DNA from: Escherichia phage Rtp
Reading direction: 5' to 3' (one strand)
Sequence record: NC_007603.1
DNA length: 46,219 bases
Part shown: positions 1 to 46,219 of the stretch, one piece after another
Layout: each line of letters opens with the position of its first letter
How positions within the stretch are numbered: the stretch's first letter is position 1
Notes under the pieces: generated by a model
Told to the model about the DNA's origin: nothing
The model's database searches: none
What the model saw: the letters and a program-made list of their open reading frames with translations, nothing else
Made by a program: the position numbers and the translations under genes

Positions 1-214
1 AGCAATATTGCTTCAGATGCAATGATGTTTTTGATTGTTGCGGGTTGAGCAATGAAGTGATGAGTGAGTGAATGAAAGATTGATGGACTATCATACAAGT
101 TGATTTTGATCCTAGCTGAGCCATTTTAAGCATACGCGTTATAAAGGTTATGCCGTGTAGATTAGTCCTTCCGCGGAAATTCATACACGCCGTACCACGC
201 CAAGTTACGCCATA

Positions 215-296
215 GTTACACTATAATATCTATATATAACAACCATTTAGTGTAATTATTATTATTATATATATTACTATGTATATCATGTATATC
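215..296. repeat. about 80-bp AT-rich repeat, copy A
   Basis: TTACACTATAATATCTATATATAACAACC...TTATTATTATTATATATATTACTATGTATATCATGTA aligns at roughly 85 percent with 28088-28170. Confidence 0.7.
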
Positions 297-476
297 CCCC
301 TTGCGGGGAGGGTCGATAGTTTTTCTATGAAAATGACAATTTCTATATATATAAGGATAGGCATATACCCTCCGCGTTTTCCGCGGAAATCCATCTACAG
401 GCAAATTACATGAGCTATAGCTGGGCTTGGGCGCCCAAGAGCGTAGACATTGCCAAATATAAACACGAGATAACAC

Positions 477-504
477 TTGATAACGCGTATGTATGTGGTA
501 ATAT
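477..504 (+). promoter_or_regulatory. sigma70-like promoter (TTGATA-16bp-TAATAT, TGn extended -10)
   Basis: TTGATA at 477-482, 16-bp spacer, TAATAT at 499-504 preceded by TGG; lies upstream of the first ATG with an SD. Confidence 0.45.
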
Positions 505-545
505 GGAATCACCTTAACGAAGGGCAACCAATCAGGAGTAATAAA

Positions 546-1064
546 ATGTCAGAACATAAAGCAGTGGTAAGTCTCGGTGAAGTGGTTCGATACATGGCAA
601 AAAAGGCCCTGTCTAACGATACGAAATCATTTTTGGTGCCGGTGCGCATGATTGCACAGCAAGTGTATGGACTTGATAAAGTGGAAATGACGAGGGTGTA
701 CCAGGAAGACCTAGAGCCTGGTGGTAAGTACCACATGAATAAACTTAAATCATCATACGTTTCAAACACGGTAAGTCGCATGCCTGAAATCAAGTCTGCT
801 AACGTCAGGGCTAGACTCTCAATTAAGGACGCAGAGTTTGAGGGGGAGGTGGTTAGATGCGCGGTGATCTCACTTGTGCCAGGAGCTATCAATAGTGGGT
901 CGCGCAATAAAGCAGAGGCAGAGAAGGAGGCGGCAACCATTGAAAGGTTCAAGGCTCGACTGCTCAAGCTGTCACCGAGCGTCGCTGGCCTGGAAGGCGA
1001 TGAACTTAAGGGGGCCGTGGCAATGATTAACGCCTATCAGGAAATGATTAAGGAGACCAACTAA
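546..1064 (+). CDS. hypothetical early protein (173 aa)
   Basis: ORF track 477..1064 trimmed to ATG 546, which has AGGAG 8 nt upstream; the 477 start lies inside the promoter. Confidence 0.6.
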   Translation: MSEHKAVVSLGEVVRYMAKKALSNDTKSFLVPVRMIAQQVYGLDKVEMTRVYQEDLEPGGKYHMNKLKSSYVSNTVSRMPEIKSANVRARLSIKDAEFEGEVVRCAVISLVPGAINSGSRNKAEAEKEAATIERFKARLLKLSPSVAGLEGDELKGAVAMINAYQEMIKETN

Positions 1065-1123
1065 TGTTTGATTTTACCGAAGAGAAGCTGACAGATGAGC
1101 AGGTTATGAGGATTGTAGAATGA
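1064..1123 (+). CDS. 19-codon ORF MFDFTEEKLTDEQVMRIVE, homologous to the N-terminus of the 42193..43776 protein (possible gene remnant or translated mini-ORF)
   Basis: Strong SD AAGGAG 8 nt upstream, TAATG overlap with upstream stop; 13 of 17 residues match MFDFNEDKLSVEQVMAI of the minus-strand P-loop protein. Confidence 0.3.
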   Translation: MFDFTEEKLTDEQVMRIVE

Positions 1124-1383
1124 AACGTTTAATGAAATGCATGACTATTATTGCGGCAATGGTTGCTCTTACTGGCTGCAAGAAGGCGTCGGAGGTTCAG
1201 ATTCAGTCAGGTGAGTTCAATGTGGAGCGTCTATTCACAGTGGATGGATGTACCGCCTACCGATTCCTAGATAACAGTAGAGCCGTCTACTACACAAATT
1301 GCCATGGCAGTACGCAGAGTGAGTACAAGTCAGGCAGGGTCATGAAACAAGAAACAGTTCAGACAGATCGCACGAATTGGTAA
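1120..1383 (+). CDS. putative lipoprotein (87 aa)
   Basis: N-terminal signal with lipobox LTGC (MKRLMKCMTIIAAMVALTGC); GAGGA SD 7 nt upstream of ATG. Confidence 0.6.
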   Translation: MKRLMKCMTIIAAMVALTGCKKASEVQIQSGEFNVERLFTVDGCTAYRFLDNSRAVYYTNCHGSTQSEYKSGRVMKQETVQTDRTNW

Positions 1384-1443
1384 AAGGGGATTCATCCTGA
1401 CTGGTATAATCCCCATATAAAAAACGAGAAAGGAAGTTAACGA

Positions 1444-1983
1444 ATGAATCAGATGTACACCATGATTAAGCATCAACTGAACACGGAAGCAATAAATAAG
1501 CCCGTATACGTGTTTGACTACGACGGCACGCTATCGGACAGCTCTCATCGACTTGACAAGCTGCCAGCAAACGACTTGCATCTCACGGAGTCATGGTCTG
1601 AGTTCAACCGATTGTCAATACGTGACGAACCTATCGAATCAACCATTCAGGTAATGAATAGCCTCTTCGACTCAGGCGCATTCATAATCATCCTAACAGG
1701 CAGGTCAGATGAGACGTGTGAGATTTCTACTCAGTGGCTTCATGATGCCGGAGCAAAATACAACGTGATGGTCATGCGCCAGGCTAGCGACAACCGAAAA
1801 GACACAGTTATTAAAGAGGAGTTTTTACGATACATTGGCTTGCATCGAATCACCGCCTCGTGTGATGATAGCCCAAATGTGGTAGAGCACCTAAGAGGCC
1901 TAGGTATTACCACGTATCAGGTATGTGACTATGGCGATAAACTACACACCGGACTCGGATCGCATGGCGTTCATCATAAGTGA
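1444..1983 (+). CDS. HAD-superfamily phosphatase (possible polynucleotide 3'-phosphatase / nucleotidase)
   Basis: N-terminal DxDGT motif (FDYDGTL) typical of HAD hydrolases; SD AAGGAAG upstream. Confidence 0.55.
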   Translation: MNQMYTMIKHQLNTEAINKPVYVFDYDGTLSDSSHRLDKLPANDLHLTESWSEFNRLSIRDEPIESTIQVMNSLFDSGAFIIILTGRSDETCEISTQWLHDAGAKYNVMVMRQASDNRKDTVIKEEFLRYIGLHRITASCDDSPNVVEHLRGLGITTYQVCDYGDKLHTGLGSHGVHHK

Positions 1984-2101
1984 CGATATACGAACATAAA
2001 TTCAGCAGCAGGGGTATTGATATGCTCCTGCACTATGTAGACGAAAAATACGCAAAGCTCATGCTTAAGACGCATGGCGGCACAATAGCGAGGATTAATA
2101 T

Positions 2102-2362
2102 ATGAGCAAGTACGACCGCAGAATCATTGGTATTGATGGCACGGTAACGACAGTAGATGTTTATCGTGTTCTTGAAGCTTTTGGCGTATCTGACCCAGCA
2201 ACGCAGCACGCGGTAAAGAAGATGCTTTGTATGGGGTTGCGTGGCCACAAAGATTACTTAACTGATCTTAATGACTCTATTGAGTCACTACAGAAAGCTA
2301 AAGAGCTTTACGGGCAGAAGATGATTCATGAATCGTCTAAATCAATCCAGGCTGGTAAATAG
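2102..2362 (+). CDS. hypothetical protein (86 aa)
   Basis: ORF with AGGA SD; its TAG stop is the first triplet of the palindromic cassette. Confidence 0.55.
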   Translation: MSKYDRRIIGIDGTVTTVDVYRVLEAFGVSDPATQHAVKKMLCMGLRGHKDYLTDLNDSIESLQKAKELYGQKMIHESSKSIQAGK

Positions 2363-2402
2363 CACGAATTGCTAAAACCGCTCCGGCGGTTTTAGTTATA
2401 GT
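2360..2402 (+). promoter_or_regulatory. palindrome-promoter cassette (TAGCACGAATTGCTAAA, 22 bp, TATAGT)
   Basis: TAGCA-N5-TGCTA palindrome at 2360-2374; TATAGT at 2397-2402; small inverted repeat AAAACCGC/GCGGTTTT in the spacer. Confidence 0.5.
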
Positions 2403-2431
2403 TAGTTAACACCAAACGAGAGGAAAGAGAA

Positions 2432-2524
2432 ATGAAGCAATACCCATCAAGTAATCACCATAACGGTCACATCATGCAGTTCTACCGCCACAATCTGAAG
2501 ACTAAGGGAGTATTTGGAAAATGA
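2432..2524 (+). CDS. small ORF (30 aa)
   Basis: ATG 2432 behind cassette leader SD GAGAGGAAAGAG; ATGA overlap with next gene. Confidence 0.4.
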
Positions 2525-2745
2525 TTACAATTAACCTATCAGATAAAGACGCCGCAATCCTGAAGAGCATAGCTCAATTCAGTAACTCCAGCCCATTCGA
2601 GCAGATGAGGGTTGCCAAAGAGGTCGTGACGCAGATTAATAACCAGCAGTTCGACGTCGGCGACTTCGAGTCATCACGTCAGTACGAGGCGCTTAGCGTA
2701 AATGCGGCATACCTTAACAATTGGGATAAGGCGAATAAGAAATGA
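2521..2745 (+). CDS. hypothetical protein (74 aa)
   Basis: ORF track; start overlaps the upstream stop (translational coupling). Confidence 0.5.
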
Positions 2746-2930
2746 AAGATATTAAAACCACAGATCGAAGCGATGACTCCCTAATGTTCCAGGTTGACAG
2801 CAAGACAACGAAAGAGCACATGAATAAACTGGAGTCATTTGGGATTGATGTTGGCGTATCGAAAACAACATATGCCGATAAAATAATCAAATCAGCCATT
2901 CAATATAATGTTGGGTTCGGGGAGGGCTGA
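2742..2930 (+). CDS. hypothetical protein (62 aa)
   Basis: ORF track; ATGA overlap with upstream gene. Confidence 0.5.
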   Translation: MKDIKTTDRSDDSLMFQVDSKTTKEHMNKLESFGIDVGVSKTTYADKIIKSAIQYNVGFGEG

Positions 2931-2933
2931 AGG

Positions 2934-3080
2934 ATGATTTACATTCACACTTACTACACAGGTAAGTTTAATAGCGTTAAGCACGTTCGGCTACATGAGA
3001 AGAAGATCGATGCGATTAAGCAACATGAAGTTCTTGGAGGTGTAGTTATTGAGGCAATGAAAACCCAAAACATCAAATAG
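2934..3080 (+). CDS. small ORF (48 aa)
   Basis: ATG 2934 with GAAGG SD; TAG stop at 3078 is shared with the palindrome; below the ORF-track length cutoff. Confidence 0.4.
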   Translation: MIYIHTYYTGKFNSVKHVRLHEKKIDAIKQHEVLGGVVIEAMKTQNIK

Positions 3081-3120
3081 CACGAATTGCTAAAACAGTA
3101 CCGGGGTAATTTGTTATAGT
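3078..3120 (+). promoter_or_regulatory. palindrome-promoter cassette
   Basis: TAGCACGAATTGCTAAAA at 3078; 22-bp spacer; TATAGT 3115-3120 followed by TACCCCATCGACAAC leader. Confidence 0.5.
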
Positions 3121-3151
3121 TACCCCATCGACAACTACCAAGGATTAAGCC

Positions 3152-3442
3152 ATGAAAACTATTACCGCATTTATCGCAAAAGATGTAATTGACGGAGAAA
3201 TGTCATTATTCGCGTTCGAGCATAAAACGGGATCGCACTGGCACACTTACAGTCATTACATCGTTATCCCAACCAGCGCCTGCACTGGAGACTCACTAAA
3301 TGAGAAGCTGCGTAATTTAATTGAGTTAGTTGAGATAATGGAAGGTTGCGAGGAAAATAACAAAGTACCACGCATGTTCGATATGATTGATCCGGTTTTC
3401 ATTGAGTCTTTAGAGCTTGATTATGATGTGGTATCTAGTTGA
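3152..3442 (+). CDS. hypothetical protein (96 aa)
   Basis: ORF track; SD AAGGA upstream; downstream of a cassette. Confidence 0.55.
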   Translation: MKTITAFIAKDVIDGEMSLFAFEHKTGSHWHTYSHYIVIPTSACTGDSLNEKLRNLIELVEIMEGCEENNKVPRMFDMIDPVFIESLELDYDVVSS

Positions 3443-3459
3443 GGAAGTAGGGTGAGCGA

Positions 3460-3502
3460 TAGCACTTTTTATTAAAAAAGGATCGGACTATCTTGCTATA
3501 GT
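3460..3502 (+). promoter_or_regulatory. palindrome-promoter cassette (variant TAGCACTTTTTATTAAAA)
   Basis: TAGCAC at 3460; TTGCTATAGTTACCCCATCGAAAC at 3493-3516. Confidence 0.45.
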
Positions 3503-3533
3503 TACCCCATCGAAACTAAACGAGGAAGCGCAA

Positions 3534-3713
3534 ATGAAATTTCAACAGAGCAAACCCAAGCTCCAGGCCAACCACTTCGACGGCTACGCGACATTCATCA
3601 TTGCCCAGGCTTGCGGGATGCGTGACGAGCCACAGGTTCACACCATCCACATGACCGAAGAACAGGCCCGAGAGTTGGCGTACGAAATTCTAGAGCAATT
3701 AAACCGAATTTAA
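3534..3713 (+). CDS. small ORF (59 aa)
   Basis: ATG 3534 behind cassette leader with SD GAGGAAG. Confidence 0.45.
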   Translation: MKFQQSKPKLQANHFDGYATFIIAQACGMRDEPQVHTIHMTEEQARELAYEILEQLNRI

Positions 3714-3764
3714 CGCCCATAAAACGCATTCTAACGAACTATAATTTAAGTAAGGTGATTCATC

Positions 3765-3887
3765 ATGGAAGTACAAGAAAGCCCTGTAGAGTGGTGCAAG
3801 CGAATGCAGGACGAGGCCAAAACGGGTGAAGAGGCAATGGCCTACTACGAGTTGACGAAAATTTGGATGGAACGGGAGAAGAAATAA
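3765..3887 (+). CDS. small ORF (40 aa)
   Basis: ATG 3765 with SD AAGGTGA; TAATG overlap with the next ORF. Confidence 0.35.
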   Translation: MEVQESPVEWCKRMQDEAKTGEEAMAYYELTKIWMEREKK

Positions 3888-4030
3888 TGAGCTTCACTGA
3901 ATATGCAATAGCATGCGAAAGGCTGGTCTTTGATATGAAGACCTTCCACTGGTTCATCATTAAAGATTTAATTAAGCCTTATAAGCAAGGCGTCACGCCT
4001 GAACAGTTTGTTAAGTCATTCTACAAATAG
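3887..4030 (+). CDS. small ORF (47 aa)
   Basis: Translationally coupled start; TAG stop shared with the palindrome at 4028. Confidence 0.4.
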   Translation: MSFTEYAIACERLVFDMKTFHWFIIKDLIKPYKQGVTPEQFVKSFYK

Positions 4031-4070
4031 CACTAATTGCTAAACGCAGTCGCCAAGGATGGCATATAAT
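4028..4070 (+). promoter_or_regulatory. palindrome-promoter cassette
   Basis: TAGCACTAATTGCTAAA; 22-bp spacer with inverted repeat GCCAAGGATGGC; TATAAT 4065-4070. Confidence 0.5.
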
Positions 4071-4100
4071 TACCCAATCAACACAACGAGAGATTGAGAG

Positions 4101-4283
4101 ATGAAAAAAGCTAGTGAACTATTCGAGCACTACGTTGAAGTTTTAGGAATGGACATTGATGATGCGGCTTTGGAGCTTTTACGTCTTGGATACCCACCGA
4201 GAGAGATACCACCAATAAGAGATCTTGACTGCTCCGAGGTTATTGAGTTTATTTTCAGTCAGTTACGAACTAATGATAACTAA
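4101..4283 (+). CDS. hypothetical protein (60 aa)
   Basis: ORF track; SD GAGAGATTGAGAG leader. Confidence 0.5.
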   Translation: MKKASELFEHYVEVLGMDIDDAALELLRLGYPPREIPPIRDLDCSEVIEFIFSQLRTNDN

Positions 4284-4298
4284 GCAGGAGATTGAGAC

Positions 4299-4535
4299 AT
4301 GTTCGGACTAAATGACGCATACTTTAACGCGGTAAAACGCCAGGCAGACAAGCTAAATGATGAGTACAGCAAGCTGGGCGCAAAGAAGAAAGATGATAAG
4401 GTTGTTGCCGCACTAATCACACAGATTTGGGGTCCAGTATCAACCTTAATCGCTCGCGATAAATTCGTGTGGATTGCGGGTTATAGAAAAGGTCGCGTGG
4501 GTCATGACGAGAATGGGAATAGTCTTTATGAGTGA
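4299..4535 (+). CDS. hypothetical protein (78 aa)
   Basis: ORF track; SD AGGAGATTGAGAC upstream. Confidence 0.5.
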   Translation: MFGLNDAYFNAVKRQADKLNDEYSKLGAKKKDDKVVAALITQIWGPVSTLIARDKFVWIAGYRKGRVGHDENGNSLYE

Positions 4536-4614
4536 GTTAACAATCTGGTTTATCGCGGGGCTGATTGCTTGGGGTTACTTTTTAATCGCTTAGATGGAGA
4601 TTGTTAAAAAGAGC

Positions 4615-4643
4615 TTGCATCACTGAGTGGAACTATCTAATAT
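4615..4643 (+). promoter_or_regulatory. sigma70-like promoter (TTGCAT-17bp-TAATAT) upstream of the tRNA region
   Basis: Hexamers read directly; no ORF in the following 250 nt before the tRNA. Confidence 0.4.
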
Positions 4644-4892
4644 TAACCACGTAGACAAACGAGGCCACCAAGTGGCAACGGCGCACGGAGCGCACTACAC
4701 GGTAAGTCCGTAGCTCATTAATTAGCGTATGCGGCGCATAAAATCCCACATGGGACTTGTAAGACCTAGCGCAAATAGGCCGACATGTTCCAAGTCGAAA
4801 AAACTGACCGGACCTGAGCATGTCACTAAAGTAGCTCTATGTTAATCGGTCGTTACAGGCGACCCCGGAGCCGTAACCGGGACTCATTCAAA

Positions 4893-4969
4893 GCCCCGCT
4901 AGCTCAATTGGATAGAGCAACGACCTTCTAAGTCGTAGGTTACTGGTTCGAATCCAGTGCGGAGCGCCA
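4893..4969 (+). tRNA. tRNA-Arg (anticodon UCU)
   Basis: Hand-folded cloverleaf: acceptor GCCCCGC/GCGGAGC (one C-A mismatch), D-arm GCTC-AATTGGATA-GAGC, anticodon arm ACGAC-CTTCTAA-GTCGT, T-arm ACTGG-TTCGAAT-CCAGT, encoded CCA. Confidence 0.7.
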
Positions 4970-4996
4970 AGCTAAACCAATAATCCTGGGGGATTT

Positions 4997-5182
4997 ATGA
5001 AAATTGTAACATTTATCGTAAAAGATTCAGAAACAGGCTCCGTTCAGAAGTTTAACGCAAAGATGGACTTCACGAAAACCCGAGTTATCAAAGGCTCACT
5101 TAATGGAGTTTCTGTATCAGCGCAGCTCCCGCATGGCTTCGAACACTTATTCGGAAAAGAGTCATCAAATGACGATGAGTAG
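4997..5182 (+). CDS. hypothetical protein (61 aa)
   Basis: ORF track; SD GGGGGA upstream. Confidence 0.45.
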   Translation: MKIVTFIVKDSETGSVQKFNAKMDFTKTRVIKGSLNGVSVSAQLPHGFEHLFGKESSNDDE

Positions 5183-5366
5183 CTTGTGGGATGTGAAGTT
5201 GTCCATTCGCTTAATGGGCCGCTCGTGCAAGAATTGCACTCAAGATTACATCGCGTCAGTTGCCGCAATCAGCGCTGAGGATGCGGTAGAGAAAGTAAAG
5301 GAGTTGTCGGGCGCTGACCCTGATACTCACAAATTCTTAGTAGCTTACGTTCGTGAGCGAAAGTAA
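5169..5366 (+). CDS. hypothetical protein (about 65 aa; start uncertain)
   Basis: ORF track 5103..5366 trimmed to in-frame ATG 5169 overlapping the end of the upstream ORF. Confidence 0.35.
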   Translation: MTMSSLWDVKLSIRLMGRSCKNCTQDYIASVAAISAEDAVEKVKELSGADPDTHKFLVAYVRERK

Positions 5367-5409
5367 AAAGTGTTATACCCTCGTTAAGTTTCGTTTCTCT
5401 CGTTGTTTT

Positions 5410-5433
5410 AGCCCTCGCTTGAGGGCTTTTTTT
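5410..5433 (+). terminator. rho-independent terminator
   Basis: GCCCTC-GCTT-GAGGGC hairpin followed by a T7 run. Confidence 0.6.
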
Positions 5434-5443
5434 CGCCTGCATG

Positions 5444-5472
5444 TTGACAATAATATATGGGTGCGTTAGTAT
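5444..5472 (+). promoter_or_regulatory. near-consensus sigma70 promoter (TTGACA-17bp-TAGTAT)
   Basis: Hexamers read directly. Confidence 0.5.
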
Positions 5473-5513
5473 TAACTCATCGGGGCGACCCACTAACCAG
5501 AAGGAGACTCAAA

Positions 5514-5738
5514 ATTATTACATTAAAAGCAATTCACAAAGACGGTAGCGAGCAGGTTTTTGAAGTCCATAAGTTCGGATACAACGTAAAATCAAATAGG
5601 ATTGACGCGGTTGATGATGCTGGCCCATTCACAATTTGCATGGGTGAGTTGATTTCAGTCGTGTACGCAATGAACTCGAGAGGCTCAACAGTTGGTAGGT
5701 ACTTCAATACCGGTATAGACAGAGCAAAAGCAGAGTAA
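5514..5738 (+). CDS. candidate ORF with non-canonical AUU start (about 74 aa), or alternatively a non-coding transcript
   Basis: AAGGAG at 5501-5506, in-frame ATT 7 nt downstream; the ORF-track ATG 5457 lies inside the promoter with no SD; unit bounded by promoter and terminator. Confidence 0.25.
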   Translation: MITLKAIHKDGSEQVFEVHKFGYNVKSNRIDAVDDAGPFTICMGELISVVYAMNSRGSTVGRYFNTGIDRAKAE

Positions 5739-5744
5739 ACACCA

Positions 5745-5768
5745 AGCCCCTTAATTGGGGCTTTTTTA
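5745..5768 (+). terminator. rho-independent terminator
   Basis: AGCCCC-TTAATT-GGGGCT hairpin plus T6. Confidence 0.6.
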
Positions 5769-5812
5769 CGCCTGTAATATGGTATAATCTACCATCAACA
5801 AAGGAGGATTAA

Positions 5813-6319
5813 ATGAGCAAAGCAGCATTAAAGATGGGTGAGGGAAATTTCAAGGCGCTCTACAACAAGAAGTATGGCGACATTGCTATGGTGGCAATCA
5901 ACCGCAAGTACACGCCTGAGGAGGTTTTCGATTTCGCCGTTCGATACTTCTCCTGGGCAGAGAGTGCAGCAATCAAGGCAGCCGAGACAGCGTCATTCCA
6001 GGGCGTAGTAACTGAACACCTCATACACAAGCCTCGAGTGTTCACCTTAACGGGTTTGGCGCTCTTCATGGGTGTTAACATCAATAGATTCGCTCGCTGG
6101 CGTACTGAGGCTGGATACTCTGATGTGATGGAATTCATTGATAACGTAATCTACGAGCAGAAATATCAGCTTGGTGTTGCAGGCATCATTAACTCCACCA
6201 TTGTTGGTAAAGAGTTGGGAATCGACAAGCCGCAGGAGATCACCATTAGCAATAACTCTACGGCTAACGATGTTGATAGCATGAAGGAAGCGCTTGAATC
6301 TGTGATTGGTAAGCTGTAG
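5813..6319 (+). CDS. putative terminase small subunit
   Basis: 168-aa ORF immediately upstream of the large terminase; SD AAGGAGG; extended -10 TGgTATAAT upstream; call by position and size only. Confidence 0.5.
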   Translation: MSKAALKMGEGNFKALYNKKYGDIAMVAINRKYTPEEVFDFAVRYFSWAESAAIKAAETASFQGVVTEHLIHKPRVFTLTGLALFMGVNINRFARWRTEAGYSDVMEFIDNVIYEQKYQLGVAGIINSTIVGKELGIDKPQEITISNNSTANDVDSMKEALESVIGKL

Positions 6320-6364
6320 CACTTTTTGTTAAAAGAAGAGGCCCAATCAATGAGATAATGGGCC
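6317..6364 (+). promoter_or_regulatory. palindrome-promoter cassette (variant TAGCACTTTTTGTTAAAA)
   Basis: TAG shared with the terS stop; 22-bp spacer; GATAAT 6354-6359 inside inverted repeat GGCCCA/TGGGCC. Confidence 0.45.
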
Positions 6365-6387
6365 CAATGAAATAACGAGGTGATGAT

Positions 6388-6864
6388 ATGAATTGGCATG
6401 ATATTTTTGATTATGATGGATGTAATTTATACAGAAGGGATTCTGGAAAAAAGGCTGGAACAAAAGCGGGCCCTAGAGGTTACATTCAGTGCAGAGTTGG
6501 TGGTGGACTACCTAAGGTTTATGCTCACAGGATTATATGGGAGATGCACAATGACAAGATACCTAACAGCATGGTTGTTGACCACATTAACCACATATAC
6601 GACGACAATAGAATTGAAAACCTAAGGTTAGTAACAGTTAAGGAAAATTCTAGCAACATTAAGAGATCAAAGAGAAATACAAGTGGCATACAAGGAGTTA
6701 GGAGAAGGAGTGATAACGGAAATTGGTACGCGGACTTAAGAGTTGATGGAAAGCTAAGGCAAATGCCAATGCGACATTGCTTTGAAGACGCAGCAGCCGA
6801 TAGGATATATCTTGAAGTGTACCACGGGTTTCATCCAAATCATGGAGCAATAGTAAATGAGTGA
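6388..6864 (+). CDS. HNH endonuclease with AP2 domain (homing endonuclease-like)
   Basis: HRIIWEMHNDKIPNSMVVDHINHIYDDNRIENLRLV motif; paralog of 21464..21979; sits between terS and terL. Confidence 0.8.
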   Translation: MNWHDIFDYDGCNLYRRDSGKKAGTKAGPRGYIQCRVGGGLPKVYAHRIIWEMHNDKIPNSMVVDHINHIYDDNRIENLRLVTVKENSSNIKRSKRNTSGIQGVRRRSDNGNWYADLRVDGKLRQMPMRHCFEDAAADRIYLEVYHGFHPNHGAIVNE

Positions 6865-8428
6865 CCTAATCGTATGGGATGAGCTGACTCACGCTGAGAA
6901 GATGGCTATAAAGGCCATCTCTGAGCATAGTTTCGAGGGATTCTTGCGTTGTTTCTTCCAGATAACTCAGGGTGAGAGATTTAAAATGAATTGGCATGCG
7001 AAATACCTTTGCCGCGTCATAGATGAGATTCTTGAGGGTAAGAGAAAGGACACCATCATAAACGTAGCTCCTGGGTCAGCCAAAACCGAACTGTTTAGCA
7101 TCCATTTCCCTGTTTATAGCATGATTAAGATTAAGAAGGTTAGGAATCTTAGCTTGTCGTTCTCTGACTCACTTGTTAAGCGCAACTCCAAGCGCGTCCG
7201 CGACCTGATTAAGTCAAAAGAGTTTCAGGAACTTTGGCCATGCTCCTTTGGAACATGCAGGGATGACGAGATTCAGGTTCTGGATGAGAATGGTAAAGTT
7301 AGATTTGAGTCTATATCTAAGGCAATGGCGGGACAGGTGACGGGAAGCAGGGGTGGCTACATGACCGATGATTACAGTGGTTGCATAATGCTGGATGACC
7401 CGCTAAAACCTGATGATGCGCTGAGTAATGTAAGGAGGGAGGCTGTCAACATGCTTCTCAAGAACACAATTCGCTCGCGTCGCGCTAGCTCGGTAAAAGG
7501 GAAGGAAACGCCAATAATTGCTGTGCAGCAAAGACTTCATGTTCTGGATACTAGCCACTTCATGGAGTCAGGACAAATGGGCATCAAGTTCGATGTGGTG
7601 AAAGTTCCTGCCATAGTCACGGAGGATTACGCCGACACGCTTCCTGATTGGATCAAACAACAATTTATTGATGATGTTCTTTCATCACCATTTGTAGAGC
7701 GGGATGGGGTTAAGTATTACAGCTATTTTCCAGCAAAGGAATCAATAGAAGACTTAATGGCCATGCGAGACGCTGACCCTTACACATTCCTTAGTCAGTA
7801 CGCTCAAGAACCCGTAGCGCTTGGTGGCAATCTTATTAACGTGGATTGGTTCCAGCGCCTTAGTGATACATTCAGACCTCCAGCTAAGTACGATTATAGA
7901 TTCATAACTTGCGACACGGCGATGACTACAAAGAGTTATAGCGACTTCTCTGTACTCCAGTTGTGGGGCTATAAGGACGCTAAGATTTACCTGATAGACC
8001 AGCGCAGGGGTAAGTGGGAAGCTCCGGAGTTGGAAGCTGAACTGCTGGATTTCGAGAAGAAATCAAGGTCAACCAGTCAGTCAGATGGCATCCTTAGAAA
8101 GATTATTATCGAGAAGAAAGCATCCGGCATCGGACTCATTCAGTCGGCAGGAAGGGTAATGCGAACACCCATAGAGCCATACGTACCTGATAACGACAAG
8201 CTAACCAGGGTAATGAGCGCACTGCCGCAGATTAAGGCTGGCAATGTAGTTCTTCCAGAATCAGCGCCGTGGTTAAGCGGATTGCTTACTGAGATTGCAG
8301 CTTTTACGGCAGATGACTCGCATAAGCACGATGACCAAATTGACTGTCTAACAATGGCAATCAACCTGGTACTTAACATTGCCGATGATCCTAAGGCTCG
8401 ACTAATGCGCATAGCTGGAATGAAATAG
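6857..8428 (+). CDS. terminase large subunit
   Basis: 523 aa; N-terminal ATPase region and C-terminal nuclease-like region (ITCDTAMTT...DFSVLQLWG), typical terminase architecture. Confidence 0.85.
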   Translation: MSDLIVWDELTHAEKMAIKAISEHSFEGFLRCFFQITQGERFKMNWHAKYLCRVIDEILEGKRKDTIINVAPGSAKTELFSIHFPVYSMIKIKKVRNLSLSFSDSLVKRNSKRVRDLIKSKEFQELWPCSFGTCRDDEIQVLDENGKVRFESISKAMAGQVTGSRGGYMTDDYSGCIMLDDPLKPDDALSNVRREAVNMLLKNTIRSRRASSVKGKETPIIAVQQRLHVLDTSHFMESGQMGIKFDVVKVPAIVTEDYADTLPDWIKQQFIDDVLSSPFVERDGVKYYSYFPAKESIEDLMAMRDADPYTFLSQYAQEPVALGGNLINVDWFQRLSDTFRPPAKYDYRFITCDTAMTTKSYSDFSVLQLWGYKDAKIYLIDQRRGKWEAPELEAELLDFEKKSRSTSQSDGILRKIIIEKKASGIGLIQSAGRVMRTPIEPYVPDNDKLTRVMSALPQIKAGNVVLPESAPWLSGLLTEIAAFTADDSHKHDDQIDCLTMAINLVLNIADDPKARLMRIAGMK

Positions 8429-8468
8429 CACAAATTGCTAAACAATGAGGCCACGGATGGCGTATATT
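8426..8468 (+). promoter_or_regulatory. palindrome-promoter cassette
   Basis: TAGCACAAATTGCTAAA shares TAG with the terL stop; 22-bp spacer; TATATT 8463-8468. Confidence 0.5.
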
Positions 8469-8499
8469 TACCTTACACAAACGAGAGGAGAAAAGACAA

Positions 8500-8856
8500 A
8501 TGGCACGCACTTCAAAGGCTGTATATCTTGGCAACAACGATGATGTGTATTATGGTTTCACCGTAGGTAAGGAATATGAGATTGTATCGTATACTGGTGA
8601 TGACCTCATTCTGATCGCTGATGATGATGGCGAATGCCGTGGCATCAATAACGGGGCATTCCACAAGTTCGAACTCTCAGAAACAGAATGCGCAGCCGCA
8701 GCCACTGGCAATAATAAAAGACCAGATCTCAGATATTACATAAACGGACATGAGGTTGATTTACTTGAGTTTGACAAAGTTCGCTCTCACACCCTTGAGC
8801 TTGCCCACCTAGGCGTAAAATGCGACACAATAAAGTTCGAGGTAAAATTCGAGTAA
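8500..8856 (+). CDS. hypothetical protein (118 aa), moron-like insert between terL and portal
   Basis: Own cassette promoter upstream, own terminator downstream; SD GAGAGGAG. Confidence 0.6.
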   Translation: MARTSKAVYLGNNDDVYYGFTVGKEYEIVSYTGDDLILIADDDGECRGINNGAFHKFELSETECAAAATGNNKRPDLRYYINGHEVDLLEFDKVRSHTLELAHLGVKCDTIKFEVKFE

Positions 8857-8877
8857 CCACAAAAGCTATGATAAACT

Positions 8878-8899
8878 AGCCCCTACATGGGGCTTTTTT
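8878..8899 (+). terminator. rho-independent terminator
   Basis: AGCCCC-TACAT-GGGGCT hairpin plus T6, directly followed by ATTGGAGAAA SD. Confidence 0.6.
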
Positions 8900-8912
8900 A
8901 TTGGAGAAAAAC

Positions 8913-10181
8913 ATGGTCAAGACAGACAGCTACGCCAATATCTTTCTCGGCGGTAGTGATGGTAGTGAGATTTACGGGAGCTTGCAGAACCAGGCTCCTA
9001 CAATTCTGGCTTCGCTATATGCGGACAATGCTCTGGTGCGTCGAATCATCGACACAATCCCGGAGACAGCATTGGCGGCAGGATTCCATATTGACGGCAT
9101 TGATGACGAACCTGCATTCTGGTCGAGATGGGATGATTTGGAGATGACGCAGAATATCAACGATGCCTGGTCATGGGCCAGATTGTTCGGTGGGGCTGCT
9201 ATTGTCGCTATCGTCAAGGACAATAGAGCATTAACAAGCCCCGTCAGAGAAGGTGCCGAGCTTGAAACCGTTCGCGTTTACGACCGCACGCAAGTAAAAG
9301 TACAAACTCGCGAGGAGAATCCACGCAACGCGCGCTTTGGTGAGCCACTAACCTATCGCATCACAACTAATGAGAGCGATATGTTCTATGATGTTCATTA
9401 CAGCCGCATTCATATCATCGATGGCGAGCGAATCCCTAACGTAATGCGTCGGCAAAATGACGGCTGGGGCCGTAGCGTTCTATCCAGTGACATTCTTGAC
9501 TCAATCAAGGATTACACCAACTGTGAACGACTTGCTACGCAATTACTGAAACGTAAGCAGCAAGCGGTATGGAAAGCTAAAGGTCTGGCTGAACTGTGTG
9601 ATGATAGCGAAGGATTTGGTGCAGCAAGATTACGCCTGGCCCAGGTTGACAACAATAGCGGTGTTGGTCAGGCGATTGGCATTGACGCAGAATCTGAAGA
9701 GTACAGCGTTCTAAACTCTGATATTGGCGGGATTGATGCGTTTCTGGATAAGAAGTTTGACAGAATAGTCGCCCTGAGCGGTATTCATGAAATCATCCTG
9801 AAGAACAAGAACGTTGGTGGCGTGTCATCAAGCCAGAATACGGCGCTAGAGACATTCCACAAGCTGGTTGACCGCAAGCGCAATGCTGAGTTGCTCCCTA
9901 TTCTTGAATTCTTGATCCCGTTCATCGTGAACGCAGAAGAGTGGTCAGTTGAGTTTAATCCGTTGGCTCAGGAATCAAGTAAGGATAAGGCCGAGATTCT
10001 TGAGAAGAACGTAAACAGCATTGCGGCACTAATTGCAGCAGGCGCTATGGATATCGACGAGGCTCGTGATACACTACGAACTATAGCCCCAGAGGTTAAG
10101 ATCAATGATGGTTCAGTAGAGACAGAGGTGACAATTAGTGAAACCAGTAACGACCCGTTGGAAGTACCCACAGACGATTGA
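8913..10181 (+). CDS. portal protein
   Basis: About 422 aa, immediately after the terminase block; start trimmed from TTG 8901 to ATG 8913 (GGAG 6 nt upstream). Confidence 0.75.
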   Translation: MVKTDSYANIFLGGSDGSEIYGSLQNQAPTILASLYADNALVRRIIDTIPETALAAGFHIDGIDDEPAFWSRWDDLEMTQNINDAWSWARLFGGAAIVAIVKDNRALTSPVREGAELETVRVYDRTQVKVQTREENPRNARFGEPLTYRITTNESDMFYDVHYSRIHIIDGERIPNVMRRQNDGWGRSVLSSDILDSIKDYTNCERLATQLLKRKQQAVWKAKGLAELCDDSEGFGAARLRLAQVDNNSGVGQAIGIDAESEEYSVLNSDIGGIDAFLDKKFDRIVALSGIHEIILKNKNVGGVSSSQNTALETFHKLVDRKRNAELLPILEFLIPFIVNAEEWSVEFNPLAQESSKDKAEILEKNVNSIAALIAAGAMDIDEARDTLRTIAPEVKINDGSVETEVTISETSNDPLEVPTDD

Positions 10182-10866
10182 GAGCCAGGTTAACCGCAAT
10201 CTCAGTATTGCGGTAACTGAGTTAATTTCGGCAATGAGGGAGTCTGCAACAAGGCTTAAAATTGATACTGCAGAGGAGCTTGAGCAAGAGGATGGATACC
10301 TTGACGGGATAATTGCGGCGCTGGTGGCGTCATTTATATCAACCATCCCAGCTATAGGGGCAGCAATATACAGATACAATAGTTCGCAATTTCTTGTTCT
10401 TGCAATCAAGACTGGAGGGAGGTCTAATCCTAGCGTTCTAGACCTTGAAGTTAACGGAATAAATGGCGATGAGCCGTGGTATAATGATGACCTCAAGAAG
10501 TGGATTTACACCACGGATAAGTCAGCCAGAAAACTGCTAAACAACATCAAGGATGATTTCTTACAGACGACTGCAACAATACAGAATGGTGACTACGTTA
10601 AGCTATCTGACAGGTACAAAATCTACAGGAAGCGAACGGCAAACATTGCTTCTGGGATTGTTTCAAGCCTAAACTCGACGCTTATGAGGCGCAGGCTTGA
10701 GGATGCTGGTGTTAGCCGTTATATCTGGCATGGCATGCTAGATGAGAGGGAGCGCCAATCACACATAGCAAGAGAAGGCCTTAGCTTTAAACTTGGTGGG
10801 GCAGATATATTTCCGGGCCAAGAGTATGGCTGTCGTTGCTGGTCAGTTCCAGATTGGGAATCATAA
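10138..10866 (+). CDS. head morphogenesis protein (Mu F / SPP1 gp7-like minor head protein)
   Basis: Position after portal; C-terminal HIAREGL...GCRCWSVP motif; GTG start with SD AGAGGTGA; overlaps the portal 3' end. Confidence 0.55.
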   Translation: MKPVTTRWKYPQTIESQVNRNLSIAVTELISAMRESATRLKIDTAEELEQEDGYLDGIIAALVASFISTIPAIGAAIYRYNSSQFLVLAIKTGGRSNPSVLDLEVNGINGDEPWYNDDLKKWIYTTDKSARKLLNNIKDDFLQTTATIQNGDYVKLSDRYKIYRKRTANIASGIVSSLNSTLMRRRLEDAGVSRYIWHGMLDERERQSHIAREGLSFKLGGADIFPGQEYGCRCWSVPDWES

Positions 10867-10879
10867 TAGGAGAGTTTAA

Positions 10880-11968
10880 ATGAGTAAAATCCGCTATGAC
10901 AGCGCAAAGTTTAAGGCAACAATCGACGAGAATGGATTCTTAGTCGACACACCAGTAGTCGCGCGTCTCGGCGTGCAAGTCTACTACATGGAGGACGGTC
11001 GCACCGTTCGAGAGTTTCGTCCAGCAGAGGAGGTTTTCAAGGATGAGTCTCTGGCAAGTTACCAGGGCAAGCCAATGACGCTGGACCACGTCTTCGTTAA
11101 CTCGGAGAATGCTAAAGACGTAGTGGTAGGTTCCGTTACTGGCAAGGCTGAACCATTGGGTAGCTCGGTCGTTGCTCCGATTGTTGTTTACGACAACACA
11201 GCCATTCAGGAAGCTATGGCAGGTAACGCCAAAGAGTTATCAGTCGGATACACTGCGGTTCTTGACGAGACCCCAGGCTGGGGAGACCCTGTTACTGGCG
11301 AATATATCCTAAAAATTGATGACAGACAGGAGCTTCAACCGCCAGAAGGATGGCTAGAGTTCGACGCAATTCAGCGTGACATTAAAGTGAACCATCTCGC
11401 AATGGTATATCGCGGTCGTGCAGGTATTGCCAAATTGAATATGGACGGTGAGCAGGAAAACCCGTATACTACTGACGTTGATATCAATAAAGAGGATAAA
11501 CAGGAAATGATTAAGATTAAACTCGACGGCGCGCAGGAATTTGAGGTCGCACCGGAAGTCGCTTCTCACATCGAAGCGCTGAACGCAAAGGCTGACACCG
11601 CAATCGCTGAGCGCGACTCGCTGAAAGCTAAGGTAGATGCAATCCCGGCTGAAATCGAAGCTGCCGTCGCTAAAGCTAAAGCTGACGCTGACGCCCTGGC
11701 TGCCCTGGTAGCTGTTGCCGCTGAAGCTGGTGTCAAAGCTGATGGTCTGGATGCTAAAGGTATTAAAGTGGCTTACGTTAAAGAAGTCTCAGGCCTGGAT
11801 GTTTCCGAGAAATCCGACGCTTACATCGACGCAGCGTTCGACATTGCCAAAGAATCTGATAAAATGGCAGAAGTACGTAAAGCGACTACCGCTTCCGACA
11901 AATCTGACAGCGCCGAAGAGCCTAAGAAATTAGACCCGCGTGCTCGTTTAGCTAAAATCAAGAAATAA
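10880..11968 (+). CDS. putative capsid scaffolding protein (possibly protease-scaffold fusion)
   Basis: Ala/Lys-rich coiled-coil-like C-terminus; located directly upstream of the capsid genes. Confidence 0.45.
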   Translation: MSKIRYDSAKFKATIDENGFLVDTPVVARLGVQVYYMEDGRTVREFRPAEEVFKDESLASYQGKPMTLDHVFVNSENAKDVVVGSVTGKAEPLGSSVVAPIVVYDNTAIQEAMAGNAKELSVGYTAVLDETPGWGDPVTGEYILKIDDRQELQPPEGWLEFDAIQRDIKVNHLAMVYRGRAGIAKLNMDGEQENPYTTDVDINKEDKQEMIKIKLDGAQEFEVAPEVASHIEALNAKADTAIAERDSLKAKVDAIPAEIEAAVAKAKADADALAALVAVAAEAGVKADGLDAKGIKVAYVKEVSGLDVSEKSDAYIDAAFDIAKESDKMAEVRKATTASDKSDSAEEPKKLDPRARLAKIKK

Positions 11969-11980
11969 GGAGTTATAAAC

Positions 11981-12460
11981 ATGGCAATTCGTTCTGTAGC
12001 ACTCGCTGGTATGGTTTCTGATACCTCTCTCTATAACATCGACGGCGCTTGTGTAGTTGGTGGTGCAAATGCTATTCCGGTCGGGACTGTTGTTGGTGCG
12101 TCAGTGCCCGCTGATGAGCGCCTGGCTGGTCACAAGGTGATTACAGCCACTGGCATCACTGCTGATAATGTTTACGGTGTGGTTGTTCGCTCTCATTATG
12201 AGACTCCTGATGGCACCGCTCGCGTAAATGAAGCAGTTAACGTAATGACCCACGGTCGAATCTGGGTTCGCACAAGCCTTACTGCCGCGCCTACATTTGG
12301 TGCCCCAGTTCTTGTATCTGCCACTGGACTGGTTGAATCAGCAGGTGCAGTTGAGACTGGTTGGACTTTTGCAGGTGGTTACATCGCAAACACTGGCACA
12401 GACCCACAAAACCTGAGCGTTGATGGCGCCCTGGTTGAAGTTCAGGTTAAGCAGAAGTAA
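11981..12460 (+). CDS. putative head structural or decoration protein
   Basis: 159 aa, Gly/Ala/Val-rich; between scaffold and major capsid; followed by a strong terminator. Confidence 0.4.
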   Translation: MAIRSVALAGMVSDTSLYNIDGACVVGGANAIPVGTVVGASVPADERLAGHKVITATGITADNVYGVVVRSHYETPDGTARVNEAVNVMTHGRIWVRTSLTAAPTFGAPVLVSATGLVESAGAVETGWTFAGGYIANTGTDPQNLSVDGALVEVQVKQK

Positions 12461-12476
12461 AGCTTAAAGCTAAATT

Positions 12477-12501
12477 AAAGCCTCCTTCGGGAGGTTTTTT
12501 T
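12477..12501 (+). terminator. rho-independent terminator
   Basis: CCTCC-TTCG-GGAGG hairpin plus T7. Confidence 0.65.
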
Positions 12502-12507
12502 ACACCA

Positions 12508-12535
12508 TTGCGTGGGCTAAAAACTCGTGTATAAT
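12508..12535 (+). promoter_or_regulatory. sigma70-like promoter (TTGCGT-16bp-TATAAT) upstream of the major capsid gene
   Basis: Hexamers read directly. Confidence 0.45.
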
Positions 12536-12573
12536 GAACTCGTAGACACCTAACTGAAAAGGAACAATAAAGA

Positions 12574-13518
12574 ATGGCCATTAAATTTGATGCAGAACAA
12601 GCTAAAATCACTACTCACCTTGAGCAAATGGGCGTAGAGAAAGCGGATGCCGCTGGTATCTGGGCCGTTAGCCAGCTGACCGCAGCCCTTAATCGCGCTT
12701 ATGAAAAAGAATACGCAGAGAACTCTGTTGTTAATATCTTCCCGGTAACCAATGAAATCCCTGGTCATGCGAAGTATTTCGAATATCCAGAATTTGATGG
12801 TGTTGGCATTGCTCAGATTATCGCTGATTACTCTGATGACCTTCCGCTGGTTGATGCTTTCATGACTGAGAAACAAGGCAAAGTGTTCCGTTTCGGTAAC
12901 GCATTCCTGATTTCTACTGATGAAATCAAAGCTGGTGCCGCAACTGGTCAGTCGCTGTCAGCTCGTAAGCAAGCACTGGCTTTTGAGGCTCACGATAACC
13001 TGCTTGATAAACTGGTATGGTCTGGCTCAGCTCCGCACGGTATCGTAAGCGTATTTGACCAACCGAACATCAACAACGTTGTTGCAACTCCAAACTGGAG
13101 CGTCCCGCAGAACGCAATTGATGACGTCACCGCGATGATTGATGCGGTTGAGAGTTCAACTCAGGGCCTGCATCATGTAACTGACATTCTGCTTCCGGCT
13201 TCCGCTCGTCGAGTAATGCAGGGCCTGGTTCCGCAGACAAACCTGAGTTACGGCGAATTGTTCACTCGTAATAACCCGGGTCTGACTATTCGTTTCCTGC
13301 AATTCCTGGACAACTACGATGGCGCAGGTGGTAAGGCTGCCCTGGCGTTTGAGAAGAGTCCACTCAATATGTCTATTGAGATTCCAGAGGTTACTAACGT
13401 ACTTCCGGCTCAACCTAAAGACCTGCATTTCCGCTATCCTGTAACATCAAAAGCTACAGGTTTGATCGTTTATCGCCCCCTGACGATGGCTGTAATCAAA
13501 GGCATTACCTTCGCTTAA
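12574..13518 (+). CDS. major capsid protein
   Basis: 314 aa; flanked by promoter and terminators (high-expression unit); size and position typical of an HK97-fold capsid protein. Confidence 0.7.
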   Translation: MAIKFDAEQAKITTHLEQMGVEKADAAGIWAVSQLTAALNRAYEKEYAENSVVNIFPVTNEIPGHAKYFEYPEFDGVGIAQIIADYSDDLPLVDAFMTEKQGKVFRFGNAFLISTDEIKAGAATGQSLSARKQALAFEAHDNLLDKLVWSGSAPHGIVSVFDQPNINNVVATPNWSVPQNAIDDVTAMIDAVESSTQGLHHVTDILLPASARRVMQGLVPQTNLSYGELFTRNNPGLTIRFLQFLDNYDGAGGKAALAFEKSPLNMSIEIPEVTNVLPAQPKDLHFRYPVTSKATGLIVYRPLTMAVIKGITFA

Positions 13519-13523
13519 TAAAT

Positions 13524-13546
13524 CGCCCTCTTCGGAGGGCTTTTTT
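13524..13546 (+). terminator. rho-independent terminator
   Basis: GCCCTC-TTCG-GAGGGC hairpin plus T6. Confidence 0.65.
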
Positions 13547-13609
13547 ACGTCTGTACCAAATGGATTTGTTGAGTTATAATCACTCAATCAGATAACAAAG
13601 GAGACAAAA

Positions 13610-13855
13610 ATGATTCGTTTAGAACACACTGGCGCTTGCCTCATTGTTTACAAGGGTGAGAAATATTTACCTGGTGACACTTTCGAGGTCGACGTAATTT
13701 GCGACGGACTCAAGCGTTTAATCGCAGAGGGTAAACTCACCATTGAGGGTGACGCTAAGGCAACCAAGCAGATCGCGCAAGAAATTGTTAGCAAGAAAAA
13801 GCGCAAAGAACCGAAAACCATCTCCGAAGCTGAGACTGGTAGCGAGTACAAATAA
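13610..13855 (+). CDS. hypothetical protein (81 aa)
   Basis: ORF track; SD AAGGAG upstream; weak hairpin GGACGC-TTAT-GCGTCC downstream. Confidence 0.5.
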   Translation: MIRLEHTGACLIVYKGEKYLPGDTFEVDVICDGLKRLIAEGKLTIEGDAKATKQIAQEIVSKKKRKEPKTISEAETGSEYK

Positions 13856-14006
13856 ATCACATGGACGCTTATGCGTCCTTTATTGTATGGAGCTAATATG
13901 TTGTTATTTTTAGCAGTTATGTCACTACTAATATCCATTCCGCTCGCATTTGTTGGTCTAATTCTTCTTATTGGATTCATTAAAGGTGGGGCTTCCTGGA
14001 GGTAAC

Positions 14007-14405
14007 ATGAATGATGCAATTTTGGCGTTTATGCGATCGCTTGTTCCTGCGCTCAAAGCAGTGGATGACGAATCAATTAATGTGTGGATCGATTTGGCGC
14101 GTCTCTACGTATGTGCGGATAAGTTTGGTAATGATGCAGATCGCGCTGTGGGCCTTTATGCACTACACCTGATGCTTTCTGATGGAGCATTTAAGGGTGA
14201 GAATGAAGGCTTGGAAACATACAGCCGTAGAATGGCAAGCTACTCACTGAGCGGTGAATTCTCTATCACTTATGATAATCAATCAGCAATCCAGGGTGAC
14301 TTATCATCTTCCTCTTGGGGCCGCATGTACAAGGCACTCCTGCGCAAGAAAGGTGGCGGCTTTGGGTTGATTACTTCCGCTGCTGGCGGTGGGTGCGGTT
14401 GCTGA
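14007..14405 (+). CDS. putative head-tail joining protein
   Basis: ORF track 13971..14405 trimmed to ATG 14007 (GGAGG upstream); position in the head-tail module. Confidence 0.5.
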   Translation: MNDAILAFMRSLVPALKAVDDESINVWIDLARLYVCADKFGNDADRAVGLYALHLMLSDGAFKGENEGLETYSRRMASYSLSGEFSITYDNQSAIQGDLSSSSWGRMYKALLRKKGGGFGLITSAAGGGCGC

Positions 14406-14776
14406 TGAACTATAACGAAATCGAATCAATCACTCGCGATGGCATTAATTTCTTTAGTGATGCTAATGGCGTTTACGAGATGAGTACTGGCGCTGGATAT
14501 GTTGAAATCGTTAACGGCGTTGAAGTAGAAGTGCCGGCGCAAACATTCCAGCTAAAAGGCTTAGTGCGGGAAATCAAGACGCGAGATATCGATGGTGAGT
14601 TTATCCAGTTTGGCGATAAGCGCGGAATCTTCACAGCTCAGGTTGAAATTAAACAGGGTTATCAGATTAAAGTTGATGGCGAGACTTTTGTTGTTGTTGA
14701 CCCGCGCCCCGTTAAACCAACAGGGACGACTGTTGGTTATCGTCCGATTCTTCGCAGGGTGGCTACTTATGGCTAG
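14405..14776 (+). CDS. putative head-tail joining protein
   Basis: ATG 14405 overlaps upstream stop (ATGA); ORF track 14315..14776 trimmed. Confidence 0.5.
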   Translation: MNYNEIESITRDGINFFSDANGVYEMSTGAGYVEIVNGVEVEVPAQTFQLKGLVREIKTRDIDGEFIQFGDKRGIFTAQVEIKQGYQIKVDGETFVVVDPRPVKPTGTTVGYRPILRRVATYG

Positions 14777-15206
14777 AAACATTGGGAGTGTAGTTACGTT
14801 TGAGAAATCTATTGCTGACTGGATTGACAGAGCGGAGGATGGTTTTGGGATTGTGGTATCCAATACGGTTATCAAGACAGCAAACGCAATTGTTGACCTT
14901 TCACCCGTCGATACCGGCAGATTCAAGGCTAACTGGCAAATCTCCGCAAACTCACCAGCTCAACAGTCACTCAATGAGTACGACCAGACTGGCGGCCAGA
15001 CCAAAACATATCTCGCCAGGCAAGCCAGAGCAGTCGCCAACTCAAAAGCTACTAGTGTTATTTATATCACTAACCGACTTGATTACGCAGCCGACCTTGA
15101 GTATGGGGCTTCAAACCAAGCTCCAGCTGGTGTTTTAGGTGTGGTGCAAGCGAGGCTTGGCAGGTATTTCCAGGAAGCGGTGGAGGAGGCTCGTCGTGCA
15201 ATATGA
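14769..15206 (+). CDS. putative neck / tail completion protein
   Basis: ATG 14769 overlaps the previous gene end; ORF track 14592..15206 trimmed. Confidence 0.5.
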   Translation: MARNIGSVVTFEKSIADWIDRAEDGFGIVVSNTVIKTANAIVDLSPVDTGRFKANWQISANSPAQQSLNEYDQTGGQTKTYLARQARAVANSKATSVIYITNRLDYAADLEYGASNQAPAGVLGVVQARLGRYFQEAVEEARRAI

Positions 15207-15597
15207 ATTGTCATTAGCAGCAAGGAAGTTCGTCAACGATTTGTTGGTGAATGAATTTCCGGTCAGATATCCAGTTGCGTGGGAGAATGCTGCATTCACT
15301 CCTCCTGCGGATGGATCAATATGGCTTAAGTACGACTACACGGAGGTTGATACTGTAACTTACGGACTAAGCAGGAAGTGCAAATACTACGTTGGCATGG
15401 TGCAGATTTCAGTGTTCTTCAGTCCGGGCACTGGAATTGATAAGCCGAGACAAATAGCTAATCAATTGGCAGAATCTATCGTTGATGGTACAATGCTTGA
15501 CAGCGGGACCATTTATGAGTCTGGAGTTGTTAACCCGGTTATCAAATCCAAGTCTGGGTGGTTTATCCCGGTTCGTTTTTATGTTCGTCTAGACTAA
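15139..15597 (+). CDS. putative tail terminator protein (start uncertain, GTG)
   Basis: ORF track; no in-frame ATG near the 5' end; GTG 15139 overlaps the upstream gene by 68 nt. Confidence 0.4.
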   Translation: MWCKRGLAGISRKRWRRLVVQYELSLAARKFVNDLLVNEFPVRYPVAWENAAFTPPADGSIWLKYDYTEVDTVTYGLSRKCKYYVGMVQISVFFSPGTGIDKPRQIANQLAESIVDGTMLDSGTIYESGVVNPVIKSKSGWFIPVRFYVRLD

Positions 15598-15612
15598 CAA
15601 AAGGAAAAATAC

Positions 15613-16269
15613 ATGGCTCATTTATCAAACGGCACTCAGGTGCTCGTAGAAGGCTCCCGTGGTGATGCTATTGCCGTTACTGCAATCTCTAACGCCGCCA
15701 GCCCAGTCCTAACTGTTGATGATGCTTCTGGCATTGTTGTTGGTGATTACCTGCTGTTTACAGCATCTGCTTCCACGCTGCTGGCTGACAAGCAAGTTCG
15801 CGTAACTGCGGTAAGTGGCACATCTGTTACGGTAGAGGGCATTGATACCTCCAGCACCACAAAATTCCCGGCAGGTTTAACTGGTGAAGTTGTTAAGATT
15901 CTTTCCTGGTTCGAAGTTCCGTGTGTTCAGGACGTTTCCACTGATGGCGGCGAACAGCAGTTCGTTAACTTCCAGTGTCTTTCTGATGACCGTGAACAGA
16001 AGATTCCTACTTATAAGTCTGCGGTAACTAACACCTTCACTTTCGCGCATGAGTACACTAACCCGGTCTATCCGGTTCTTCGTGACTATGATGAGTCTGG
16101 TCAGGTTGTTGCGATTCGCCTGTTTGTACCTCGCGCTCAGGAAATGCGTTTGCAGTCCGGCACTATCGCTTTCAATGACACCCCGACCATTGGCGTTAAC
16201 GAAATCGAAACGGTATCCATCGCAGTATCCATTCGCGGTCGACTGTCCTCTGTGGCAGCTGAAGTTTAA
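15613..16269 (+). CDS. major tail protein
   Basis: 218 aa directly upstream of chaperone/tape-measure genes; strong terminator follows. Confidence 0.65.
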   Translation: MAHLSNGTQVLVEGSRGDAIAVTAISNAASPVLTVDDASGIVVGDYLLFTASASTLLADKQVRVTAVSGTSVTVEGIDTSSTTKFPAGLTGEVVKILSWFEVPCVQDVSTDGGEQQFVNFQCLSDDREQKIPTYKSAVTNTFTFAHEYTNPVYPVLRDYDESGQVVAIRLFVPRAQEMRLQSGTIAFNDTPTIGVNEIETVSIAVSIRGRLSSVAAEV

Positions 16270-16276
16270 AACACAA

Positions 16277-16297
16277 ACCCTCTTCGGAGGGTTTTTT
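16277..16297 (+). terminator. rho-independent terminator
   Basis: CCCTC-TTCG-GAGGG hairpin plus T6. Confidence 0.65.
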
Positions 16298-16303
16298 ATT
16301 GCA

Positions 16304-16346
16304 TAGCACTTTTTGCTAAAGCGCTTATTAAAATTTGCTGTATATT
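16304..16346 (+). promoter_or_regulatory. palindrome-promoter cassette inside the tail module
   Basis: TAGCACTTTTTGCTAAA; 22-bp spacer; TATATT 16341-16346; leader TACCTTATCGAAACGAAA. Confidence 0.5.
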
Positions 16347-16379
16347 TACCTTATCGAAACGAAATGAGAGATTAAAGAA

Positions 16380-16766
16380 ATGAAAGCAATCATCGCAATT
16401 ATGGCAACCTTGTTACTTGCTGGATGCAACTCAGATAAAGTAAAGACACTCAACGTTGACCTCACTGCAAACGAATGCAAGAACATCGTATACAACGCAA
16501 CGGTTAACAATGAATCATTTACTCATATTTCATTCAAATACCCAGATCTAAAGGATGCCGTTATGTACGTATCGCACATTGAATGCACGAAAACTGTTAG
16601 CAACTTTACACGTGGTGTTGTGATTGAGCGCACTGCAACATTGGCAAAGGTATCAAAGCCTAGTGACGCTTCAATTGAGATGGTTTATACTAAGCTCTAC
16701 AGTTTAGAAGGTTTCGCTAAGGAAGTTGGCGAGAAGCTGGCTTACTCACGCGTTGTTATGAAATAA
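16380..16766 (+). CDS. putative lipoprotein (128 aa), moron within the tail gene cluster
   Basis: Signal peptide with lipobox LAGC (MKAIIAIMATLLLAGCNSD); own cassette promoter upstream. Confidence 0.6.
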   Translation: MKAIIAIMATLLLAGCNSDKVKTLNVDLTANECKNIVYNATVNNESFTHISFKYPDLKDAVMYVSHIECTKTVSNFTRGVVIERTATLAKVSKPSDASIEMVYTKLYSLEGFAKEVGEKLAYSRVVMK

Positions 16767-16784
16767 AATAGAGGGCAAAACTAG

Positions 16785-17099
16785 ATGGCAAAGTTCAAAC
16801 TTTCACTGGCGGCACTGCCAGACTTCAAGCTACCAGTAAAATTCAAACTGGCTAACGACCAGGATGTAGAGGTTATCTTTACGGTCAAGCACAAGAAGAC
16901 CTCAGAGCTTCAGGAGTTACTACAAAAAGAAGACTTAAGCACTAAAGAATTGATTACGGCAATCGCCTCTGATTGGGATCTGGAAGAAGAATTTAATGAA
17001 GAAAACGTCATTGAGTTTGCTGACCTATTCCCAGCTTCTACAGTTGCATTAACTACTGCTTATATGCAGGCACTGGCGGGTCAGCGAGTAAAAAACTAA
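16785..17099 (+). CDS. tail assembly chaperone (lambda G-like)
   Basis: 104 aa directly upstream of the tape measure; slippery heptamer A_AAA_AAC at its 3' end. Confidence 0.65.
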   Translation: MAKFKLSLAALPDFKLPVKFKLANDQDVEVIFTVKHKKTSELQELLQKEDLSTKELITAIASDWDLEEEFNEENVIEFADLFPASTVALTTAYMQALAGQRVKN

Positions 17100-17419
17100 A
17101 ACGAGCGGTGTATCTACAGTACCAGTCAGACCCAACCGATGCTGAACTGGAAGCTATTGGGATGCGCCGCTCTGATTACGAAGATGAAGAGCCTGAAGTT
17201 TTACACTTCGACGACAACATGATGAAGGCGTGGGACATTTATTGTTCAATGGCTACACAGTGGAGAGTCGGAGCTAACGGAGCTACAGGCCTAGATTACA
17301 GCGTGCTAAACTTCCTCTTTAGAGTGTATAATGTTTCTGAAGAAGAATTGGTGCTCAGCGATTTACGCATCCTTGAAGCTAAGGCTCTAGAGATGATGGA
17401 TAACCTGAGAAAAAAATAA
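17096..17419 (+). CDS. tail assembly chaperone -1 frameshift extension (GT-like product, in-frame continuation after slip at 17090-17096)
   Basis: -1 frame open from 17096 to 17419; ORF track 17108..17419 has only a GTG start and a weak SD, consistent with expression by frameshift. Confidence 0.5.
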   Translation, partial: LKRAVYLQYQSDPTDAELEAIGMRRSDYEDEEPEVLHFDDNMMKAWDIYCSMATQWRVGANGATGLDYSVLNFLFRVYNVSEEELVLSDLRILEAKALEMMDNLRKK

Positions 17420-17440
17420 CCCGCTTCGGCGGGTTTTCTA
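17419..17440 (+). terminator. rho-independent terminator-like hairpin
   Basis: ACCCGC-TTCG-GCGGGT followed by TTTTCTATT. Confidence 0.45.
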
Positions 17441-17454
17441 TTATGGAGGCTTAG

Positions 17455-20220
17455 ATGGCAACAAATGAATTAGCCGGAATCACACTAGCCGTAGACGTCT
17501 CGCAGGTAGACAGGGGAACGCAATCCCTACAAAAGTTTAGGCAGGCAAACCAGCAAGCCGCTTCCGGCATTAGTGAATTCGTCAATGCTGAGCAGGTTGC
17601 TAAAATCCAGGCGAGGGATACCGCTCGCGCACTGGCTGAACAGCAAGCATCTTTAGCAAGGCTGCAAACAGCTATTGATCCAACTGCGGCAAAGTTTCGC
17701 AAGCTACAAGAGGCTGCGGTAGGTCTTGATAAGGCATTTGCTGCTGGCGTAGTTCCTGATGAGGAGTTTTTCCGCTTAGGCGAAGCTCTAGAAACCCAAA
17801 ACGCAAGACTTGCACGCTCCAGAGCAGCCCTTACCGAAGAAGGTAGAGCGGCAGCGCAGGCAGCAAAGGATAAGGCAAGGGCAAAGGCTGAGGCAGATAG
17901 ATTCATCGCATCACTGCAACGCCAGGCTCAAGCTGCGACATTGACGCGCGAGGAGTACTTAAAGTTACAGGCAGCACAACTTGGTGTATCCGCAGAGGCG
18001 ACACCATTAATTAACCAGATTAGCACTGCAACCCAGAGAACTGTTGAAAATCTTGGCAGGCAAGCAGCGGCATTTCAGAAATCAGGATTAAGCGCCGGGC
18101 AATACAAGAATGCCATATCTCAACTACCGGCGCAGATTACTGATATTGGCACGTCGCTTGCTGGCGGCATTCCGATTTGGCTTATTGCAATTCAGCAGGG
18201 TGGTCAGATTAAGGATAGCTTTGGCGGCATTGCTAATACTGCGAGATTCCTCCTTTCTTATCTCAACCCGCTCACAGTAGCCGCTGGTGTTCTTGGTGCT
18301 GGCTTTGCTTACGCTGCGGTAAGCATTTACCAGAGCGAATCTGCAATAAAGGCAGCAAGAAAAGCGGTTGAGGAAACGCTTGGAGTCACGGATGAGGCGG
18401 CTAGGCAGCTAAGCATTAGCATCGCCAAGATTTCTGAGGCCTCGGGAAAGACAGCTGAAGATATCGCGAAGTCATTCGTATCAACCCGTGACGGAGCGCA
18501 AGAAGCAATTCTGAAGCTGATTGATGTTGGTGTTAGTTACGATGAAGCTAGGGAGCTTGTGGAGCGTTACAAGAATGCATCAAACTTTACCCAGGTTAAC
18601 GCGCAAATTGAGCAGCACAGACTTGAGGCTGCAAAGATTCAGGATAGCTGGTTCGAGAATGCTATGGCCGTTAGCTACTACAATGATGTTGCAGTGCCGG
18701 GGCTGGTTAACTCGCCATTAACCAATGTATCAGCAAGAAACAACGCAGCAATTCAGGAGTTTGCTATCCTTCTTGAGAAGGATGTAAACAAGGCTCTAAT
18801 TGATGGAAACCGATACGTTGCTGAACAAGTTGATTTGATTGGCAAGGAATATCTGGCACTTGATCGCGTTGCTGGAGCGGAGAAGTCACTTGCAGACGCA
18901 AGAAAACAGGCCGCAGCAATTGCAAGGAGCGGTAATGCGGAAGCTATTGCTCAAGCTAACAGAGTAATTCAGTTAAGGCAGCGTGAACTTGACGAGGCAA
19001 TTAAGGCAGAGAAAGAAAGAAATAAACCAGCAAAAACGAAAGCACCAAAGGAAGCTAGAGACCTTACCATTAATTATGAGTCGGGAGTCCTCGCTCTGGA
19101 GGCTCAGTTAAGGTTGCTTCAGAATGTAGGAAGTCAGACAAAGGCCATCAGCACTGAGCGGAGAAAGCTACTTGAGGAGGAAGCTAAGTTTGCAATCCTT
19201 GAGGAGCGCCAGGCGGCTGGTACAATCGGCAGAGAGCAGGCCAGACTTCTTCTTGAGAAAGACAAAGTTCTCGAGTTGGCCAGGCAGAAGGCTGAGCTAG
19301 GTGATCAGATTGTTTTGCAGGAACGCGCAAATAAGCTAGCTGAAGACAATAGGAAGAAGACTCTTCAGATTAACAATGAGGCAAATAACATTGATTTGGG
19401 TGCTGGTTTGTCATCTCGAGAGCAGCAGAGGGCTAAAGAGATTCAGGCTCTTCAATCCAATCAGGTTAATGCTGGTGGCTCTCTCGATGACGTCGATTTC
19501 CAGCAATTACTGGAAGCGAGAAAGCAGTACTACAAGGATGAGGATGCTCTTAGGGCAGACTGGAAAGCTGGTGTGACTTCAACTCTCGCTGACTTGACTG
19601 AGAAGTACACTGACTACAATCAGATTGCTAATGATTTAACTGTTGCGGCATTCGACGGGATAACAGAGCAAATTACAAACCTTGTAACCACTGGTGAGAC
19701 GAACTTTAGGGAGTTTACAGCAAGCATCCTGAAAATGATTGCGAAGATTGCAACTCAGTTACTTTTGGTTAAGGCCATCGAATCAACATTGACTAGCTTT
19801 GGTGGTGGGGGAGGTAACGCGTTTGGCTCATTTGCATCTGCCATAGGTTTTGCTGGTGGCGGTTACACTGGCGATGGTGGCAAGTATCAGCCCGCTGGTA
19901 CAGTTCATAAAGGTGAGTTTGTATTCACTAAGGAAGCGACAAGCCGAATCGGTGTTAAGAACCTTTACGCACTAATGAAAGGTTACGCAAGCGGCGGTGT
20001 TGTTGGCGGCCCTTCCGGTTACGCAAATGGCGGCTTAGTTTCTGGTGGCACTAATGTTGATGTTAGTGGCATCACTGTTAACGTGAACTCAGGGGTTGGT
20101 AGCGACCCAGAGCAAGCCAAAGCGTTGCAGAACGGCGTCAAGGCAATCGTAGCGGAAGAGATTGCTCAGTCATTCCAGCAGGGTGGCAAGGCCTATCAGT
20201 ACCTGCGCGGATTCAATTAA
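17455..20220 (+). CDS. tail tape measure protein
   Basis: 921 aa, Ala/Gln/Glu-rich coiled-coil composition, Gly-rich C-terminal region; after the chaperone pair. Confidence 0.9.
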   Translation: MATNELAGITLAVDVSQVDRGTQSLQKFRQANQQAASGISEFVNAEQVAKIQARDTARALAEQQASLARLQTAIDPTAAKFRKLQEAAVGLDKAFAAGVVPDEEFFRLGEALETQNARLARSRAALTEEGRAAAQAAKDKARAKAEADRFIASLQRQAQAATLTREEYLKLQAAQLGVSAEATPLINQISTATQRTVENLGRQAAAFQKSGLSAGQYKNAISQLPAQITDIGTSLAGGIPIWLIAIQQGGQIKDSFGGIANTARFLLSYLNPLTVAAGVLGAGFAYAAVSIYQSESAIKAARKAVEETLGVTDEAARQLSISIAKISEASGKTAEDIAKSFVSTRDGAQEAILKLIDVGVSYDEARELVERYKNASNFTQVNAQIEQHRLEAAKIQDSWFENAMAVSYYNDVAVPGLVNSPLTNVSARNNAAIQEFAILLEKDVNKALIDGNRYVAEQVDLIGKEYLALDRVAGAEKSLADARKQAAAIARSGNAEAIAQANRVIQLRQRELDEAIKAEKERNKPAKTKAPKEARDLTINYESGVLALEAQLRLLQNVGSQTKAISTERRKLLEEEAKFAILEERQAAGTIGREQARLLLEKDKVLELARQKAELGDQIVLQERANKLAEDNRKKTLQINNEANNIDLGAGLSSREQQRAKEIQALQSNQVNAGGSLDDVDFQQLLEARKQYYKDEDALRADWKAGVTSTLADLTEKYTDYNQIANDLTVAAFDGITEQITNLVTTGETNFREFTASILKMIAKIATQLLLVKAIESTLTSFGGGGGNAFGSFASAIGFAGGGYTGDGGKYQPAGTVHKGEFVFTKEATSRIGVKNLYALMKGYASGGVVGGPSGYANGGLVSGGTNVDVSGITVNVNSGVGSDPEQAKALQNGVKAIVAEEIAQSFQQGGKAYQYLRGFN

Positions 20221-20250
20221 TTAACGGGGCTTCGGCCCCTAAGGATTTCT

Positions 20251-20601
20251 ATGGCTATCGATACATTTAATTACTGCACTCAAGTCCAAAATGGAGGCGG
20301 CTCATTTTCTAACACGAACAACGTGCGAATTGTTAGCTTCGGAAATGGTTATTCACAACGCGGAACGGGTGGATATCGTAGTAATACCAGAAGCTACCAG
20401 ATGACTTACACAAATAAGGACTGGCGCGAGGTTATGGAATTTTGTTTCAACCACATCATCACCCCATTCTTCTGGACCACACCGCAAGGTGATACATCAA
20501 TGTTTGTGATTCAGCAGGATAGCATTAGTGTAACTCCGCTCAGCAAGGAAGTTCAGACTGTAAACATGCAATTCGTAGAAGTATTTAGCTCAATGCGTTA
20601 A
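20251..20601 (+). CDS. minor tail protein (lambda M-like)
   Basis: 116 aa directly after the tape measure; synteny M-L-K-I-J. Confidence 0.65.
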   Translation: MAIDTFNYCTQVQNGGGSFSNTNNVRIVSFGNGYSQRGTGGYRSNTRSYQMTYTNKDWREVMEFCFNHIITPFFWTTPQGDTSMFVIQQDSISVTPLSKEVQTVNMQFVEVFSSMR

Positions 20602-20605
20602 ACTA

Positions 20606-20627
20606 AGCCCCATTAGGGGCTTTTTTT
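20606..20627 (+). terminator. rho-independent terminator
   Basis: AGCCCC-ATTA-GGGGCT plus T7, followed by ATTGGAGAAA SD (same arrangement as at 8878). Confidence 0.6.
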
Positions 20628-20640
20628 ATTGGAGAAATAT

Positions 20641-21396
20641 ATGTTAAGTCCAAAGTTTGAAAATCAGTTGCAAAGTCTTTTCCCTGGCGAGATTGTGACT
20701 CTAATCCAGGTAGACGGGACGGCGTTTGGCTCTCTCGTTTACAACTTCCACAATGAAAACATTTCATATACACCAGAAGAAATAATGCTGGCCCAAATGA
20801 ATGGCGAGCCACTACCAGAGAAGATAATCACATTTCGCGGAGAAGAGTATGGCCCAAGACCTTTCGGTATCTCTGGTATAAATATGACTTCTGACGGCAA
20901 GGCTAACAAGGTCACGTTGACAGTATCAAACGTAGACCAGAGAATTAGCGCACTTATCCGCACCTACAATGGATTGGTTAAAGCAAAGGTTACTATCTGG
21001 ATTACTACGCGCGATAACATCAATGAGGATGGAAGCATTGCCGATGGTGACTATCGCCGATTCGTTTACTTCATTGAGAGACCAAAGCAAGTTGATTACA
21101 AGACGGCATCATTTGAGCTTAGCAGTCCGATGGATATGGATGGTATCTACATTCCTGCGCGACTTGTTCAGTCTGTTTGCTATTGGGCGTCAAGGGGGTG
21201 GTATCGCAGCGGTAATGGCTGCGACTACGCTGGTAATCGTTATTTTGACAAGGATGACAATCCAGTTAATGACCCCTCCTTAGACTTCTGCGCCGGAACT
21301 GTTAATAGCTGCAAGATTAGATTCGGCGAGAATAACCAGCTTTCATTTGGTGGATGCGCGGCTGCAAGCCTGCAAGCTAAAGCTAATCAATCATAG
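20641..21396 (+). CDS. minor tail protein (lambda L-like)
   Basis: C-terminal cysteine cluster (C..C..C..C) as in gpL Fe-S proteins; ORF track 20629 trimmed to ATG 20641 with GGAG SD. Confidence 0.75.
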   Translation: MLSPKFENQLQSLFPGEIVTLIQVDGTAFGSLVYNFHNENISYTPEEIMLAQMNGEPLPEKIITFRGEEYGPRPFGISGINMTSDGKANKVTLTVSNVDQRISALIRTYNGLVKAKVTIWITTRDNINEDGSIADGDYRRFVYFIERPKQVDYKTASFELSSPMDMDGIYIPARLVQSVCYWASRGWYRSGNGCDYAGNRYFDKDDNPVNDPSLDFCAGTVNSCKIRFGENNQLSFGGCAAASLQAKANQS

Positions 21397-21441
21397 CACT
21401 TATTGCTAAGAGGATAGCTCAATATTGCGCTATCCTATAAT
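21394..21441 (+). promoter_or_regulatory. palindrome-promoter cassette (27-bp spacer variant)
   Basis: TAGCACTTATTGCTAAG shares TAG with the L stop; inverted repeat GGATAGC/GCTATCC; TATAAT 21436-21441. Confidence 0.45.
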
Positions 21442-21463
21442 CTCTTAAATTGGGGGTTAAAAT

Positions 21464-21979
21464 ATGAATTGGCATGATTACTTTAGATATGAAGACGGCA
21501 AGTTATACTGGATTAGCTTTCCAAACCCAGAGCAGACAAGGAGCGTAAAGATAGGAGATGTTGCTGGATACAAACACCCTGACAACAAGGGTTACATTAG
21601 GGTTCAAGTTATGGGTAAGATGCTAAGGGTCCATCGCGTGATATGGGAAATGCATAACGGAAAAATACCAGAAGGCATGGAGATTGACCACATAAATGGG
21701 ATTAGATCAGACAACAGAATTGAAAACCTAAGAATTGTTAATGGTCTTGAGAACATGAAAAATAAGGGGATTTATAAAAACAACAAAACTGGATTTGTTG
21801 GGGTTGAGAAAATTAAAGCAAACGGAAAGTACAGGGCAAGCATAAGAGTTAATAAAAAACTTATTTTTCTAGGTGAGTATATTTCAATTGAAGATGCCAT
21901 TGACGCTAGAAAGAAAGCTGAATGTGAATACCTTTTCCATAAGAATCACGGAGTTAGAAATGCTTACACCAAAAGTTAA
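21464..21979 (+). CDS. HNH endonuclease with AP2 domain (homing endonuclease-like), paralog of 6388..6864
   Basis: HRVIWEMHNGKIPEGMEIDHINGIRSDNRIENLRIV motif; inserted between L-like and K-like tail genes. Confidence 0.8.
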   Translation: MNWHDYFRYEDGKLYWISFPNPEQTRSVKIGDVAGYKHPDNKGYIRVQVMGKMLRVHRVIWEMHNGKIPEGMEIDHINGIRSDNRIENLRIVNGLENMKNKGIYKNNKTGFVGVEKIKANGKYRASIRVNKKLIFLGEYISIEDAIDARKKAECEYLFHKNHGVRNAYTKS

Positions 21980-22718
21980 ACTGGAAATCTTCCAGCACGC
22001 AAAAGAAGTTTACCCGCACGAATGTTGCGGGATTGTCACGCAAAAGGGTCGGGCTCAAAAATATCACAGAATCACTAATGCCAGCAAGGATCCAGAAAAC
22101 GAGTTTATCCTTGATTCAAATGAGTATGCTGATGTTCTTTTTGAGTTAGCTCACAATGAATCTATTGTTTACGTGGTTCACTCTCATACGGGTGACGGAG
22201 CGACAACGAGACCTAGCCCAGCAGATATCTGTAGCTGCAATGAATGCGAGATTCCGTATGTTATCGTCAGCATTCCAGAGGGTGACATGAGAATTCTCGA
22301 GCCATCAACCATGCATCTGATTGGTAGGCCATGGGGGCTTGGTAGCTTCGATTGCTGGGAGTTGGTGATGGCGTTTCACAAGAAATACGGCGTCAAACTG
22401 AATGACTATCGAGTCAATTACCCGTGGTGGGAGAAGCGGTACAATGAAAACATATATGACGACAATTGGATTAAGGAAGGATTTGAGCTGGTAAAAACTT
22501 CAGATATTCCTATTGGCTCCATGATTATGATGCAGGTGCAAAGTGAGGTGACAAACCACGCCGGAATCTACATTGGCAATAACAGGTTCATCCACCATCT
22601 CTATGGTAAAATGAGCTCTGTTGATATCTACTCCGATTACTGGCGAGAGCGCACAGTGCGAATCGTTCGCCATAAGGATTTACCAGAGGATGTAATTTAT
22701 GACCCAGAAACTGATTGA
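21960..22718 (+). CDS. tail tip assembly protein (lambda K-like; JAMM/MPN plus NlpC/P60)
   Basis: HSHTGDGATTRPSPAD (JAMM-like) and a C-terminal Cys/His region; ORF track 21873 trimmed to ATG 21960 (GGAG upstream), which overlaps the HNH gene 3' end. Confidence 0.75.
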   Translation: MLTPKVKLEIFQHAKEVYPHECCGIVTQKGRAQKYHRITNASKDPENEFILDSNEYADVLFELAHNESIVYVVHSHTGDGATTRPSPADICSCNECEIPYVIVSIPEGDMRILEPSTMHLIGRPWGLGSFDCWELVMAFHKKYGVKLNDYRVNYPWWEKRYNENIYDDNWIKEGFELVKTSDIPIGSMIMMQVQSEVTNHAGIYIGNNRFIHHLYGKMSSVDIYSDYWRERTVRIVRHKDLPEDVIYDPETD

Positions 22719-23271
22719 TATTAAGTTAGGATTATCACTAGGCCGCAAGTTTGGAAAGATTCACCAGATGGCAGTGAATAGCGTTCCCGAGGCTATGCGA
22801 GCACTATGCTCACAGATTCCAGCATTCAAAGAATTCATGAACAGTCATGTTGGTCAAAATACAAGGTACGCCGTGTTCGTTGATGGCAAAAATGTGAACG
22901 AGCATCGAATCTCTGATTTTAGTGCCGTTCAGGAGATACGCATCTTACCAATCCCTCAAGGCCGCAAGTCTGGAGGGTTGTTTCAGACTATCCTGGGAGC
23001 AGCACTAATCGTTGTTGGTGTTGTTTTTCAGCAATACTACCTTGTTGGGGCTGGCATTTCACTTGCTGCTGGCGGCGTTGCTCAGTTGCTTTCACCTCAA
23101 GCTACCGGGTTGAAAGACCAAAGTAACCAGACAAGTAACAGGGCATCTTACGCATTCGGTTCGGCTGTGAACACTGTAGCTGCTGGTTATCCAGTATGCC
23201 TTCCATATGGATATCGAACGGTTGGAGGTTCGGTATTTAGTGCCGGCAGCTACGCTGAAGACAATGCTTAA
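22699..23271 (+). CDS. tail assembly protein (lambda I-like)
   Basis: 190 aa between K-like and J-like genes; hydrophobic central segment. Confidence 0.65.
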   Translation: MTQKLIDIKLGLSLGRKFGKIHQMAVNSVPEAMRALCSQIPAFKEFMNSHVGQNTRYAVFVDGKNVNEHRISDFSAVQEIRILPIPQGRKSGGLFQTILGAALIVVGVVFQQYYLVGAGISLAAGGVAQLLSPQATGLKDQSNQTSNRASYAFGSAVNTVAAGYPVCLPYGYRTVGGSVFSAGSYAEDNA

Positions 23272-23278
23272 ATATCAT

Positions 23279-23300
23279 ACCCGCCTAGTGCGGGTTTTTT
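23279..23300 (+). terminator. terminator-like hairpin between I-like and J-like genes
   Basis: CCCGC-CTAGT-GCGGG plus T6. Confidence 0.4.
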
Positions 23301-23312
23301 ATTTAGTGTAGA

Positions 23313-26300
23313 ATGGCACAAATGATCAAAACAAACATGAGGCTTTGTGATATGGCTGAAGAGATTAAGATTTATGGTGCCAAGGGTGGTAGCCAAAAGC
23401 AGCATCAACCAGTGGAGCAGGAAGATAACCTAATTTCACTTAACAAGGTTAAGGTTCTTTTGGCGGTTGCTGACGGTGAGGTGGATCCTAACTTCTCATT
23501 GAAGGATTTATACCTTGCTGACGTTCCGGTACAAAATCAGGATGGTAGCTACAACTATGAAGGTGTTCGCGCTGAGTTCCGTGCTGGCACGCAGTATCAG
23601 GACTATATCGCCGGTCTTGACGGTGCTAACTCAGAGATTCAGGCATCCAGAGAAATCAAGAACGATACCCCGTACATCATTGCAGTTAACAATACTCAGC
23701 TTTCAGCAATTCGAGTTAAGCTATTCTGGCCTCGACTGGTTAAGCAAGAAAGCAATGGAGACCTGAACGGAACAACCTGCGAGTATGCAATTGACCTTTC
23801 TGTTAATGGTGGCGCTTACCAGGAATACACTCGCGGAGTTGCTAACGGAAAGACCACTACAGGTTACGACCGAAGCATTCGCGTAAACCTTCCGGCAGAA
23901 TTTGATAGCGCGCTTGTTCGCATCCGTAAGATTACGCCGGATTCAACAAGTAGCACCCTGGTTAACGGTATGCAGATTACAACCTATCAGGAAGTAATTG
24001 ACGCTAAATTCCGCTATCCGCTTACGGCTCTGGTTTACGTTGAGTTTGGTTCTGACTTGTTCCCTAACGGCATCCCAACAATCTCAATCAAGAAGAGATG
24101 GAAGTTGATTCAGGTTCCTACAAACTATAACCCTGAAACCAGAACTTATAGCGGCACATGGAATGGCCTATTCAAGATGGCATGGTCAAACAACCCAGCA
24201 TGGGTTCTTTATGACTTAGTAACAAACCGCCGTTACGGACTTGACCAGCGAGAACTAGGTGTAGAGATTGATAAGTGGGGCCTGTACGAAGCTGCACAAT
24301 TCTGTGACCAGATGGTTCCAGATGGTAAGGGTGGCTTAGAGCCGCGTTACCTTTGCGATATGGTTGTACAGAACAAGGTTGAGGCTTACACGCTAATTCG
24401 TGATATCTGTTCAATCTTTCGCGGCCTGACTTTCTATGACGGCGAAAAGATTGGCATCGTGGTTGATAAGCCTCGCAACCCATCTTACATCTTCACCAAT
24501 GATAACGTTGTAAACGGATTGTTCAGTCGCACATTTGCCAGCGATAAAAGTCTTTACACCACGGCAAACGTTCAGTTTGATGATGTAGAGAACAACTATC
24601 AGCAGGATGTTGAGCCAGTATTTGAGCTTGAGGCTACTCGCAGGTTCGGGTTTAATCCAGTCGACCTTACGGCAATTGGCTGCACTCGCAGAAGTGAAGC
24701 AAACAGACGTGGCAGATGGCTCCTAAAAACCAACCTGAGAAGCGAAACTATCAGCTTCACTACCGGGCTGGAAGGCATGATTCCGATGATTGGCGAGGTA
24801 ATTGCGGTCAATGACGCAGCATGGTCTAGCAACTATCAGTTGAACCTTTCCGGTCGTATTGAATCAGTTCAGGGATTGCAGGTTTTTACACCGTTTAAAG
24901 TTGACGCCGCGCCTGGTGACAGAGTTCTTCTGAATAAGCCTGACGGAAGTCCGGAGGCGAGAACGATCGCAAGCGTTTCTGAAGATGGAAGAACTATAAA
25001 CCTTAACACTGCTTTCAGTTTTGTAGCTCAACCTGATACTGTTTTTGCAATCGATAAAGATAATCTGGCCCTTCAGCAATATGTTGTGACCGGGATTCAA
25101 AAAGCAGATTCTGACAGTTCGGATTCATTTCAGTATACGATTACCGCAGTAGAGTATGACCCGAACAAGTATGACGAGATTGACTACGGCGTTAATATTG
25201 TTGACCGTCCAACTTCAGTCGTAGAGCCTGATAGATTGTCGCCACCTGAGAATTTAACAGTGTCAAGCTACAGCAAGGTTGTTCAAGGATTATCAGTTGA
25301 GACGATGGTTATCGGGTGGGATAAAGCGCCATACGCTAAAACCTACAATGTTCAGTGGAGAAAAGAGAATGGCAACTGGATTAACGTACCAAGAACAGCT
25401 AGCACAGAGGTTGATATCGAAGGTATTTACGCAGGAATTTATGACGTTAGGGTTCGCAGCGTATCAGATACTGAAAACGTGTCTGCCTGGTCTGGTATTG
25501 TAACTGTATCGCTAACTGGCAAGATTGGTCGCCCATCGGCACCTACGGTTATCACGGCGTCAACTGATGAAGTATTTGGTATCCGTGTTAAATGGGGATT
25601 CCCTGAAGGCTCTGGTGATACTGCTTACACTGAGCTTCAGCAGGTTCCAGATAATGGTGATGGTACTTACAATCCTGATAATGCAAGTTTGCTTACGTTG
25701 CTTCCTTATCCTGCCTACGAATACTGGCATACGCCAATTCAGCCAGGTAAGGTGATTTGGTATCGCGCAAGATTGATTGACAGAATCGGAAATACCTCTG
25801 ATTGGTCTAATTTCGCAAGAGGCATGAGTACTGACGACGCCAACATTATCAATGATTTCATCAAGGTTGATATTGAAGGTTCAGAAGGATTCAAATACCT
25901 CGAGCAGAATGCGATTCAAAAGAATCAGGACATTCAGAATCAAGCTGAGGCAATTATCGAGAACGCACTGGCTAATGATGGCGATGTTCGCAGAATGACA
26001 AAGGAGAACGGCAAGCGTAAGGCTGAATATGTTCAGGCTGTGAATCTCATAGCCGATGAAACTCAGGCGCGCGTAGAGGCTCTAACGGCCCTTAAGGCGC
26101 AGATAGATGATGAAGTTGTAGCATCGATTACAGAAGTTCAGACTGCATTAGCCACAGAGACAGAGGCAAGGACTACCGCAGACACGACTCTATCAGCAAG
26201 ACTTGGTGAAAATGAGGCGGCTTTAAACCAGAAGCTGGACGCATTCTCTAATGCCACATCGACTGGTGTGCAGTACGGAATTAGTCTTGGCCTGAAATAC

Positions 26301-26723
26301 AATGGACAGACTTATTCATCCGGTATGAGCATGGAGCTTGTCGGCACTGGTGACAATGTTCGTAGTCAATTCATTTTTGACGCAAACAGATTCGCTATCA
26401 GCAACGGCATTGGTTCTGGTTCCGGTCAGTGGCAACTACCATTCGTTGTCGAGAATGGAAACGTAATCATCCAGAGCGCAGTAATTGGTGATGGCTCAAT
26501 CAGTAACGCGAAGATTGGTAACTTCATTCAGTCCAGCAACTACGTAGCAGGAAGCACAGGCTGGAGGATTGATAAGGATGGTAACGCCGAAATTCGCGGT
26601 AAGCTGTACGCTAACAGTGGGGAGTTCGCTTTTAATGGCACTAATAACACAGTGCAGATTAATGGCAATGGCATTACTGTTAACTTACCAAATGGAGGAA
26701 GAGTTGTTGTAGGTACATTCTAA
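23313..26723 (+). CDS. central tail fiber / host specificity protein (lambda J-like)
   Basis: 1136 aa after M-L-K-I; fibronectin-like central region and C-terminal fiber region; alternative start at ATG 23352. Confidence 0.9.
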   Translation: MAQMIKTNMRLCDMAEEIKIYGAKGGSQKQHQPVEQEDNLISLNKVKVLLAVADGEVDPNFSLKDLYLADVPVQNQDGSYNYEGVRAEFRAGTQYQDYIAGLDGANSEIQASREIKNDTPYIIAVNNTQLSAIRVKLFWPRLVKQESNGDLNGTTCEYAIDLSVNGGAYQEYTRGVANGKTTTGYDRSIRVNLPAEFDSALVRIRKITPDSTSSTLVNGMQITTYQEVIDAKFRYPLTALVYVEFGSDLFPNGIPTISIKKRWKLIQVPTNYNPETRTYSGTWNGLFKMAWSNNPAWVLYDLVTNRRYGLDQRELGVEIDKWGLYEAAQFCDQMVPDGKGGLEPRYLCDMVVQNKVEAYTLIRDICSIFRGLTFYDGEKIGIVVDKPRNPSYIFTNDNVVNGLFSRTFASDKSLYTTANVQFDDVENNYQQDVEPVFELEATRRFGFNPVDLTAIGCTRRSEANRRGRWLLKTNLRSETISFTTGLEGMIPMIGEVIAVNDAAWSSNYQLNLSGRIESVQGLQVFTPFKVDAAPGDRVLLNKPDGSPEARTIASVSEDGRTINLNTAFSFVAQPDTVFAIDKDNLALQQYVVTGIQKADSDSSDSFQYTITAVEYDPNKYDEIDYGVNIVDRPTSVVEPDRLSPPENLTVSSYSKVVQGLSVETMVIGWDKAPYAKTYNVQWRKENGNWINVPRTASTEVDIEGIYAGIYDVRVRSVSDTENVSAWSGIVTVSLTGKIGRPSAPTVITASTDEVFGIRVKWGFPEGSGDTAYTELQQVPDNGDGTYNPDNASLLTLLPYPAYEYWHTPIQPGKVIWYRARLIDRIGNTSDWSNFARGMSTDDANIINDFIKVDIEGSEGFKYLEQNAIQKNQDIQNQAEAIIENALANDGDVRRMTKENGKRKAEYVQAVNLIADETQARVEALTALKAQIDDEVVASITEVQTALATETEARTTADTTLSARLGENEAALNQKLDAFSNATSTGVQYGISLGLKYNGQTYSSGMSMELVGTGDNVRSQFIFDANRFAISNGIGSGSGQWQLPFVVENGNVIIQSAVIGDGSISNAKIGNFIQSSNYVAGSTGWRIDKDGNAEIRGKLYANSGEFAFNGTNNTVQINGNGITVNLPNGGRVVVGTF

Positions 26724-26726
26724 AAC

Positions 26727-26750
26727 AAAAGCCCCGAAAGGGGCTTTATC
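26727..26750. terminator. bidirectional rho-independent terminator
   Basis: AGCCCC-GAAA-GGGGCT hairpin with T-rich runs on both sides, between convergent genes. Confidence 0.6.
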
Positions 26751-26751
26751 T

Positions 26752-27686
26752 TTAATACATATCAGGTAGGTAAGGTAGAGGTATGCCAAGTGTAACGTCT
26801 GGTCTATTTCCAATTCCATATCTAACTATCCTTGTGCCCGTGCCGCTTCTTACGTTACCACCAGTCATTACCACGCCTTTGTTTCTCAACTCCTTGTATG
26901 CAGGTATTGCCCTTGTGTTAAACCCACACCTAAGTATTGGGAAGTATGAGTTTCCTATGCTCTGGTTTGAGCTTGTCAAAGTCACGAACCCAGAAACGAC
27001 AAGAGGCCTCGTTAATGTTGAAAAAGTGCACTGATTGTTCGAGTTGAATATGTTTATTCCAGGCCCTGGGGTTGGCGCAACTTGCTGGAATATTATTAGA
27101 TCAAGAGTTACGCTACCAGGGGTATTCCCAGTATCTTTTGTATTTATATTCGTGCAATATAGAGTTCTGTTACCATCAAACTCAACTGAGACACCTGAGT
27201 TATTCCACTTCCCAAAAGGTATTCCAGCTATTGGCATTGTGTAGCTGTTTGTGAATGATACGGTTCCTGAAAATTTGCAAGTAAGAAGCCTATCCCTTGT
27301 TGTTATAGAGGCAAAATCAGTACTGTCAGCAACGTATATACCTTGCCCAGTTGACGCTCTCAATACCTCTACTACAGTTCCCGAAAATTGCGTAATACGG
27401 TCATTATAAGCATTCTCTCCACCAATAGTTATCGTTCCCTGAGTATTGGTTGCTGAAAATCCATTTATATAATAAATCTCAACCCCCCTATCAAGTTCAA
27501 AACTGTAAGCGCCATTTCTTGGTAGTAAGAATTTTGATGAACCATTGCTACCACTTATTGGGAATGTCTTTGTAAATCCTCCGCTAGAAACGTTGAAGTT
27601 ACCAGCAAAAGACAACCCCCTCATCCCTGAGGTTATCGTCATTGGTTTTCGACCATCATTTAGATCAATGTAGATGCCTTGAGCCA

Positions 27687-27687
<1 letters not shown>
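26752..27687 (-). CDS. putative receptor-binding protein (tail tip), G/S/T/N-rich
   Basis: 311 aa; AAGGAG SD; TAATG overlap with the upstream lipoprotein gene; composition typical of fibre or RBP proteins; located after the J-like gene as expected for T1-like RBP loci (from memory). Confidence 0.45.
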
Positions 27688-28000
<313 letters not shown>

Positions 28001-28087
28001 TCGTATACACGTAACCGATGTAACTCGATGTATACAATCTCATCCGCGGAAAATGATATACGCGCTGTTACGCTAATTTACGCATTG

Positions 28088-28170
28088 GTTACATTAAAAT
28101 ATCTATATATATCAACCTTTTACTCTTATTATTATTATTATATATATTACTGTGTATATCATGTAACTAC
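28088..28170. repeat. about 80-bp AT-rich repeat, copy B
   Basis: TTACATTAAAATATCTATATATATCAACC...TTATTATTATTATATATATTACTGTGTATATCATGTA; pairs with 215-296. Confidence 0.7.
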
Positions 28171-28310
28171 TTCTATAGAGTGTTCCGCTTATAATTTTAA
28201 TGTCATGTTGATTTACACAGTATATAATAGCCAGCATAGCAATGCACCCTCCACTAGAAATGATATACACGATATACACGCTGGTTACATTGAGCTATAG
28301 CTTGGATGAG

Positions 28311-28658
28311 ATGCCAAAAAACGTAACAAGCGCCAATGCCTACACGAAATTACAAGTATTCACGCGTAAGTTTGAATCAACGATTGGCGAAACCAATTGG
28401 ACTGGATACGGTGCTGAATATATAGTTACCTCATCGAAAGCAAACAACCAGAGAGATACAGAAATGGCCTACTACATTATCAAAGAGAAAAACAATGCAC
28501 TGTTCGGCGACTGCTATTTCGGCGGCCCTGCTGGATACACCACAGATAAGAGTGAAGCCGACAGATTCGATACCAAAGAAGAAGCCCGGGATGTACTGAC
28601 TGGTTACTTCACTGAAGAAGATTTGAAGTCTGTTAAAGTAGTTAAGGTTAAGGAATAG
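28311..28658 (+). CDS. hypothetical protein (about 115 aa)
   Basis: ORF track 28242..28658 trimmed to ATG 28311 (the upstream part overlaps the repeat/promoter region). Confidence 0.45.
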   Translation: MPKNVTSANAYTKLQVFTRKFESTIGETNWTGYGAEYIVTSSKANNQRDTEMAYYIIKEKNNALFGDCYFGGPAGYTTDKSEADRFDTKEEARDVLTGYFTEEDLKSVKVVKVKE

Positions 28659-28661
28659 GAT

Positions 28662-29627
28662 ATGAGCTTTAAAGTTTTTACTCGAGAAGAGTTAAGCAAC
28701 GAGACTTACCACGATGAAACTGACCACATCTCCGGTAGCTCACTTGTCGAGATTATCCATGGATCACCAGCCAAGTGGAAATTCAAGCAGCGCGATAGCG
28801 ATAGCAAGGCCCTTAAGTTTGGAACGCTTAGCCACACTTACATCCTGGAAGATGACATGTTTGATAAAGAATACCTTCGAGCTACAGACCTTGACGCGAT
28901 TGAAGGCTTAATTACAAGTCAGACAGGTTTAGCTTCAGCACTTAAAAAAGTTGGTATAGCTGGCACGTCCGGGAAGGGGTATAGCGATCTCGTAGAGATG
29001 ATGTATCGCTCTGGTGAGGATTGGCCTGTTAAATGGCTAATTGAGCAGTATGAGAGCTCACAGGCTCTTGTAGAGGGTAAGGAGCTAGTTAGCGCAGTAG
29101 ACTATGACAAGGTTGTAGCGATGCGTGAGGTTCTCTGCAACATTCCGGCGTATAATGCGATCGTGAACAGTGAGACGGCGCAGAAAGAGTTATCGATCTT
29201 CGGTGAGATTCTAGGAGTCGGCGTTAAGATTCGAATTGACCACGTTGATGTTGTTGATGGAGTAGTTCGGATCACAGATTACAAAACGACAGCAGACGCA
29301 AGCCCGGAAGGATTCGGTAAGTCAGCATTCAACCACGGATACCTTGCAAAAATGGCACTTCAGCGTGATCTGTTTGTGAAAGCATTCAACGAGAAGCGCA
29401 AGGTTGTTGTGGGGTTGCTGGCACAGGAGAAGGTGGAGCCATACTTACCAATGCTGTACACCCTAACTGACGAACAGCTTCGCATTGGTCGTCTCCAGTA
29501 CCTTGAGGCGCTAGCCACTTACAAGAAGTGCAAGGAGCTAGATATCTGGCCTGGTTACTCGAATGGCATTACAGAGCAAGAGCTATTAGTTCCTGAGTGG
29601 GCAATTAAACAATATAGAGAGATATAA
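28662..29627 (+). CDS. PD-(D/E)XK family exonuclease (recombination exonuclease-like)
   Basis: RIDHVDVVDG...ITDYKT motif pattern; directly upstream of the Erf-like gene. Confidence 0.5.
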   Translation: MSFKVFTREELSNETYHDETDHISGSSLVEIIHGSPAKWKFKQRDSDSKALKFGTLSHTYILEDDMFDKEYLRATDLDAIEGLITSQTGLASALKKVGIAGTSGKGYSDLVEMMYRSGEDWPVKWLIEQYESSQALVEGKELVSAVDYDKVVAMREVLCNIPAYNAIVNSETAQKELSIFGEILGVGVKIRIDHVDVVDGVVRITDYKTTADASPEGFGKSAFNHGYLAKMALQRDLFVKAFNEKRKVVVGLLAQEKVEPYLPMLYTLTDEQLRIGRLQYLEALATYKKCKELDIWPGYSNGITEQELLVPEWAIKQYREI

Positions 29628-29628
29628 A

Positions 29629-29671
29629 TAGCACGAATCGCTAAAGACAAAATTAAAAGGCGGGGTATGAT
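29629..29671 (+). promoter_or_regulatory. palindrome-promoter cassette
   Basis: TAGCACGAATCGCTAAAG; 22-bp spacer; GGGGTATGATTACCCC containing TATGAT. Confidence 0.5.
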
Positions 29672-29700
29672 TACCCCATCAACAACGAACGAGGTTAAAG

Positions 29701-30351
29701 ATGCAAATTTCAGAATTATGCAAATCAATTTTAAAAGCGCTTCACACTGCTAAATCGTTATTTGCGAAGGCTGAAAAGTCTAAGCAGAACTCTCACTTAA
29801 AGAATAAATACGCTACCTTAGAAGACGTTTTGGCGGCTGTTGAGCCTGGTTTATATGAGTGTGGTTTGGTGATGTTCCAGAGTGTACTTGATGACGAACA
29901 AACAAATCGCATGAAGGTCGAGACAAAGCTGTTTCATGTTGAATCTGGAGAGTGGGTAAGCTTCTTAATGATAGTCCCAATCAGCAAGAATGATGCACAG
30001 GGTTACGGATCAGCTTTAACATACGCTCGTCGCTACGGTATCACAGCTGCCTTGGGTCTTAGCCAGGCTGATGATGATGGAAATCTTGCAGCTAAAGGCG
30101 TTAAGGATTTCAAGCGAGAGCTAGAGAAATGCAATACTCTTGATGAGCTTCGTAACGTCTGGAAAGAGGCTAAGCAGTCACTTGATGCGGCTGGATGGAA
30201 GGTTTTTGAACCTCACATTATCGAGCGCAAGGCAGAGATTGAGGCAAATGCGATGACTGGCTTCAACCCAGCAACACCAAAGAAAGTTGCAGAAAAAAGT
30301 AGTCCTGAAGAAAAGATTAAAGTAGAATCACAACAAATCGACACATTCTAA
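29701..30351 (+). CDS. Erf-like single-strand annealing protein
   Basis: 216 aa; N-terminal region resembles the ERF family; synteny exonuclease-Erf-SSB. Confidence 0.55.
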   Translation: MQISELCKSILKALHTAKSLFAKAEKSKQNSHLKNKYATLEDVLAAVEPGLYECGLVMFQSVLDDEQTNRMKVETKLFHVESGEWVSFLMIVPISKNDAQGYGSALTYARRYGITAALGLSQADDDGNLAAKGVKDFKRELEKCNTLDELRNVWKEAKQSLDAAGWKVFEPHIIERKAEIEANAMTGFNPATPKKVAEKSSPEEKIKVESQQIDTF

Positions 30352-30394
30352 ATTTAACGGGGCTGCGGCCCCAACAAACATAGAGAGATAAAAC

Positions 30395-30826
<432 letters not shown>

Positions 30827-30829
30827 AGA

Positions 30830-30855
30830 TAAGGCCCCTTTCGGGGCCTTTTTTA
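30830..30855 (+). terminator. rho-independent terminator
   Basis: AGGCCCC-TTTC-GGGGCCT plus T6. Confidence 0.65.
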
Positions 30856-33738
30856 TTAAATCAATTTAACAGATCTTAACTCATTACCAGAAGTTGTAGA
30901 TATTGTTGTTGAACTAACTAACGTCCCAGACAATGCAAACGAAATAGCTCCAGTCGATGAGGATCTAGTAGCAAACCTTTGAGGTGAATCGCTTATAACA
31001 CTTATCTTATTTGCTGTAAAAGTATTAGAGCCAGAAAAACCAGTAGTTACAACCAAATCCTGATTGAGTCTAAATCCAAATCCAACAGTAACAGAGGTTG
31101 ACTCGCTCACAGGAATGTTAAGCCCATTTAGCCGCACACCTGAGATATCAAAGAAATCACAAGAAGAAAGAAGCGCCCTTCTTGAAATGCCTGTTGTTAT
31201 TGGTAGCGTACTCTGAGACTGTCCATTGAAGTTACATACAAATCTTGTGTTAATGAAACTAATATCATGATTAACAGAGCCATCAACCGGAGAGGCCGTA
31301 TCAGATGTTGACTTAACAATACCGCCAACAAATTTTATTGCCACAGGTCCATTTGGGTCTGAACCATAGTAAGCTCTAAGCCTTTCAACATTACAATTAA
31401 CCATGTAATAGCTCCCCCTCTGGTTTGTCTCAAATATAGGGTATCTCGAGCTTCCGACAGGTGAAGAGAGATCATATATAGAAACGTTAGGGTTATGAAG
31501 ACTGTTAGCACCCATGAAAACGATATTATTTGATAAAATCCCCTTTATACTTATGTTGGTAGTAAACCTTCCAGTCAATGAGCTTTCAGAATTTGTCATG
31601 TCCGAGAATGGCCCCTTAAACCTTGAAAAATCAATAGTAAGCCCCAAGCTAGCAGATGATGGGAAAGCCGACATGTTAACATCTGATATTGAAACGTCAG
31701 AAGGGAAAAGCAGCGCACCATCTCTACTTGAGTAGAATAAATTACCAGGATGAGAACTGTAGCTTCCTGACTTGAAGTTAAGGCCCTTAATCCTAACTGA
31801 GTTAAACAGAGTGCTCTTTATTGGTGAGCCAGCTACAGGTCCATTTCCTTCATAAGAAATTCCATTTATCAAACCCGTCCCGGTCAGGCCAGTACTTCTT
31901 GTGCCTGTAAAAGTAATGTTATCCATGTAAAGGTTTCCGTCAAAGAAACCTCCAGCGTCTGCCCTTGTTGTTATGATATTCCCATTCGTATATCTAGACG
32001 CATTAAATGCACTATCCCTTATATGCAAATCGCCAAGACCAGTAACAACAACACCACGGGCACCGATATTGCAGTTTTCAATCTTAAGGTAGTTATGGAA
32101 AGGCATGTGAAAGTCAATTCTACTTAGATCACAATTTTCAAAAGTTACGTTTGCGCAGTTGTTACTACCATTTGCGCCCCATCCTTTACCGTTAACCCTT
32201 GCGTTCATAATCCTTACGTTCATTGATTCACCTATTGATAAGGCGTATGAGTAAAGCTCACCAGAAGAATCTCTTGCGTCTGCAACAGACTCGGCAAAAA
32301 GACCATCAACTGTGATATCATATGAGTTAGCTATTGCCAACCTTGTATCGCTAAACCCTTGTGTTATCGGCTTGTTAATAAAAGAAATATCTTTTATTGA
32401 CAACCTTGTAGAATTATTAACATAAACTATCTGATACCGTGTCGAAAGACTTTCATCTATAGTTAAACCCTTGATTTCCTGAGTTGTCTTGTTTATCTTC
32501 AAGGCTCTAACTGATGTAACATTATTTCCAAGATCATACTTCAGTGAGTTCTCCAGATAACCCCTATTGTAAACCCTATTGAGTTCAATTCTTTTCTGAA
32601 CAGAATCCCTATATGTGTACATGTCCTGATTTGTATAAAAAACAATAAAACAACCATCAAGGTCACGATTTTCAGATATAGAGTCGAACAAATTACTTCC
32701 AGCAGTTCTTGATTCATTAGACATGGAGTTAAAAGATGAAACAACAGATGACGAAGCGTCATAAGTTGTAGGTTCCCCGTTGGTTATAGTTATCTGCCCG
32801 GTCCATGAGGATGATGGTTTTATAACAGAGCCTGTAAAATCAGCACTCAATGAACCAATATCAATATAATCGGAACCAGAAACAAGAAAAACACCATCAT
32901 TCTGCTTTATCTTTAGATTTTTGGATTTTGCGTAGTTTATCGCTCGATTTATACCTGAAATATCATTAGTAATACCATCTCCAACACACCCAAAATCATA
33001 GAAACTAACATAACCTTTAGATCCTAGCTCAGACCACGAAGAATCACCAATCCCACCAGAAGAATATGGTGTCGAGTTTTCCGGGACTGTCTTAGGTAGA
33101 TCTCCCATCCATACGTATGACTTTGGCTTACCGGAGTCAAGCCATATCATTTGTTGATTTCTTGACTCTATTACACCTCCGGACTCAAATGATGAAATTA
33201 AGGCACCAGATAATGATTCCGCATAACCCCGTGCAGCTTGTTCTGATGACATTGCTAATCCAGCACTCGCTGCAGCAGAAGCCATATCACCTGCTACCTG
33301 GGCAGCATTCTGCGCAACCTGTGATGACATGTTTACAACATCGCCATACTGATTGTTAACCTGTGTTACTTTAGATTCAAAATCATTAAAGTCAAAGTTG
33401 TTAAATACATCAACTGCATCAGCAACCTCAGTTTCACGTGACTGATAGTAACGAAGAGTCTCAGCAACATCTTGAGCTAATCCCTGAACGGTAATCCCAT
33501 CATGAGCAAGAATAGCGTAACCAGTTCCAGCAGGAACAGTTTCAGAATTAGGGTTATAAACATTAATCTGCGTATCGCTGATGATCTCAGAGATGGTGTA
33601 AATTTTTACTGGCTCAGTTTTAAATACAATGGTGGCACCTACGCGAATCAGTGTAAGCGGTGCTTTCCATGTTGTCCCGACACCAGTCACCTCGCCGTTT
33701 GCAGCTAATGATGCGGATCCCAAGTCATAAATTGCCAT
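30856..33738 (-). CDS. lateral tail fiber / tailspike with right-handed beta-helix (pectate-lyase-like) domain
   Basis: About 960 aa; FYDFGCVGDGITNDISGINRAINYA resembles the pectate-lyase/tailspike N-cap motif; ORF track GTG 33768 trimmed to ATG 33738. Confidence 0.7.
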   Translation of the reverse strand: MAIYDLGSASLAANGEVTGVGTTWKAPLTLIRVGATIVFKTEPVKIYTISEIISDTQINVYNPNSETVPAGTGYAILAHDGITVQGLAQDVAETLRYYQSRETEVADAVDVFNNFDFNDFESKVTQVNNQYGDVVNMSSQVAQNAAQVAGDMASAAASAGLAMSSEQAARGYAESLSGALISSFESGGVIESRNQQMIWLDSGKPKSYVWMGDLPKTVPENSTPYSSGGIGDSSWSELGSKGYVSFYDFGCVGDGITNDISGINRAINYAKSKNLKIKQNDGVFLVSGSDYIDIGSLSADFTGSVIKPSSSWTGQITITNGEPTTYDASSSVVSSFNSMSNESRTAGSNLFDSISENRDLDGCFIVFYTNQDMYTYRDSVQKRIELNRVYNRGYLENSLKYDLGNNVTSVRALKINKTTQEIKGLTIDESLSTRYQIVYVNNSTRLSIKDISFINKPITQGFSDTRLAIANSYDITVDGLFAESVADARDSSGELYSYALSIGESMNVRIMNARVNGKGWGANGSNNCANVTFENCDLSRIDFHMPFHNYLKIENCNIGARGVVVTGLGDLHIRDSAFNASRYTNGNIITTRADAGGFFDGNLYMDNITFTGTRSTGLTGTGLINGISYEGNGPVAGSPIKSTLFNSVRIKGLNFKSGSYSSHPGNLFYSSRDGALLFPSDVSISDVNMSAFPSSASLGLTIDFSRFKGPFSDMTNSESSLTGRFTTNISIKGILSNNIVFMGANSLHNPNVSIYDLSSPVGSSRYPIFETNQRGSYYMVNCNVERLRAYYGSDPNGPVAIKFVGGIVKSTSDTASPVDGSVNHDISFINTRFVCNFNGQSQSTLPITTGISRRALLSSCDFFDISGVRLNGLNIPVSESTSVTVGFGFRLNQDLVVTTGFSGSNTFTANKISVISDSPQRFATRSSSTGAISFALSGTLVSSTTISTTSGNELRSVKLI

Positions 33739-33803
33739 TGTGTAAAGTCTCCATTTGTAAAATAGCACGAATTGCTAAGTTGGATTGTAGCATCTTTCAG
33801 GCA

Positions 33804-33828
33804 TAAAAAAACCTCCCGAGGGAGGTTA
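33804..33828 (-). terminator. rho-independent terminator (minus strand)
   Basis: Minus-strand CCTCCC-TCG-GGGAGG plus T7, overlapping the primase stop. Confidence 0.6.
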
Positions 33829-34749
33829 GTTTAGCAAGTCTTTGGCTTTGTACACTTTCTTGCGTATTCCTGTTTTGAATGACTTCCCGTCATTAGGTAT
33901 CACCACATCAACATTGCGATCATCAGCGGCAATAAGTATATCAGTATCACAATCGCGGCAAGCAACCCTAAACTTCCTTGACCTGTCGCGGTGGATGACC
34001 ATTTCCACGTTGTAAGAGGAGAAAGCAACAAACACTTCGCGACCACCTGTAGCCAAGTGAACACGTACACCATCAATAAAATTATCGACAATATAAGTAT
34101 AGCTACCATCCTGCTTAGAACCAATAACGGAAACAGAATCACGTGTGTAATCACCAGCAAGGAATTTAACATTTGAATCTCCATCAATAAACATTAAGTT
34201 GCAGAACTCATCACCAAGACCATCCTCGTAAACCATTGAGCAGGGTACGGCATGAATCATTGAGCCATCCTTAGCTATGCCAACATCGAATCCATCATCA
34301 AGATAAATACCTTCATATGTTGTGAGTGGGCTTGATTCAACTCTTACAGTCCGATCCATGACTTCAAGAACTTTTTCATGATCTACCTGTGCGCCCATTT
34401 TGTAACGCTGAGTCCTTGATGCTTGCTTATTTGCCTTATTAACCACCTCTACAGGGATAAGGTTTAACCACTCACCGAGAACATCTATACATTCACTGAA
34501 TGACTCCCCCCTCATCTTTTGTAACCACAGAATTCCATCGCCTGAGCCACACTGGTTGCAGATAATGCCACCATCACCTTCTTTGCTAACCTTGTTAGTC
34601 CATCGTGCTCGGTCGTTTCCTCCACAATAAATACATGGCTGATGCTTTTTGGTCTGGAAGAATTTTGGGTCTGCGCCGCAGATATTGATAAGTGCCTTAT
34701 CCCACAGGCCGCGCATTCTTGGTAAAACCTCTTTCTTATCGTAGTGCAT
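33826..34749 (-). CDS. putative DNA primase (zinc-ribbon type)
   Basis: N-terminal CIYCGG-x-DR...C-x-QCG-x-GDG zinc-binding motif resembling P4-type primase zinc ribbons. Confidence 0.5.
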   Translation of the reverse strand: MHYDKKEVLPRMRGLWDKALINICGADPKFFQTKKHQPCIYCGGNDRARWTNKVSKEGDGGIICNQCGSGDGILWLQKMRGESFSECIDVLGEWLNLIPVEVVNKANKQASRTQRYKMGAQVDHEKVLEVMDRTVRVESSPLTTYEGIYLDDGFDVGIAKDGSMIHAVPCSMVYEDGLGDEFCNLMFIDGDSNVKFLAGDYTRDSVSVIGSKQDGSYTYIVDNFIDGVRVHLATGGREVFVAFSSYNVEMVIHRDRSRKFRVACRDCDTDILIAADDRNVDVVIPNDGKSFKTGIRKKVYKAKDLLN

Positions 34750-34807
34750 ATCAATCTATCTCTGAACAAATAAAAAAGGATGCACCGATTATGGCACATC
34801 CAATTCC

Positions 34808-35281
34808 TTACTCTTTAGCTTTTCGTGCTGCCTCATTAGCGGCCTTGATCTTTCTCCATGAACGACACTCTGGTTTGGTTGCTAACTCGGACTCAGTAAC
34901 CACACGCAGCATGTGACGCTTCTTGCACCGTAATGTCAGCGGCTTTCCGTTGCCGTCGAATTGCAGGTCTGGTCGGCAGAATGTAGCGCGAAAACCTTCT
35001 CCATTTCGCTTGTAGTAGTTGTGAGAAAGCTGAGCGCCGCGAGCAGATATCATTCCACGCTTAAACCATTCCTCTACAGCCTGTGGTGTTACCTTTAACT
35101 GCTTTGCGATATTCGCCTTTGTGCCGAAGAAATCAAGAACAATCTCCAGTCGCGCGCGCAACCCTGCCCTTACTTCATCTTTCAAAACGTAGTAACCTGA
35201 AGGTCGTTTTCGTTGTTTTTTGTCTTCAGTGCGGACAGTTCCGTTATTACCGTTGATTGTTCTCTTGTCGACTGTATTCAT
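34808..35281 (-). CDS. putative HTH DNA-binding protein
   Basis: IAKQLKVTPQAVEEWFKRG resembles a Cro/C1-type helix-turn-helix; basic N-terminus. Confidence 0.5.
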   Translation of the reverse strand: MNTVDKRTINGNNGTVRTEDKKQRKRPSGYYVLKDEVRAGLRARLEIVLDFFGTKANIAKQLKVTPQAVEEWFKRGMISARGAQLSHNYYKRNGEGFRATFCRPDLQFDGNGKPLTLRCKKRHMLRVVTESELATKPECRSWRKIKAANEAARKAKE

Positions 35282-35294
35282 TTCATTACCTCAA

Positions 35295-35336
35295 TAGCAT
35301 TTTTTGTTAAAAGTCATTCTGATTTGATGGTAGTAT
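35295..35336 (+). promoter_or_regulatory. palindrome-promoter cassette (variant TAGCATTTTTTGTTAAAAG)
   Basis: Motif plus TAGTAT at 35331-35336 upstream of the helicase gene. Confidence 0.4.
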
Positions 35337-35382
35337 TGTACTCAATTAAACGCTACAAGACAATTTTTATAGGAATTTAGAT

Positions 35383-37377
35383 ATGTTGCCTATCGAGAAG
35401 CTGGTTGCTAACTTTGATAAAGAAAGAATCAAACAGATTCAGAAGGATTACCAGTTTGGGGAGATAACCCCATACGAGTTCCAGTGCGTAACATTTGATG
35501 CTATCGGAAAGGCTATTGGGAAGTATGAGGCCCCATTTATAGCAGACCTTTCAGTTTCTGCTGGTAAGACAATCATTCTTGCCATGATTGGTAAGCGCAT
35601 GGAGCAATTGGGATTGCCTTATATGGTTCTTTCTCGCCAGTCAGAGATAATCAGCCAGAACTCAGAGGAGCTTCGTAATTTCGGCATCCGTAATAGCGTC
35701 TATTGCGCTGGCCTTAATGTTAAATCAGTTTACTACCCAACCATAGTTGCCAGTGAGGGCACGGCGGCTAATGGCTTGTTTAAGGGGCTTGGTGACTATG
35801 TTCCGGCAGTTATCGCTATAGATGAGTGTCATCATATGGACCATATGGATATTGTTGAAGCAGAGGAGAACGAAGAAACATTTGAACAAATGAGCACAAA
35901 GAAAGGCGAAATGGTTTTTAAGGATGGCGTAAACACGGGATTGCTTGGCACTGGTCGTGCGCAGTACACGCTAATCATTACTGAAATGAAACGTCGTTGT
36001 CGTGAGAGGTATGGTCGTGAGCTTCGTATATTCGGTCTAACTGGCAGCCCATATCGTAACAATGATCATATCGTCGTTAGCAACCCAAACATCCGTGGCT
36101 TCTGGCGCAAAACAGTTATTCAGGTCCCAACCAATTACCTGGTTGATTTAGGATTCGTGGTACCAACAGTTTACGGCGAGGTTGGTGATTTGGGTTATGA
36201 CCTTGCGGAGTTTGCGCCAGACGGAAGTGATGGTGTGAAAGACTTTGGCAAGAAAGAAATGGACGCCATGCAGGAAAAGATTCATCAAAACCAGTCCATG
36301 ACGCAAAAGATTATGCAATTTGCTGCAAAGTTCATGGAGACTCGCAACGCTGCGCTTGTGACATGTGCCGGTAAACGTCATTGTGAGGAAGCAGCAGCAG
36401 CGCTTCCTGAGGGTGTAACCTGGGCTATAGTAACTGACTCTACTGGTGAGAAAAAGCGTAGGGAGATTCTTTCTGACGCAGTTGAAGGTAAGTATAAATT
36501 CATATTTCAGATCGGTTGTCTCACAACTGGCGTGAACGTCCCGCCATGGGATACATCAATCATTCTGCGCAAAGTTGGTAGTATCACGCTTCTTATTCAG
36601 CTTTTGGGGCGAGGCATGCGAATACTTAAGAAGAAACATAAGGAAATGGGGATGGTCAAGGATGATCACGTGGTGCTAGACTTTGCTGGCACTCTTGATG
36701 ACATGGCAGAATTATACTTTGATCCAATCATAGAGGAGGTGCAGGATCAGAAATTCAAGTCCTCTCGTAAAGTTGGGGATAAGTCAAGAGTATGTCAGGC
36801 CTGTGGCTATAAAAACCCCCCACTTGCTCGTCGTTGCAATAACGTAATTGACGGTAAACGATGTGAGCATTTTTTTACATTTCGCTTGTGTGAAGATATA
36901 GAGGACCCGCAGACAAAATCTATTATTAAGAAAGGTTGTGGTGAGAAGAATGATATTGCCGCTAAAAACTGTCGGTGCTGCGGAGAGATGCTAATAGACC
37001 CGAATGCAAAGTTATCTGGGAAAATGTATCGTAAAGGCGACTGGTTGCGAGTCTACGACTTTAAGATTGGATTAACAAAGAATCAATCAGGGATTGTTGC
37101 CTCATACGAGGTCATGGCTCATAGTGGTGATAGGTTCCGGGCCTATGAGACGTTTTTTCCAGAGTCAGACCATCGCGTTTGCTCTGTAAGATGGAAATCA
37201 TTTTGCTCGACTCACATAGAGAGCAGGACTGAGGCTTTTAGAATTGGCAGGTTGCGTAATGCTAAGATGATTATGACTAATGCTCACCTTTTCCGTGCGC
37301 CATTAAGGATTACACACCGTAAGAACCAGAAAGGCCAGGATATTATCGCCAATAAATCTTTTACTATGGAGGATTGA
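35383..37377 (+). CDS. SF2 (DExH-type) helicase with C-terminal zinc-ribbon cysteines
   Basis: Walker A SAGKT, DECHH motif, multiple CxxC pairs near the C-terminus. Confidence 0.75.
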   Translation: MLPIEKLVANFDKERIKQIQKDYQFGEITPYEFQCVTFDAIGKAIGKYEAPFIADLSVSAGKTIILAMIGKRMEQLGLPYMVLSRQSEIISQNSEELRNFGIRNSVYCAGLNVKSVYYPTIVASEGTAANGLFKGLGDYVPAVIAIDECHHMDHMDIVEAEENEETFEQMSTKKGEMVFKDGVNTGLLGTGRAQYTLIITEMKRRCRERYGRELRIFGLTGSPYRNNDHIVVSNPNIRGFWRKTVIQVPTNYLVDLGFVVPTVYGEVGDLGYDLAEFAPDGSDGVKDFGKKEMDAMQEKIHQNQSMTQKIMQFAAKFMETRNAALVTCAGKRHCEEAAAALPEGVTWAIVTDSTGEKKRREILSDAVEGKYKFIFQIGCLTTGVNVPPWDTSIILRKVGSITLLIQLLGRGMRILKKKHKEMGMVKDDHVVLDFAGTLDDMAELYFDPIIEEVQDQKFKSSRKVGDKSRVCQACGYKNPPLARRCNNVIDGKRCEHFFTFRLCEDIEDPQTKSIIKKGCGEKNDIAAKNCRCCGEMLIDPNAKLSGKMYRKGDWLRVYDFKIGLTKNQSGIVASYEVMAHSGDRFRAYETFFPESDHRVCSVRWKSFCSTHIESRTEAFRIGRLRNAKMIMTNAHLFRAPLRITHRKNQKGQDIIANKSFTMED

Positions 37378-37378
37378 T

Positions 37379-37798
37379 ATGAATATTACAGACAAAGTTG
37401 ATTACATTGAGTTTTACCCTGGCCCGGTTAAGTCATGCCCTAAAGAGGATGATGAACAAATCTTTTGCTCTGATTGGGTTAAGTATAACTACCCAGAGAT
37501 GGTATTTTTCCACTGCGTGAATGAGGGTAAGAAAACCATTGGTCAAGCAAGAAAAGATCAGGCTAAGGGTCTCCTTAAGGGAGTGTCAGACTGTATGTTT
37601 CTTATACCTGAATCTATCCGAGGCAAATACCCTTTCGGAGCTATAGAGCTAAAGAGAGCAGGAAAAACGCAGGCAAGCCCAGTCAGTGAGGAGCAGAAGG
37701 CTTTCCTTAAAAGCGTAATGGAATCAGGTGGTTTTTCCGCAGTTGCCTACGGCAGGGAAGGGTTCCTTGCAGCATTCAAAGAAATGATTTCAAAATAG
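37379..37798 (+). CDS. VRR-NUC-like nuclease
   Basis: 139 aa; SD...IELK pattern resembling a PD-(D/E)XK / VRR-NUC core; immediately follows the helicase. Confidence 0.45.
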   Translation: MNITDKVDYIEFYPGPVKSCPKEDDEQIFCSDWVKYNYPEMVFFHCVNEGKKTIGQARKDQAKGLLKGVSDCMFLIPESIRGKYPFGAIELKRAGKTQASPVSEEQKAFLKSVMESGGFSAVAYGREGFLAAFKEMISK

Positions 37799-37838
37799 CA
37801 CTAATTGCTAAAGGCGATTTTAAAAGATGGGGTATAGT
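37796..37838 (+). promoter_or_regulatory. palindrome-promoter cassette
   Basis: TAGCACTAATTGCTAAAG shares TAG with the upstream stop; 22-bp spacer; GGGGTATAGTTACCCC. Confidence 0.5.
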
Positions 37839-37874
37839 TACCCCATCGAAACGAAACGAAGAGAGAGAAACAAA

Positions 37875-38075
37875 ATGGCTACTATCTACACTGGAAAATT
37901 CTACGAGTCACGCAAAACTGGTTATATTTATGAGTTGCAAATCACTGAGGATGGTTATGTTTTGGTTGATATCGAAGATTGCACTTACGCATTCGAGGTT
38001 AGCCCGACCTACAAGGATGACTTGGAAACTGTTAAAAACGAATTTGGAGAAAAATTTAATGAGGTATCAGAATAA
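37875..38075 (+). CDS. hypothetical protein (66 aa)
   Basis: ORF track 37827 trimmed to ATG 37875 behind the cassette leader. Confidence 0.45.
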   Translation: MATIYTGKFYESRKTGYIYELQITEDGYVLVDIEDCTYAFEVSPTYKDDLETVKNEFGEKFNEVSE

Positions 38076-38296
38076 TGGCAATTTTTACATTTGAGCATCA
38101 ATGGGAAGCATTCAAGGTAATGGCGGCGGAGGAATTATACAACGCACATTATAAGCGTGATTTATGGGGTGTTGTGAGTTGCCTGGATATGAGCTTCGAA
38201 GAAGAGTACCTGAACACTGATATCGAAACATGGCGCGACCGCATGGTTGCTGATATCGAAGAGATGAAAAAAGATTGCCCGGAGGATTTTTTATGA
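38075..38296 (+). CDS. hypothetical protein (73 aa)
   Basis: TAATG coupling with the upstream gene. Confidence 0.45.
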   Translation: MAIFTFEHQWEAFKVMAAEELYNAHYKRDLWGVVSCLDMSFEEEYLNTDIETWRDRMVADIEEMKKDCPEDFL

Positions 38297-38481
38297 TTGG
38301 CATCTGCGTAAAAACAAATGGCTTCTTTACACTTCTTGAGGATTATGAAATTAATTTCGATTCAAATGAAATAACAGTGTTAAGCGATGATGGGTGCTAT
38401 TGGTTCCTTAGTTATCAAGGTGATGGTTATTACGGTTGCAGAGATTCAGGCGGAAAAGAGGTTATTTTCTTAGTCGAATAG
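38293..38481 (+). CDS. hypothetical protein (62 aa)
   Basis: ATG 38293 with GGAGG SD and ATGA overlap; TAG stop shared with the palindrome. Confidence 0.45.
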   Translation: MIGICVKTNGFFTLLEDYEINFDSNEITVLSDDGCYWFLSYQGDGYYGCRDSGGKEVIFLVE

Positions 38482-38521
38482 CACTTTTTGTTAAAAATCA
38501 AATCCATGGATGGATTATATT
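38479..38521 (+). promoter_or_regulatory. palindrome-promoter cassette
   Basis: TAGCACTTTTTGTTAAAAA; 22-bp spacer with inverted repeat ATCCATGGATGGAT; TATATT. Confidence 0.45.
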
Positions 38522-38551
38522 AAACACATCAACAACGCAGAGGTTTGAGAG

Positions 38552-38677
38552 ATGAAAATTGTAGACAGAGAGATGTTTGAGATCGCACAGATATACGCAA
38601 ATGATGCTGTAAAAACTGGCTCTGATTATTGCTGGATGTGCGCTAAAGAATACCTGAAAATGGCCTACGGCTTATGA
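38552..38677 (+). CDS. small ORF (41 aa)
   Basis: ATG 38552 behind leader SD AGAGGTTTGAGAG; ATGA coupling downstream. Confidence 0.35.
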   Translation: MKIVDREMFEIAQIYANDAVKTGSDYCWMCAKEYLKMAYGL

Positions 38678-38922
38678 TAGTTGAAACCGGGCGAGCAGCA
38701 GTATGGGCGCATTGTGGAGAGGCTGGATTGCAAGATGACATTAAGCAGATATCCCGATTCTTTGACATAAAAGATATTAGCGTTGTGTTCAATGGTAAAT
38801 TCTCTTATATGGATGAGCGCCCAAGAAAATACGTGAGAGTTAAGCCAGGTGTTAGAATTGATGTTAATGAGTTCCTCAAAGCTGAGGGATACAAGTTTAA
38901 GATAACGAAGCCTAAGGATTAA
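38674..38922 (+). CDS. hypothetical protein (82 aa)
   Basis: ORF track; coupled start. Confidence 0.45.
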   Translation: MIVETGRAAVWAHCGEAGLQDDIKQISRFFDIKDISVVFNGKFSYMDERPRKYVRVKPGVRIDVNEFLKAEGYKFKITKPKD

Positions 38923-38924
38923 GT

Positions 38925-39176
38925 ATGTTGGGTTTAGATTTCCAGCCAGATCATTACGACTTAGTATATGGTCAAAGTGGTGCAAAGTTTAGAGCGATAC
39001 CTATTGCTGACTGGTTTCCTCCTGATTATGTGGATGTGAACGCAAAAACTAAAGACGGGAAGTGGGTTCAGATTTACTACTCCCCAGCATGCGGAAACCT
39101 TTGCATGACTGACCTTGATCAGAAGTTAGCAATTAGTGCGGAAGTTATCGACTACTGGTTGAAAGAAGTTGAATGA
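38925..39176 (+). CDS. hypothetical protein (83 aa)
   Basis: ORF track; SD AAGGA upstream. Confidence 0.45.
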   Translation: MLGLDFQPDHYDLVYGQSGAKFRAIPIADWFPPDYVDVNAKTKDGKWVQIYYSPACGNLCMTDLDQKLAISAEVIDYWLKEVE

Positions 39177-39258
39177 AGAGCCTGATACTAGTAGCATTAG
39201 TCCAACTGTTTAGCTTTACTATCTTATACTTTATGGTAATGAATTAAGGAACTTATAA

Positions 39259-40395
39259 ATGGCAACTGCAAAGATTACTAACGAGCAGCTTCTTGAAGAA
39301 CTAGCAAACGGCATGACAAACAAGGCAATCGCAGAGAAGTACGGAATGAACATTCGCAACGTTGAATTGCGTCGTAGTAAACTGGCGAAGAGTGGAGAAT
39401 TGCACGGAAACCCGGGCATCAAGAAGTTAGTTCCTGACGGTTATTTGGTTAAGGGAACCTCCACGATGATTGATGCTGATGGTAACGAAAAGCTGCGCTG
39501 GGTTAAAACATCTGTAGATAATGAGAGACTTGAGGTTTTAATGGAGCAAGCTCGCGAGGCATTTTGCTCTGATTTGCCAAAGGCTACTCCATCTGAATCA
39601 CCTAATGTTAACTTTGATGATAACACGCTTGCGATGTATCCAGTTTTTGATTTGCACATTGGGGCGATGGCTCACAAACATGAGTGCGGCGAAAACTATG
39701 ATACAGCAACAGCAGAGAAGGTTATGAATGGGTTCTTTGACTACGCTGTAGATAAGGCGCCAAACTCTAAGAATGCTGTATTGGTATTGGGTGGCGATTT
39801 CCTGCATTACGACTCCCTGGAGGCTAAAACCCCGGCCTCAGGCCATATCTTAGATTCTGACAGTCGTTACGCCAAGATTGTTTATGTTGCAATCCGCTCG
39901 GTCAGGCGTGCAATTTCTCGAATGATGGAAAAGCATCAAGTTATTGATATTAAAGTAATAAGTGGGAATCACGACGAGGCAGGAATGGTTTGGCTCCGCG
40001 CTGCACTTGCTGCGTTTTATGAAGATGAGCCTCGCGTAAATGTTGATATTAGCCCTGCCGCAATGATGATGACCAGCTTTGGAACTACGCTTATTGGATA
40101 CACTCACGGGCACCAAATGCGGAAAGCCGATACTAGACTAACTGTTATGGCAACTGATTTTCGTAAGTTATTTGGTCAAAGTGAGTATGTTTACACACAT
40201 AGTGGCCACTGGCATTCGCAGAAGATTACAGAAACAAACTTGGGAATTGATGAGGTTCATGGTCAGCTTGGAAGTCCAGACGCATACTCTGCTAATGGTG
40301 GGTGGCGCTCACAAAGACAGGCTGCGGTAATCGTCTACCACAAAGAATTTGGTGAAGTTGGACGATTTATTTGCCGCCCTAAAATGTTTAGCTAA
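39259..40395 (+). CDS. metallophosphoesterase (calcineurin-like) with N-terminal HTH-like region
   Basis: DLHIG (DxH), GGDFLHYD (GDxxD) and GNHDE motifs in canonical order. Confidence 0.6.
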   Translation: MATAKITNEQLLEELANGMTNKAIAEKYGMNIRNVELRRSKLAKSGELHGNPGIKKLVPDGYLVKGTSTMIDADGNEKLRWVKTSVDNERLEVLMEQAREAFCSDLPKATPSESPNVNFDDNTLAMYPVFDLHIGAMAHKHECGENYDTATAEKVMNGFFDYAVDKAPNSKNAVLVLGGDFLHYDSLEAKTPASGHILDSDSRYAKIVYVAIRSVRRAISRMMEKHQVIDIKVISGNHDEAGMVWLRAALAAFYEDEPRVNVDISPAAMMMTSFGTTLIGYTHGHQMRKADTRLTVMATDFRKLFGQSEYVYTHSGHWHSQKITETNLGIDEVHGQLGSPDAYSANGGWRSQRQAAVIVYHKEFGEVGRFICRPKMFS

Positions 40396-40438
40396 TAGCA
40401 CTTTTTGCCTAACTCATGCCGTAAAAATGCGGCATAAT
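40396..40438 (+). promoter_or_regulatory. palindrome-promoter cassette
   Basis: TAGCACTTTTTGCCTAA; inverted repeat ATGCCG/CGGCAT in the 22-bp spacer; CATAAT. Confidence 0.45.
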
Positions 40439-40468
40439 CACCAAATCTAAACAAACGAGGATTCAATC

Positions 40469-40642
40469 ATGGTTAAATTGTTTTGCATTAAGAACGCATC
40501 TAAGACACTTCCGTTCACTGAGGATAAGCCATATAGCGGTGAGTATCAGGGTGACGGATACTACAAAATTTATGGTGACGACATGACGTGTATTCTTGCG
40601 CCGATTGATGGTTCGCTTGTTGAATTTATTATCGAAGATTAG
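40469..40642 (+). CDS. small ORF (57 aa)
   Basis: ATG 40469 with SD ACGAGGA; followed by a strong terminator. Confidence 0.4.
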   Translation: MVKLFCIKNASKTLPFTEDKPYSGEYQGDGYYKIYGDDMTCILAPIDGSLVEFIIED

Positions 40643-40668
40643 CGCATCTAAAACATAGTGTTACGCAC

Positions 40669-40694
40669 GGGGAGCCTTTTGGCTCCCCTTTTTT
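40669..40694 (+). terminator. rho-independent terminator
   Basis: GGGGAGCC-TTTT-GGCTCCCC plus T6. Confidence 0.7.
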
Positions 40695-40772
40695 ATGCTT
40701 CCTTTCCAAGCAGGGCCAATGTATCATTCTTTTACTAACTTAAACATTGACAAATAGATAAAGGTGGGTCAC

Positions 40773-40988
40773 ATGAGGGAAGTAATTAACGCCGCTACGG
40801 CATCAACTGGCGGTGCTGCGGTAACTGGCGCGGCAACTGGTCAAATGACTATAGCAATAATCAGCCTTATAGCTCTAATCATTTTTGGAGCTTGGGGTGC
40901 TTACTGGAAGTATAAGGATAGCCAGGCGATTCGACGAGCGCTTGAATCAGGGGATTTAAAGACGGCAATCAAGATAAGGAGCAAGTAA
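40773..40988 (+). CDS. holin (pinholin-like, two hydrophobic segments)
   Basis: 71 aa; Gly/Ala-rich first hydrophobic segment then IAIISLIALIIFGAWGAYW, charged C-terminus; immediately upstream of the endolysin. Confidence 0.55.
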   Translation: MREVINAATASTGGAAVTGAATGQMTIAIISLIALIIFGAWGAYWKYKDSQAIRRALESGDLKTAIKIRSK

Positions 40989-41474
40989 ATGAAGCAGAAG
41001 CTAGTGGTTGGTGCTGCGACCGCTGCGGCAATATACATCGCAGCGCCGCTTATTGAGCTTGTTGAAGGCGTAGAGAATAAGCCATACATGGATATTGCTG
41101 GAATCCCTACAGTTTGCGCCGGCGTTACTGGCCCTGACGTGGTTTGGGGAAAGAATTACAGCAATAGAGAGTGCCGAAAACTTCTAGAGAAGCACATTCA
41201 GATTCATGGCAAGTATGTTGAGGATGCAGTTACCTACCCAATTGCACCTCAGACGAGAGCGGCCTTAATCAGCTTTAGCTATAACGTTGGCGGCTCCTCG
41301 ATGAGGAAATCTACGGCTGTAAGGCTAATCAACCAGGGCAAAGTGGAGCAAGGTTGTAAGGCTTTGGGTCTTTGGAATAAAGCTACCGTTAATGGCAGGA
41401 AGGTTGTGGTTAAGGGGTTGGTGAATCGCAGGAATGAGGAGATTAAGTTATGCTTAAGTGGATTGCAGCGTTAG
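40989..41474 (+). CDS. SAR endolysin (phage lysozyme, P21 R-like)
   Basis: N-terminal signal-anchor-release segment VVGAATAAAIYIAAPLI followed by a lysozyme-like catalytic region resembling P21 R as recalled. Confidence 0.75.
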   Translation: MKQKLVVGAATAAAIYIAAPLIELVEGVENKPYMDIAGIPTVCAGVTGPDVVWGKNYSNRECRKLLEKHIQIHGKYVEDAVTYPIAPQTRAALISFSYNVGGSSMRKSTAVRLINQGKVEQGCKALGLWNKATVNGRKVVVKGLVNRRNEEIKLCLSGLQR

Positions 41475-41839
41475 TAATGTGCGTAGCTTTATCTGGATGC
41501 TCAGCAACATCTGCTCTGACCGGATTAATTGGCAGTAAGCCAGAGATTAGCGCTCAAGCTGGTGCAGAAAATAATAAGGTTGGTGTTGGGTTAACGAACA
41601 AGGTTGACTCAAGTAACTCAAGTGAAGCCACGGTTAAAGATTCTAATGTTGGGTCACTGGATAGCTCGAGCGGGAAAAAGACTGCTGACAACTCGATTAA
41701 GGCCTCAACAATCACTGCCGAAAAGATTGAAATTACCAATAACGAATCATCAGCGCTTCCGTGGGTTGGAACAGGAGCTATGGGGTTGCTGGTTTTAATT
41801 CTCATGGCATTAATCTTAAGACGTAAAAAAGCCTCCTAA
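41450..41839 (+). CDS. unimolecular spanin-like lipoprotein (u-spanin)
   Basis: N-terminal lipobox LSGC plus C-terminal transmembrane segment (GLLVLILMALIL) then RRKK; position after the endolysin. Confidence 0.6.
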   Translation: MLKWIAALVMCVALSGCSATSALTGLIGSKPEISAQAGAENNKVGVGLTNKVDSSNSSEATVKDSNVGSLDSSSGKKTADNSIKASTITAEKIEITNNESSALPWVGTGAMGLLVLILMALILRRKKAS

Positions 41840-41855
41840 TGGAGGCTATATTTTT
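41825..41855. terminator. bidirectional rho-independent terminator
   Basis: A6-GCCTCC-TAAT-GGAGGC-TATATTTTT between convergent genes. Confidence 0.6.
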
Positions 41856-42189
41856 AGCTAAATAACTCGTCGTCAGTCATTGTTCCTACATTCATAATCT
41901 CTTTTATGTACTTGCTCTCATACCCGCTAAGTGCCTCGAAGTTGAAATCAAATGGCCTTTTCAAACTCCCCTTGCTAACAAACTCACCACACTTACCATC
42001 AATGTATCCAGCAGTTAACATCTTTGCGCAGAACTCCTTTGAAGCAGCACTGCAAAACTCTCTATGCGATAAACCCGATGCCTTGCTGAACCTCTCAGAG
42101 TCCTTATGTTGGTATATGAACCGCGCCAAATGCTGGCGCGTAAAGTATGAATACGACTCACAGAAGCGGTATAAATCCAAAATGAACAC
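41854..42189 (-). CDS. hypothetical protein (111 aa)
   Basis: ORF track; last gene of the leftward block. Confidence 0.5.
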   Translation of the reverse strand: MFILDLYRFCESYSYFTRQHLARFIYQHKDSERFSKASGLSHREFCSAASKEFCAKMLTAGYIDGKCGEFVSKGSLKRPFDFNFEALSGYESKYIKEIMNVGTMTDDELFS

Positions 42190-42192
42190 TTA

Positions 42193-43776
42193 TCACCCCA
42201 ATAGTCGTGGATTAACGTAAACTTTATCACCAATCAGGCACGTATAGTTTTTCTCATCAAGCATTGGCAGTAAGCGATCTTTAATCTTTGTCATTACACC
42301 AGCTTGAGCCTCAAACGGCTTAACCTTTCGAGCTGCCTCATACAATGAACGAATACCAACTACACCTTTCCCGTTCTTGCCTTGCTTGATCAGTATATCA
42401 ACCAGCTTGCTCATCTCAGCATGGTCGCCAGCGTGACCAGCAGCGTTAGCTGATGACAGATACGTCTTGCTCAGCTCCTGGAACATAATCACAGCTTCTT
42501 GCATGGTATCAAGTTCAATCTCTCTGGATTTCTGTGGACTACCGCCATTTGGGTTGAACCAGTTGCGCACAGTGTGAAGAACAGCTGCAATCCTGATGGC
42601 CTGCTTATCGAACTTACCCAACGCGCCACGTAACATTGTGTGTGAATACTTCCCGCCATCTGCAAGGTGAGGCTCCATCTCCTGACGCGCACGGTTGAGG
42701 TATTTCATCGCTGAGTTGCTCACTGTCAGCTTAACATCTTGCTCATTCATTATTTCATGAACTAAACGGAAGTAATCTGCCTTCAGCTCGCCATTAATTG
42801 GTTCGTATGTTGAGTTGCCATTCTCATCAACGAATACGCGCTCACCAAGGAATGATTTTTCACGAACCAAAAGGAAACGTTCAGATACACCGATACCACG
42901 CGCACCAGCATTCATGATGGCGTTGATTGTTTCATCCTGCGCAATTACAGAGATGCAACCCATAGCAACGAAACTCATGTTATTTTCTGCGTTGGCACGC
43001 GCGATAGATACGTTACCGGCATCCCATGCCTTAAGCACAAGTTCGCTGTTCGTTTTCTTAGAGCCATCACCATAGGTCATGCCAAGAAGTGAATTGACGC
43101 TAGTTGCTTCATCCGAGATTACAGCGAAGTTACCCTGTCGGTTGTTTATTCGCGCAAGACCTTCCGGAGTGGTATCTGACACTGGAAATACGATATCGCA
43201 CATCTTTTCCAGCTTTTCCTCTAAATCCTCTTTTTCCTCAAACAGCGCCGCCATCTCTGATGGTGACTTCTCCTGCTTCATCTCTTTTGATAATACAGAT
43301 AGTTTTGCCATGATCTTCTTGCGCTCACGCTTTCTCAATTCATTCAGTCGCTCAGTCTCAGCAATCATTGGAGCAATTGAAAGTGAGTTGATGGCTGATT
43401 TACCTGTCGATGGTGGTTGGCTTGTCACGACATAAAGCGAAGTTGGCTGCTGAGTTCCATGATACTCAACAGTAAAACGGCCCAGCATGGCAGCGGAAAT
43501 ACACCCCAGAAAGTGCATATAAGCTGAAGACTCAGGGAACTGAACAGAACGGGCAATATTGGCTGAAAGCTTACCAACAACATCAATGTCATTACCGAGT
43601 GAGATTACGGGATACTTGTCATTAGCCGCATCAATCTCGACTGGTGCTTTCCAGAATGATTGAGACTGACGATAGCCATTAGCATTAATAGCGACGCGCA
43701 GGGGTGGGAGGTTGTCTGCGGCAGCAATTGCCATAACCTGTTCAACAGATAGTTTATCTTCGTTGAAATCAAACAT
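42193..43776 (-). CDS. P-loop NTPase (putative replication / primase-associated ATPase)
   Basis: 527 aa; Walker A-like PPSTGKS; cassette promoter variant upstream; function not resolved. Confidence 0.55.
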   Translation of the reverse strand: MFDFNEDKLSVEQVMAIAAADNLPPLRVAINANGYRQSQSFWKAPVEIDAANDKYPVISLGNDIDVVGKLSANIARSVQFPESSAYMHFLGCISAAMLGRFTVEYHGTQQPTSLYVVTSQPPSTGKSAINSLSIAPMIAETERLNELRKRERKKIMAKLSVLSKEMKQEKSPSEMAALFEEKEDLEEKLEKMCDIVFPVSDTTPEGLARINNRQGNFAVISDEATSVNSLLGMTYGDGSKKTNSELVLKAWDAGNVSIARANAENNMSFVAMGCISVIAQDETINAIMNAGARGIGVSERFLLVREKSFLGERVFVDENGNSTYEPINGELKADYFRLVHEIMNEQDVKLTVSNSAMKYLNRARQEMEPHLADGGKYSHTMLRGALGKFDKQAIRIAAVLHTVRNWFNPNGGSPQKSREIELDTMQEAVIMFQELSKTYLSSANAAGHAGDHAEMSKLVDILIKQGKNGKGVVGIRSLYEAARKVKPFEAQAGVMTKIKDRLLPMLDEKNYTCLIGDKVYVNPRLLG

Positions 43777-43962
43777 TACTTCTCTCCGTGTTGTTTCTGA
43801 GCGGCCATTATATCAACGACCGCTTATAATTCATTATCAATTTGTGCTATTAATTGTTCTTAATCCACTTTAGACACATCCAGGTGCCAGCAACGTAAAG
43901 CGCTAGCTTTGCTAACTCGTACGCTAAGTGTGTAAATAAAGCAAAATTAGAAATAAGCTCAC

Positions 43963-44202
43963 TCATTTTTTAATCTTCATCTCCAGAATTTCATAACTTA
44001 TGTAATTATTTATCATTCCAATAAGTGATTTTGGGTATGTTTTCATATGCTTCTTGGCTGAATCTTCATCAAGATGCGCTGATATGTTGTGATAATTGTA
44101 TTCATAATCCATGCCCATTAGTACGTATATCTTATCGTGCGCATTAATGAAGTTATTTGATTTTATTTCCCCAAGCGACCAGCCCTTTCCTTTTCTAATC
44201 AT
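43963..44202 (-). CDS. hypothetical protein (79 aa)
   Basis: ORF track; ATGA coupling with the upstream gene. Confidence 0.45.
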   Translation of the reverse strand: MIRKGKGWSLGEIKSNNFINAHDKIYVLMGMDYEYNYHNISAHLDEDSAKKHMKTYPKSLIGMINNYISYEILEMKIKK

Positions 44203-44552
44203 TTGTATTGAGCCTCAAATAAGTAAGTCTGGCAAAGCGTGTAGAAACCAACGTCCTCACTTCGGTAAAGCTGCCATGCATTACCATCCTCATCGTAAAT
44301 GTAACCGGCATTTTGTCCCAGCCCTGCATGAAGTGACACCTGATAGCGCTCCCCTTCTTTAAAGTCTTTTTTAACCCCTGACTTGTGATTAACCTTAGTT
44401 ACATAAAGCGTTTTGGTCTTAATGTACTTGCCGCGCTCTTCCAGGTTAATCCATTTGCCATCTTTCTTGATTTGCTCTACACCATCTTTAACGCGAGCTT
44501 TGTAGAGTACGTTTTCGCTGCTAATCCAGTTTTTAGTCAGTGTAGTAGTCAT
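44199..44552 (-). CDS. hypothetical protein (117 aa)
   Basis: ORF track 44199..44576 trimmed to ATG 44552, which overlaps the TAA of the upstream small ORF (TAATG). Confidence 0.5.
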   Translation of the reverse strand: MTTTLTKNWISSENVLYKARVKDGVEQIKKDGKWINLEERGKYIKTKTLYVTKVNHKSGVKKDFKEGERYQVSLHAGLGQNAGYIYDEDGNAWQLYRSEDVGFYTLCQTYLFEAQYK

Positions 44553-44713
44553 TATTTCGCTCTCTTCGTTGTCCACATGAATTTGTTTGGTACTGATTTG
44601 CGCACTATTCGTACAACAATCTTATCAGTCTTCTGAACTAAACCGTAAATCTTTCCATCAAGGGAGGCTCGGTAAACGGCCTCCTCCATTGCGTCATGAA
44701 AGTTGTCGAACAT
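44552..44713 (-). CDS. small ORF (53 aa)
   Basis: ATG at 44713 overlaps the upstream stop (TAATG); translational coupling chain; not in the ORF track. Confidence 0.35.
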   Translation of the reverse strand: MFDNFHDAMEEAVYRASLDGKIYGLVQKTDKIVVRIVRKSVPNKFMWTTKRAK

Positions 44714-44886
44714 TAGTGAGCCTTGTAGTTGGTAGAGAATTTAGCACCTTCGAATTTTGAAGGGCGGCGGTTAGCGTTAATTGCTTCGTAAGTTTTTTTA
44801 GTGTCGCGAGCATCAATCACTTCAACAACCATCATGGCAACCATCGGGAAAACTACTGCGATAACCATCAGAGTTAAAATAATCAT
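44713..44886 (-). CDS. small membrane protein (57 aa)
   Basis: ORF track 44713..44934 trimmed to ATG 44886 (the upstream part is the translated cassette leader); hydrophobic segment IILTLMVIAVVFPMVAMMVV. Confidence 0.45.
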   Translation of the reverse strand: MIILTLMVIAVVFPMVAMMVVEVIDARDTKKTYEAINANRRPSKFEGAKFSTNYKAH

Positions 44887-44922
44887 TTTCTTTACCTTTC
44901 GTTGTTTCGTTTCGATGGAAAG

Positions 44923-44966
44923 ATAATACCGCATCCTTGCGATTCTGTTTTAGCAATTCGTGCTAT
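44923..44966 (-). promoter_or_regulatory. palindrome-promoter cassette (minus strand)
   Basis: Minus-strand TAGCACGAATTGCTAAA; 22-bp spacer; TATTAT; leader TTTCCATCGAAACGAAACAACG. Confidence 0.5.
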
Positions 44967-45110
44967 TTCGTGCCTTTTCTATCGCCTTGAGCATAATTTC
45001 ATGACTCTCAAGCAAGTCTTCGCGAAACCAGTCGCCGCAGGGCCAACCCTTTCCGCTGTATGCGCTAATAACTGCCAGATCGAAATAATTTATCTCAGAT
45101 GGTAGAAGCA

Positions 45111-45350
45111 TCATTTCACCTCGTCAAAAGTTGCAACCCCAGGAATAAACATCCCAACCTTCCAACCCGCAATGGCAATCCATCCAGAATCGTGCTTGTG
45201 TGGTCGCTCAGCGCCATTAATCACCCATTCGTTCGGGATTATCTTCCCGTTAATGATTAGCGGCTCAGCGTCGTATACAGAGCCTTTAACGAATGGCGTT
45301 AATACTTTCTTGTCGGTACTTGTAATGCAATTGGTGCAGCGAATTTTCAT
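45111..45350 (-). CDS. hypothetical protein (about 79 aa; start uncertain)
   Basis: ORF track 45111..45446 trimmed to internal ATG 45350 because the upstream part overlaps a better-supported small ORF. Confidence 0.35.
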   Translation of the reverse strand: MKIRCTNCITSTDKKVLTPFVKGSVYDAEPLIINGKIIPNEWVINGAERPHKHDSGWIAIAGWKVGMFIPGVATFDEVK

Positions 45351-45360
45351 ATCTAAATAC

Positions 45361-45537
45361 TCAAATAAATGGTAGGCATTCAGTGCAGCCAAGGCCATCG
45401 CAGCACAGGAATTCATCCTCTGACTGGAATTGTTTCGCCAGATCAATGTCTAACTTTCCGCGCACCACAAGGTCAGTGTAATCTTCATTAAGCCCAATCA
45501 GTGCGCATTCGCTTCGTAATTCGTCTTTCTTATTCAT
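45361..45537 (-). CDS. small Cys-rich ORF (58 aa, CCDGLGCTEC)
   Basis: ATG with GAGGTGGG SD immediately after the upstream gene stop; not in the ORF track. Confidence 0.35.
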   Translation of the reverse strand: MNKKDELRSECALIGLNEDYTDLVVRGKLDIDLAKQFQSEDEFLCCDGLGCTECLPFI

Positions 45538-45545
45538 TTCCCACC

Positions 45546-45749
45546 TCAGAAGTTACCAAGAACCAAAGACATTTGCTTGCGAGTCTTGCACTCAGACAGC
45601 TTACCGAATAAAGTCTTGGCCTCAATATCATTAGCCTGTTTTGCATAGAATGCGCAGTCACAGGCAATATCTTTAACAGCGCGGCGAGCTACCTGAATCT
45701 GCATTGCGATTTCGTTTAAAGTGTTCTTGATTGCGATATCCATCTTCAT
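45546..45749 (-). CDS. hypothetical protein (67 aa)
   Basis: ORF track; first gene downstream of the leftward promoter cassettes at the window end. Confidence 0.5.
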   Translation of the reverse strand: MKMDIAIKNTLNEIAMQIQVARRAVKDIACDCAFYAKQANDIEAKTLFGKLSECKTRKQMSLVLGNF

Positions 45750-45875
45750 TCCCTCATCTCGTTTAACTTAGTGTTTTTAGAGGTTCGCTTTGATGCCATC
45801 GCTGCTTGAGTGGTTATCCTGTTCCTTCAGGAGGCCGTTCGGCTCTTTACTTCCCACCCCGTTCTCTATGTACTA

Positions 45876-45918
45876 ACTATACTTCTTTTCTTCACTGCCG
45901 TTTTAACAAAAAGTGCTA
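45876..45918 (-). promoter_or_regulatory. palindrome-promoter cassette (minus strand)
   Basis: Minus-strand TAGCACTTTTTGTTAAAA; 22-bp spacer; TATAGT. Confidence 0.45.
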
Positions 45919-46117
45919 TTTACTAACTTTCTACTTCATTTACTTCTTTCGAGGAACCCGGTCAGACTTTGCTGCCGGAGAAGGTGTCTGGGAGTTTACC
46001 TATTCGGAAGTGACTCAACGTGCCCTTTCTCAACACTTGCCGGCATTTTTCATCCGGACGATTCGACCTCTGGGAGGCAGCTACTTGGCGTTCGCTTCAC
46101 TGCTTCCTTGAGATACA

Positions 46118-46159
46118 TATTACCAGTTTCTCGATTTATGTCTTTAGCAAAAAGTGCTA
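46118..46159 (-). promoter_or_regulatory. palindrome-promoter cassette (minus strand), second tandem copy
   Basis: Minus-strand TAGCACTTTTTGCTAA, about 20-bp spacer, TAATAT. Confidence 0.4.
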
Positions 46160-46219
46160 TTCGTTGGATTTATGGATTGTTGAAGATATTGCAATGATTC
46201 ACATGATTATTGCACGTAT

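Follow-up and report, generated by a model that had tools for sequence, protein, structure and literature searches.

The first early gene of Escherichia phage Rtp and the lipoprotein gene behind it are linked by a reading frame of only 19 codons (MFDFTEEKLTDEQVMRIVE; 1064..1123, + strand), which begins like a helicase gene encoded on the other strand at the opposite end of the map. This raises the question of whether the frame is a small gene, a stray copy of the helicase start, or the leftover of some other gene. We analyzed the entire 46,219 bp sequence (NC_007603.1; hereafter the window), which represents the whole genome of a T1-like phage (Drexlerviridae and, judging by its relatives, Braunvirinae). 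The frame is very probably the 5' remnant of a phrog_7327 gene at a mosaic junction in Rtp, fused to the leader of the lipoprotein gene and passively coupling rtp1 to rtp3.

The 19-codon frame and its likeness to the helicase start

The first early gene, rtp1 (546..1064, +), encodes a DUF7174 protein of 172 aa (PF23796, E = 3.7e-52; phrog_4841) that exactly matches CAJ42205 and forms a cluster of one. Its stop codon (TAA, 1062-1064) overlaps the ATG of the 19-codon frame at 1064 in the sequence TAATG, and the ribosome-binding site AAGGAG of the lost gene lies at 1050..1055 (+), 8 nt before this ATG. The frame ends with TGA at 1121-1123, which overlaps, as ATGA, the start codon at 1120 of rtp3 (1120..1383, +; CAJ42207), a gene for an 87 aa lipoprotein with the lipobox LTGC, assigned to phrog_6360 and weakly matched by DUF4884. 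The ribosome-binding site of rtp3, GAGGA at 1108..1112 (+), is located inside the frame, 7 nt before the rtp3 ATG. An initial annotation of this DNA had reported the strong AAGGAG site, the TAATG coupling, and the presence of the downstream Shine-Dalgarno sequence within the frame, and all three were read from the sequence as described. The encoded peptide of 19 aa is acidic.

Upstream of these genes, a sigma-70-like match (TTGATA-16-TAATAT with TG; 477..504, +) was found in a consensus scan and is a tentative promoter of rtp1, the remnant, and rtp3, matches of this kind being no commoner than in shuffled sequence. Downstream, rtp4 (1444..1983; CAJ42208), which encodes a polynucleotide kinase/phosphatase (HAD_PNKP), and rtp5 (2102..2362) were identified by exact protein matches. 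Because the GenBank numbering rtp1, rtp3, rtp4, rtp5 runs along successive positions, a feature named rtp2 should be annotated between rtp1 and rtp3; the 19-codon frame is probably this feature and, if so, already in the databases. No other ORF of at least 20 aa between rtp1 and rtp3 was present in the protein collection, and a literature search for rtp2 returned unrelated matches only. A 41-codon ORF (MTIYEHKFSSRGIDMLLHYVDEKYAKLMLKTHGGTIARINI) at 1980-2105, conserved and annotated in SU57, ZL19, and RobRod40, apparently received no number in Rtp, where rtp5 directly follows rtp4 in the numbering. An rtp5 homologue of 86 aa from phage BEK1-1 (QGH77221.1) is labelled "terminase large subunit", which is an evident mislabel; a similar label appears in the 2725-N35 record.

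The gene resembled by the frame is located at 42193..43776 (-) and encodes a protein of 527 aa (exact match to CAJ42271) that was assigned by Pfam to DUF3987 (E = 1.6e-42, residues 81-430) and by PHROG to phrog_2373, "DNA helicase". With a Walker A-like QPPSTGKS at residue 120, it is indeed the P-loop protein that had been described at this position, although the distance to the frame across the window ends is about 3.5 kb rather than 3.4 kb. In an ungapped alignment with the first 51 nt of the helicase gene (43726..43776, -), the frame was identical at 39/51 positions (76%), at 36/45 (80%) over codons 1-15, and at 12 of the first 17 residues. The frame contained no DUF3987 domain or P-loop and spans only the equivalent of helicase residues 1-17.

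The only point in favor of a spurious short ORF that resembles the helicase start by chance is the shortness of the match. When both strands of the window were scanned with the 51-mer, the runner-up reached only 28/51, and the expected number of matches of at least 39/51 anywhere in the window is 4e-9 (binomial), so that the similarity pointed out in the initial annotation is well above chance. The frame also has a separate homology to a whole gene family, as described below. A coincidence is practically impossible. An antisense role was considered and rejected, the remnant and helicase mRNAs being alike rather than complementary and unable to pair. As an inverted repeat, the two sequences (76% identity, longest exact run 11 nt) are too weak to argue for a role as a recombination substrate, and no inversion was seen in relatives.

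The phrog_7327 gene of the relatives

Positions 1040-1125 were used as a query, and 72 phage records covered at least 80% of it, in each case spanning the boundary between two successive annotated genes. The arrangement of rtp1 end, TAATG, and start is conserved in these 72 records. In RobRod40 (L003, 3025-3549), JeanPiccard (L004, 3025-3552; bas02_0063), and SU57 (L001, 1005-1529; SU57_0002), the DUF7174 gene is directly followed, with the identical TAATG overlap, by a gene for a protein of 174-175 aa that matched the PHROG profile phrog_7327 with E = 2e-66. A full-length phrog_7327 gene was found by tblastn in 113 phage records, and in a large protein database the family comprises 326 clusters, nearly all of 173-182 aa, that are unnamed and carry no Pfam domain. 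Relatives do carry a conserved gene at this site, but it is larger than the frame and related to the helicase, and not an unrelated small gene.

The N-terminus of phrog_7327 in RobRod40, JeanPiccard, and SU57 reads MFDF(T/N)E(E/D)(K/R)LTDEQ(V/I)M.IAKQDGIPP, and the remnant fits the pattern MFDF(T/N)E(E/D)(K/R)LTDEQ(V/I)M at 15/15 residues; with its 19 codons, it lacks the length and the core residues of the family (R27, N33-G34-Y35, W42, and C115-L-I-G-D119). At the nucleotide level, codons 1-15 are identical to the phrog_7327 genes of RobRod40, JeanPiccard, SU57, and 2862V at 43/45, 41/45, 37/45, and 36/45 positions, respectively, and to four helicase genes, that of Rtp included, at 35-36/45. 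Codons 9-12 are CTGACAGATGAG (LTDE) in the remnant and in all phrog_7327 genes compared, whereas all four helicase genes have CTATCTGTTGAA (LSVE). The stretch 1040-1115 is 93.4% identical to RobRod40. Because the fragment is closer to phrog_7327 than to the helicase gene, carries the LTDE codons, and is preceded by colinear upstream DNA, it is shown to be an in-place remnant of Rtp's own phrog_7327 gene and not a copy of the helicase start.

A recent duplication that placed an inverted copy of the helicase 5' end at this site would account for the 39/51 identity in ATG-to-ATG register and for the run CAGGTTATG, which is identical in Rtp's own helicase gene and different in the phrog_7327 genes of RobRod40 and SU57. 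However, the remnant is nearer to the phrog_7327 genes of other phages (43/45 and 41/45) than to the helicase gene of Rtp itself (36/45), and its codons 9-12 are of the phrog_7327 type. In addition, the 24 nt upstream of its ATG, in which the ribosome-binding site and TAATG lie, run colinear to the phrog_7327 locus of the relatives and are unrelated to the DNA upstream of the helicase ATG (16/60). Such a duplication is extremely unlikely. The initial annotation had proposed a recombination scar or a duplication of the N-terminus of a distant gene: the scar was retained, with its junction at 1107-1115, whereas the duplication gave way to a remnant of phrog_7327, to which the identity is 43/45 and 41/45 as against 35-36/45 for the helicase genes.

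The likeness of the remnant to the helicase start is inherited from an old paralogy between phrog_7327 and the helicase, of which the first 50 nt or so are the best-conserved tip. In BLASTP comparisons, residues 1-45 of phrog_7327 aligned with helicase residues 1-45 at 69% identity (E = 4e-20), and residues 71-128 (58 aa) aligned with helicase residues 470-526 at 45% identity (E = 1e-15); the PHROG profile matches of the two families are reciprocal. Over the first 135 nt, the helicase and phrog_7327 genes of JeanPiccard and SU57 share 63% nucleotide identity, with 30/50 and 28/51 of the differences, respectively, at third codon positions. This identity and the preponderance of third-position differences indicate that the paralogy is old and has been maintained at the protein level. 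These alignments show phrog_7327 to be an old ATPase-less paralogue of the DUF3987 helicase that consists of the N-terminal 45 aa and the winged-helix-like part, without the P-loop core.

An AlphaFold (AF2) model of phrog_7327 was built from a 40-sequence alignment (pLDDT 82, pTM 0.69). In the model, residues 1-10 form a coil and residues 11-21 form helix 1, and a C-terminal helix is present that is extra relative to the helicase. Sequence searches of solved structures with the helicase and phrog_7327 gave nothing significant, and a Foldseek search of the phrog_7327 model against the PDB gave only weak winged-helix matches (MukE, kleisin, and E2F; E >= 0.02). The gene is encoded in the first early operon, at the map end opposite the helicase gene. 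Its product might act as a competitor or regulator of the helicase, or share a DNA target or a partner with it. This parent family, a widespread helicase paralogue without the ATPase core, is the most interesting item nearby.

The same gene has decayed independently in other phages. In T145P1 (Veterinaerplatzvirus, OZ035767; L006, 1752-1846), only the last 25 phrog_7327 codons are left (MRYSEEEVEVAIEFYRKAKSLLNGK) and the joint is a different one, with a TA(A/G)TAG microhomology linking the remnant immediately to the DUF7174 stop codon. In the vB_EcoS-2862V record (MK907276; L010, 1284-1810), codon 141 of phrog_7327 is an in-frame stop and the annotated product has 140 aa, while the part 3' of the stop is still conserved in frame. 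No trace of phrog_7327 was detected in ZL19 or in six metagenomic contigs. Since T145P1, 2862V, ZL19, and the contigs lack or truncate the gene, phrog_7327 can be dispensed with on some hosts at least, and the Rtp case is not the only loss. Natural knock-outs of phrog_7327 are thus available in Rtp, T145P1, ZL19, and vB_EcoS-2862V, and their comparison with intact relatives could address its function.

The junction and its mosaic surroundings

Window positions 1-2500 were compared with six relatives by blastn. Homology to the four phrog_7327-bearing relatives stopped at 1115. In JeanPiccard, SU57, and T145P1, it restarted at 1119 with the lipoprotein gene, and homology to ZL19, the closest relative of Rtp for the lipoprotein gene (95%), began at 1107. 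Together with the nucleotide identities to relatives, these alignments assigned 1064..1115 (+), codons 1 to about 17, to phrog_7327; four codons (R I V E) lie between the joint and the TGA of the remnant. The lipoprotein leader of ZL19 ends in ...AAAGAGAAAGTATTGAGGATTGTAGGATG, and base for base the same leader was present in six ENA/Logan contigs from different samples, which were sampled through the lipoprotein protein cluster. The GAGGA site is identical in ZL19 and all six contigs.

Both breakpoints and the origin of either side can be read directly from these alignments. The two sides meet in a microhomology, TGAGGATTG (1107..1115, +), that matches phrog_7327 (TGAGTATTG) at 8/9 positions and the ZL19-type leader (TGAGGATTG) at 9/9, with the consensus TGAG(G/T)ATTG. 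By a rough count, chance alone yields one 8/9 match when a leader of 25 nt is compared with a gene of 525 nt; the recombination therefore exploited an existing match. The nearest relatives are JeanPiccard and RobRod40 on the left (909-1115, 86-88%) and ZL19 on the right (95%), which makes the joint a mosaic boundary as well. Compared with JeanPiccard, Rtp is without 751 bp (L004, 3077-3827), which contain the remaining part of phrog_7327 and bas02_0064; compared with SU57, it is without 1312 bp. The joint thus reflects a deletion or recombination of 0.75-1.3 kb at an 8/9-nt microhomology.

The ancestral order, which is kept in many Braunvirinae, would have been an rtp1-like DUF7174 gene, TAATG, phrog_7327 (174-175 aa), at least one small gene, and the lipoprotein gene. 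Illegitimate recombination, either as a deletion or as an exchange between two phages, would then have fused phrog_7327, at codon 15-17, with the final 16 nt or so of a ZL19-type lipoprotein leader, so that the remaining phrog_7327 codons and all DNA as far as the lipoprotein gene were lost. On the right-hand side, a ZL19-type leader is the favored parent, being common (seven sources), in contrast to the unique Rtp joint. In the reverse order, ZL19-type DNA could descend from an Rtp-type joint, and the GAGGA site would derive from phrog_7327 codons 15-16 via a T-to-G change; this order would explain why the ZL19 leader is, by alignment, about 11 nt longer than the leaders of sister elements.

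A deletion that arose in the sequenced stock or during assembly, with wild Rtp carrying the full gene, would be consistent with a junction unique to the Rtp record and with a gene that is evidently dispensable. However, the two sides come from differently related lineages (86-88% JeanPiccard/RobRod40 and 95% ZL19), as expected for natural mosaicism and not for a deletion in a clonal stock, and a finished isolate genome with a clean microhomology joint does not bear the mark of an assembly error. A laboratory or assembly artefact is thus very unlikely.

The left arm of Rtp (window 1-2500) is strongly mosaic as a whole. The 5' two-thirds of rtp1 had no nucleotide-level match in the six relatives compared, and rtp4 is present in Rtp, ZL19, and the metagenomic contigs and absent at this position from SU57, T145P1, RobRod40, JeanPiccard, and 2862V. 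In the AT-rich non-coding left end, TTCCGCGGAAAT is found at 169-180 and 377-390, the second copy with an overlapping palindromic partner; there were 3 matches against 0.14 expected, and the motif may be a packaging or regulatory site.

A further motif, ATAGCACNWWTTNYTAAA, occurs 16 times in the window against 0.01 expected. Thirteen copies are on the + strand (2359, 3077, 3459, 4027, 6316, 8425, 16303, 21393, 29628, 33762, 35294, 37795, and 38478), and those at 44966, 45919, and 46160, in the leftward right arm, are on the - strand. Several copies begin exactly at a stop codon of a listed ORF, and about 20 nt downstream of the early-region copies come TAT(A/G)(A/G)TTACCCCATCGACAAC, a ribosome-binding site, and ATG. 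The element is probably a promoter or a terminator-promoter cassette, although its spacing does not match the usual -35/-10 pair. In relatives, the element is read through by ORFs such as MDRVV.YDYPI.N. A 22-codon ORF upstream of the lipoprotein gene of ZL19 (MDRVVSYDYPIDNKEKVLRIVG) was considered as a second in-frame remnant and rejected, as alignment showed that its 5' part is a repeated intergenic element.

Probable translation of the stub and comparison with known systems

Since the stub has inherited a strong ribosome-binding site and an ATG, the 19 aa peptide is probably translated. Ribosomes finishing rtp1 may restart at 1064 and, 19 codons later, at 1120. Translation of the stub would in this way passively hand ribosomes from rtp1 to rtp3, first at TAATG and then at ATGA, and the lipoprotein gene would thereby join the first early transcription unit. 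In JeanPiccard, SU57, and T145P1, the lipoprotein gene is ATGA-coupled to a real gene of 69-87 aa (phrog_13316), and in ZL19 it is located behind its own copy of a promoter-like repeated intergenic element. As the chance that the frame runs into the TGA at the lipoprotein ATG is one in three, the stop/start overlap needs no selection. The peptide itself is inferred to have no function of its own. When mapped onto the model of the parent protein, the stub would encode no complete structural element, only the coil and part of helix 1.

A genuine small gene, encoding a selected acidic peptide that perhaps mimics the helicase/phrog_7327 N-terminus or a leader that tunes lipoprotein expression, would agree with the intact strong ribosome-binding site, the ATG, and the exact stop/start overlap with rtp3, and the original authors probably annotated the ORF as rtp2, judging from the numbering. 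However, the ORF was absent from all other genomes and contigs searched. In IMG/VR, the junction string matched Rtp's own record alone, it matched none of the JGI metagenomes or 50,697 phage records, and no small ORF with an intact frame was detected among the related genomes and contigs examined. Moreover, the signals are inherited from the lost gene and the lipoprotein leader, so that selection is not needed, and the frame outcome has the one-in-three chance given above. The peptide corresponds to a coil and part of a helix of the parent fold, and folding of 1040-1160 gave no RNA structure signal (z = -0.88). A selected small gene is therefore very unlikely. Because the peptide keeps the conserved tip, with 12/17 residues as in the helicase, it might, if made early, bind a partner of the helicase/phrog_7327 tip as a micro-protein decoy or competitor, or, in a more modest form of this idea, be retained by selection because it drives early, rtp1-coupled expression of the lipoprotein, but this is highly improbable. 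The frame is better regarded as a gene remnant, and it may serve as a warning for annotators that mini-ORFs of the rtp2 type can be pseudogene fragments.

Among known families, the closest to the stub is phrog_7327, a group of uncharacterised Drexlerviridae early proteins that includes JeanPiccard bas02_0063, SU57_0002, IME253 gp21, and ESCO41 gp02. The stub shares with it the locus, the TAATG overlap, the ribosome-binding site, and the first 15 codons (41-43/45 nt in the closest members). In contrast to these proteins, the stub amounts to only about 9% of phrog_7327 and has lost the helical N-domain, the winged-helix-like domain, and the C-terminal helix; it is a fragment and not a functional member. 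With the DUF3987 (PF13148)/phrog_2373 helicase, it shares the N-terminal motif MFDF.E.KL..EQVM.I by way of the helicase/phrog_7327 paralogy. However, the helicase gene is on the opposite strand at the other map end, its identity to the stub is below that of the phrog_7327 orthologues, and the diagnostic codons differ.

The stub also resembles the coupled upstream ORFs of phage operons, both in its TAATG and ATGA overlaps and in the internal ribosome-binding site of the downstream gene. Unlike those ORFs, it lacks conservation and originated as a side effect of a deletion. Gene remnants left at mosaic junctions by illegitimate recombination at short microhomologies are familiar in lambdoid and other tailed phages, and the Rtp stub is a further instance of this phenomenon, an ordinary deletion scar. 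It provides a clean, base-resolved case in which a tailed phage lost accessory genes at a microhomology and a translatable stub stayed behind. Like other such remnants, it combines a sharp switch of nearest relative, an 8/9-nt microhomology, the loss of accessory genes, and a joint beside a gene boundary, and it differs from them only in staying translatable and in being stop/start-overlapped on both sides.

Follow-up and report, generated by a model that had tools for sequence, protein, structure and literature searches.

T4 species 1 and 2 (RNA C and D) are structured non-coding RNAs that are co-transcribed with tRNAs and released by tRNA-processing enzymes. GOLLD and ROOL are also phage-borne and often lie beside tRNAs. 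The put element of HK022 consists of two promoter-proximal stem-loops that make RNA polymerase terminator-resistant in cis. Among the classic coliphages, T1 and its relatives are abundant and widely isolated for therapeutic use. They are virulent, no N or Q homologue is known in them, and very little is known of how their gene expression is controlled.

We examined the tRNA-Arg(UCU) locus of Escherichia phage Rtp in the complete 46,219-nt sequence NC_007603.1, which we refer to as the window. The original prediction described a tRNA gene with one acceptor-stem mismatch behind a promoter-driven leader. The features of the locus are listed in Table 1. We lean, by a small degree, towards reading the locus as a two-element unit, in which an ordinary tRNA-Arg was later inserted behind a family-wide leader that probably acts as a cis regulator.

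Table 1. Positions in the Rtp window of the promoter, the leader RNA and its parts, the tRNA and the downstream operon.
Feature	Position	Strand	Remarks
-35 hexamer TTGCAT	4615-4620	+	read from sequence; (near-)invariant in 15 relatives
Spacer motif CTGAnYGG, here CTGAGTGG	4623-4630	+	untranscribed; conserved inside promoter spacer
-10 hexamer TAATAT	4638-4643	+	read from sequence; TAnnnT conserved in 71 distinct copies
Structured leader RNA	4650-4892	+	~243 nt; covariation, sequence conservation
5'-terminal motif CGUAGACAAACGAG	4650-4663	+	family consensus CGURRACAnAMGAG (near-invariant word CGUAGACAnAMGAG)
Hairpin H1 GCCAC-CAA-GUGGC	4664-4676	+	double changes in 4/5 pairs, Rtp-type
Hairpin H2 GCGC-ACGGA-GCGC	4681-4693	+	RNAalifold prediction
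Helix H3 G[U]CCGU with GCGGC	4706-4735	+	pair variation, covariation
boxA-like GCUCAUUAA in H3 loop	4713-4721	+	
Optional hairpin UCCC-ACAU-GGGA	4744-4755	+	in 10/21 Rtp-type leaders
Hairpin H4 CCUA-GCGCAAA-UAGG	4765-4779	+	invariant wherever found
61-nt lineage-specific insertion	4781-4841	+	folds into 9-bp hairpin
Hairpin H5 GUCGU-UACAG-GCGAC	4849-4863	+	double changes in 3/5 pairs
Last hairpin H6 CCCGG-AGCCGUAA-CCGGG	4864-4881	+	directly abuts H5
tRNA-Arg(UCU)	4893-4969	+	77 nt, CCA encoded, C3·A70 mismatch
First ORF of unit	4997-5182	+	61 aa, phrog_16862
rtp17-like ORF	5184-5366	+	60 aa, TTG start, phrog_2919, CxxC motif
Intrinsic-terminator-like hairpin and T-run	5410-5434	+	closes unit

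The tRNA-Arg gene and its promoter

When the whole window was scanned with ARAGORN, the sole tRNA was a tRNA-Arg with anticodon tct, and Rfam RF00005 agreed on the same 77-nt gene (65.2 bits; gathering score, 29), as originally predicted. The RF00005 alignment contained exactly one non-canonical acceptor pair. Read from the sequence, the stem is G1-C72, C2-G71, C3·A70, C4-G69, C5-G68, G6-C67 and C7-G66, followed on the 3' side by G73 and the encoded CCA. Six of the seven pairs are therefore of Watson-Crick or wobble type, and the claim of a fold that is clean except for C3·A70 was correct. This single mismatch does not affect membership of RF00005. The pair at position 3-70 was U3-A70 in all 14 aligned relatives, and C3·A70 is a single T-to-C change found in the Rtp genome only. 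By this comparison, C3·A70 is not a trait of the tRNA-Arg family; it is a private and probably near-neutral point change in a stem that otherwise consists of six G-C pairs.

The identity elements for ArgRS are A20, C35 and either U36 or G36. The Rtp tRNA-Arg has them all, with A20 in the D loop (AAUUGGAUA) and C35 and U36 in the anticodon (U34 C35 U36). The cloverleaf, UCU anticodon, A20, C35 and encoded CCA are shared with the argU-type tRNA of E. coli; identity to the E. coli tRNA-Arg genes is ~80-90%, and the D and anticodon arms are host-like. The corresponding tRNA-Arg is already annotated in the Rtp-like phages EC3a, ACG-M12 and SU57 and in the Piccard phages. Unlike these relatives, Rtp has C3·A70 in place of U3-A70, and its D loop lacks one nt, with the result that the D stem pairs perfectly (GCUC/GAGC). 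The tRNA-Arg is genuine but ordinary.

The comparison of codon usage with that of the host revealed heavy use of AGA and AGG by the phage. In the 41 ORFs of at least 100 aa in the window, these two codons accounted for 243 of 589 Arg codons (41%), or 20.9 per 1000 codons, which is roughly six to seven times their use in E. coli. The gene looks like a standard codon supplement, that is, a conventional phage tRNA that would supplement AGA/AGG decoding. Host RNase P would be expected to cut its precursor at 4892/4893.

The sigma70-like promoter predicted at 4615-4643 was present, and its position was conserved in every relative examined. The spacer between TTGCAT and TAATAT is 17 nt. The Rtp promoter has 7 of 12 consensus matches, which taken alone is no better than chance and explains why it is missing from the list obtained by consensus scanning. 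At the equivalent position, ESCO41 has TTGACA-17-TATCTT (10/12) and T1 has TTGACC-18-TAGTAT (9/12), both with the TG of an extended -10. Other genera have a TTGAC(N) -35 at an identical fixed distance from the RNA start. Of 71 distinct copies, 63 have T at -12, 66 have A at -11 and 62 have T at -7. Further, the spacer motif CTGAnYGG takes the forms CTGAGCGG in T1, CTGACCGG in KLPN1, CTGATTGG in TLS-like phages and CTGACTGG in XT34/ESCO41, whose loci were retrieved independently by protein homology or blastn; between 0 and 8 nt separate the motif from the -10 hexamer. These comparisons support a conserved sigma70-type promoter as the driver of the leader-tRNA unit. A single short sigma70 transcription unit would run from this promoter through the leader RNA, the tRNA-Arg and two small ORFs to the terminator (5410-5427).

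Structure of the leader RNA

The original prediction noted that the stretch upstream of the tRNA has no ORF and could hold a second structured RNA. Positions 4627-4931 are overlapped only by short, unconserved ORFs of 28-38 aa, and covariation among 21 sequences bore out the structured RNA. In these 21 distinct Rtp-type copies, the proposed pairs were kept in 98.4% of cells compared with 26-42% in slid controls, and compensatory double changes were found in 10 leader pairs compared with 0-3. The covariation score of the leader was 0.241 (controls, ≤ 0.051), which was reached by 0 of 500 shuffles. The helices supported by covariation were H1, H3, H5 and H6. These results indicate that about 4650-4892 is a structured RNA of the + strand and not spacer. 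The RNA was assigned to the + strand because its G·U pairs would turn into A·C if the opposite strand were transcribed; a minus-strand RNA, with a fold z-score of -0.8, was rejected. A coding function of the leader was also rejected, given its short unconserved ORFs and the insertion or deletion of whole hairpins between relatives. The single-sequence fold of the whole leader had a z-score of -1.7, which is uninformative alone, and that of the 5' module (4650-4700) was -3.6. The leader presumably starts 6-7 nt after the -10 hexamer and ends where RNase P is predicted to cut, at the 5' end of the tRNA. Its identity to Rtp was 83-90%, whether the adjacent tRNA was 97% or only 68-72% identical.

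The 5' motif is present in one copy in the window and is common to T1, TLS-like, Webervirus, Nouzillyvirus and Rtp-type phages. It is followed by H1, a position that is occupied family-wide by at least nine different complementary stems. In H3, pair 71-93 is G-C or A-U and pair 72-92 is U·G, C-G or U-A; the GCUCAUUAA in its loop can be likened to boxA (GCUCUUUAA). In H5, the double changes were GGCUG/CAGCC versus GGUCG/CGACC, and U·G versus A-U. Two pairs of H6 showed double changes in Rtp-type leaders, and its A(N)nCGUAA loop is closed by at least eight different stems across the family. Since the pairs of H2 hardly vary, covariation is neutral on this hairpin; H2, H4 and the inner helix H3b are unproven because they never vary across the compared leaders. 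The middle of the leader differs in content between phages: the optional UCCC-ACAU-GGGA hairpin is missing from minimal 167-nt leaders, H4 is missing from the leaders of Rao1, ES, T1 and Nouzillyvirus, and the 61-nt insertion is common only to Rtp, JulesPiccard and AugustePiccard.

We found no alternative, mutually exclusive structures with covariation in the leader. A long-range GAG/CUC helix proposed by RNAalifold was not adopted because it is not conserved in T1 or IME253. A pseudoknot CUACU/AGUAG and a 5' GUAG/CUAC closing helix are, given alignment shifts and an invariant 5' side, no more than plausible. Tandem Repeats Finder (minimum score, 30) detected no tandem repeats in 4500-5100, and a repeat-based phage RNA such as a type III antitoxin array or a CRISPR-like array was rejected because such direct repeats are absent. 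No U-run follows H6 in Rtp, where the tail is ACUCAUUCAAA, and an attenuator is therefore not evident in this phage. A last hairpin followed by a U-run, as in an attenuator or intrinsic terminator, was found in Webervirus and several uncultured groups (for example, GCCCC-GCUUU-GGGGC-UUUUAUU). Under a strict rule applied to the minimum-free-energy fold, at least five U within 8 nt past the last hairpin were found in 6 of 63 short leaders.

These data bear on whether the conservation instead reflects an element that works as DNA, such as an operator, an origin or a signal for packaging, or no more than remnants of tRNA genes or a passive spacer in the precursor, with no RNA function at all. The motif in the promoter spacer is untranscribed and could act only as DNA, and TAGCTC-like words recur upstream of the tRNA. 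However, pairing is preserved by compensatory changes in four helices, G·U is tolerated on the + strand only, and there is one copy of the element per genome. Neither ARAGORN nor Rfam found a tRNA-like remnant in 4650-4892, and a spacer linked to the tRNA is at odds with the occurrence of the element in phages without a tRNA. We regard such explanations as highly improbable.

Distribution of the leader in Drexlerviridae

Comparison among genomes indicates that the leader is carried by nearly all T1-like phages, T1 included, at the start of one small operon. The promoter, the first 14 nt, the first hairpin and the last hairpin with its A(N)nCGUAA loop are common across Drexlerviridae. T1, TLS-like phages (Tlsvirus), Webervirus and the Nouzillyvirus phages TH27 and XT34 have the leader but no tRNA behind it, and most leaders have no adjoining tRNA. 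Thus, the idea of a leader of the tRNA held as far as the promoter and the structured RNA are concerned, but not in that the leader is there for the sake of the tRNA.

Because the leader recurs across the family, mostly without a tRNA, the tRNA is apparently a later insertion. The tRNA-Arg seems to have entered downstream of the last hairpin and upstream of the ribosome-binding site, at a point that becomes visible when ESCO41 is set against XT34/TH27. Insertion would have occurred in the Rtp-like lineage and also in part of the Nouzillyvirus phages, and the slot behind the leader is occupied by four different tRNA-Arg genes. By these comparisons, the leader, which is found across the family, would be the older of two RNA elements within one unit.

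The leader precedes a small operon encoding the 60-aa rtp17-like protein; the gene lies ≤ 1.2 kb downstream of 72 of 81 distinct leader starts. Searches using tblastn detected the protein in 787 phage records, T1 among them. Pfam returned nothing significant, and the PHROGs family has no assigned function. An AlphaFold2 model (pLDDT 82) has a beta-beta-alpha-beta fold, for which the PDB contained no significant match; PurS and ribosomal protein LX/L18Ae were non-significant.

The covariance-model search of 4650-4892 suggested by the original prediction found no family in Rfam 15 that matched at gathering score, and the stretch is absent from Rfam. At relaxed E-values, the lone match touching the leader on the + strand was the sub-threshold YrlA. 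We considered the leader as a possible small version of RNase P RNA or as a Y-RNA-like tRNA mimic, in either case serving the tRNA next to it. By eye, the short words AAGUCCG, CAAAUAGG and CAGA..ACCGGCU.UAUC appear to resemble conserved regions of RNase P RNA, and the YrlA match would fit the Y-RNA version. However, no RNase P RNA model matched at E ≤ 10 in 4540-5000, the local hairpins supported by covariation are incompatible with a P4-type long-range helix, and CAAAUAGG is missing from the leaders of Rao1, ES, T1 and Nouzillyvirus. YrlA (RF02553) was rejected at 21.3 bits against a gathering score of 69, with an alignment that borrows the D arm of the real tRNA. Moreover, most leaders have no tRNA beside them to serve. 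We consider this identity barely conceivable.

No leader-like sequence was found in 5,426 E. coli genomes. Genomes of 100,044 bacterial species contained 41 pattern matches, all in unrelated taxa, and the adjoining hairpin was present in 1 of these 41 compared with 70 of 86 in viral contigs. For the scan of viral contigs, a 16-mer gave mostly unrelated contigs and was replaced by a more specific two-part pattern. Given these results, host mimicry and a prophage origin were rejected. A full-text literature search, whose coverage did not extend to a catalogue of ~10,000 phage RNA candidates, found no description of the leader RNA. We concluded from the genomes compared that the leader is a Drexlerviridae-wide structured RNA that was previously undescribed.

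Possible roles of the leader

Of the possible roles, that of a regulatory leader acting in cis is the one we prefer; its main rival is a stable RNA that is set free. The RNA would begin at or near +1 with the single-stranded word CGUAGACAnAMGAG, continue through a hairpin of variable sequence and variable middle hairpins, and end in the A(N)nCGUAA-loop hairpin just before the ribosome-binding site of the rtp17-like operon. It may act as a cis-acting 5' leader of this operon, possibly as a platform that binds a protein or RNA polymerase and so sets the level of transcription or translation, and the last hairpin may double as a terminator or attenuator in some genera. In support of this reading, the conserved RNA runs directly into the Shine-Dalgarno sequence (CAACCAUUCAGGAG) in genera without a tRNA, and a U-run stands behind the last hairpin in Webervirus and several uncultured groups. 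Against it stand the tail of H6 in Rtp, the small share of short leaders (6 of 63) that passed the strict rule and the absence of covarying alternative structures. A cis-acting leader would in Rtp also gate the output of the tRNA. The transcription start, RNase P cleavage and stability of the leader are predictions.

The leader was retained, and even enlarged, after the tRNA parted it from the ribosome-binding site. This argues against a purely translational mechanism in cis and fits a trans-acting RNA equally well. The leader might then be a stable RNA that acts in trans, for instance as a small RNA whose seed lies at the 5' end, or by sequestering an RNA-binding protein of the host or the phage as a decoy or sponge. 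In Rtp-type phages it would be freed when RNase P cuts at the 5' end of the tRNA, and elsewhere by termination or processing. Conservation is highest in the first 14 nt, which are single-stranded and are kept between genera whose neighbouring protein is only ~42-44% identical. Further, the Webervirus element is reduced to the 5' word, a single hairpin and a hairpin that resembles a terminator, which is a classic layout for a small RNA. The element also persisted, and became larger, once the tRNA had separated it from the ribosome-binding site, and CGUAA-like words occur at the 5' end and in loops, as multiple protein-binding sites would give. In contrast, in T1, TLS-like phages and Nouzillyvirus the first gene follows the leader with no intervening terminator, and there is no defined 3' end there without processing; no target complementarity was identified; and E. 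coli genomes contain no similar RNA to mimic. A trans-acting role is possible but doubtful.

The surroundings of the leader could also suit a processive antitermination element, either a put-like RNA that, as in HK022, modifies the transcribing polymerase, or part of a promoter-proximal loading site for a Q-like factor. In the Q-like version, both CTGAnYGG and the conserved sequence at the start of the transcript would act as DNA. The leader lies directly at +1 of a conserved promoter whose spacer contains a conserved untranscribed motif, H5 and H6 are two directly abutting hairpins, and terminator-like hairpins lie within or after the unit; such a site ends the operon in four genera (Rtp and the equivalents in T1, ESCO41 and KLPN1). 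The unit is located just upstream of a ~21-kb rightward block of packaging and structural genes. However, promoter-like sites follow right after each terminator (5444-5472, and TGgTATAAT before terS), so read-through is not required for the next units. A purely DNA-level Q-type site would leave the covariation of the hairpins unexplained, an RNase P cut at the tRNA would sever a put-like tether, and the apparent likeness to put and qut is one of layout. We judge antitermination unlikely. A wider version, which we consider rather unlikely, is that the leader represents a new class of promoter-proximal regulatory RNA, whose 5' word and CGUAA-loop hairpins recruit a factor and switch transcription through terminators that partition the genome. 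If so, the recruited factor would be the polymerase or one of the small proteins of the phage, for instance the rtp17-like protein, and early expression, tRNA supply and packaging genes would be coupled by a put- or Q-like logic that is not known in this phage family.

An annotation study of TLS recognized three intergenic promoters only (PMC11447400). The leader, a single-copy RNA element with strong covariation, marks one such promoter in nearly every member of the family. Since it is short, with clear invariant words and helices, and occurs in the easily handled T1, Rtp and BASEL Piccard phages, its function is directly testable. The locus suggests that a pre-existing expression signal can dictate where a phage tRNA is located, and the four tRNA-Arg genes in one slot suggest that the long leaders in front of phage tRNAs deserve inspection as candidate RNA genes.

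Among known systems, the leader matches none of the GOLLD, ROOL, YrlA, RNase P and tmRNA families at gathering score. It resembles put RNA, the '6S' leader of lambda PR'-qut-tR' and the boxA/boxB nut sites in that an element at or near +1 of a constitutive-looking sigma70 promoter combines hairpins and conserved single-stranded words with terminators downstream. Unlike boxB, the H1 loops of the leader are not conserved, and the downstream units have promoters of their own. Compared by description with T4 species 1 and 2, the leader is likewise a structured non-coding RNA in a phage tRNA transcript; unlike them, it precedes protein genes and exists in most relatives without a tRNA.

The tRNA-Arg gene and codon usage

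ARAGORN detected a single tRNA in the whole window, a tRNA-Arg with anticodon tct at 4893-4969 (+), which the Rfam tRNA model scored at 65.2 bits (threshold, 29) with one non-standard acceptor pair. The original prediction of a tRNA with a UCU anticodon that folds cleanly except for C3-A70 was thus confirmed. Reading of the sequence showed C3 facing A70 flanked by six G-C pairs, discriminator G73 and an encoded CCA. The window is the complete genome of an Rtp-like coliphage (Drexlerviridae, Braunvirinae), and its closest deposited relatives are ZL19 and IME253 (~89% identity). Position 3 was T in 14 of 14 aligned relatives, which form a U3-A70 pair, indicating that the mismatch is a private T-to-C change of the window genome. 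The D loop is one base shorter than in relatives, giving a perfect D stem (GCUC/GAGC). Many relatives' records already annotate this gene as tRNA-Arg, and its identity to the tRNA-Arg genes of E. coli is about 80-90%. The tRNA-Arg is known and ordinary, and the mismatch is a strain-specific point change.

As for codon usage in late genes relative to the host, to which the original prediction had also pointed, AGA and AGG accounted for 243 of 589 arginine codons (41%) in the 41 ORFs of the window that encode 100 aa or more, clustering in large late proteins (tail proteins of 921 and 1136 aa and the large terminase). In E. coli, only a few percent of arginine codons are AGA or AGG. This difference fits a codon-supplement role for the tRNA. 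AGA/AGG reached 79-94% of arginine codons, far more than the genome mean of 41%, in three ORFs: 6388-6864, which is HNH-endonuclease-like and inserted between the terminase genes, 26752-27696 (-) and 30856-33768 (-). All three may be recent acquisitions; alternatively, both minus-strand ORFs may be spurious calls.

Conservation and fold of the leader RNA

All relatives possess 160-370 nt free of annotated genes between the preceding ORF and the tRNA. When the relatives were aligned, conservation started exactly at the promoter TTGCAT-17-TAATAT (4615-4643) and extended to the tRNA, broken only where entire hairpins had been inserted or deleted. Identity of the leader RNA (about 4650-4892) to the window was 83-90%, regardless of whether the adjacent tRNA was 94-97% or 68-72% identical, showing that the tRNA was exchanged while the leader was kept.

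We tested covariation in an eight-helix structure using 21 distinct Rtp-type leaders (alignment A4). Standard pairs occupied 98.4% of cells in the proposed structure, compared with 26-42% in controls in which the 3' partners were slid by 1-3 columns; 10 pairs had changed on both sides, compared with 0-3. The covariation score was 0.241 (slid controls, at most 0.051) and was matched in none of 500 shuffles. The suggestion that this ORF-free stretch could hold a second structured RNA was therefore borne out. Helices H2, H4 and H3b (the inner helix of H3) did not vary and are therefore only predicted. The RNA is assigned to the plus strand because a number of conserved G·U pairs would turn into A·C on the opposite strand.

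Features of the leader (helices H1-H6 numbered 5' to 3') and its operon
Feature	Coordinates	Strand	Remark
H1	4664-4668 with 4672-4676	+	covariation-supported
H2	4681-4693	+	predicted; invariant
H3, bulged U	4706-4711 with 4731-4735	+	covariation-supported
H3b, inner helix		+	predicted; invariant
Optional module 1	4744-4755	+	present in window
H4	4765-4779	+	predicted; invariant
Optional module 2	4781-4841	+	common only to window and two Piccard phages
H5	4849-4853 with 4859-4863	+	covariation-supported
H6	4864-4868 with 4877-4881	+	covariation-supported
61-aa ORF, phrog_16862	4997-5182		after tRNA
60-aa rtp17-like ORF, phrog_2919	5184-5366
Strong terminator-like hairpin	5410-5427
New promoter-like site	5444-5472		directly 3' of terminator

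The predicted sigma70-like promoter was likewise conserved across relatives, and the spacing of its hexamers to the start of the RNA was constant: of 71 copies, 63 had T at -12, 66 had A at -11 and 62 had T at -7. A simple promoter scan detected those of T1 and ESCO41 at 9/12 and 10/12 matches, both with an extended-10 TG. Within the non-transcribed spacer, CTGAnYGG (4623-4630) is conserved, with equivalents in relatives' loci L060 (ESCO41), L069, L070 (KLPN1) and L071. It lies anywhere from 0 to 8 nt from the -10 hexamer, which suggests that it is bound by a regulator of the DNA-binding kind and is not a point of polymerase contact. Upstream, a 21-aa hydrophobic ORF, MSELTIWFIAGLIAWGYFLIA (4528-4593, +), ends 21 nt before the -35 hexamer. 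Its nucleotide sequence is conserved across most relatives of the Rtp type, and in EC3a a longer form is annotated as a putative membrane protein.

Spread of the leader and probable insertion of the tRNA

Distant phages were reached by sensitive nucleotide search and by searching with the 60-aa protein encoded downstream; the latter retrieved 787 phage records, T1 included. Loci of T1, Tlsvirus, Webervirus and Nouzillyvirus phages, read individually, exhibited the same arrangement: a sigma70 promoter, the RNA start CGUARACAnAMGAG, a hairpin right after GAG, AAC or AAG, more hairpins, a last hairpin with an A(N)nCGUAA loop (in most phages) and the ribosome-binding site of a small operon. Scanning IMG/VR with a pattern in two parts, CTGAnYGG and the 14-nt 5' word of the RNA, gave 89 stretches, nearly all on ~50-kb contigs, and a tRNA lay within 330 nt in only 12 of 98 unique sequences. 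Family-wide, the first hairpin has at least nine and the last at least eight different complementary stems. The same pattern run on 100,044 bacterial and archaeal species genomes gave 41 matches in unrelated taxa; an adjoining hairpin followed by AA was found in 1 of these 41, compared with 70 of 86 in the viral set. Nothing resembling the leader was detected in the E. coli genomes searched. The leader is a genuine and well-supported family of structured RNA that spans Drexlerviridae, and its age and range far exceed those of the tRNA.

In the Nouzillyvirus phages TH27 and XT34, the last hairpin is joined directly to the ribosome-binding site, whereas in ESCO41, of the same genus, a tRNA-Arg and a second tRNA-like sequence lie between them. 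T1 and TLS-like phages carry CAAC(A/C)AUUCA(A/G)GAG after the last hairpin; in Rtp-type phages the tRNA starts directly 3' of CAUUCAAA. Across lineages, the slot holds four different tRNA-Arg genes (three UCU types and one CCU type). The tRNA thus appears to have been inserted where the last hairpin meets the ribosome-binding site.

The second tRNA-like gene is unannotated and lies directly 3' of tRNA-Arg in EC3a (L002, 2355-2453) and ESCO41 (about 1452-1560). It was missed by ARAGORN; the Rfam tRNA model gave 41.3 bits in EC3a (threshold, 29) and a partial, sub-threshold match of 26 bits in ESCO41. It has a long extra arm (~26 nt) and the anticodon loop CUUAUAC, whose anticodon UAU would decode AUA, a rare codon. 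No counterpart exists in the window.

The operon, possible roles and known RNAs

Of 81 distinct leader starts, 72 have the rtp17-like gene at most 1.2 kb downstream. The encoded protein had no significant Pfam match; an AlphaFold2 model (mean pLDDT 82) has a beta-beta-alpha-beta fold and matched no solved structure significantly. T1, ESCO41 and KLPN1 possess equivalent terminators at the operon end. Over the KLPN1 terminator (1905-1970), Rfam gave a match to isrK, an Hfq-binding RNA carried by prophages, that stayed below threshold (29.5 bits versus 50) and is probably due to terminator similarity only. In the window, 5410-5472 and 5747-5795 are successive junctions of terminator, (A/C)GCCTG and promoter, which divide the stretch ahead of the small terminase gene into brief, self-contained units of transcription. 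Terminator tails similar to these occur in T1 and KLPN1 (TTTTTATGCC, TTTTTGTTCC).

We favour a cis-acting regulatory leader of its operon, because the element always lies between the conserved promoter and the first ribosome-binding site, because in tRNA-less genera the conserved sequence continues into the Shine-Dalgarno, and because Webervirus and several uncultured groups have an attenuator-like U-run after the last hairpin. However, no U-run follows the last hairpin in the window, the element persisted and grew once the tRNA had split it from the ribosome-binding site, and we found no alternative leader structures. The chief competing reading is a stable RNA that would act in trans and that RNase P would free in Rtp-type phages; a seed or multiple protein-binding sites would be in keeping with the single-stranded, near-invariant 5' word and the CGUAA-like words recurring in loops. 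An antitermination device like put or Q is a further possibility, consistent with the position at +1, the conserved spacer motif and the downstream terminators, but weakened because the following units carry their own promoters.

Rfam 15 contained no family matching the leader in the window or in the T1, TLS-like, KLPN1, XT34 and Rao1 loci, and likenesses to RNase P RNA and Y-RNA-like RNAs were rejected by Rfam search and covariation. The leader region contains no tandem repeats. Elsewhere in the window, the direct repeat ATAGCACnnnTTGnTAAAA, an element described for phage TLS (PMC11447400), occurs at 20 sites at ≤3 mismatches (2.2 expected), for example 2359-2377, 3077-3095, 6316-6334, 8425-8443, 38478-38496 and 44948-44966. 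Comparison with ORF ends placed 6316-6334 and 8425-8443 just past the stop codons of terS and terL. Ahead of the leader promoter, the repeat is represented only by its 3' half, TTGTTAAAA (4602-4610). The TLS re-annotation describes few recognisable promoters and the 21-nt direct repeat and does not report the leader RNA (PMC11447400). Our literature searches turned up no description of this RNA; it may be listed in a large catalogue of phage RNA candidates. As far as we found, the leader represents a previously undescribed RNA family.

Follow-up and report, generated by a model that had tools for sequence, protein, structure and literature searches.

A Putative Accessory Gene of Coliphage Rtp Carrying ATT at the Start-Codon Position of Its Relatives

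Introduction

Coliphage Rtp is a member of the Drexlerviridae (Braunvirinae, Rtpvirus); T1-like phages are virulent. The window analyzed here is the whole of its genome (NC_007603.1; 46,219 bp), in which a short unit, oriented on the plus strand, consists of a promoter, a leader, the 74-codon gene rtp18, and an intrinsic terminator. The question that this locus raises is how, if at all, the gene is translated: the Shine-Dalgarno sequence is followed by ATT where an ATG would be looked for. A first-pass annotation, made from the sequence alone, had offered two solutions, an AUU-initiated gene comparable to infC of E. coli and a non-coding RNA, and the public databases hold a third, a longer protein beginning at an ATG farther upstream.

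Layout of the transcription unit

The left border of the cassette is the intrinsic terminator of the upstream gene (5410–5433; AGCCCTC-GCTT-GAGGGCT plus T7), a hairpin of seven pairs, five of them GC. It exists also in phages without the cassette and, in an RNAalifold analysis of 11 cassettes, is kept with two compensatory pairs. A repeat search revealed a 17-nt direct repeat, the left copy of which (GGGCTTTTTTTCGCCTG) occupies 5423–5439 and the right copy (GGGCTTTTTTACGCCTG) 5758–5774. Between the two copies is found a sigma-70-type promoter (TTGACA-17-TAGTAT, 5444–5472; −35 hexamer 5444–5449, −10 hexamer 5467–5472), which matches the consensus at 10 of 12 positions and is the top match of a 6-kb scan. 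This match is not by itself above chance: Markov simulations gave 12.6 ± 3.8 sites of at least 10/12, and the whole Rtp genome contains five. Nine of the 11 aligned cassettes have TTGACA as their −35 hexamer, the exceptions being L004 (TTGACG) and L009 (CTGACA); the −10 hexamer reads TAGTAT, TAGCAT, or TATTAT. We infer that transcription of the unit starts near 5479.

The leader possesses the element GGGGCGACCCACTAACCA (5482–5499), which is invariant or nearly so in the cassette alignment, and an invariant Shine-Dalgarno sequence, AAGGAG (5501–5506), lying 7 nt ahead of the start position. The latter is occupied by ATT (5514–5516), and a second in-frame ATT follows directly at 5517. The coding sequence, as corrected here on the evidence of a protein-family match, dN/dS values, and a structural model, extends from 5514 to 5738 and comprises 74 codons plus TAA (5736–5738). 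The cassette's own intrinsic terminator (5744–5767; AAGCCCC-TTAATT-GGGGCTT, with a T-run at 5762–5767) is likewise kept in the cassette alignment; its hairpin, with the core stem GCCCC/GGGGC (5746–5750/5757–5761) and the loop TTAATT, is predicted both in the transcript fold and by RNAalifold. The terminator scanner gave this hairpin on the minus strand only, because two Ts were counted into the stem. Hardly any variation is seen among 10 orthologous cassettes in the promoter hexamers, the leader, the Shine-Dalgarno sequence, or the terminator, and it is this conservation as a set that renders the elements credible. The promoter and strong terminator with which the first-pass annotation had bracketed the unit were correctly placed.

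Rtp18 and its protein family

The ORF beginning at 5514 matches the PHROG family phrog_3909 (E = 5e-11), with residues 2–63 aligned to profile positions 2–60 of 64. A search of 1.84 billion proteins using the family profile yielded 38 representatives, and in those of about 60–110 amino acids residue 1 falls on profile position 1 (in one case, residue 3 falls on position 2). The family is composed of widespread phage proteins of roughly 60–100 residues sharing the motif M-x-T-(L/I)-K ... Y-x-M-N-x-x-G-x-T. In the 24-sequence family alignment M1, T3, K5, E13, M53, N54, G57, T59, and Y63 are invariant, and the Rtp sequence holds every one of these from T3 through Y63. [quoted passage not shown]

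The family profile also matches the giant proteins P0014 (3117 residues), P0021 (2651 residues), and P0026 (1366 residues), in up to 24 stretches. The β-hairpin motif of the family (VY.MN..G.T.G.Y) would therefore resemble a repeat unit of some giant proteins.

Modeling with AlphaFold2 from a 15-sequence alignment gave a mean pLDDT of 86.9 and seven β-strands, and Rtp18 is predicted to be a small seven-stranded β protein. The BFVD model of the UniProt entry for this protein (Q333G6) and that of the ZL19 homolog superpose on the AlphaFold2 model; the public Rtp entry differs in being 19 residues too long at its N-terminus, and the Rtp gene differs from its family in having ATT at the start-codon position. 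The predicted fold is a compact all-β domain of seven strands, and the best PDB matches of the model are of the small β-barrel kind (Sm/Hfq, YaeO/Rof, DUF903 lipoproteins, and SH3-like proteins). Pfam and PADLOC returned nothing significant for Rtp18, and its structural neighbors in BFVD are uncharacterized phage proteins throughout. No mention of rtp18 was found in the literature searched; the original Rtp genome paper lay outside that search.

Pairwise dN/dS values within the rtp18 family range from 0.04 to 0.6, and the Rtp ORF is open over all 74 codons from 5514. The evidence favors a protein-coding gene under purifying selection, not a small RNA. The presence of a promoter and terminator together with the lack of an ATG would fit a non-coding RNA of about 290 nt, but membership in a protein family, purifying selection, and a confidently predicted fold all argue against this, and the RNA-directed analyses were negative throughout. 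A scan of 5300–5900 against Rfam (E ≤ 1) gave no match above threshold, two sub-threshold terminator-like matches lying over the terminator. The fold of the whole transcript shows no excess stability over shuffled sequence (z = −0.95), and shuffles of the initiation region are more structured than the region itself (z = +1.23). Covariation across homologous regions, to which the first-pass annotation had pointed as a check, lends no support to an RNA: the covariation term in the RNAalifold analysis of 11 cassettes is only −1.09 kcal/mol, and compensatory pairs are confined to the upstream terminator and one pair within the coding sequence. The small-RNA reading was rejected on these grounds, and we hold it to be extremely improbable.

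The public 93-residue gene model

The ORF 5457–5738 is identical to "hypothetical protein rtp18 [Escherichia phage Rtp]", a protein of 93 amino acids (NCBI; UniProt Q333G6). Its ATG (5457–5459) is the sole canonical in-frame start upstream of codon 43, and the model has been used in both NCBI and UniProt; were it correct, the protein would be made on read-through transcripts arriving from upstream. We consider this very improbable. The ATG, which the first-pass annotation had rightly rejected as lying inside the promoter and having no Shine-Dalgarno sequence, is found within the promoter spacer, flanked by the two hexamers, a short distance 3′ of the upstream terminator. The 19 extra codons of the public model span the −10 hexamer and the leader, both nearly invariant. 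An in-frame ATG at this position is present in Rtp and GaoY1-9D only, and is thus missing from most homologs; in GaoY1-9D the gene has been annotated from the canonical ATG, and the N-termini of the family align at residue 1. Because transcription would begin near 5479, ATG 5457 would not be part of the cassette's own mRNA, and we regard the 93-residue model as an artefact that probably arose from the need of an ORF caller for an ATG. The public gene model of rtp18 (Q333G6) should be corrected from 93 to 74 amino acids. When a start codon is mutated, ORF callers may invent an N-terminal extension, in this case one that runs across a promoter.

The GenBank record of JeanPiccard (MZ501080.1; L001) lists three short CDSs over its cassette (1641–1953). 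Two of these (1641–1748 and 1742–1879) are in other frames, and the third (1876–1953), though in frame, covers just a small piece of the true ORF. The ortholog itself, intact with 79 codons (1714–1953) and beginning with ATG, is unannotated; in JulesPiccard it is annotated correctly.

The start codon

All 25 other loci examined, 17 of them close and eight distant, possess ATG in the column of the Rtp ATT; the canonical start of the phrog_3909 family is thus absent in Rtp, unlike in every other member considered. The close homologs include those of the GenBank phages JeanPiccard, JulesPiccard, IME253, ZL19, IMM-001, and GaoY1-9D, as well as Logan, ENA, and JGI assemblies. Their sequence at the start is gaaggagattcaaaATGATT/ATGATG..., and that of Rtp is gaaggagactcaaaATTATT. 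Since the ATG of the homologs, the start of the profile, and the invariant N-terminus all align at 5514, the start position is fixed there, and the AAGGAG, 7-nt spacing, and in-frame ATT recognized in the first-pass annotation are confirmed, together with the resulting frame of 74 codons. The difference amounts to a G>T substitution at 5516, found in Rtp alone, and the ATT has the appearance of an ATG start altered by point mutation.

Across the Rtp genome, 5514 is the only site combining a strong Shine-Dalgarno sequence, an ATT, and a long ORF that is not explained by an adjacent ATG. No second copy of rtp18 was found in the genome. Scans of the IMG/VR and JGI metagenomes for the leader pattern revealed no other carrier of the ATT, the matches being Rtp itself and ATG-bearing relatives.

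The ATT is known from one deposited Rtp sequence; a copy in IMG/VR (L013), also a contig of 46,219 bp, has an identical gene, and presumably represents the same deposited genome. With one independent Rtp sequence in the collections searched, and a column that is invariant apart from this one base, an error of sequencing or assembly must be considered, in which case the real phage would have ATG and the ATT would belong to the deposited record only. This is improbable: other private substitutions occur nearby (5465 and 5508), which mark Rtp as a lineage truly of its own, a change of G>T is nothing unusual, and the site is not in a homopolymer and bears nothing to mark it as error-prone.

Translation from AUU

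In E. coli reporters AUU initiates at 1–2% of the level of AUG, and two E. coli genes, infC (for IF3) and pcnB (for poly(A) polymerase I), are confirmed to start with it (bioRxiv 10.1101/063800). In vitro, AUU mRNAs with an optimized initiation region are translated, though they are poor competitors of AUG mRNAs, and context matters (PMC5499595). Given the strong Shine-Dalgarno sequence, the ideal spacing, and the open leader, low-level initiation at AUU 5514, or possibly at 5517, is most likely in Rtp. The reading that we prefer, and to which we assign a probability of about 55%, is that rtp18 is a self-contained accessory gene starting at 5514 in which a private ATG>ATT change has produced a strongly down-tuned allele, dependent on weak AUU initiation. 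The transcript from the cassette promoter would begin near 5479, downstream of ATG 5457; AAGGAG would recruit ribosomes, and initiation would be possible only at the near-cognate AUU with fMet-tRNA, giving a protein that begins M-I-T-L-K.... Initiation would reach no more than a few percent of what an ATG gives, and the outcome would be a hypomorphic allele of a dispensable gene.

The same mutation may instead have ended useful translation, leaving a null allele or young pseudogene whose ORF is open only for want of time to decay. Compared with L004 and L006, the Rtp branch shows seven nonsynonymous and five synonymous private changes, and the implied ratio of about 0.4 is above that of the sister branches and below neutrality, the numbers being small. 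Four of the nonsynonymous changes cluster at codons 42–46 (V>I, Y>C, L>M, and D>G), where they hit an otherwise conserved Y and L. The radical character of Y>C and D>G, both private and at conserved positions, favors a null allele, as do the evident dispensability of the gene, the whole cassette being missing in most related phages, and the low efficiency of AUU, just 1–2% of that of AUG (bioRxiv 10.1101/063800). Yet none of the 74 codons is disrupted, and no damage is seen in the promoter, Shine-Dalgarno sequence, or terminator; the nonsynonymous to synonymous ratio of 7:5 is less than the neutral value of ~3.6:1, though not to a statistically significant degree; and from a strong promoter and Shine-Dalgarno sequence even 1–2% may still give appreciable protein. 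The changes on the Rtp branch fit relaxed constraint, as in a dead gene, as well as they fit a working gene. In the stretch from promoter to start, Rtp has three private changes, L008 three, and IMM-001 four; the Rtp figure is not exceptional and therefore gives no signal either way on relaxed constraint. On balance we view a null allele as unlikely, while allowing it real weight.

The AUU start of infC is conserved among enterobacterial orthologs. Were the AUU of Rtp a regulatory device of the kind found in infC and pcnB, expression of rtp18 would be adaptively low or sensitive to IF3. The perfect Shine-Dalgarno sequence, ideal spacing, and unstructured leader are compatible with this, non-ATG starts occur next door in the orthologous upstream gene (TTG in Rtp, CTG in JeanPiccard), and the two E. 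coli genes furnish confirmed precedents (bioRxiv 10.1101/063800). The AUU is, however, found at none of the 25 other loci, and the leader shows no compensating change, which makes an adaptive AUU start quite improbable. A conserved device in the style of infC is ruled out, as no ortholog has AUU. Homology supports the start position chosen in the first-pass annotation; the comparison with infC is not supported insofar as a designed AUU start is meant. Rtp would resemble infC and pcnB in having AUU at the start position behind a Shine-Dalgarno sequence, with low initiation and discrimination by IF3 to be expected; it differs in that its AUU is private and recent, the orthologs all having AUG, and in that no autoregulatory logic is evident.

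The locus offers a natural experiment on the worth of an AUU start in phage infection, the same promoter, leader, and Shine-Dalgarno sequence being coupled to ATG in the relatives and to ATT in Rtp. A point mutation in the start codon of a dispensable phage gene is in itself an ordinary event and leaves current understanding unchanged.

A shared leader element

The core of the leader element, GGGGCGACCCACT (5482–5494), is identical at 13/13 positions in seven other loci, which span Braunvirinae cassettes, the CsrA/GH108 phage type (L021, L118, and L119), and a T7-like phage (L022). The identity is longer in six of these seven, where it takes in the 18-nt GGGGCGACCCACTAACCA. Copies outside Rtp are situated at 3183–3200 of L021 and at 3969–3981 of L022, with others in L118 and L119. 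The distance from core to start codon is 19 or 20 nt in six loci and 25 nt in L118. The coding sequences of the loci sharing the leader are 48–58% identical to that of Rtp at the nucleotide level, and 35–47% identical at third positions. Among the cassettes, almost nothing varies from the −10 hexamer through to the Shine-Dalgarno sequence, and the coding third positions are close to saturation.

Folding of the leader and RNAalifold both predict a possible GGG-GCGA-CCC mini-hairpin, the loop of which is of the GNRA type and after which comes ACUAACCA; the hairpin would lie approximately 3 nt from the predicted 5′ end. Covariation cannot test this structure because the stem never varies. The phage backgrounds sharing the leader GGGGCGACCCACU are T1-like, T7-like, and a third type, with AACCA usually found after the hairpin. 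The promoters upstream differ by phage background, and at the T7-like locus there is no sigma-70-type promoter match. The leader keeps its rough distance to the start codon whatever the promoter, which suggests a role at the RNA level.

The motif is not universal in the family, being absent from L024 and L120, while L121 and L122 have a different hairpin followed by UUAACCU. A search of IMG/VR for the 13-mer followed by ATG gave 95 loci, and none of those fetched encodes a member of the family; IME253 (L014) and L015, already known as family members, were skipped in this check. The other matches in IMG/VR are probably chance events, on a rough estimate made with no computed expectation.

Preservation of the leader in three phage backgrounds, while the coding sequence has drifted to less than 60% identity, raises the prospect of a mobile translational control element. 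More specifically, the leader might be an undescribed cis-regulatory RNA element that moves with its gene between unrelated phages and that, together with the strong ribosome binding site, sustains meaningful AUU initiation in Rtp; this proposal is speculative and rather unlikely. Among candidate roles, the leader could possibly serve as an operator through which the small β-barrel protein controls its own translation, or it could be a stabilizer of the 5′ end.

The accessory cassette

The Rtp cassette measures 335 bp and is bounded by the 17-nt direct repeat, whose two copies are 94% identical and spaced 335 nt apart. The site is empty in SU57 and CEB_EC3a: a single copy of the repeat is present, and the upstream terminator directly abuts the promoter of the small terminase gene. 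Phage records matching the flanks number 84, and the gene is present in seven of these. Its absence from this site in most related phages makes the cassette moron-like, and rtp18 is, to judge from this distribution, a dispensable accessory gene. The GC content across the unit is 0.41–0.42, compared with 0.44–0.49 in the flanks, a small difference.

Distant members of the family reside in other phages. In a T7-like genome, one is placed between the genes for the capsid and the tail tube; in another type of phage, others adjoin genes for CsrA, GH108 endolysin, and LPD38; and some lie elsewhere. On the T7-like contig L022 the gene is bracketed by near-identical hairpins at 3940–3957 and 4227–4244 (GGTGACC-TTCG/TCTG-GGTCACC plus TCT). 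This duplication echoes the duplicated terminator segment of Rtp and hints at a common route of insertion at hairpins.

A moron is a transcription unit in its own right that has been inserted among conserved genes (PMC3594210). The Rtp unit would be akin to these in having its own predicted promoter and terminator, in its location between conserved features (the terminator of the upstream gene and the small terminase promoter), in being present or absent among close relatives, and in that relatives of its gene are found in unrelated phage types. It differs in two respects: Rtp, being virulent, has no prophage state in which the unit might be expressed, and the GC content of the unit is not clearly deviant.

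Neighboring genes

Downstream of the cassette are the genes for the small terminase (5813–6319), an HNH endonuclease (6388–6864), and the large terminase (6857–8428). The HNH gene lies between the two terminase genes and overlaps the start of the large terminase gene; it is missing at this site in IME253 and SU57, present in the metagenomic relatives L008 and L010, and typical of a mobile homing-endonuclease insertion. Directly 3′ of the cassette terminator, an extended −10 promoter without a good −35 hexamer (TGgTATAAT, 5780–5788) precedes the small terminase gene, and it is kept in phages with and without the cassette.

In IME253 and SU57 the upstream gene (phrog_2919) has an ATG start, preceded by an AAAGGAG of its own. 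Its start codon is TTG in Rtp (5180–5186, TAG c TTG) and, as annotated, CTG in JeanPiccard (L001 1380–1386, TAG a CTG); L002 and L017 were also included in this comparison. Both the TTG and the CTG lie 1 nt past the stop codon with which an additional, inserted ORF ends (4997–5182 in Rtp), an arrangement that suggests termination–reinitiation coupling. The 87-residue ORF listed for Rtp at 5103–5366 probably overstates the gene, which is likely to be 5184–5366. Approximately 0.5 kb upstream of the cassette is a tRNA-Arg(UCU) gene (4893–4969), which is kept in JeanPiccard, SU57, and CEB_EC3a.

Follow-up and report, generated by a model that had tools for sequence, protein, structure and literature searches.

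The window analysed here, the whole stretch of 46,219 nucleotides of Escherichia phage Rtp in record NC_007603.1, contains two genes for HNH endonucleases, both on the + strand, as are all further features described below unless indicated otherwise. The first, rtp20 (YP_398964.1, 6388..6864; hereafter HNH1), encodes a 158-aa HNH_3 endonuclease with a predicted C-terminal AP2-like domain, and the second, rtp40 (YP_398984.1, 21464..21979; HNH2), encodes a 171-aa protein with an I-HmuI-like N-terminus, an HNH core and a predicted C-terminal AP2 fold. Both open reading frames lie where an earlier note on this DNA had placed them, and exact protein matches identify them as the Rtp HNH endonucleases rtp20 and rtp40. 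They have been annotated as such in the Rtp record since 2006 and are not new; the Rtp genome paper is said to describe two HNH endonucleases at positions different from those in T1.

The neighbours of the two genes, also named in that note, agree with the Pfam matches obtained. HNH1 is preceded by the small terminase gene terS (5813..6319; Pfam GP3_package, E = 1e-12), the label of which (rtp19) was derived by accession arithmetic and which aligns with the annotated terS of BEK2, IME253 and SU57. It is followed by the large terminase gene terL (rtp21, 6857..8428; Pfam Terminase_6C), whose ATG at 6857 coincides, in alignments, with the terL start annotated in SU57 and in BEK2. HNH2 is flanked upstream by the gene for an L-like minor tail protein (rtp39, 20629..21396; Pfam Phage_tail_L, E = 6e-46), the true start of which is probably the ATG at 20641, judging by the 251-aa protein annotated in relatives, and downstream by the gene for a K-like tail-tip protein (rtp41, 21960..22718; Pfam JAB/MPN (Prok-JAB) and NlpC/P60), with an ATG aligned to the annotated K starts in 2725-N35, SU57, ACG-M12 and JulesPiccard.

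The two endonucleases are 42% identical over 166 columns (BLASTP, E = 1e-35) and both match Pfam HNH_3 (PF13392), with 68.1 bits for HNH1 and 78.3 bits for HNH2 against a gathering cutoff of 24.8, in line with the paralogy proposed for them. They also match phrog_99 (E = 6e-48 and 5e-63), and a tblastn search of the window with both proteins returned only these two copies. The core motifs HR(I/V)IWEMHN(D/G)KIP, (V/I)DHIN and DNRIENLR are present exactly as had been claimed. The N-terminal motif, given as NWHDxFxYxxGxLY, is also present, and only the placement of its glycine has to be corrected, since the Gly of HNH1 (NWHDIFDYDGCNLY) lies one position earlier than that of HNH2 (NWHDYFRYEDGKLY). 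In the DH...N...NLR motif, none of 47 homologues departs from D, N, L or R, and at least 90% of them have the His; both Rtp reading frames are intact and keep every invariant residue of the family. The catalytic-motif residues of HNH1 (D65, H66, N74 and N78) and the corresponding HNH-core residues of HNH2 (D75, H76, N84 and N88) line up with the DH...N...N of I-HmuI, from knowledge of which the roles of the catalytic residues are taken.

The relationship to I-HmuI is recovered at several levels. Positions 1-106 of a family profile built from the 47 members match I-HmuI (PDB 1U3E) with E = 3.6e-7, compared with E = 1e-3 for a single-sequence search, and the same structure is the top Foldseek match (E = 3.8e-4, probability 1.00) of the AlphaFold model of HNH2 (pLDDT 83). 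The end-to-end alignment of HNH1 with HNH2 at 42% identity suggests that HNH1 belongs to the same structural class.

The AP2 domain named in the earlier note emerged only with the family profile and the predicted fold. Neither protein matches Pfam AP2 (PF00847) when tested directly, even at E <= 10, and a single-sequence search of the C-terminal 73 aa against the PDB gave no match. The family profile, in turn, matches the plant AP2 domains of WRI1 (7WQ5, E = 2.8e-4) and TEM1 (7ET4, E = 1e-2) at positions 99-150, and some full-length homologues carry a precomputed PF00847 match. The HNH2 model has strands at 114-116, 123-129 and 132-139 followed by a helix at 142-155, and Foldseek matches it to the AP2 structures 7ET5, 7WQ5 and 1GCC (TM-score normalised to the target 0.71) with probability about 1.0. 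In the AP2 region of HNH1 the usual 'LGxF' is absent, with MPMRHCF in its place. Taken from profile and predicted fold, the presence of a C-terminal AP2-fold domain, modelled as a three-stranded sheet packed on a helix as in AP2/ERF domains, is confirmed.

The best relatives of Rtp in the phage collection are about 88-91% identical to it in DNA, and in the comparison with relatives that the earlier note had proposed, empty alleles were found at both positions, in phages about 88-90% identical in DNA. At the first position, terS is followed directly by terL in IME253, SU57, DTL and SCS31. At the second, about 35 of the 40 best relatives lack an insertion between the L-like and K-like genes, as judged by the spans of their records (about 2,546-2,549 bp, compared with 3,101 bp in the window), and the empty allele was read directly in 2725-N35. 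In the empty alleles the flanking genes are unbroken and lie directly against one another, for which reason an origin of the insertions as introns or inteins was rejected.

These alleles also bear on the suggestion, made in the earlier note, that HNH proteins beside terminases may assist packaging cleavage. According to it, HNH1 would be an accessory factor like HK97 gp74 that stimulates terminase cleavage in packaging, for which the position of the gene between terS and terL is the one argument; some cos phages do need an HNH protein for terminase cleavage. The gene is nonetheless absent from SU57, DTL, SCS31 and IME253, whose flanks are about 90% identical in DNA, and other relatives carry at this site a different HNH protein (41-45% identical to HNH1), which in BEK2 has Arg for the catalytic His. 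The protein itself is of the I-HmuI-like HNH_3 and AP2 type, not the small terminase-associated HNH type, and the tail operon encodes a similar paralogue. T1-like genomes, moreover, are reported to be circularly permuted, that is, packaged by headful and not from cos (PMC4070988). A role as packaging helper is rejected on the strength of the close relatives that lack the gene; the proposal is close to refuted, and we regard it as scarcely credible.

Where relatives of Rtp do carry an endonuclease gene at one of these sites, it diverges far more than its surroundings. BEK2 is 94% identical to Rtp in terS and 97% in terL, whereas the HNH protein from this junction shares only 41% identity; likewise, JulesPiccard is 96% identical in L and 97% in K, and only 50% in the HNH protein between them. 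The opposite pattern is seen in far more distant phages, which hold the nearest HNH homologues, conserved at least as well as the flanks. No entry of the phage collection searched reaches 50% identity with HNH1, although one metagenomic protein is 81% identical to it. The closest homologue of HNH1, P0122 (81% identical), also lies between terS and terL, in a phage with terS 57% and terL 76% identical to those of Rtp; DNA identity is 78% in the cassette, and 72.5% and 70.3% in its flanks. P0002, a homologue of HNH2 (66-67% identical), is again located between L and K, which are 62.5% and 58% identical to their Rtp counterparts; as HNH2 is only slightly more conserved than these flanks, long vertical co-inheritance could account for the pattern as well. 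Going by these identities, the HNH phylogeny is discordant with the flanks and the nuclease lineage is faithful to its site. The GC content of the two cassettes is 39.6% and 36.6%, compared with 44.3 +/- 3.2% for the genome.

A recent duplication within the genome was rejected as the source of the pair, given that HNH1 resembles HNH2 (about 42-46% identity) no more than either resembles the HNH proteins of other phages. On the same grounds the two genes, though of one family, are independent acquisitions. Sliding 60-nt identities of the flanks, taken against four relatives for each site, revealed no clear co-conversion tract beside either insertion. The last two codons and stop of the L gene read CAATCATAG in the HNH alleles of Rtp and JulesPiccard, and CAGAGCTAA in the empty and gp37-like alleles.

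The ends of both cassettes overlap the neighbouring genes. A scan for canonical sigma-70 promoters found none upstream of HNH1 or HNH2, where the motif spacing is 22-27 bp, and the search was therefore directed to a non-canonical, 22-bp-spaced dyad motif with the consensus TAGCA-N5-TG(C/T)TA, of which there are 17 copies genome-wide. One of them, the imperfect dyad TAGCA-CTTTT-TGTTA (6317..6331), forms the left end of the first cassette, and the perfect dyad TAGCA-CTTAT-TGCTA (21394..21408) that of the second. In each case the first three bases of the dyad are the TAG stop of the upstream gene, terS (6317-6319) or the L-like gene (21394-21396). The dyad of the first cassette is equally placed in BEK2, 2725-N35, Rao1 and L017 and is missing from the empty alleles; that of the second also occurs in JulesPiccard, L015/L016 and the gp37-like cassette of ACG-M12, and is missing from the empty 2725-N35 allele.

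Further promoter-like elements follow. In the first cassette an inverted repeat, GGCCCA...TGGGCC (6340..6364), encloses a -10-like TGaGATAAT, the GATAAT hexamer of which (6354-6359) lies 22 bp after TTGTTA, a spacing common to 13 of the 17 copies of the motif. BEK2 and 2725-N35 have almost the same leader, though their HNH reading frames differ. In the second cassette, an inverted repeat GGATAGC...GCTATCC (21412-21418 and 21429-21435) is followed by TATAAT (21436-21441; whole element 21412..21441), 27 bp after TTGCTA and hence 5 bp beyond the usual 22 bp; at the homologous position AHP42 has an annotated promoter with a long spacer. The cassette promoter that the earlier note had ascribed to each gene is thus substantiated to the extent that a conserved promoter-like motif heads each cassette, but with 17 copies in the genome this motif is not specific to the cassettes. 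The putative cassette promoter would be a copy of the phage's general dyad-containing motif, for which promoter function is predicted.

A candidate for binding the dyad is the product of rtp52 (YP_398996.1, 34808..35281, - strand), a Cro/HTH-like transcriptional regulator that matches phrog_2856 'transcriptional regulator' with E = 5e-84 and Pfam P22_Cro below threshold. In the Rtp genome paper, ten inverted repeats were reportedly proposed as Rtp52 sites; the literature searched on the dyad motif contained no description of it. A table in the DTL paper lists YP_398996.1 as 'putative transcriptional regulator (Rtp)'.

At their 3' ends both nuclease genes run into the next gene, as the earlier note had correctly described. 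HNH1, itself preceded by the ribosome-binding site GAGGTG (6377-6382), has a stop that is overlapped by the terL start at 6857 by 8 nt (ATGAGTGA), and the K-like ATG at 21960 overlaps the 3' end of HNH2 by 20 nt. For terL the ribosome-binding site is GGAG at 6844..6847, 9 nt ahead of its ATG, and comes from the Gly codon in the conserved Asn-His-Gly at the C-terminus of HNH1; for the K-like gene it is GGAG at 21950..21953, which falls within the Asn-His-Gly codons of HNH2 and precedes the ATG by 6 nt. The same arrangement of GGAG within Asn-His-Gly was present in seven of the eight occupied alleles examined.

These ends allow a tentative interpretation of the cassettes as 'plug-in' modules, which we regard as possible, though the odds are against it. 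The TAG of the dyad promoter would replace the upstream stop, and the family-invariant Asn-His-Gly codons would at the same time serve the downstream essential gene as its Shine-Dalgarno sequence; the shared ends would let deeply divergent HNH lineages or non-nuclease genes swap at the same junction, and expression of the nuclease would be tied to Rtp52-type transcription. If this were so, the conservation of 'NHG' would be in part a constraint at the DNA level.

The same features can be read in terms of cassette shuffling driven by promoter repeats, in which the junctions would be general hot spots where small dyad-headed genes, HNH or not, are exchanged by homologous recombination that runs from the conserved leader on the 5' side to the likewise conserved beginning of the downstream gene, like T4-type PeSL cassettes, with the HNH gene as a passenger or helper. 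The same dyad does head all occupants at both sites, including a 117-aa non-nuclease reading frame with the same promoter motif that lies between L and K in SU57 and ACG-M12, an occurrence that points to cassette turnover without a strict need of an endonuclease. When Rtp is compared with JulesPiccard or BEK2, the leader and some 25 initial codons are almost unchanged, while the remainder of the HNH reading frame is only 41-50% identical, and the 17 copies of the motif in the genome would provide many substrates for recombination. The great majority of the occupants, however, are HNH endonucleases whose catalytic motifs are intact, and the nearest homologues of each hold the same site in distant phages, which fits site-specific targeting. 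Shuffling and homing are not mutually exclusive, and we deem shuffling as the primary explanation unlikely.

We hold with good confidence that rtp20 and rtp40 are HNH homing-endonuclease genes of the I-HmuI-like HNH_3 and AP2 class, standing free between other genes and acquired independently at two junctions. The proposal of homing-endonuclease-type insertions at these positions, put forward in the earlier note, is sustained by the empty alleles, which run counter to the refuting outcome that the note had set, and by occupants discordant with their flanks. Nuclease activity, the target site, nicking as opposed to double-strand cutting and homing itself are predicted properties. In a mixed infection, the Rtp enzyme would meet a relative with an empty junction. 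Its beta-sheet region at the N-terminus and its AP2 domain at the C-terminus would bind the DNA close to this junction, and its HNH (beta-beta-alpha-metal) site would make the nick or cut. Recombinational repair off the Rtp allele could then copy the cassette, together with some flanking sequence, into the recipient. The interrupted operon would be spared at the 5' end by the phage's own dyad-containing promoter, with the TAG of the motif ending the upstream gene, and at the 3' end by the overlap with the start of the downstream essential gene, whose Shine-Dalgarno sequence the Asn-His-Gly codons would supply.

It is also conceivable, if very improbable, that the genes are kept because they benefit the phage, either by cutting co-infecting relatives that lack them or, in a way that does not depend on catalysis, by blunting a host defence that senses DNA breaks, such as GAPS4. 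Both reading frames are intact with their invariant family residues all there, and there are precedents in T7 homing endonucleases and in the I-HmuI-like HNH protein of the small siphovirus Bas24, which restricts related phages and needs its catalytic His to do so (bioRxiv 10.1101/2025.09.07.674715). Close relatives nevertheless manage without either gene, and such a benefit would be a layer added on the homing-endonuclease identity and not an alternative identity.

As a discovery the pair matters little, HNH-AP2 homing endonucleases being among the commonest accessory genes of T1-like phages. It does offer a clean, well-bounded example, with exact empty-site alleles in SU57 and DTL for the terminase junction and in 2725-N35 for the tail junction, and it illustrates how polar effects on essential operons may be avoided through a donated stop codon, promoter and ribosome-binding site. 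It further suggests that the terminase and tail-tip regions of the Braunvirinae are recombination-prone and poor phylogenetic markers.

Among known systems, I-HmuI of Bacillus phage SPO1 (PDB 1U3E) resembles the Rtp proteins in its N-terminal beta-sheet DNA-binding segment (MEWKDIKGYEG... against MNWHDYFRYEDG...) and in its HNH core with DH...N...N, both of which align with them end to end. I-HmuI, a nicking enzyme, is encoded within a group I intron and ends in a helix-turn-helix domain, whereas the Rtp proteins are free-standing and carry a predicted AP2-fold domain at the C-terminus. HNH proteins of the HK97 gp74 type, which are small, single-domain, conserved and required in cos phages, are likewise encoded beside terminase genes; the Rtp gene differs in being dispensable in close relatives and in its three-part I-HmuI/AP2 architecture. 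The promoter-early stem-loop (PeSL) cassettes of T4-type phages similarly consist of small genes at variable junctions headed by a conserved phage promoter and an inverted repeat. Their motifs lie on both sides and their cargo is not nuclease genes, whereas the Rtp motif occurs at the 5' end only and is the phage's general regulator-type dyad promoter.

The free-standing seg and mob genes of T4, such as mobE, are comparable as intergenic nuclease genes that lie between conserved essential genes and are patchily distributed among relatives. They spread when an allele lacking the endonuclease gene is cleaved and then repaired (PMC2790892). The domain make-up of the mob proteins differs, and seg proteins are of the GIY-YIG type. 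The closest counterparts are the free-standing HNH-AP2 endonucleases of T1-like phages (Drexlerviridae) and many others (PHROG 99; HNH_3 and AP2), a family that occupies 3,300 loci distributed over 2,400 phage records, with members annotated as 'homing endonuclease', 'HNH endonuclease' or 'AP2 domain protein' in BEK2, Rao1, AHP42, ESCO41, T1 and others. The Rtp genes are members of this group and differ from it in nothing essential, their particulars being confined to their exact sequence lineages.

The two HNH endonuclease genes of Escherichia phage Rtp (Drexlerviridae, Braunvirinae) lie on the plus strand, HNH1 at 6388..6864 between terS (Pfam GP3_package) and terL (Terminase_6C) and HNH2 at 21464..21979 between the L-like (Phage_tail_L) and K-like (JAB plus NlpC/P60) tail genes, positions and neighbours that ORF calls and Pfam searches bear out as first described. 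Exact-sequence look-up matched HNH1 (158 aa) to CAJ42224.1/YP_398964.1 and HNH2 (171 aa) to CAJ42244.1/YP_398984.1, both named "HNH endonuclease" of Escherichia phage Rtp; the gene numbers rtp20 and rtp40 were derived by accession arithmetic, anchored on rtp11 (YP_398955.1) in the table of the DTL paper. The two proteins align over their full length with 42% identity (E = 1e-35), score far above the Pfam HNH_3 threshold and also match PHROG 99, and a tblastn search with both revealed no third copy in the window. The shared core motifs had been quoted correctly in the earlier note; its N-terminal motif fits HNH2 but is one residue off in HNH1 (YDGCNLY, against YEDGKLY in HNH2). The described overlaps also hold, by 8 nt between the HNH1 stop and the terL ATG at 6857 and by 20 nt between HNH2 and the K-like ATG at 21960, both starts matching the annotated starts of aligned relatives. 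The observation is not new, since both genes were already annotated in the 2006 genome. The Rtp genome paper of that year reportedly mentions a pair of HNH endonuclease genes whose positions are not those seen in T1.

A profile built from 47 family members matches I-HmuI over positions 1-106 (E = 3.6e-7) and plant AP2/ERF domains over positions 99-150 (WRI1, E = 2.8e-4; TEM1, E = 1e-2). Residues 1 to ~100 of HNH2 align with I-HmuI (PDB 1U3E), including the N-terminal MxWxD..Y.G and the catalytic DH...N...N, and its AlphaFold model (mean pLDDT 83) ends in a three-stranded sheet plus helix, for which Foldseek ranks I-HmuI first, then the AP2 domains 7ET5, 7WQ5 and 1GCC, and then the lambda Int arm-binding domain. 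Because of these profile and fold matches, the label "HNH-AP2" is correct at both levels; the Pfam AP2 model itself matches neither Rtp protein and is present on several full-length homologues. All family-invariant columns of the 47-member alignment, the catalytic Asp, Asn and Asn-Leu-Arg among them, are present in HNH1 and HNH2, and as predicted nucleases both look functional. The family is very common, occurring in 2,400 phage records.

The closest relatives in the phage collection (BEK2, SU57, 2725-N35, FP and DTL) share ~88-91% DNA identity with Rtp; a single tRNA-Arg (anticodon TCT) at 4893-4969 (+) is also annotated in SU57 and 2725-N35. Empty alleles, for which the earlier note proposed a comparison with relatives, occur at both junctions. 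At terS|terL, terL follows terS after 16-19 nt in IME253 and SU57, with no insert, and the span is equally short in DTL and SCS31; the cassette leader is present there in 11 of 34 related records (FP, BEK2, BEK3, RobRod40, 2725-N35, JeanPiccard, TR1-3, CY1 and Rao1). At L|K, the region measures ~2,546-2,549 bp in 35 of the 40 best records, against 3,101 bp in Rtp, and 2725-N35, read directly, has 9 nt between the L stop and the K start. Other occupants of L|K are a different HNH gene in JulesPiccard and AHP42, an endonuclease-like ORF in DTL, and a 117-aa non-nuclease ORF similar to phiEB49 gp37 in SU57 (locus L006, 1470-1823) and ACG-M12 (L007, 1428-1781). The latter is a second cassette type at this hot spot; it has the same dyad promoter on its 5′ side and a terminator-like hairpin on its 3′ side.

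The BEK2 gene at terS|terL (L001, 576-1088) has the sequence QIDRINH, in which the catalytic His has become Arg, and probably encodes an inactivated endonuclease; the 2725-N35 gene at this site is near-identical and keeps DH. The suggestion that a terminase-adjacent HNH such as HNH1 assists packaging, in the manner of HK97 gp74, is not supported: the gene is absent from close relatives, unrelated HNH lineages (BEK2's catalytically substituted one among them) hold the site in others, its architecture is that of I-HmuI/AP2, and the genomes of T1-like phages are reported to show circular permutation (PMC4070988).

Amino acid identities of the nucleases are discordant with those of their flanks. 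Relative to Rtp, BEK2 has 94% identity in terS and 97% in terL but 41% in the HNH at the same site, and JulesPiccard 96% in L and 97% in K but 50% in its HNH. Conversely, a metagenomic locus (L017) has 57% in terS and 76% in terL against 81% in its HNH (P0122), with a cassette 78% identical in DNA between flanks at 72.5% and 70.3%, and another (L010) has 62.5% in L and 58% in K against 66% in its HNH (P0002). Each nuclease lineage is therefore faithful to its site yet moves between backgrounds, and different lineages replace one another at one site. A recent duplication was rejected, as the Rtp pair falls within the ~40-50% identity seen between all family members; by sequence, HNH1 and HNH2 are independent acquisitions. 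GC content is low in both cassettes, at 39.6% and 36.6%, where the genome averages 44.3 +/- 3.2%. Segments 27851-28100, 32001-32600 and 43651-43950 (35-38%) may also have been laterally acquired.

Both cassettes begin exactly at the stop of the upstream gene, a TAG that also opens a dyad, TAGCA-N5-TG(C/T)TA (6317-6331 and 21394-21408). The dyad supplies the stop codon of terS (6317-6319), terL (8426-8428) and the L-like gene (21394-21396); terS and L in empty alleles end in TAA instead. Perfect copies (TAGCA-N5-TGCTA) number 10 in the genome against 0.05 expected (2360, 3078, 4028, 8426, 16304, 21394, 33763, 37796, 44951(-) and 46145(-)), and a wider motif, AGCACnnnTTGYTAA, has 17 at up to one mismatch, the imperfect dyads lying at 3461, 6318, 29630, 35296, 38480, 43848(-) and 45917(-). 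Its orientation matches that of local genes, and 13 of the 17 copies carry a -10-like TATAnT at a fixed 22 bp, which places the dyad centre near -42, a class II activator position; the HNH1 leader keeps this spacing (TGaGATAAT), and in that of HNH2 the element is TATAAT, at 27 bp. Around the -10, many copies carry another inverted repeat (GGGGTA-N4-TACCCC). The dyad at 33763 (33763-33830), at a border of oppositely oriented genes, has a strong hairpin (AAAAAAACCTCCCGAGGGAGGTT) instead of a -10-like element at 22 bp. Because of the motif's 22-bp spacing, a canonical sigma-70 scan (16-18-bp spacer) found no match upstream of either HNH gene, and the motif looks like an activator-dependent promoter family overlooked by such scans. 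Of the proposed cassette promoters, then, a promoter-like motif does head each cassette, but it is not cassette-specific. A candidate binder is the product of rtp52 (34808-35281, minus strand), a Cro/HTH-like regulator (phrog_2856, E = 5e-84; Pfam P22_Cro below threshold). The 2006 genome paper reportedly put Rtp52 forward as the protein that binds ten conserved inverted repeats, probably the perfect dyads, whose count agrees.

At the 3′ end, the invariant C-terminal Asn-His-Gly codons (AAY CAY GGR G) form GGAG/GGGAG 3-9 nt before the downstream ATG and serve as its Shine-Dalgarno in 7 of 8 occupied alleles examined (6841-6847 and 21947-21953 in Rtp; compared loci L001, L004, L008, L009 and L010), confirming that the K-like gene's element lies inside HNH2; empty alleles have their own (GAGGG or AGGGGG). 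This conservation could reflect a dual constraint, on protein and DNA. Each insertion thus comes with its own stop codon, putative promoter and ribosome-binding site, and little polarity is to be expected for terL or the K-like gene.

Classical intron-less homing, as first proposed, is the reading best supported by the empty alleles and the discordance with flanks. The enzyme, expressed from the phage-type promoter, would target the unoccupied junction of a relative infecting the same cell and make a nick or a cut there, and repair off the Rtp allele would copy the cassette into the recipient. I-HmuI is itself a nickase. Sliding-window identity revealed no obvious co-conversion tract in the flanks; one local difference lies in the last two L codons plus stop, which read CAATCATAG where an HNH gene follows, in Rtp and JulesPiccard, and CAGAGCTAA in empty and gp37-like alleles. 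A complementary route would be recombination between two conserved stretches, the leader and the start of the downstream gene. It is suggested by leaders that are near-identical though their HNH ORFs are very different, by the non-nuclease occupant of L|K, and by IME253 (L002), where DNA identity to Rtp falls sharply from ~90% in terS to only 60-73% in terL, therefore placing a recombination breakpoint exactly where endonuclease cassettes insert.

Modest value remains in having empty alleles defined for use in assays and in the standardised cassette ends. If the genes also benefit the phage, through interference competition or by attenuating GAPS4, that role would add to their identity rather than change it; a recent precedent is the I-HmuI-like HNH of phage Bas24 (bioRxiv 10.1101/2025.09.07.674715).

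What the first reader, a model, noticed from the sequence alone, without database searches (positions are those of the whole stretch)
8426..8899. Independently transcribed gene wedged between terminase and portal
ORF 8500..8856 (118 aa, no recognisable motif) has its own cassette promoter (8426-8468, overlapping the terL stop) and its own terminator (8878-8899). The terL-portal junction is normally tight, so this is a likely accessory insertion of unknown function (candidate host-takeover or anti-defence protein).
Basis: inference. Interest (0 to 1): 0.5.

Follow-up and report, generated by a model that had tools for sequence, protein, structure and literature searches.

The report
Optional fast-evolving gene in phage Rtp
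A small gene between the DNA-packaging and portal genes of coliphage Rtp is a real but dispensable, fast-evolving add-on, driven by a promoter repeat used about 20 times in this genome; what its protein does is still unknown.

Summary
The window is coliphage Rtp (Drexlerviridae). ORF 8500-8856 is real and belongs to a narrow family, PHROG 14592. The "cassette promoter" is real: it is one of 20 copies (0.22 expected) of the 21-nt repeat aaATAGCACnnnTTGnTAAAA already described in phage TLS. In 16 of the 20 copies a -10-like hexamer sits at a fixed offset. The hairpin 8878-8894 is real, but it is not private to this ORF: T1, BEK6 and others have the same hairpin directly after terL with no ORF. 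Portal starts 13 nt after the T-run, so it needs read-through.

The gene is accessory. The slot is filled or empty even within one genus. Family members also occupy two tail-gene junctions. The protein evolves about ten times faster at non-synonymous sites than terL or portal (dN/dS 0.45-0.6 against 0.03-0.09), with similar dS.

The model shows an SH3-like N-domain, a disordered linker, and a conserved 44-aa C-domain with no informative structural neighbour. I found no experiment behind the "virion structural protein" label and no evidence for anti-defence.

Verdict: an ordinary moron-like accessory cassette of unknown function.

The parts
6857..8428 (+). terL (large terminase), the upstream neighbour. 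Its stop codon TAG (8426-8428) lies inside the promoter repeat.
   Evidence: Pfam Terminase_6C and PHROG 38.
8425..8445 (+). 21-nt direct repeat ATAGCACAAATTGCTAAACAA, the upstream element of the recurrent promoter module. It contains the short dyad TAGCA-N5-TGCTA.
   Evidence: 20 copies in the window against 0.22 expected. It is the same element as the TLS repeat aaATAGCACnnnTTGnTAAAA (PMC11447400).
8463..8468 (+). -10-like hexamer TATATT, 38 nt from the repeat start.
   Evidence: The same offset is seen in 16 of 20 repeat copies, across an unconserved 17-nt spacer. Promoter activity was not measured.
8469..8499 (+). Conserved leader (TACCTTACACAAACGAGAGGAG...) with the Shine-Dalgarno AGGAG at 8486-8490.
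   Evidence: Read from the sequence. The leader is shared with other module copies and with family members in other slots.
8500..8856 (+). Accessory ORF of 118 aa, 13.3 kDa, pI 4.8, with no signal peptide or transmembrane segment.
   Evidence: PHROG 14592 at E 1.4e-47. 100% identical to the Rtp protein P0001.
8512..8682 (+). N-terminal SH3-like beta-barrel domain (residues 5-61).
8683..8724 (+). Variable, indel-rich, disordered linker (residues 62-75).
   Evidence: pLDDT below 50 for residues 63-74. Length variation is visible in alignment A2.
8725..8853 (+). Conserved 44-aa C-terminal beta-beta-alpha-beta domain, ending in the near-invariant GVKCDTIKFEVKFE.
8430..8866 (+). The 437-nt segment that is absent from empty-slot relatives. 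It is bounded by the microhomology AAATAGC (8423-8429) and AAAAGC (8861-8866).
   Evidence: Alignment with BEK6 and the junction sequences.
8878..8899 (+). Resident terL-portal intrinsic terminator: stem AGCCCC/GGGGCT, loop TACAT, then a T-run. The upstream A-tract TGATAAAC can pair with the T-run.
   Evidence: It is present without the ORF in T1 (annotated terminator 10545-10573), BEK6 and 12210I.
8913..10181 (+). Portal gene, the downstream neighbour. The likely start is ATG 8913, with GGAG at 8903-8906, rather than the TTG at 8901 given in the ORF list.
   Evidence: Pfam Phage_portal_3 at E 9e-70. Relatives' portal genes start at the aligned ATGGTCAAGAC.

Best explanation
The ORF is a dispensable, self-expressing accessory gene cassette of T1-like phages.

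Shown at the sequence level:
- A 437-nt unit sits between the terL stop codon and the terminator that separates terL from portal throughout the family. The unit consists of a 21-nt repeat, a spacer, a -10 hexamer, a conserved leader with RBS, and the ORF.
- Relatives have this slot either filled or empty.
- Diverged paralogues with the same type of promoter module occupy two other junctions, between tail genes M and L and between L and K.
- The protein accumulates amino-acid changes about ten times faster than its neighbours, at equal synonymous divergence.

Inferred:
- Transcription starts a few bases downstream of 8468, from a promoter type that in T1 serves almost only non-structural genes. 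It ends, leakily, at 8878-8899. Read-through also feeds portal.
- The cassette is gained, lost and relocated by recombination at the repeated promoter and terminator-RBS blocks, as PeSL cassettes are in T4-type phages.

Protein mechanism (inference, about 0.45 within this explanation): a soluble, acidic, intracellular adaptor. Its conserved C-domain would oligomerise or dock on a conserved partner. Its weakly constrained SH3-like domain would bind a variable protein target of the host or of competing elements. Which target that is remains unknown.
For: - Identity of the window and gene.
- Empty slots.
- Filled slots in Braunvirinae and Rogunavirinae.
- Both states within Veterinaerplatzvirus.
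- Three slots, always with a 67-74 nt gap to the upstream stop codon and the same strand as the neighbours.
- Two paralogues in AugustePiccard.
- Shared promoter-module subtype and shared TAAACTAG-hairpin-TTTTTTATTGGAG block across slots.
- Repeat statistics and fixed -10 geometry.
- The repeat has been described in TLS with its function stated as open.
- T1's repeat copies lie almost entirely in the non-structural arms.
- In Rtp's structural block the repeat precedes only non-core genes, namely two HNH genes, this ORF and an ORFan.
- dN/dS of 0.45-0.62 against 0.03-0.09, with similar dS.
- Confident two-domain fold, pI 4.8, no transmembrane segment.
- Narrow family of about 35 clusters of 100-140 aa among 1.84 billion representatives.
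Against: - Promoter activity, the transcription start site and expression timing were never measured. The sigma-70 score alone is at chance level.
- No region shows dN/dS above 1, so an arms-race role is not demonstrated.
- All three slots lie in the structural region, which would equally fit a virion-associated role.
- The slot survey rests on about 15 inspected contexts plus BLAST coverage patterns. It is not a census.
- The paralogues in the tail slots are only about 25-30% identical to the Rtp protein, so any relocation is ancient. Its mechanism is inferred only from the shared flanking blocks, which could be conserved for function rather than through recombination.
- The terminator is not part of the mobile unit, so this is not a textbook moron.
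Confidence: 0.7

Rival explanations
1. It is an optional virion component, such as a decoration, neck or tail accessory protein. The invariant C-terminal domain would anchor it to a conserved structural protein. The variable SH3-like domain would be exposed, as with the dispensable decoration proteins Hoc or pb10.
For: - All known slots lie inside the head or tail gene block, on the same strand as the neighbours.
- The architecture is a conserved C-end plus a variable N-domain.
- The tail-slot paralogues have distinct C-termini, for example GVSVFIDFEV in place of GVKCDTIKFEVKFE.
- The database labels read 'virion structural protein' and 'putative minor outer capsid protein'.
Against: - The labels are re-annotations laid over 'hypothetical protein'.
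- Virion proteomics of Rogue1 and of four Jk06-like phages list 3 and 7 proteins, and none lies at this position. These were gel-band or limited shotgun analyses, however.
- The family profile hits no PDB chain, although T1-like portal and neck structures exist. T1 itself lacks the gene.
- Phages with 94-97% identical portal proteins do without it.
- It is driven by the promoter type that in T1 serves non-structural genes.
Confidence: 0.25
2. It is an assembly or packaging helper that acts on terminase or portal, comparable in position to lambda gpW between A and B. It would not itself be a stable virion component.
For: In most members it lies between terL and portal. It is small, acidic and soluble.
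Against: - It is absent from many close relatives with near-identical terL and portal.
- Paralogues sit between tail genes.
- It evolves fast while its supposed partners are highly conserved.
- The comparison with lambda gpW is from memory and rests on position only.
Confidence: 0.08
3. The cassette matters mainly in cis. Its promoter adds transcription that reads through the leaky hairpin into portal and the head genes. The ORF would be a weakly selected passenger.
For: Portal has no room for its own promoter, because its ATG lies 13 nt after the T-run. The ORF's dN/dS of 0.45-0.6 indicates weak constraint. The phiEB49 copy is frameshifted between the two domains.
Against: - The ORF is intact in nearly all of the roughly 60 members seen.
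- The C-terminal 14 residues are nearly invariant, with dN/dS 0.19.
- The fold is confidently predicted.
- Empty-slot phages express portal without the cassette.
Confidence: 0.07

Closest known systems
Morons of lambdoid and HK97-type phages (autonomous promoter-gene-terminator units between genes that are adjacent in relatives; definition from my own knowledge of Juhala/Hendrix 2000)
   Same: It lies between two genes that are adjacent in related phages. It is preceded by its own promoter-like module. It is non-essential, judging from natural empty sites.
   Different: The terminator is resident rather than brought by the insert. Base composition is not deviant (GC 43.7% against 44.3%). The host phage is virulent, so there is no prophage expression. 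The promoter is the phage's own recurrent module rather than a foreign one.
PeSL mobile regulatory cassettes of T4-type phages (PMC2839356, PMC4122927)
   Same: Short conserved promoter and stem-loop motifs are repeated many times in the genome. They flank non-essential ORFs, and they coincide with the insertions and deletions that distinguish close relatives.
   Different: It occurs in a different phage family and has a different motif. Here the promoter repeat and the hairpin are on opposite sides of the ORF, not fused into one composite. Recombination at the motifs and mini-circles have not been shown. Within the terL|portal slot, the ORF diverged in place (equal dS) rather than being swapped.
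The 21-nt intergenic direct repeat of phage TLS, aaATAGCACnnnTTGnTAAAA (PMC11447400)
   Same: It has the same consensus and the same orientation with transcription. The distance to the start codon is the same: 75 nt here and about 76 nt in TLS. The authors note its presence in Rtp as an unpublished observation.
   Different: That paper leaves the function open, suggesting a stoperator, an enhancer site or an UP element. Here a fixed 38-nt offset to a -10-like hexamer in 16 of 20 Rtp copies favours a promoter-proximal role. No experiment has been done.
Standalone DUF7244 SH3 protein beside the Drexlerviridae lysis cassette (PMC13164509)
   Same: It has an SH3-like fold. It is a 'shell' gene, present in only some Drexlerviridae. 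It is sometimes adjacent to an HNH endonuclease and is preceded by the same promoter repeat. In Rtp that gene is at 40469-40642, with a repeat copy at 40395.
   Different: The ORF studied here scores below the DUF7244 threshold (13.4-14.9 bits against 27; hhalign probability 10%). It has an extra linker and a 44-aa C-domain. It lies in the structural block, not beside the lysis genes.

Membership tests
PHROG 14592 ('virion structural protein') | Full-length sequence match to the family profile | tested here: met
   E 1.4e-47; residues 4-118 match profile positions 1-116 of 116.
PHROG 14592 ('virion structural protein') | Physical presence in virions, as the family name implies | not testable with these tools
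   I found no experimental support. The published proteomes list other proteins. No PDB chain matches the family profile. The RefSeq label overwrote 'hypothetical protein; gp50' in Sd1.
Moron | Inserted between genes that are adjacent in related phages | tested here: met
   terL and portal are adjacent in T1, BEK6, DTL and 12210I.
Moron | Own promoter | tested here: inconclusive
   A recurrent repeat plus a -10 hexamer at fixed geometry sits directly upstream. The sigma-70 score is only 9 of 12, which is chance level, and no transcript data exist.
Moron | Own terminator brought with the insert | tested here: not met
   The hairpin is present at the empty junction in T1, BEK6 and 12210I.
Moron | Base composition different from the surrounding genome | tested here: not met
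   GC is 0.437 against 0.443 for the window. GC3 is 0.43 against 0.50 for the neighbouring genes.
PeSL-type mobile regulatory cassette system | Conserved promoter and stem-loop motifs repeated through the genome and flanking non-essential ORFs | tested here: met
   There are 20 promoter repeats and repeated hairpin-RBS blocks (family D10 at 8879, 20607 and 30834). Inside the structural block the repeats precede only non-core genes.
PeSL-type mobile regulatory cassette system | Indels or replacements between close relatives are bounded by the motifs | tested here: met
   The BEK6 deletion runs from inside the repeat (ATAGC|) to just upstream of the hairpin block. HNH genes are inserted at repeat-bearing junctions in RobRod40 and AugustePiccard.
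PeSL-type mobile regulatory cassette system | Demonstrated recombination between motifs (mini-circles, swapped alleles) | tested here: inconclusive
   Equal dS of the ORF and its flanks argues against recent allele swapping at this slot. Shared module subtypes across slots are suggestive only. Mini-circles cannot be tested here.
Pfam DUF7244 (SH3 clan) | Score at or above the gathering threshold of 27 bits | tested here: not met
   13.4 bits for the full protein and 14.9 bits for the N-domain alone. hhalign probability against Rtp's true DUF7244 protein is 9.8%.
Pfam DUF7244 (SH3 clan) | SH3-like five-stranded barrel fold | tested here: met
Known anti-defence or defence-associated proteins | Sequence match to a catalogued family | tested here: not met
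   PADLOC gave 0 families at E up to 10. PADLOC holds defence systems, not anti-defence proteins, so this is a weak test.

The most novel reading that the evidence does not exclude
The 21-nt repeat promoters and the hairpin-RBS blocks of T1-like phages may form a PeSL-like shuffling system. That system would install small accessory genes at junctions of the otherwise fixed structural operon and express them on the non-structural (early-type) programme. Examples in Rtp are this SH3-plus-C-domain family, the HNH endonucleases and the ORFan at 16380. Under this reading, the present family would be a counter-defence adaptor: its conserved C-domain would dock on a conserved phage protein and its variable SH3-like domain would mask that protein from host immune sensors.
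Probability: 0.12. Interest if true: 0.7.

Novelty: new member of a known kind. Interest (0 to 1): 0.33.

Why it matters
This is a modest finding. The gene itself is an annotated Rtp ORF of unknown function, and its promoter repeat is already in the literature.

The useful additions are these:
- The terminator is resident, not the gene's own.
- The gene is optional even within a genus.
- Its family occupies three junctions of the structural operon.
- The 'virion structural protein' label has no traceable experimental basis.
- The repeat has a fixed -10 geometry. In Rtp's structural block it marks only accessory genes.

The last point bears on a question the TLS authors explicitly left open, namely what the 21-nt repeat does. 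It also gives a simple handle for finding accessory cassettes in Drexlerviridae. These phages are common fermentation contaminants and therapy candidates, and about half their genes have no assigned function.

Tried and rejected
- Allele replacement by recombination. I first read the contrast of 49% ORF identity with 97% for the flanking proteins as allele swapping. I rejected that for the Rtp, IME253, RobRod40 and AugustePiccard group, because the ORF's dS equals that of terL and portal.
- Positive selection. No region has dN/dS above 1. This was a coarse Nei-Gojobori estimate pooled over 10 pairs, so selection at individual sites is not excluded.
- PDB profile hits. 'Cake' and the designer PPR or TIM proteins are spurious repeat-protein matches in which no stretch passes on its own.
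- Pfam, NCBIfam and PADLOC gave nothing.
- The IMG/VR locus scan returned only 7 loci, too few for a census.
- The original Rtp genome paper could not be read.
- I found no paper with data on the BASEL homologues bas01_0005 or bas03_0004.
- Relatedness of the ORFan at 16380 to this family was rejected (hhalign probability 0.1%).
- A spurious ORF was rejected, given the conserved family, the RBS and the confident fold.
Full report
**What the window is.** The ORF's product is 100% identical over its full length to a protein from a 46,219-bp contig that NCBI names as Escherichia phage Rtp. The closest other records are Drexlerviridae of the subfamily Braunvirinae, such as IME253. The neighbourhood reads as follows:
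- terS, 5813-6319
- an HNH endonuclease, 6388-6864
- terL, 6857-8428
- the ORF, 8500-8856
- portal, 8913-10181
- a head-morphogenesis gene, 10138-10866

As a sigma-70 match the promoter is weak (9 of 12). Such matches are not enriched in this region: 14 were found against 10.0 +/- 2.6 in shuffles. The real evidence is different. Positions 8425-8445 are one of 20 copies of ATAGCACnnnTTGCTAAA in the window, against 0.22 expected by chance. In 16 of those 20 copies a -10-like hexamer lies exactly 38 nt from the repeat start, across an unconserved 17-nt spacer, and most of these hexamers match TATAAT at 5 or 6 positions. A conserved leader follows, and the start codon lies about 72-77 nt from the repeat start.

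This repeat is already published for phage TLS, as 'aaATAGCACnnnTTGnTAAAA'. TLS has 18 intergenic copies, about 76 nt upstream of start codons. The authors note that it is also seen in T1, Rtp and Rogue1, and they list its function as an open question (PMC11447400).

The hairpin at 8878-8894 plus its T-run is stable: dG is -17.2 kcal/mol and z is -4.2.

The terminator is not the ORF's own. T1 has terL, then an annotated rho-independent terminator, then portal, with no ORF between them. T1's hairpin-TTTTTATTGGAGGAAACATG block is the counterpart of Rtp 8878-8915. BEK6 reads AAATAGC|CGTGATAAACTAGCCCC...: the terL stop codon is followed directly by the same hairpin. The same holds for 12210I.

So the insert is the 437 nt from 8430 to 8866. 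It lies between the terL stop codon and a resident terminator, and it is bounded by the microhomology AAATAGC / AAAAGC. BEK6 retains the first five bases of the repeat. From this I infer that its empty site is a secondary deletion.

There is no terminator between terL and the ORF. The portal ATG lies 13 nt after the T-run, which leaves no room for a portal promoter. The hairpin must therefore be leaky, and the ORF's promoter probably also feeds portal (inference).

**Presence and absence.** tblastn finds homologues in 20 phage records, at 87% down to 32% identity. A further group (CEB_EC3a, SU57, ACG-M12, phiEB49 and the Opt phages) carries a diverged homologue between conserved flanks. Filled slots occur in both Braunvirinae and Rogunavirinae.

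Empty slots occur in these phages:
- T1
- BEK6, DTL, JeanPiccard, FP, Msk, BEK1-1 and A110b
- the 43-record group that shares vB_EcoS-12210I's match pattern; I inspected 12210I itself

Veterinaerplatzvirus contains both states. RobRod40 and AugustePiccard have an HNH endonuclease inserted between terL and the ORF, and the ORF keeps its own repeat module.

**More than one slot.** A profile search of 1.84 billion representative proteins found about 35 plausible clusters, all of 100-140 aa. Their genomic contexts fall into three slots:
- terL|portal: L006, L019 and L020
- tail-M|tail-L: L007 and P0068
- tail-L|tail-K: L008, L009, and L010 in AugustePiccard, which therefore carries two paralogues

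Every copy is on the same strand as its neighbours and starts 67-74 nt after the upstream stop codon. Across all three slots the copies share a promoter-module subtype (...ACGGATGGCGTATAgTTACC...AAACGAGAGGAG). They also share a 3' block (TAAACTAG-hairpin-TTTTTTATTGGAGnAAACATG).

In Rtp the L|K junction holds the second HNH gene, with a repeat copy at 21393. The M|L junction holds only the hairpin.

**What the promoter type suggests.** T1's 23 repeat copies lie almost entirely in the non-structural arms. In Rtp, the repeat copies inside the structural block precede only non-core genes:
- HNH at 6388
- this ORF
- HNH at 21464
- an ORFan at 16380-16766, which has no PHROG match and occurs in only three other phage records

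This suggests, but does not show, that the ORF is expressed on the non-structural programme.

**Evolution.** Amino-acid identities to Rtp:

| Phage | TerL | Portal | ORF |
|---|---|---|---|
| RobRod40 | 96.8% | 96.8% | 49% |
| CEB_EC3a | 82% | 89% | 32% |
| AugustePiccard | 81% | 95% | 55% |

I first read this contrast as allele replacement. The dN/dS analysis corrected that. For Rtp against IME253, RobRod40 and AugustePiccard, the ORF's dS is 0.13, 0.76 and 0.52. The corresponding portal values are 0.11, 0.82 and 0.73. What differs is dN/dS: 0.45-0.62 for the ORF against 0.03-0.09 for portal and terL.

By region, dN/dS runs from 0.19 at the C-terminal end to 0.66 in the helix, and none exceeds 1. 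So this is a weakly constrained protein diverging in place, with no demonstrated positive selection.

A localised patch that differs between Rtp and IME253 (residues 93-104) recurs in other members and hints at some intragenic mosaicism. The phiEB49 copy is frameshifted between the two domains.

**The protein.** It is 13.3 kDa with pI 4.8 (family median 4.8) and has no hydrophobic segment. AlphaFold2 gives the following picture:
- a five-stranded N-domain (residues 5-61)
- a disordered, indel-rich linker
- a beta-beta-alpha-beta C-domain, with pLDDT 95.7 when modelled alone

**The 'virion structural protein' label.** The label comes from PHROG 14592 and RefSeq re-annotation. In Sd1 it overwrote the depositor's 'hypothetical protein; gp50'. 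Virion proteomics of Rogue1 and of four Jk06-like phages identified 3 and 7 proteins. In the Jk06-like phages the 13.5-kDa protein found is ORF12/13, well downstream of portal (ORF04) and not the ORF before portal. T1-like portal structures exist in the PDB, but the family profile matches no chain, and T1 lacks the gene. A virion role is neither supported nor excluded.

**Conclusion.** The anatomy is that of a moron-like accessory cassette built from the phage's own recurrent regulatory modules. The closest described mechanism is PeSL-mediated shuffling in T4-type phages. The protein's function remains unknown. I rate an intracellular adaptor role as somewhat more likely than a virion accessory role. 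My grounds are the promoter type, the gene's dispensability beside near-identical structural proteins, and the negative proteomics. The margin is small, and the experiments listed under next steps would settle it.

Noticed in passing
window, 20 sites: 1367, 2359, 3077, 3459, 4027, 6316, 8425, 16303, 21393, 29628, 33762, 35294, 37795, 38478, 40395 on the + strand; 28001, 43850, 44966, 45919, 46160 on the - strand: A 21-nt repeat, ATAGCACnnnTTGCTAAA(nn), containing the dyad TAGCA-N5-TGCTA. A -10-like hexamer lies at a fixed +38 offset in 16 of the 20 copies, which puts the dyad centre near -42. That geometry recalls activator-dependent promoters. The candidate regulator is the 156-aa product of 34808-35281 (- strand), which matches PHROG 2856, 'transcriptional regulator'. 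The function of the repeat is a stated open question for TLS.
   Followed up: partly
window 16303-16766: An ORFan of 128 aa (16380-16766) with its own repeat-promoter. It lies between the major tail gene's terminator (16277) and the tail chaperone genes. It has no PHROG match and occurs in only three other phage records (RobRod40, MM01, AugustePiccard). It is unrelated to the family studied here.
   Followed up: partly
window 6316-6864 and 21393-21979: Two HNH_3 endonuclease genes, each behind a repeat-promoter. One lies between terS and terL and overlaps the terL start by 8 nt. The other lies at the tail L|K junction. Their 5' parts share 72-75% nucleotide identity (repeat families D13 and D15). 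In relatives, these same junctions host the SH3-plus-C-domain family or are empty.
   Followed up: partly
window 40395-40642: A true standalone DUF7244 SH3 gene of 57 aa (E 8.5e-29) behind a repeat-promoter, just upstream of the holin-like ORF and the endolysin (40989-41474). It matches the 'shell' SH3 gene reported for KanT1 and T1.
   Followed up: partly
L018 (phiEB49), about 2500-2830: The phiEB49 homologue is split by a frameshift between the N- and C-domains, near where CEB_EC3a has an A-run (AATAAAAAAAAGC). This could be a pseudogene, a homopolymer sequencing error or a slippage site. RefSeq still labels it a virion structural protein.
   Followed up: no
window 8895-8915: The portal ATG (8913) follows the terminator T-run by 13 nt, and its RBS (GGAG, 8903-8906) lies inside the conserved TTTTTTATTGGAG block. 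The same terminator-RBS block recurs at 20607-20641 and 30834-30868. Downstream structural genes therefore seem to depend on terminator read-through.
   Followed up: partly
window 33762-33830: A perfect copy of the repeat with no good -10 and no downstream ORF. It runs straight into a hairpin (CCTCCCGAGGGAGG) at the convergent end of the minus-strand genes. It may be an orphan or decayed module.
   Followed up: no
window 132-292 and 28005-28165: A 161-nt direct repeat at 76% identity, the two copies 27.9 kb apart (repeat family D4). Its function is unknown.
   Followed up: no
window 30725-30802: A CAG/CAA-rich tract, encoding a glutamine-rich run, near the 3' end of ORF 30395-30826.
   Followed up: no

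Follow-up and report, generated by a model that had tools for sequence, protein, structure and literature searches.

The genome of Escherichia phage Rtp, a T1-like coliphage and Rtp-like member of the Drexlerviridae, contains two near-identical stretches of ~45 bases, one before the portal gene (site 1) and one before the tail gene L (site 2), which probably represent conserved co-directional intrinsic terminators of the rightward structural operon, each directly abutting the ribosome-binding site of the downstream gene (Table 1). They are ordinary conserved terminator hairpins, already annotated in relatives, rather than a new kind of element, and our analysis suggests that they most likely act as leaky terminators tuned by the proximity of the ribosome to the upstream stop codon. 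The duplicated hairpin–T-run–SD–ATG junction described in the initial annotation is real and was read directly from the 46,219-nt stretch of DNA that was analysed (the window). Common to both sites is the layout TAAACT, a hairpin of 6–7 bp (GCCCC/GGGGC), six to seven T, ATTGGAGAAA, three nucleotides and ATG; the likeness thus reaches 6–7 nt further 5′ than originally delimited (TAAACT at 8872–8877 and 20599–20604). The loops (TACAT at site 1 vs ATTA at site 2), the length of the T-run (6 vs 7) and the 3 nt preceding the ATG differ. All genes flanking the two sites are on the + strand. A mechanically called ORF (8887–9147) with its start within the site 1 loop was treated as spurious.

Table 1. 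Features at and around the two junctions, in order of position in the window
Feature	Position	Strand	Remarks
Third AGCCCC/GGGGCT hairpin with T6	5745..5767	+	pattern AGCCCC..GGGGCTTTTTT; precedes small terminase gene
Dyad-promoter-like cassette	8426..8489	+	TAGCACAAATTGCTAA, 21 nt, TATATT, leader with SD; between TerL stop codon (8426–8428) and orf118
orf118	8500..8856	+	variable gene in TerL–portal slot; site 1 is its downstream terminator
TG-A-TAAACT	8869..8877	+	extended -10-like hexamer, equally A-rich 5′ hairpin flank
Site 1	8878–8915	+	AGCCCCTACATGGGGCTTTTTTATTGGAGAAAAACATG; read directly
Site 1 terminator hairpin	8878..8894	+	AGCCCC-TACAT-GGGGCT; listed by terminator scan
Site 1 U-tract and ATT	8894..8902	+	T6 at 8894–8899; tail score 4.29
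Site 1 SD, spacer and portal start codon	8903..8915	+	GGAG 8903–8906, 6-nt A-rich spacer, start codon 8913–8915
Portal protein gene	8913..10181	+	ORF opened by the site 1 ATG; PF06381, E 9e-70, match from this start
Hairpin–U-tract–SD junction	13863..13900	+	GGACGC-TTAT-GCGTCC, TTTATTGTAT, GGAG, CTAAT, ATG
Hairpin–U-tract–SD junction	17418..17457	+	AACCCGC-TTCG-GCGGGTT, TTCTATTAT, GGAGG, CTTAG, ATG; before tape-measure gene
M-like minor tail protein gene	20251..20601	+	PF05939
TAAACT 5′ flank of site 2	20599..20604	+	no TG two bases upstream
Site 2 terminator hairpin	20605..20622	+	AAGCCCC-ATTA-GGGGCTT; listed by terminator scan; starts 3 nt past stop codon
Site 2	20606–20643	+	AGCCCCATTAGGGGCTTTTTTTATTGGAGAAATATATG; read directly
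Site 2 U-tract and ATT	20621..20630	+	T7 at 20621–20627
Site 2 SD, spacer and L start codon	20631..20643	+	GGAG 20631–20634, 6-nt spacer, start codon 20641–20643
Tail tip protein L gene	20641..21396	+	ORF opened by the site 2 ATG; PF05100, E 6e-46

Since the sub-elements are each short and simple in composition, one might think of a chance resemblance between two unrelated, functionless intergenic sequences. However, the pattern AGCCCC-N3-6-GGGGCTTTTTT occurs three times in the window and in none of 100 shuffles, and the 14-mer TTTTATTGGAGAAA is present exactly twice (0.75 matches expected even with two mismatches allowed). Moreover, compensatory changes accompany the conservation of both junctions across subfamilies. 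Conservation and covariation refute the chance reading, which retains next to no probability.

Each site displays a canonical intrinsic-terminator motif, in agreement with the initial annotation: a G+C-rich stem-loop (stem 6 bp and loop 5 nt long at site 1, 7 bp and 4 nt at site 2, each stem with 5 G-C pairs) with an uninterrupted tract of 6–7 U directly 3′ of it, in an intergenic position co-directional with the flanking genes. Hairpin free energies are -11.3/-11.4 kcal/mol (site 1) and -11.7/-11.8 kcal/mol (site 2), and the d'Aubenton-Carafa d values +25 and +24. MFE and centroid folds of both sites comprise only the terminator, with the SD unpaired in the MFE fold; at site 1, RNAfold adds a lower stem in which GAUAAA pairs with UUUAUU. 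No alternative antiterminator structure was found at the sites, and an Rfam scan matched no family at either of them (one tRNA was the only match above threshold anywhere), so that they do not classify as a regulated attenuator, riboswitch or antitermination element.

The fusion of the terminator to an SD is likewise borne out, GGAG complementary to the anti-SD standing 6 nt before the ATG codons that open portal and L; counted from the shared decamer, the distance is 3 nt at both sites instead of the 4–6 nt first reported. However, this SD is not strong, as had been claimed, but moderate and mid-rank, the 4-nt GGAG core (-6.4 kcal/mol vs the anti-SD) ranking 19–20 among 49 gene starts of the window. 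Efficient re-initiation also has to be abandoned: the upstream stop codons lie 56 nt (site 1) and 39 nt (site 2) before the ATG codons, which argues for independent initiation and leads us to reject translational coupling. Read-through, by contrast, is logically needed at site 2, where only 18 nt from stem to start codon leave no room for a promoter.

Conservation of the junction in relatives is strong at both sites and includes compensatory stem changes. Of 53 distinct loci of relatives, down to 50 % portal identity, 50 retain the pre-portal cassette, with at least eight different stem sequences, every one of them still complementary, while T-run, ATT and GGAG are almost invariant. Across 29 distinct alleles, the outer five stem pairs are 100 % paired (145 cells) in an alignment with artificial flanks as anchors at the stem base, with the register set per sequence on best pairing and hence biased towards pairing. 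Two-sided changes affect all five outer pairs (43 cells vs 12 in shuffles), the covariation score amounts to 0.852 vs 0.217 for shuffled sequences (0 of 500 shuffles as high), and pairing collapses to 25–54 % in slid registers. MAFFT combined with RNAalifold on 42 cassette alleles yielded no consensus structure, since stems of differing sequence and length fall out of register. The stem of site 2 covaries to AGACCC/GGGTCT and GGGCCC/GGGCCC in Rogunavirinae; counting against the terminator reading, a natural site 2 allele (L018) with GTGG in place of GGGG has one pair broken.

A role of the sites in RNA processing and stability would be in line with hairpin and AU-rich segment being the most conserved parts. 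RNase E prefers AU-rich single-stranded segments adjacent to stem-loops, and the architecture of the sites, a stable hairpin with AU-rich single-stranded RNA behind it, fits this preference. Cleavage of the polycistronic RNA in the single-stranded UUUUUUAUU would leave the upstream transcript with a protective 3′ hairpin and let the downstream one start near the SD, the abundance of the neighbouring cistrons then being set by decay instead of termination. The pre-portal junction of Webervirus retains the hairpin without T-run, so that a hairpin alone can persist. However, a long uninterrupted U-tract abutting the stem is a specific signature of termination and not required by RNase E; we regard such processing as unlikely, and it is compatible with termination rather than exclusive of it.

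Terminators at these positions have precedents in public records. The GenBank entries of T1 (NC_005833; 10545–10573 and 22793–22816) and Guelphvirus EC3a (KY398841; 7660–7697 and 18712–18725) show rho-independent terminators at the two homologous junctions; as in Rtp, they occupy the terminase/portal and tail M/L junctions on the same strand and consist of a hairpin with T-run. The pre-portal site of T1 also shares TTTTTATTGGAGGAAACATG with Rtp, whereas the T1 stems differ (AGGGCTGTC../..GACGGCCCT and CCCGC../..GCGGG), and at its M/L junction ~40 nt with a promoter-like TAGAAT separate T-run and SD, which are fused in Rtp.

Conservation of the TAAACT/TATAAT hexamer beside the stem appears stricter than a terminator requires, which counts against a terminator-only reading. 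All 32 distinct site 1 alleles have a hexamer T-A-n-A-(A/C)-T at 0–4 nt 5′ of the stem. Lower-stem pairing between 5′ flank and U-tract was considered as the reason but not adopted, since it holds in the Rtp group and many T1-like alleles and fails in others such as L098 and L125 (judged by eye); its loss in several relatives argues for selection on the hexamer sequence itself. It is possible, if rather doubtful, that the hexamer (TGATAAACT, 8869–8877; TATAAT in T1-like relatives) serves as the -10 box of a sigma-70 promoter. In such a composite, transcripts from upstream would stop at the hairpin, while new ones starting ~7 nt past the box, inside the hairpin (~8884–8885), would miss the 5′ arm and so pass the terminator, with the U-rich leader and the SD retained. 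The hexamer persists despite covarying stems and differing upstream genes, its variants (TAAACT, TACAAT, TACACT, TATAAT, TAAAAT) retain the critical -10 positions 1, 2 and 6, an extended -10 TG is present at site 1, and a fresh promoter for the head genes would suit stoichiometry. On the other hand, no -35 match is present (TCGAGT at 17 nt scores 3/6), the promoter scan listed neither site, and the recognisable promoter family of Rtp (a dyad with a -10 box 21–22 nt downstream) is absent from both. At site 2, TG is missing and TAA is no more than the M stop codon (20599–20601), which forms the first half of TAAACT there; in relatives L012 and L019, whose preceding ORF has its stop codon elsewhere, the hexamer is kept. 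Moreover, AT-rich, stop-codon-rich DNA readily gives TAnnnT hexamers.

The known counterparts of such composites are the PeSL (promoter-early stem-loop) cassettes of T4-like phages, which join promoter, a stem-loop overlapping or beside the -10 box, SD and ATG. Like these, the Rtp sites are small intergenic composites that contain a terminator-type stem-loop and close with the SD and ATG of the next gene; both types recur within the genome and are found at indel boundaries between related phages. However, PeSLs are ~100 bp long, their sigma-70 promoter is strong, with both -35 and -10 boxes and AT-rich DNA upstream, and they occur in large numbers in hyperplastic regions that hold non-essential ORFans (Arbiol et al. 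2010, PMC2839356; Comeau et al. 2014, PMC4122927). The Rtp sites, in contrast, have only a -10-like hexamer within ~45 nt, occur in 2–3 copies per genome and precede essential structural genes, the dyad-promoter repeat of Rtp being the closer PeSL analogue.

In case of the favoured leaky, translation-dependent terminators, RNA polymerase arriving from orf118 (site 1) or M (site 2) would form the 6–7 bp G+C hairpin followed by 6–7 U, and part of the transcripts would end there. Termination would be incomplete and dependent on translation of the upstream gene, judging from the distance dependence of terminator tR2, which in E. coli is almost fully repressed a few bp past the stop codon and reaches ~0.9 efficiency at >30 bp from it (Li et al. 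2016, PMC4824070). As with tR2 and the intercistronic leaky terminators or attenuators by which operons set expression ratios, the intrinsic terminator stands few nt past a stop codon in Rtp, so that by the tR2 precedent the ribosome terminating there should influence how efficiently it works; tR2 was measured in an engineered reporter, whereas the Rtp sites are known from sequence. At site 2, where only 3 nt separate stem and M stop codon, a ribosome at the stop codon would cover the 5′ arm. The corresponding gap at site 1 is 21 nt behind orf118, compared to ~14–15 nt in T1 and L085, both of which lack orf118. Eight or nine of the ten tabulated hairpins in the rightward operon start ≤7 nt past the upstream stop codon, with site 1 among the exceptions. 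In read-through RNA, the hairpin would keep the region folded while U-tract and AUU provide an unstructured AU-rich leader 5′ of GGAG, and portal and L would be translated by independent initiation from their moderate SD. A pre-portal terminator would, however, lower transcription of portal relative to terminase and orf118, for which there is no obvious stoichiometric need. Since a literature search found no transcript maps or transcript ends for Rtp or any Drexlerviridae relative, we infer termination, its efficiency and read-through at both sites; from the SU57 paper and that on an O157 T1-like phage, numbers of predicted promoters and terminators are all that is available.

At least nine terminator-like hairpins lie in one 21-kb rightward operon, which raises the question of how the distal genes are transcribed. 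Phage-encoded antitermination overriding the terminators, a regulated read-through like that by lambda N/Q or HK022 put RNA, would be one answer, yet it is very unlikely here: the records of T1, EC3a and SU57 annotate no antiterminator, the sites offer neither an Rfam match nor an alternative structure, and promoter-like cassettes (at 6317, 8426, 16304 and 21394) as well as hairpins 3–7 nt past stop codons represent simpler routes.

The duplication, initially singled out as a special event, belongs to a broad family of hairpin–U-tract–SD junctions, with four members in the Rtp window (sites 1 and 2 and the junctions at 13863..13900 and 17418..17457; Table 1). The third AGCCCC/GGGGCT hairpin (5745–5767) is not directly followed by an SD: a promoter-like sequence (TGGTATAAT; ACGCCTGTAATATGGTATAAT) comes next, and the small terminase gene has the stronger SD AAGGAGG. 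T1 has a further copy after its capsid gene (TTTTTTTATTGGAGAAAT), additional ones in SU57 and EC3a contain different hairpins, and unrelated IMG/VR viral contigs show the same flanks around unrelated G+C hairpins; in T1, SU57 and EC3a, the family extends to non-homologous junctions. Sites 1 and 2 are its most similar pair. Shared design seems to explain most of their likeness, the near-identity being attributable mainly to sub-elements near the family consensus (TAA-ACT, G+C hairpin, T5-8, ATT, GGAG(A/G)AA, ATG), and occasional ectopic exchange between cassettes may add to it.

Such exchange touches on the suggestion of a recombination linker shared between modules, according to which the ~45-nt unit would be a homology patch for module insertion, loss or exchange, with copies at different loci exchanging sequence. 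The suggestion stands in so far as gene insertions in relatives always abut the cassette on its 5′ side and a 39-nt allele match exists; it is weakened in that dyad-promoter cassettes are the clearest marks of mosaicism, and overall we consider this role improbable. In relatives, the orf118 slot between TerL and portal holds the gene (in some cases divergent), other ORFs or nothing, and the difference always ends at the 9-mer carrying the hexamer; megablast homology of many phages to the window begins at 8828 or 8869. Between M and the cassette, relatives L012, L019 and L017 have an insert of a dyad-promoter and an ORF of 64–74 aa, its junction lying at TAAA. The site 1 allele of L087 equals the site 2 allele of SU57 over 39 nt (TAAACTAAGCCCCTATATGGGGCTTTTTTATTGGAGAAA), SU57 has a third cassette with the same flanks and another hairpin, and T1 has its own identical hairpin pair (22793 and 24972). 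Homology-block ends lie near dyad/hairpin cassettes in 19 of 42 cases with EC3a (4.3 expected) and 18 of 52 with SU57 (5.3 expected), under a null model that takes no account of breakpoints being generally more common in intergenic DNA. However, the patch comprises just ~45 nt, and a crossover joining sites 1 and 2 of the same genome would remove 11.7 kb of essential genes. Stems evolve independently in Rogunavirinae (GCCCCT/AGGGGC vs AGACCC/GGGTCT), which argues against steady concerted evolution. An insertion edge at a conserved regulatory element is expected anyway, since insertions destroying the element are selected against, and the same design in unrelated phages indicates that convergence suffices.

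A family of ~20 dyad-promoter cassettes marks mosaic boundaries in Rtp; a literature search with the dyad motif as a word found nothing relevant. Rtp also encodes a Cro-like regulator (34808–35281, minus strand). The copy at 8426–8489, whose -10-like TATATT (8463–8468) also appears in the promoter scan, lies beside the end (8492) of the homology block shared with EC3a and SU57. With this promoter-like cassette and the site 1 terminator, orf118 (no Pfam match) resembles lambdoid morons, i.e., extra genes with their own promoter and terminator, and is likewise present or absent among relatives. In contrast to a moron, its terminator was not brought by the insert, as it is present at the TerL–portal junction in phages without the insert.

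Taken as described, the two sites matter little, homologous terminators being already in public annotation. They illustrate neatly how little space (~40 nt) a compact lytic phage uses for a terminator and the following ribosome-binding site, and offer a conserved, covariation-supported set of terminator/RBS parts for E. coli. Also of use is the prediction that most terminators of the operon, 3–7 nt past stop codons, are conditional on translation, which would explain how a 21-kb operon with at least nine terminators is expressed. We tentatively propose, without considering it the likelier case, that Drexlerviridae own a portable PeSL-like cassette system that provides preferred sites of gene insertion, loss and exchange: (i) ~20 dyad-promoter units per genome (TAGCAC-N-AATTGCTAA, 21–22 nt, and a -10 box often inside an inverted repeat) may be combined with (ii) terminator-SD units that, possibly with a -10 box, may stop and then restart transcription. 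If so, small genes and homing endonucleases would move at these cassettes and copies at different loci would exchange sequence, making the regulatory cassettes landmarks of mosaicism in a phage family common in collections and therapy screens.

Two similar stretches, in which a hairpin, a T-run, a Shine-Dalgarno (SD) sequence and ATG follow one another, were confirmed by direct sequence reading at 8878-8915 (site 1) and 20606-20643 (site 2); at both sites the ATG follows the shared decamer after 3 nt, and not after 4-6 nt as in the initial annotation. The ATG of site 1 opens the portal gene (PF06381) and is preceded by a 118-aa ORF without Pfam match (orf118), while that of site 2 opens tail gene L (PF05100), with an M-like gene (PF05939) directly upstream. 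The hairpin pattern occurs 3 times in the window and in 0 of 100 shuffles, and the 14-mer TTTTATTGGAGAAA is present in exactly 2 copies. Two features were absent from the initial annotation: (i) an extension of the likeness in 5' direction into TAAACT (8872-8877 at site 1, 20599-20604 at site 2), and (ii) a third AGCCCC/GGGGCT hairpin (5745-5767), which precedes the small terminase gene and is followed by the promoter-like TGGTATAAT. The closest records to the window are those of Rtpvirus and other Braunvirinae (Drexlerviridae), with IME253 and ZL19 at 95 %.

Coordinates of the two terminator-SD junctions and of related cassettes and dyad units
Feature	Position	Strand	Remark
Site 1 hairpin AGCCCC-TACAT-GGGGCT	8878 onward	+	T-run ends 8899
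Site 1 decamer ATTGGAGAAA	8900-8909	+	then AAC, ATG (8913)
Site 2 hairpin AGCCCC-ATTA-GGGGCT	20606 onward	+	T-run ends 20627
Site 2 decamer ATTGGAGAAA	20628-20637	+	then TAT, ATG (20641)
Hairpin/(A)CGyCTGyA/-10-like cassettes, window	5410-5440, 5745-5775, 13525-13555		
Hairpin/(A)CGyCTGyA/-10-like cassettes, T1 (L136)	8322-8375, 24972-25010		
Dyad units, plus strand	1368, 2360, 3078, 3460, 4028, 6317, 8426, 16304	+	
Dyad units, plus strand (continued)	21394, 29629, 33763, 35295, 37796, 38479, 40396	+	
Dyad units, minus strand	46159, 45918, 44965, 43849, 28000	-	
Dyad motif 8 nt from TATAAT	about 1420-1490		L109, L115, L121 and similar T1-like pre-portal loci

Sites 1 and 2 are most likely intrinsic terminators inside the rightward operon, as predicted from sequence. 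Their hairpins have a dG of -11.3 (site 1) and -11.7 kcal/mol (site 2), are directly followed by 6-7 U and reach d'Aubenton-Carafa d values of +25 and +24, respectively. In 50-nt folds, the hairpin is the sole structure, lengthened by a weak A/U lower stem, and the SD is unpaired. The SD had been considered strong, but with its GGAG core, 6-nt spacer and -6.4 kcal/mol against the anti-SD it proved to be moderate (rank 19-20 of 49 gene starts). An Rfam scan matched no family at site 1 or site 2. In the T1 record, eleven rho-independent terminators are annotated in the rightward structural operon, including those at the homologous terminase/portal (10545-10573) and M/L (22793-22816) junctions, and the EC3a record carries ARNold terminators at both homologous junctions. 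The element type is already known, and orthologues of both sites are already annotated in relatives.

Relatives comprised an IMG/VR sample of 56 portal loci and 74 loci from a tail-L query, with T1, two Webervirus genomes, EC3a, SU57, IME253, AugustePiccard and phiEB49 added. The conservation on which the initial annotation had made its proposal depend is evident before the portal gene, where hairpin, T-run and SD are kept in 50 of 53 distinct loci at portal identities as low as 50 %. The pre-portal stems comprise at least eight different sequences, each perfectly complementary (AGCCCC, GCCCCT, AAGGCTGG(A), AGGGCTGGA, ..TCCGGCC, AATGGGCCA, AGGGCTGTC and GGGCTGA); among the site-2 stems, one pair is broken in the natural allele L018. 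In an alignment anchored at the stem base, with the register picked per sequence, which favours pairing, 100 % of 145 cells in the outer five pairs were paired vs 66 % in shuffles. Two-sided changes occurred at every one of these pairs, double-change cells numbered 43 vs 12 in shuffles, and the covariation score was 0.852 vs 0.217, a value reached in 0 of 500 shuffles; in slid registers, pairing dropped to 25-54 %. The T-run, the ATT after it and GGAG are nearly invariant. At the M/L junction, the hairpin was found in all subfamilies sampled, and its direct T-run-SD fusion only in Braunvirinae and Rogunavirinae, whose stems covary from AGCCCC/GGGGCT via AGACCC/GGGTCT to GGGCCC/GGGCCC; in T1 and Webervirus, ~40 nt with a promoter-like box separate T-run and SD.

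All 32 distinct site-1 alleles carry the hexamer T-A-n-A-(A/C)-T 0-4 nt 5' of the stem, reading TAAACT, TACAAT or TACACT in Rtp-like and TATAAT, TACAAT or TAAAAT in T1-like phages. Its retention irrespective of the upstream gene, together with the extended -10 form at site 1 of the window (TG-A-TAAACT), would agree with a candidate promoter whose transcripts begin inside the hairpin and escape termination, the stop-and-restart logic then being the same as in the promoter-early stem-loop (PeSL) cassettes of T4-like phages (PMC2839356, PMC4122927). Such a promoter is considered unlikely, however, given that a -35 box is absent, that TG is missing at site 2, where TAA is the M stop codon, and that the hexamer could instead be an A-rich partner pairing with the U-tract.

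Four hairpin-U-tract-SD junctions are present in the window (8878, 13863, 17418 and 20605), hairpin-U-tract-promoter-like junctions at 5410, 5745 and 13525 have GCTTTTTT(A)CGyCTG in common, and a GCCCC/GGGGC core recurs in 5 of the 13 terminator-like hairpins listed for the window. In T1, TTTTTATTGGAGGAAACATG precedes the portal gene and TTTTTTTATTGGAGAAAT follows the capsid gene, with unrelated hairpins. A pair of identical hairpins (CCCGCCTTGCGCGGGTTTTTTT) is also found in T1 itself, at two separate junctions of tail genes (22793-22816 and 24972-24994); thus, within-genome terminator identity recurs in Drexlerviridae. SU57 harbours a third cassette (TTAAACTA-hairpin-TTTTTTATTGGAGA), and EC3a one of the same design before an HNH gene. 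Scanning IMG/VR with the pattern TAAACT-N14-26-TTTTTATTGGAGA recovered Drexlerviridae sites and about twenty unrelated contigs, the latter with a 7-10 bp G+C hairpin in the gap, then ATG. Since the same flanks enclose unrelated hairpins in unrelated contigs, the hairpin-U-tract-SD design is a general solution, and convergence suffices for most of the likeness between sites 1 and 2.

A second cassette type consists of a terminator hairpin, T-run, (A)CGyCTGyA and a -10-like box. Two of these flank an extra 93-aa ORF (5457-5738) in the window; with just one cassette at this place in EC3a and SU57, the ORF appears to have been inserted between repeated regulatory units. Directly after hairpin 13863, a 35-codon ORF (13898-14005) with its own GGAG SD encodes a very hydrophobic peptide (MLLFLAVMSLLISIPLAFVGLILLIGFIKGGASWR); EC3a is devoid of this segment, its next gene directly following the terminator. 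Hairpins between convergent genes (26728-26747, 30831-30850 and 41830-41847) are terminator-like on both strands, two of the three having a GCCCC/GGGGC-type core.

The window and T1 each contain ~20 copies of an oriented intergenic dyad unit, composed of TAGCAC-N-AATTGCTAA, 21-22 nt, a -10-like box (TATAGT, TATAAT, TATATT or TATGAT; often within an inverted repeat, e.g., GGGGTA..TACCCC), leader, SD and ATG. These units, located among others upstream of orf118 (8426), HNH endonuclease genes (6317, 21394) and the gene following that of the major tail protein (16304), look like the phage's own candidate promoter class, which is probably factor-dependent. They resemble the T4 PeSLs more than the terminator-SD sites do. 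The literature searched yielded no description of the unit, which may still be known. In about 60 % of T1-like phages, a dyad motif precedes the TATAAT adjoining the pre-portal hairpin by only 8 nt; the usual spacing of 21-22 nt would put the -10 in the loop of this hairpin (GACAAT or the like). Dyad units are often found at mosaic block ends: against a uniform, generous null, 19 of 42 ends of homology blocks shared with EC3a (4.3 expected) and 18 of 52 of those shared with SU57 (5.3 expected) are near dyad units or hairpins.

The HNH endonuclease genes (6388-6864 and 21464-21979), each preceded by a dyad unit, are paralogous (PF13392; ~72-75 % DNA identity over the 5' parts) and inserted one between the terminase genes and one after tail gene L, neither being present at the corresponding positions of EC3a and SU57. 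A 161-nt direct repeat (76 % identity; 132-292 and 28005-28165, 27.9 kb apart) has one copy near the left end and one in the divergent region upstream of the recombination genes. A CAG/CAA-rich stretch (30725-30802) encodes the glutamine-rich C-terminal tail of a 143-aa protein (30395-30826), whose homologue in EC3a and SU57 is annotated as single-stranded DNA-binding protein. One tRNA gene is present (4893-4966; Rfam RF00005, 65 bits); in relatives, the corresponding position is annotated as tRNA-Arg(tct).

A recombination linker shared between modules, as initially proposed for the junctions, is supported in part. The TerL-portal slot is either empty or occupied by divergent forms of orf118, a 174-aa ORF, two further ORFs or a homing endonuclease, all variants terminating at TGATAAACT, and megablast homology of many relatives begins at window 8828 or 8869. 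Among the Rogunavirinae, three have a dyad-promoter and a 64-74 aa ORF between gene M and the cassette, joining at TAAA. The site-1 allele of L087 is identical to the site-2 allele of SU57 across 39 nt. These alleles and insertions are compatible with sporadic exchange at or between cassettes. However, insertions at cassette edges are equally expected if those damaging an essential regulatory element were simply lost, and the stems of sites 1 and 2 diverge independently in Rogunavirinae. Overall, the original observation of paired terminator-SD junctions holds, and its interpretation is supported in part.

As to the terminators themselves, only 18 nt separate stem and start codon at site 2, so that gene L would be transcribed only by read-through and termination there would have to be partial. 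Nine of the ten tabulated hairpins of the rightward operon begin ≤7 nt from the upstream stop codon; this gap is 3 nt at site 2, 21 nt at site 1 (one of two exceptions) and ~14-15 nt before the portal gene of T1 and L085, both without orf118. For terminator tR2 in an E. coli reporter, repression is nearly complete when the stop codon lies only a few bp upstream, since its hairpin is then masked by the terminating ribosome, and an efficiency of ~0.9 is attained only >30 bp past the stop codon (PMC4824070). The literature searched contained no transcript map for a Drexlerviridae phage. By analogy to tR2, the phage terminators may be conditional on translation: translated transcripts would pass them and uncoupled ones would stop there, and in the read-through RNA the U-tract would act as an unstructured, AU-rich leader ahead of the following SD.
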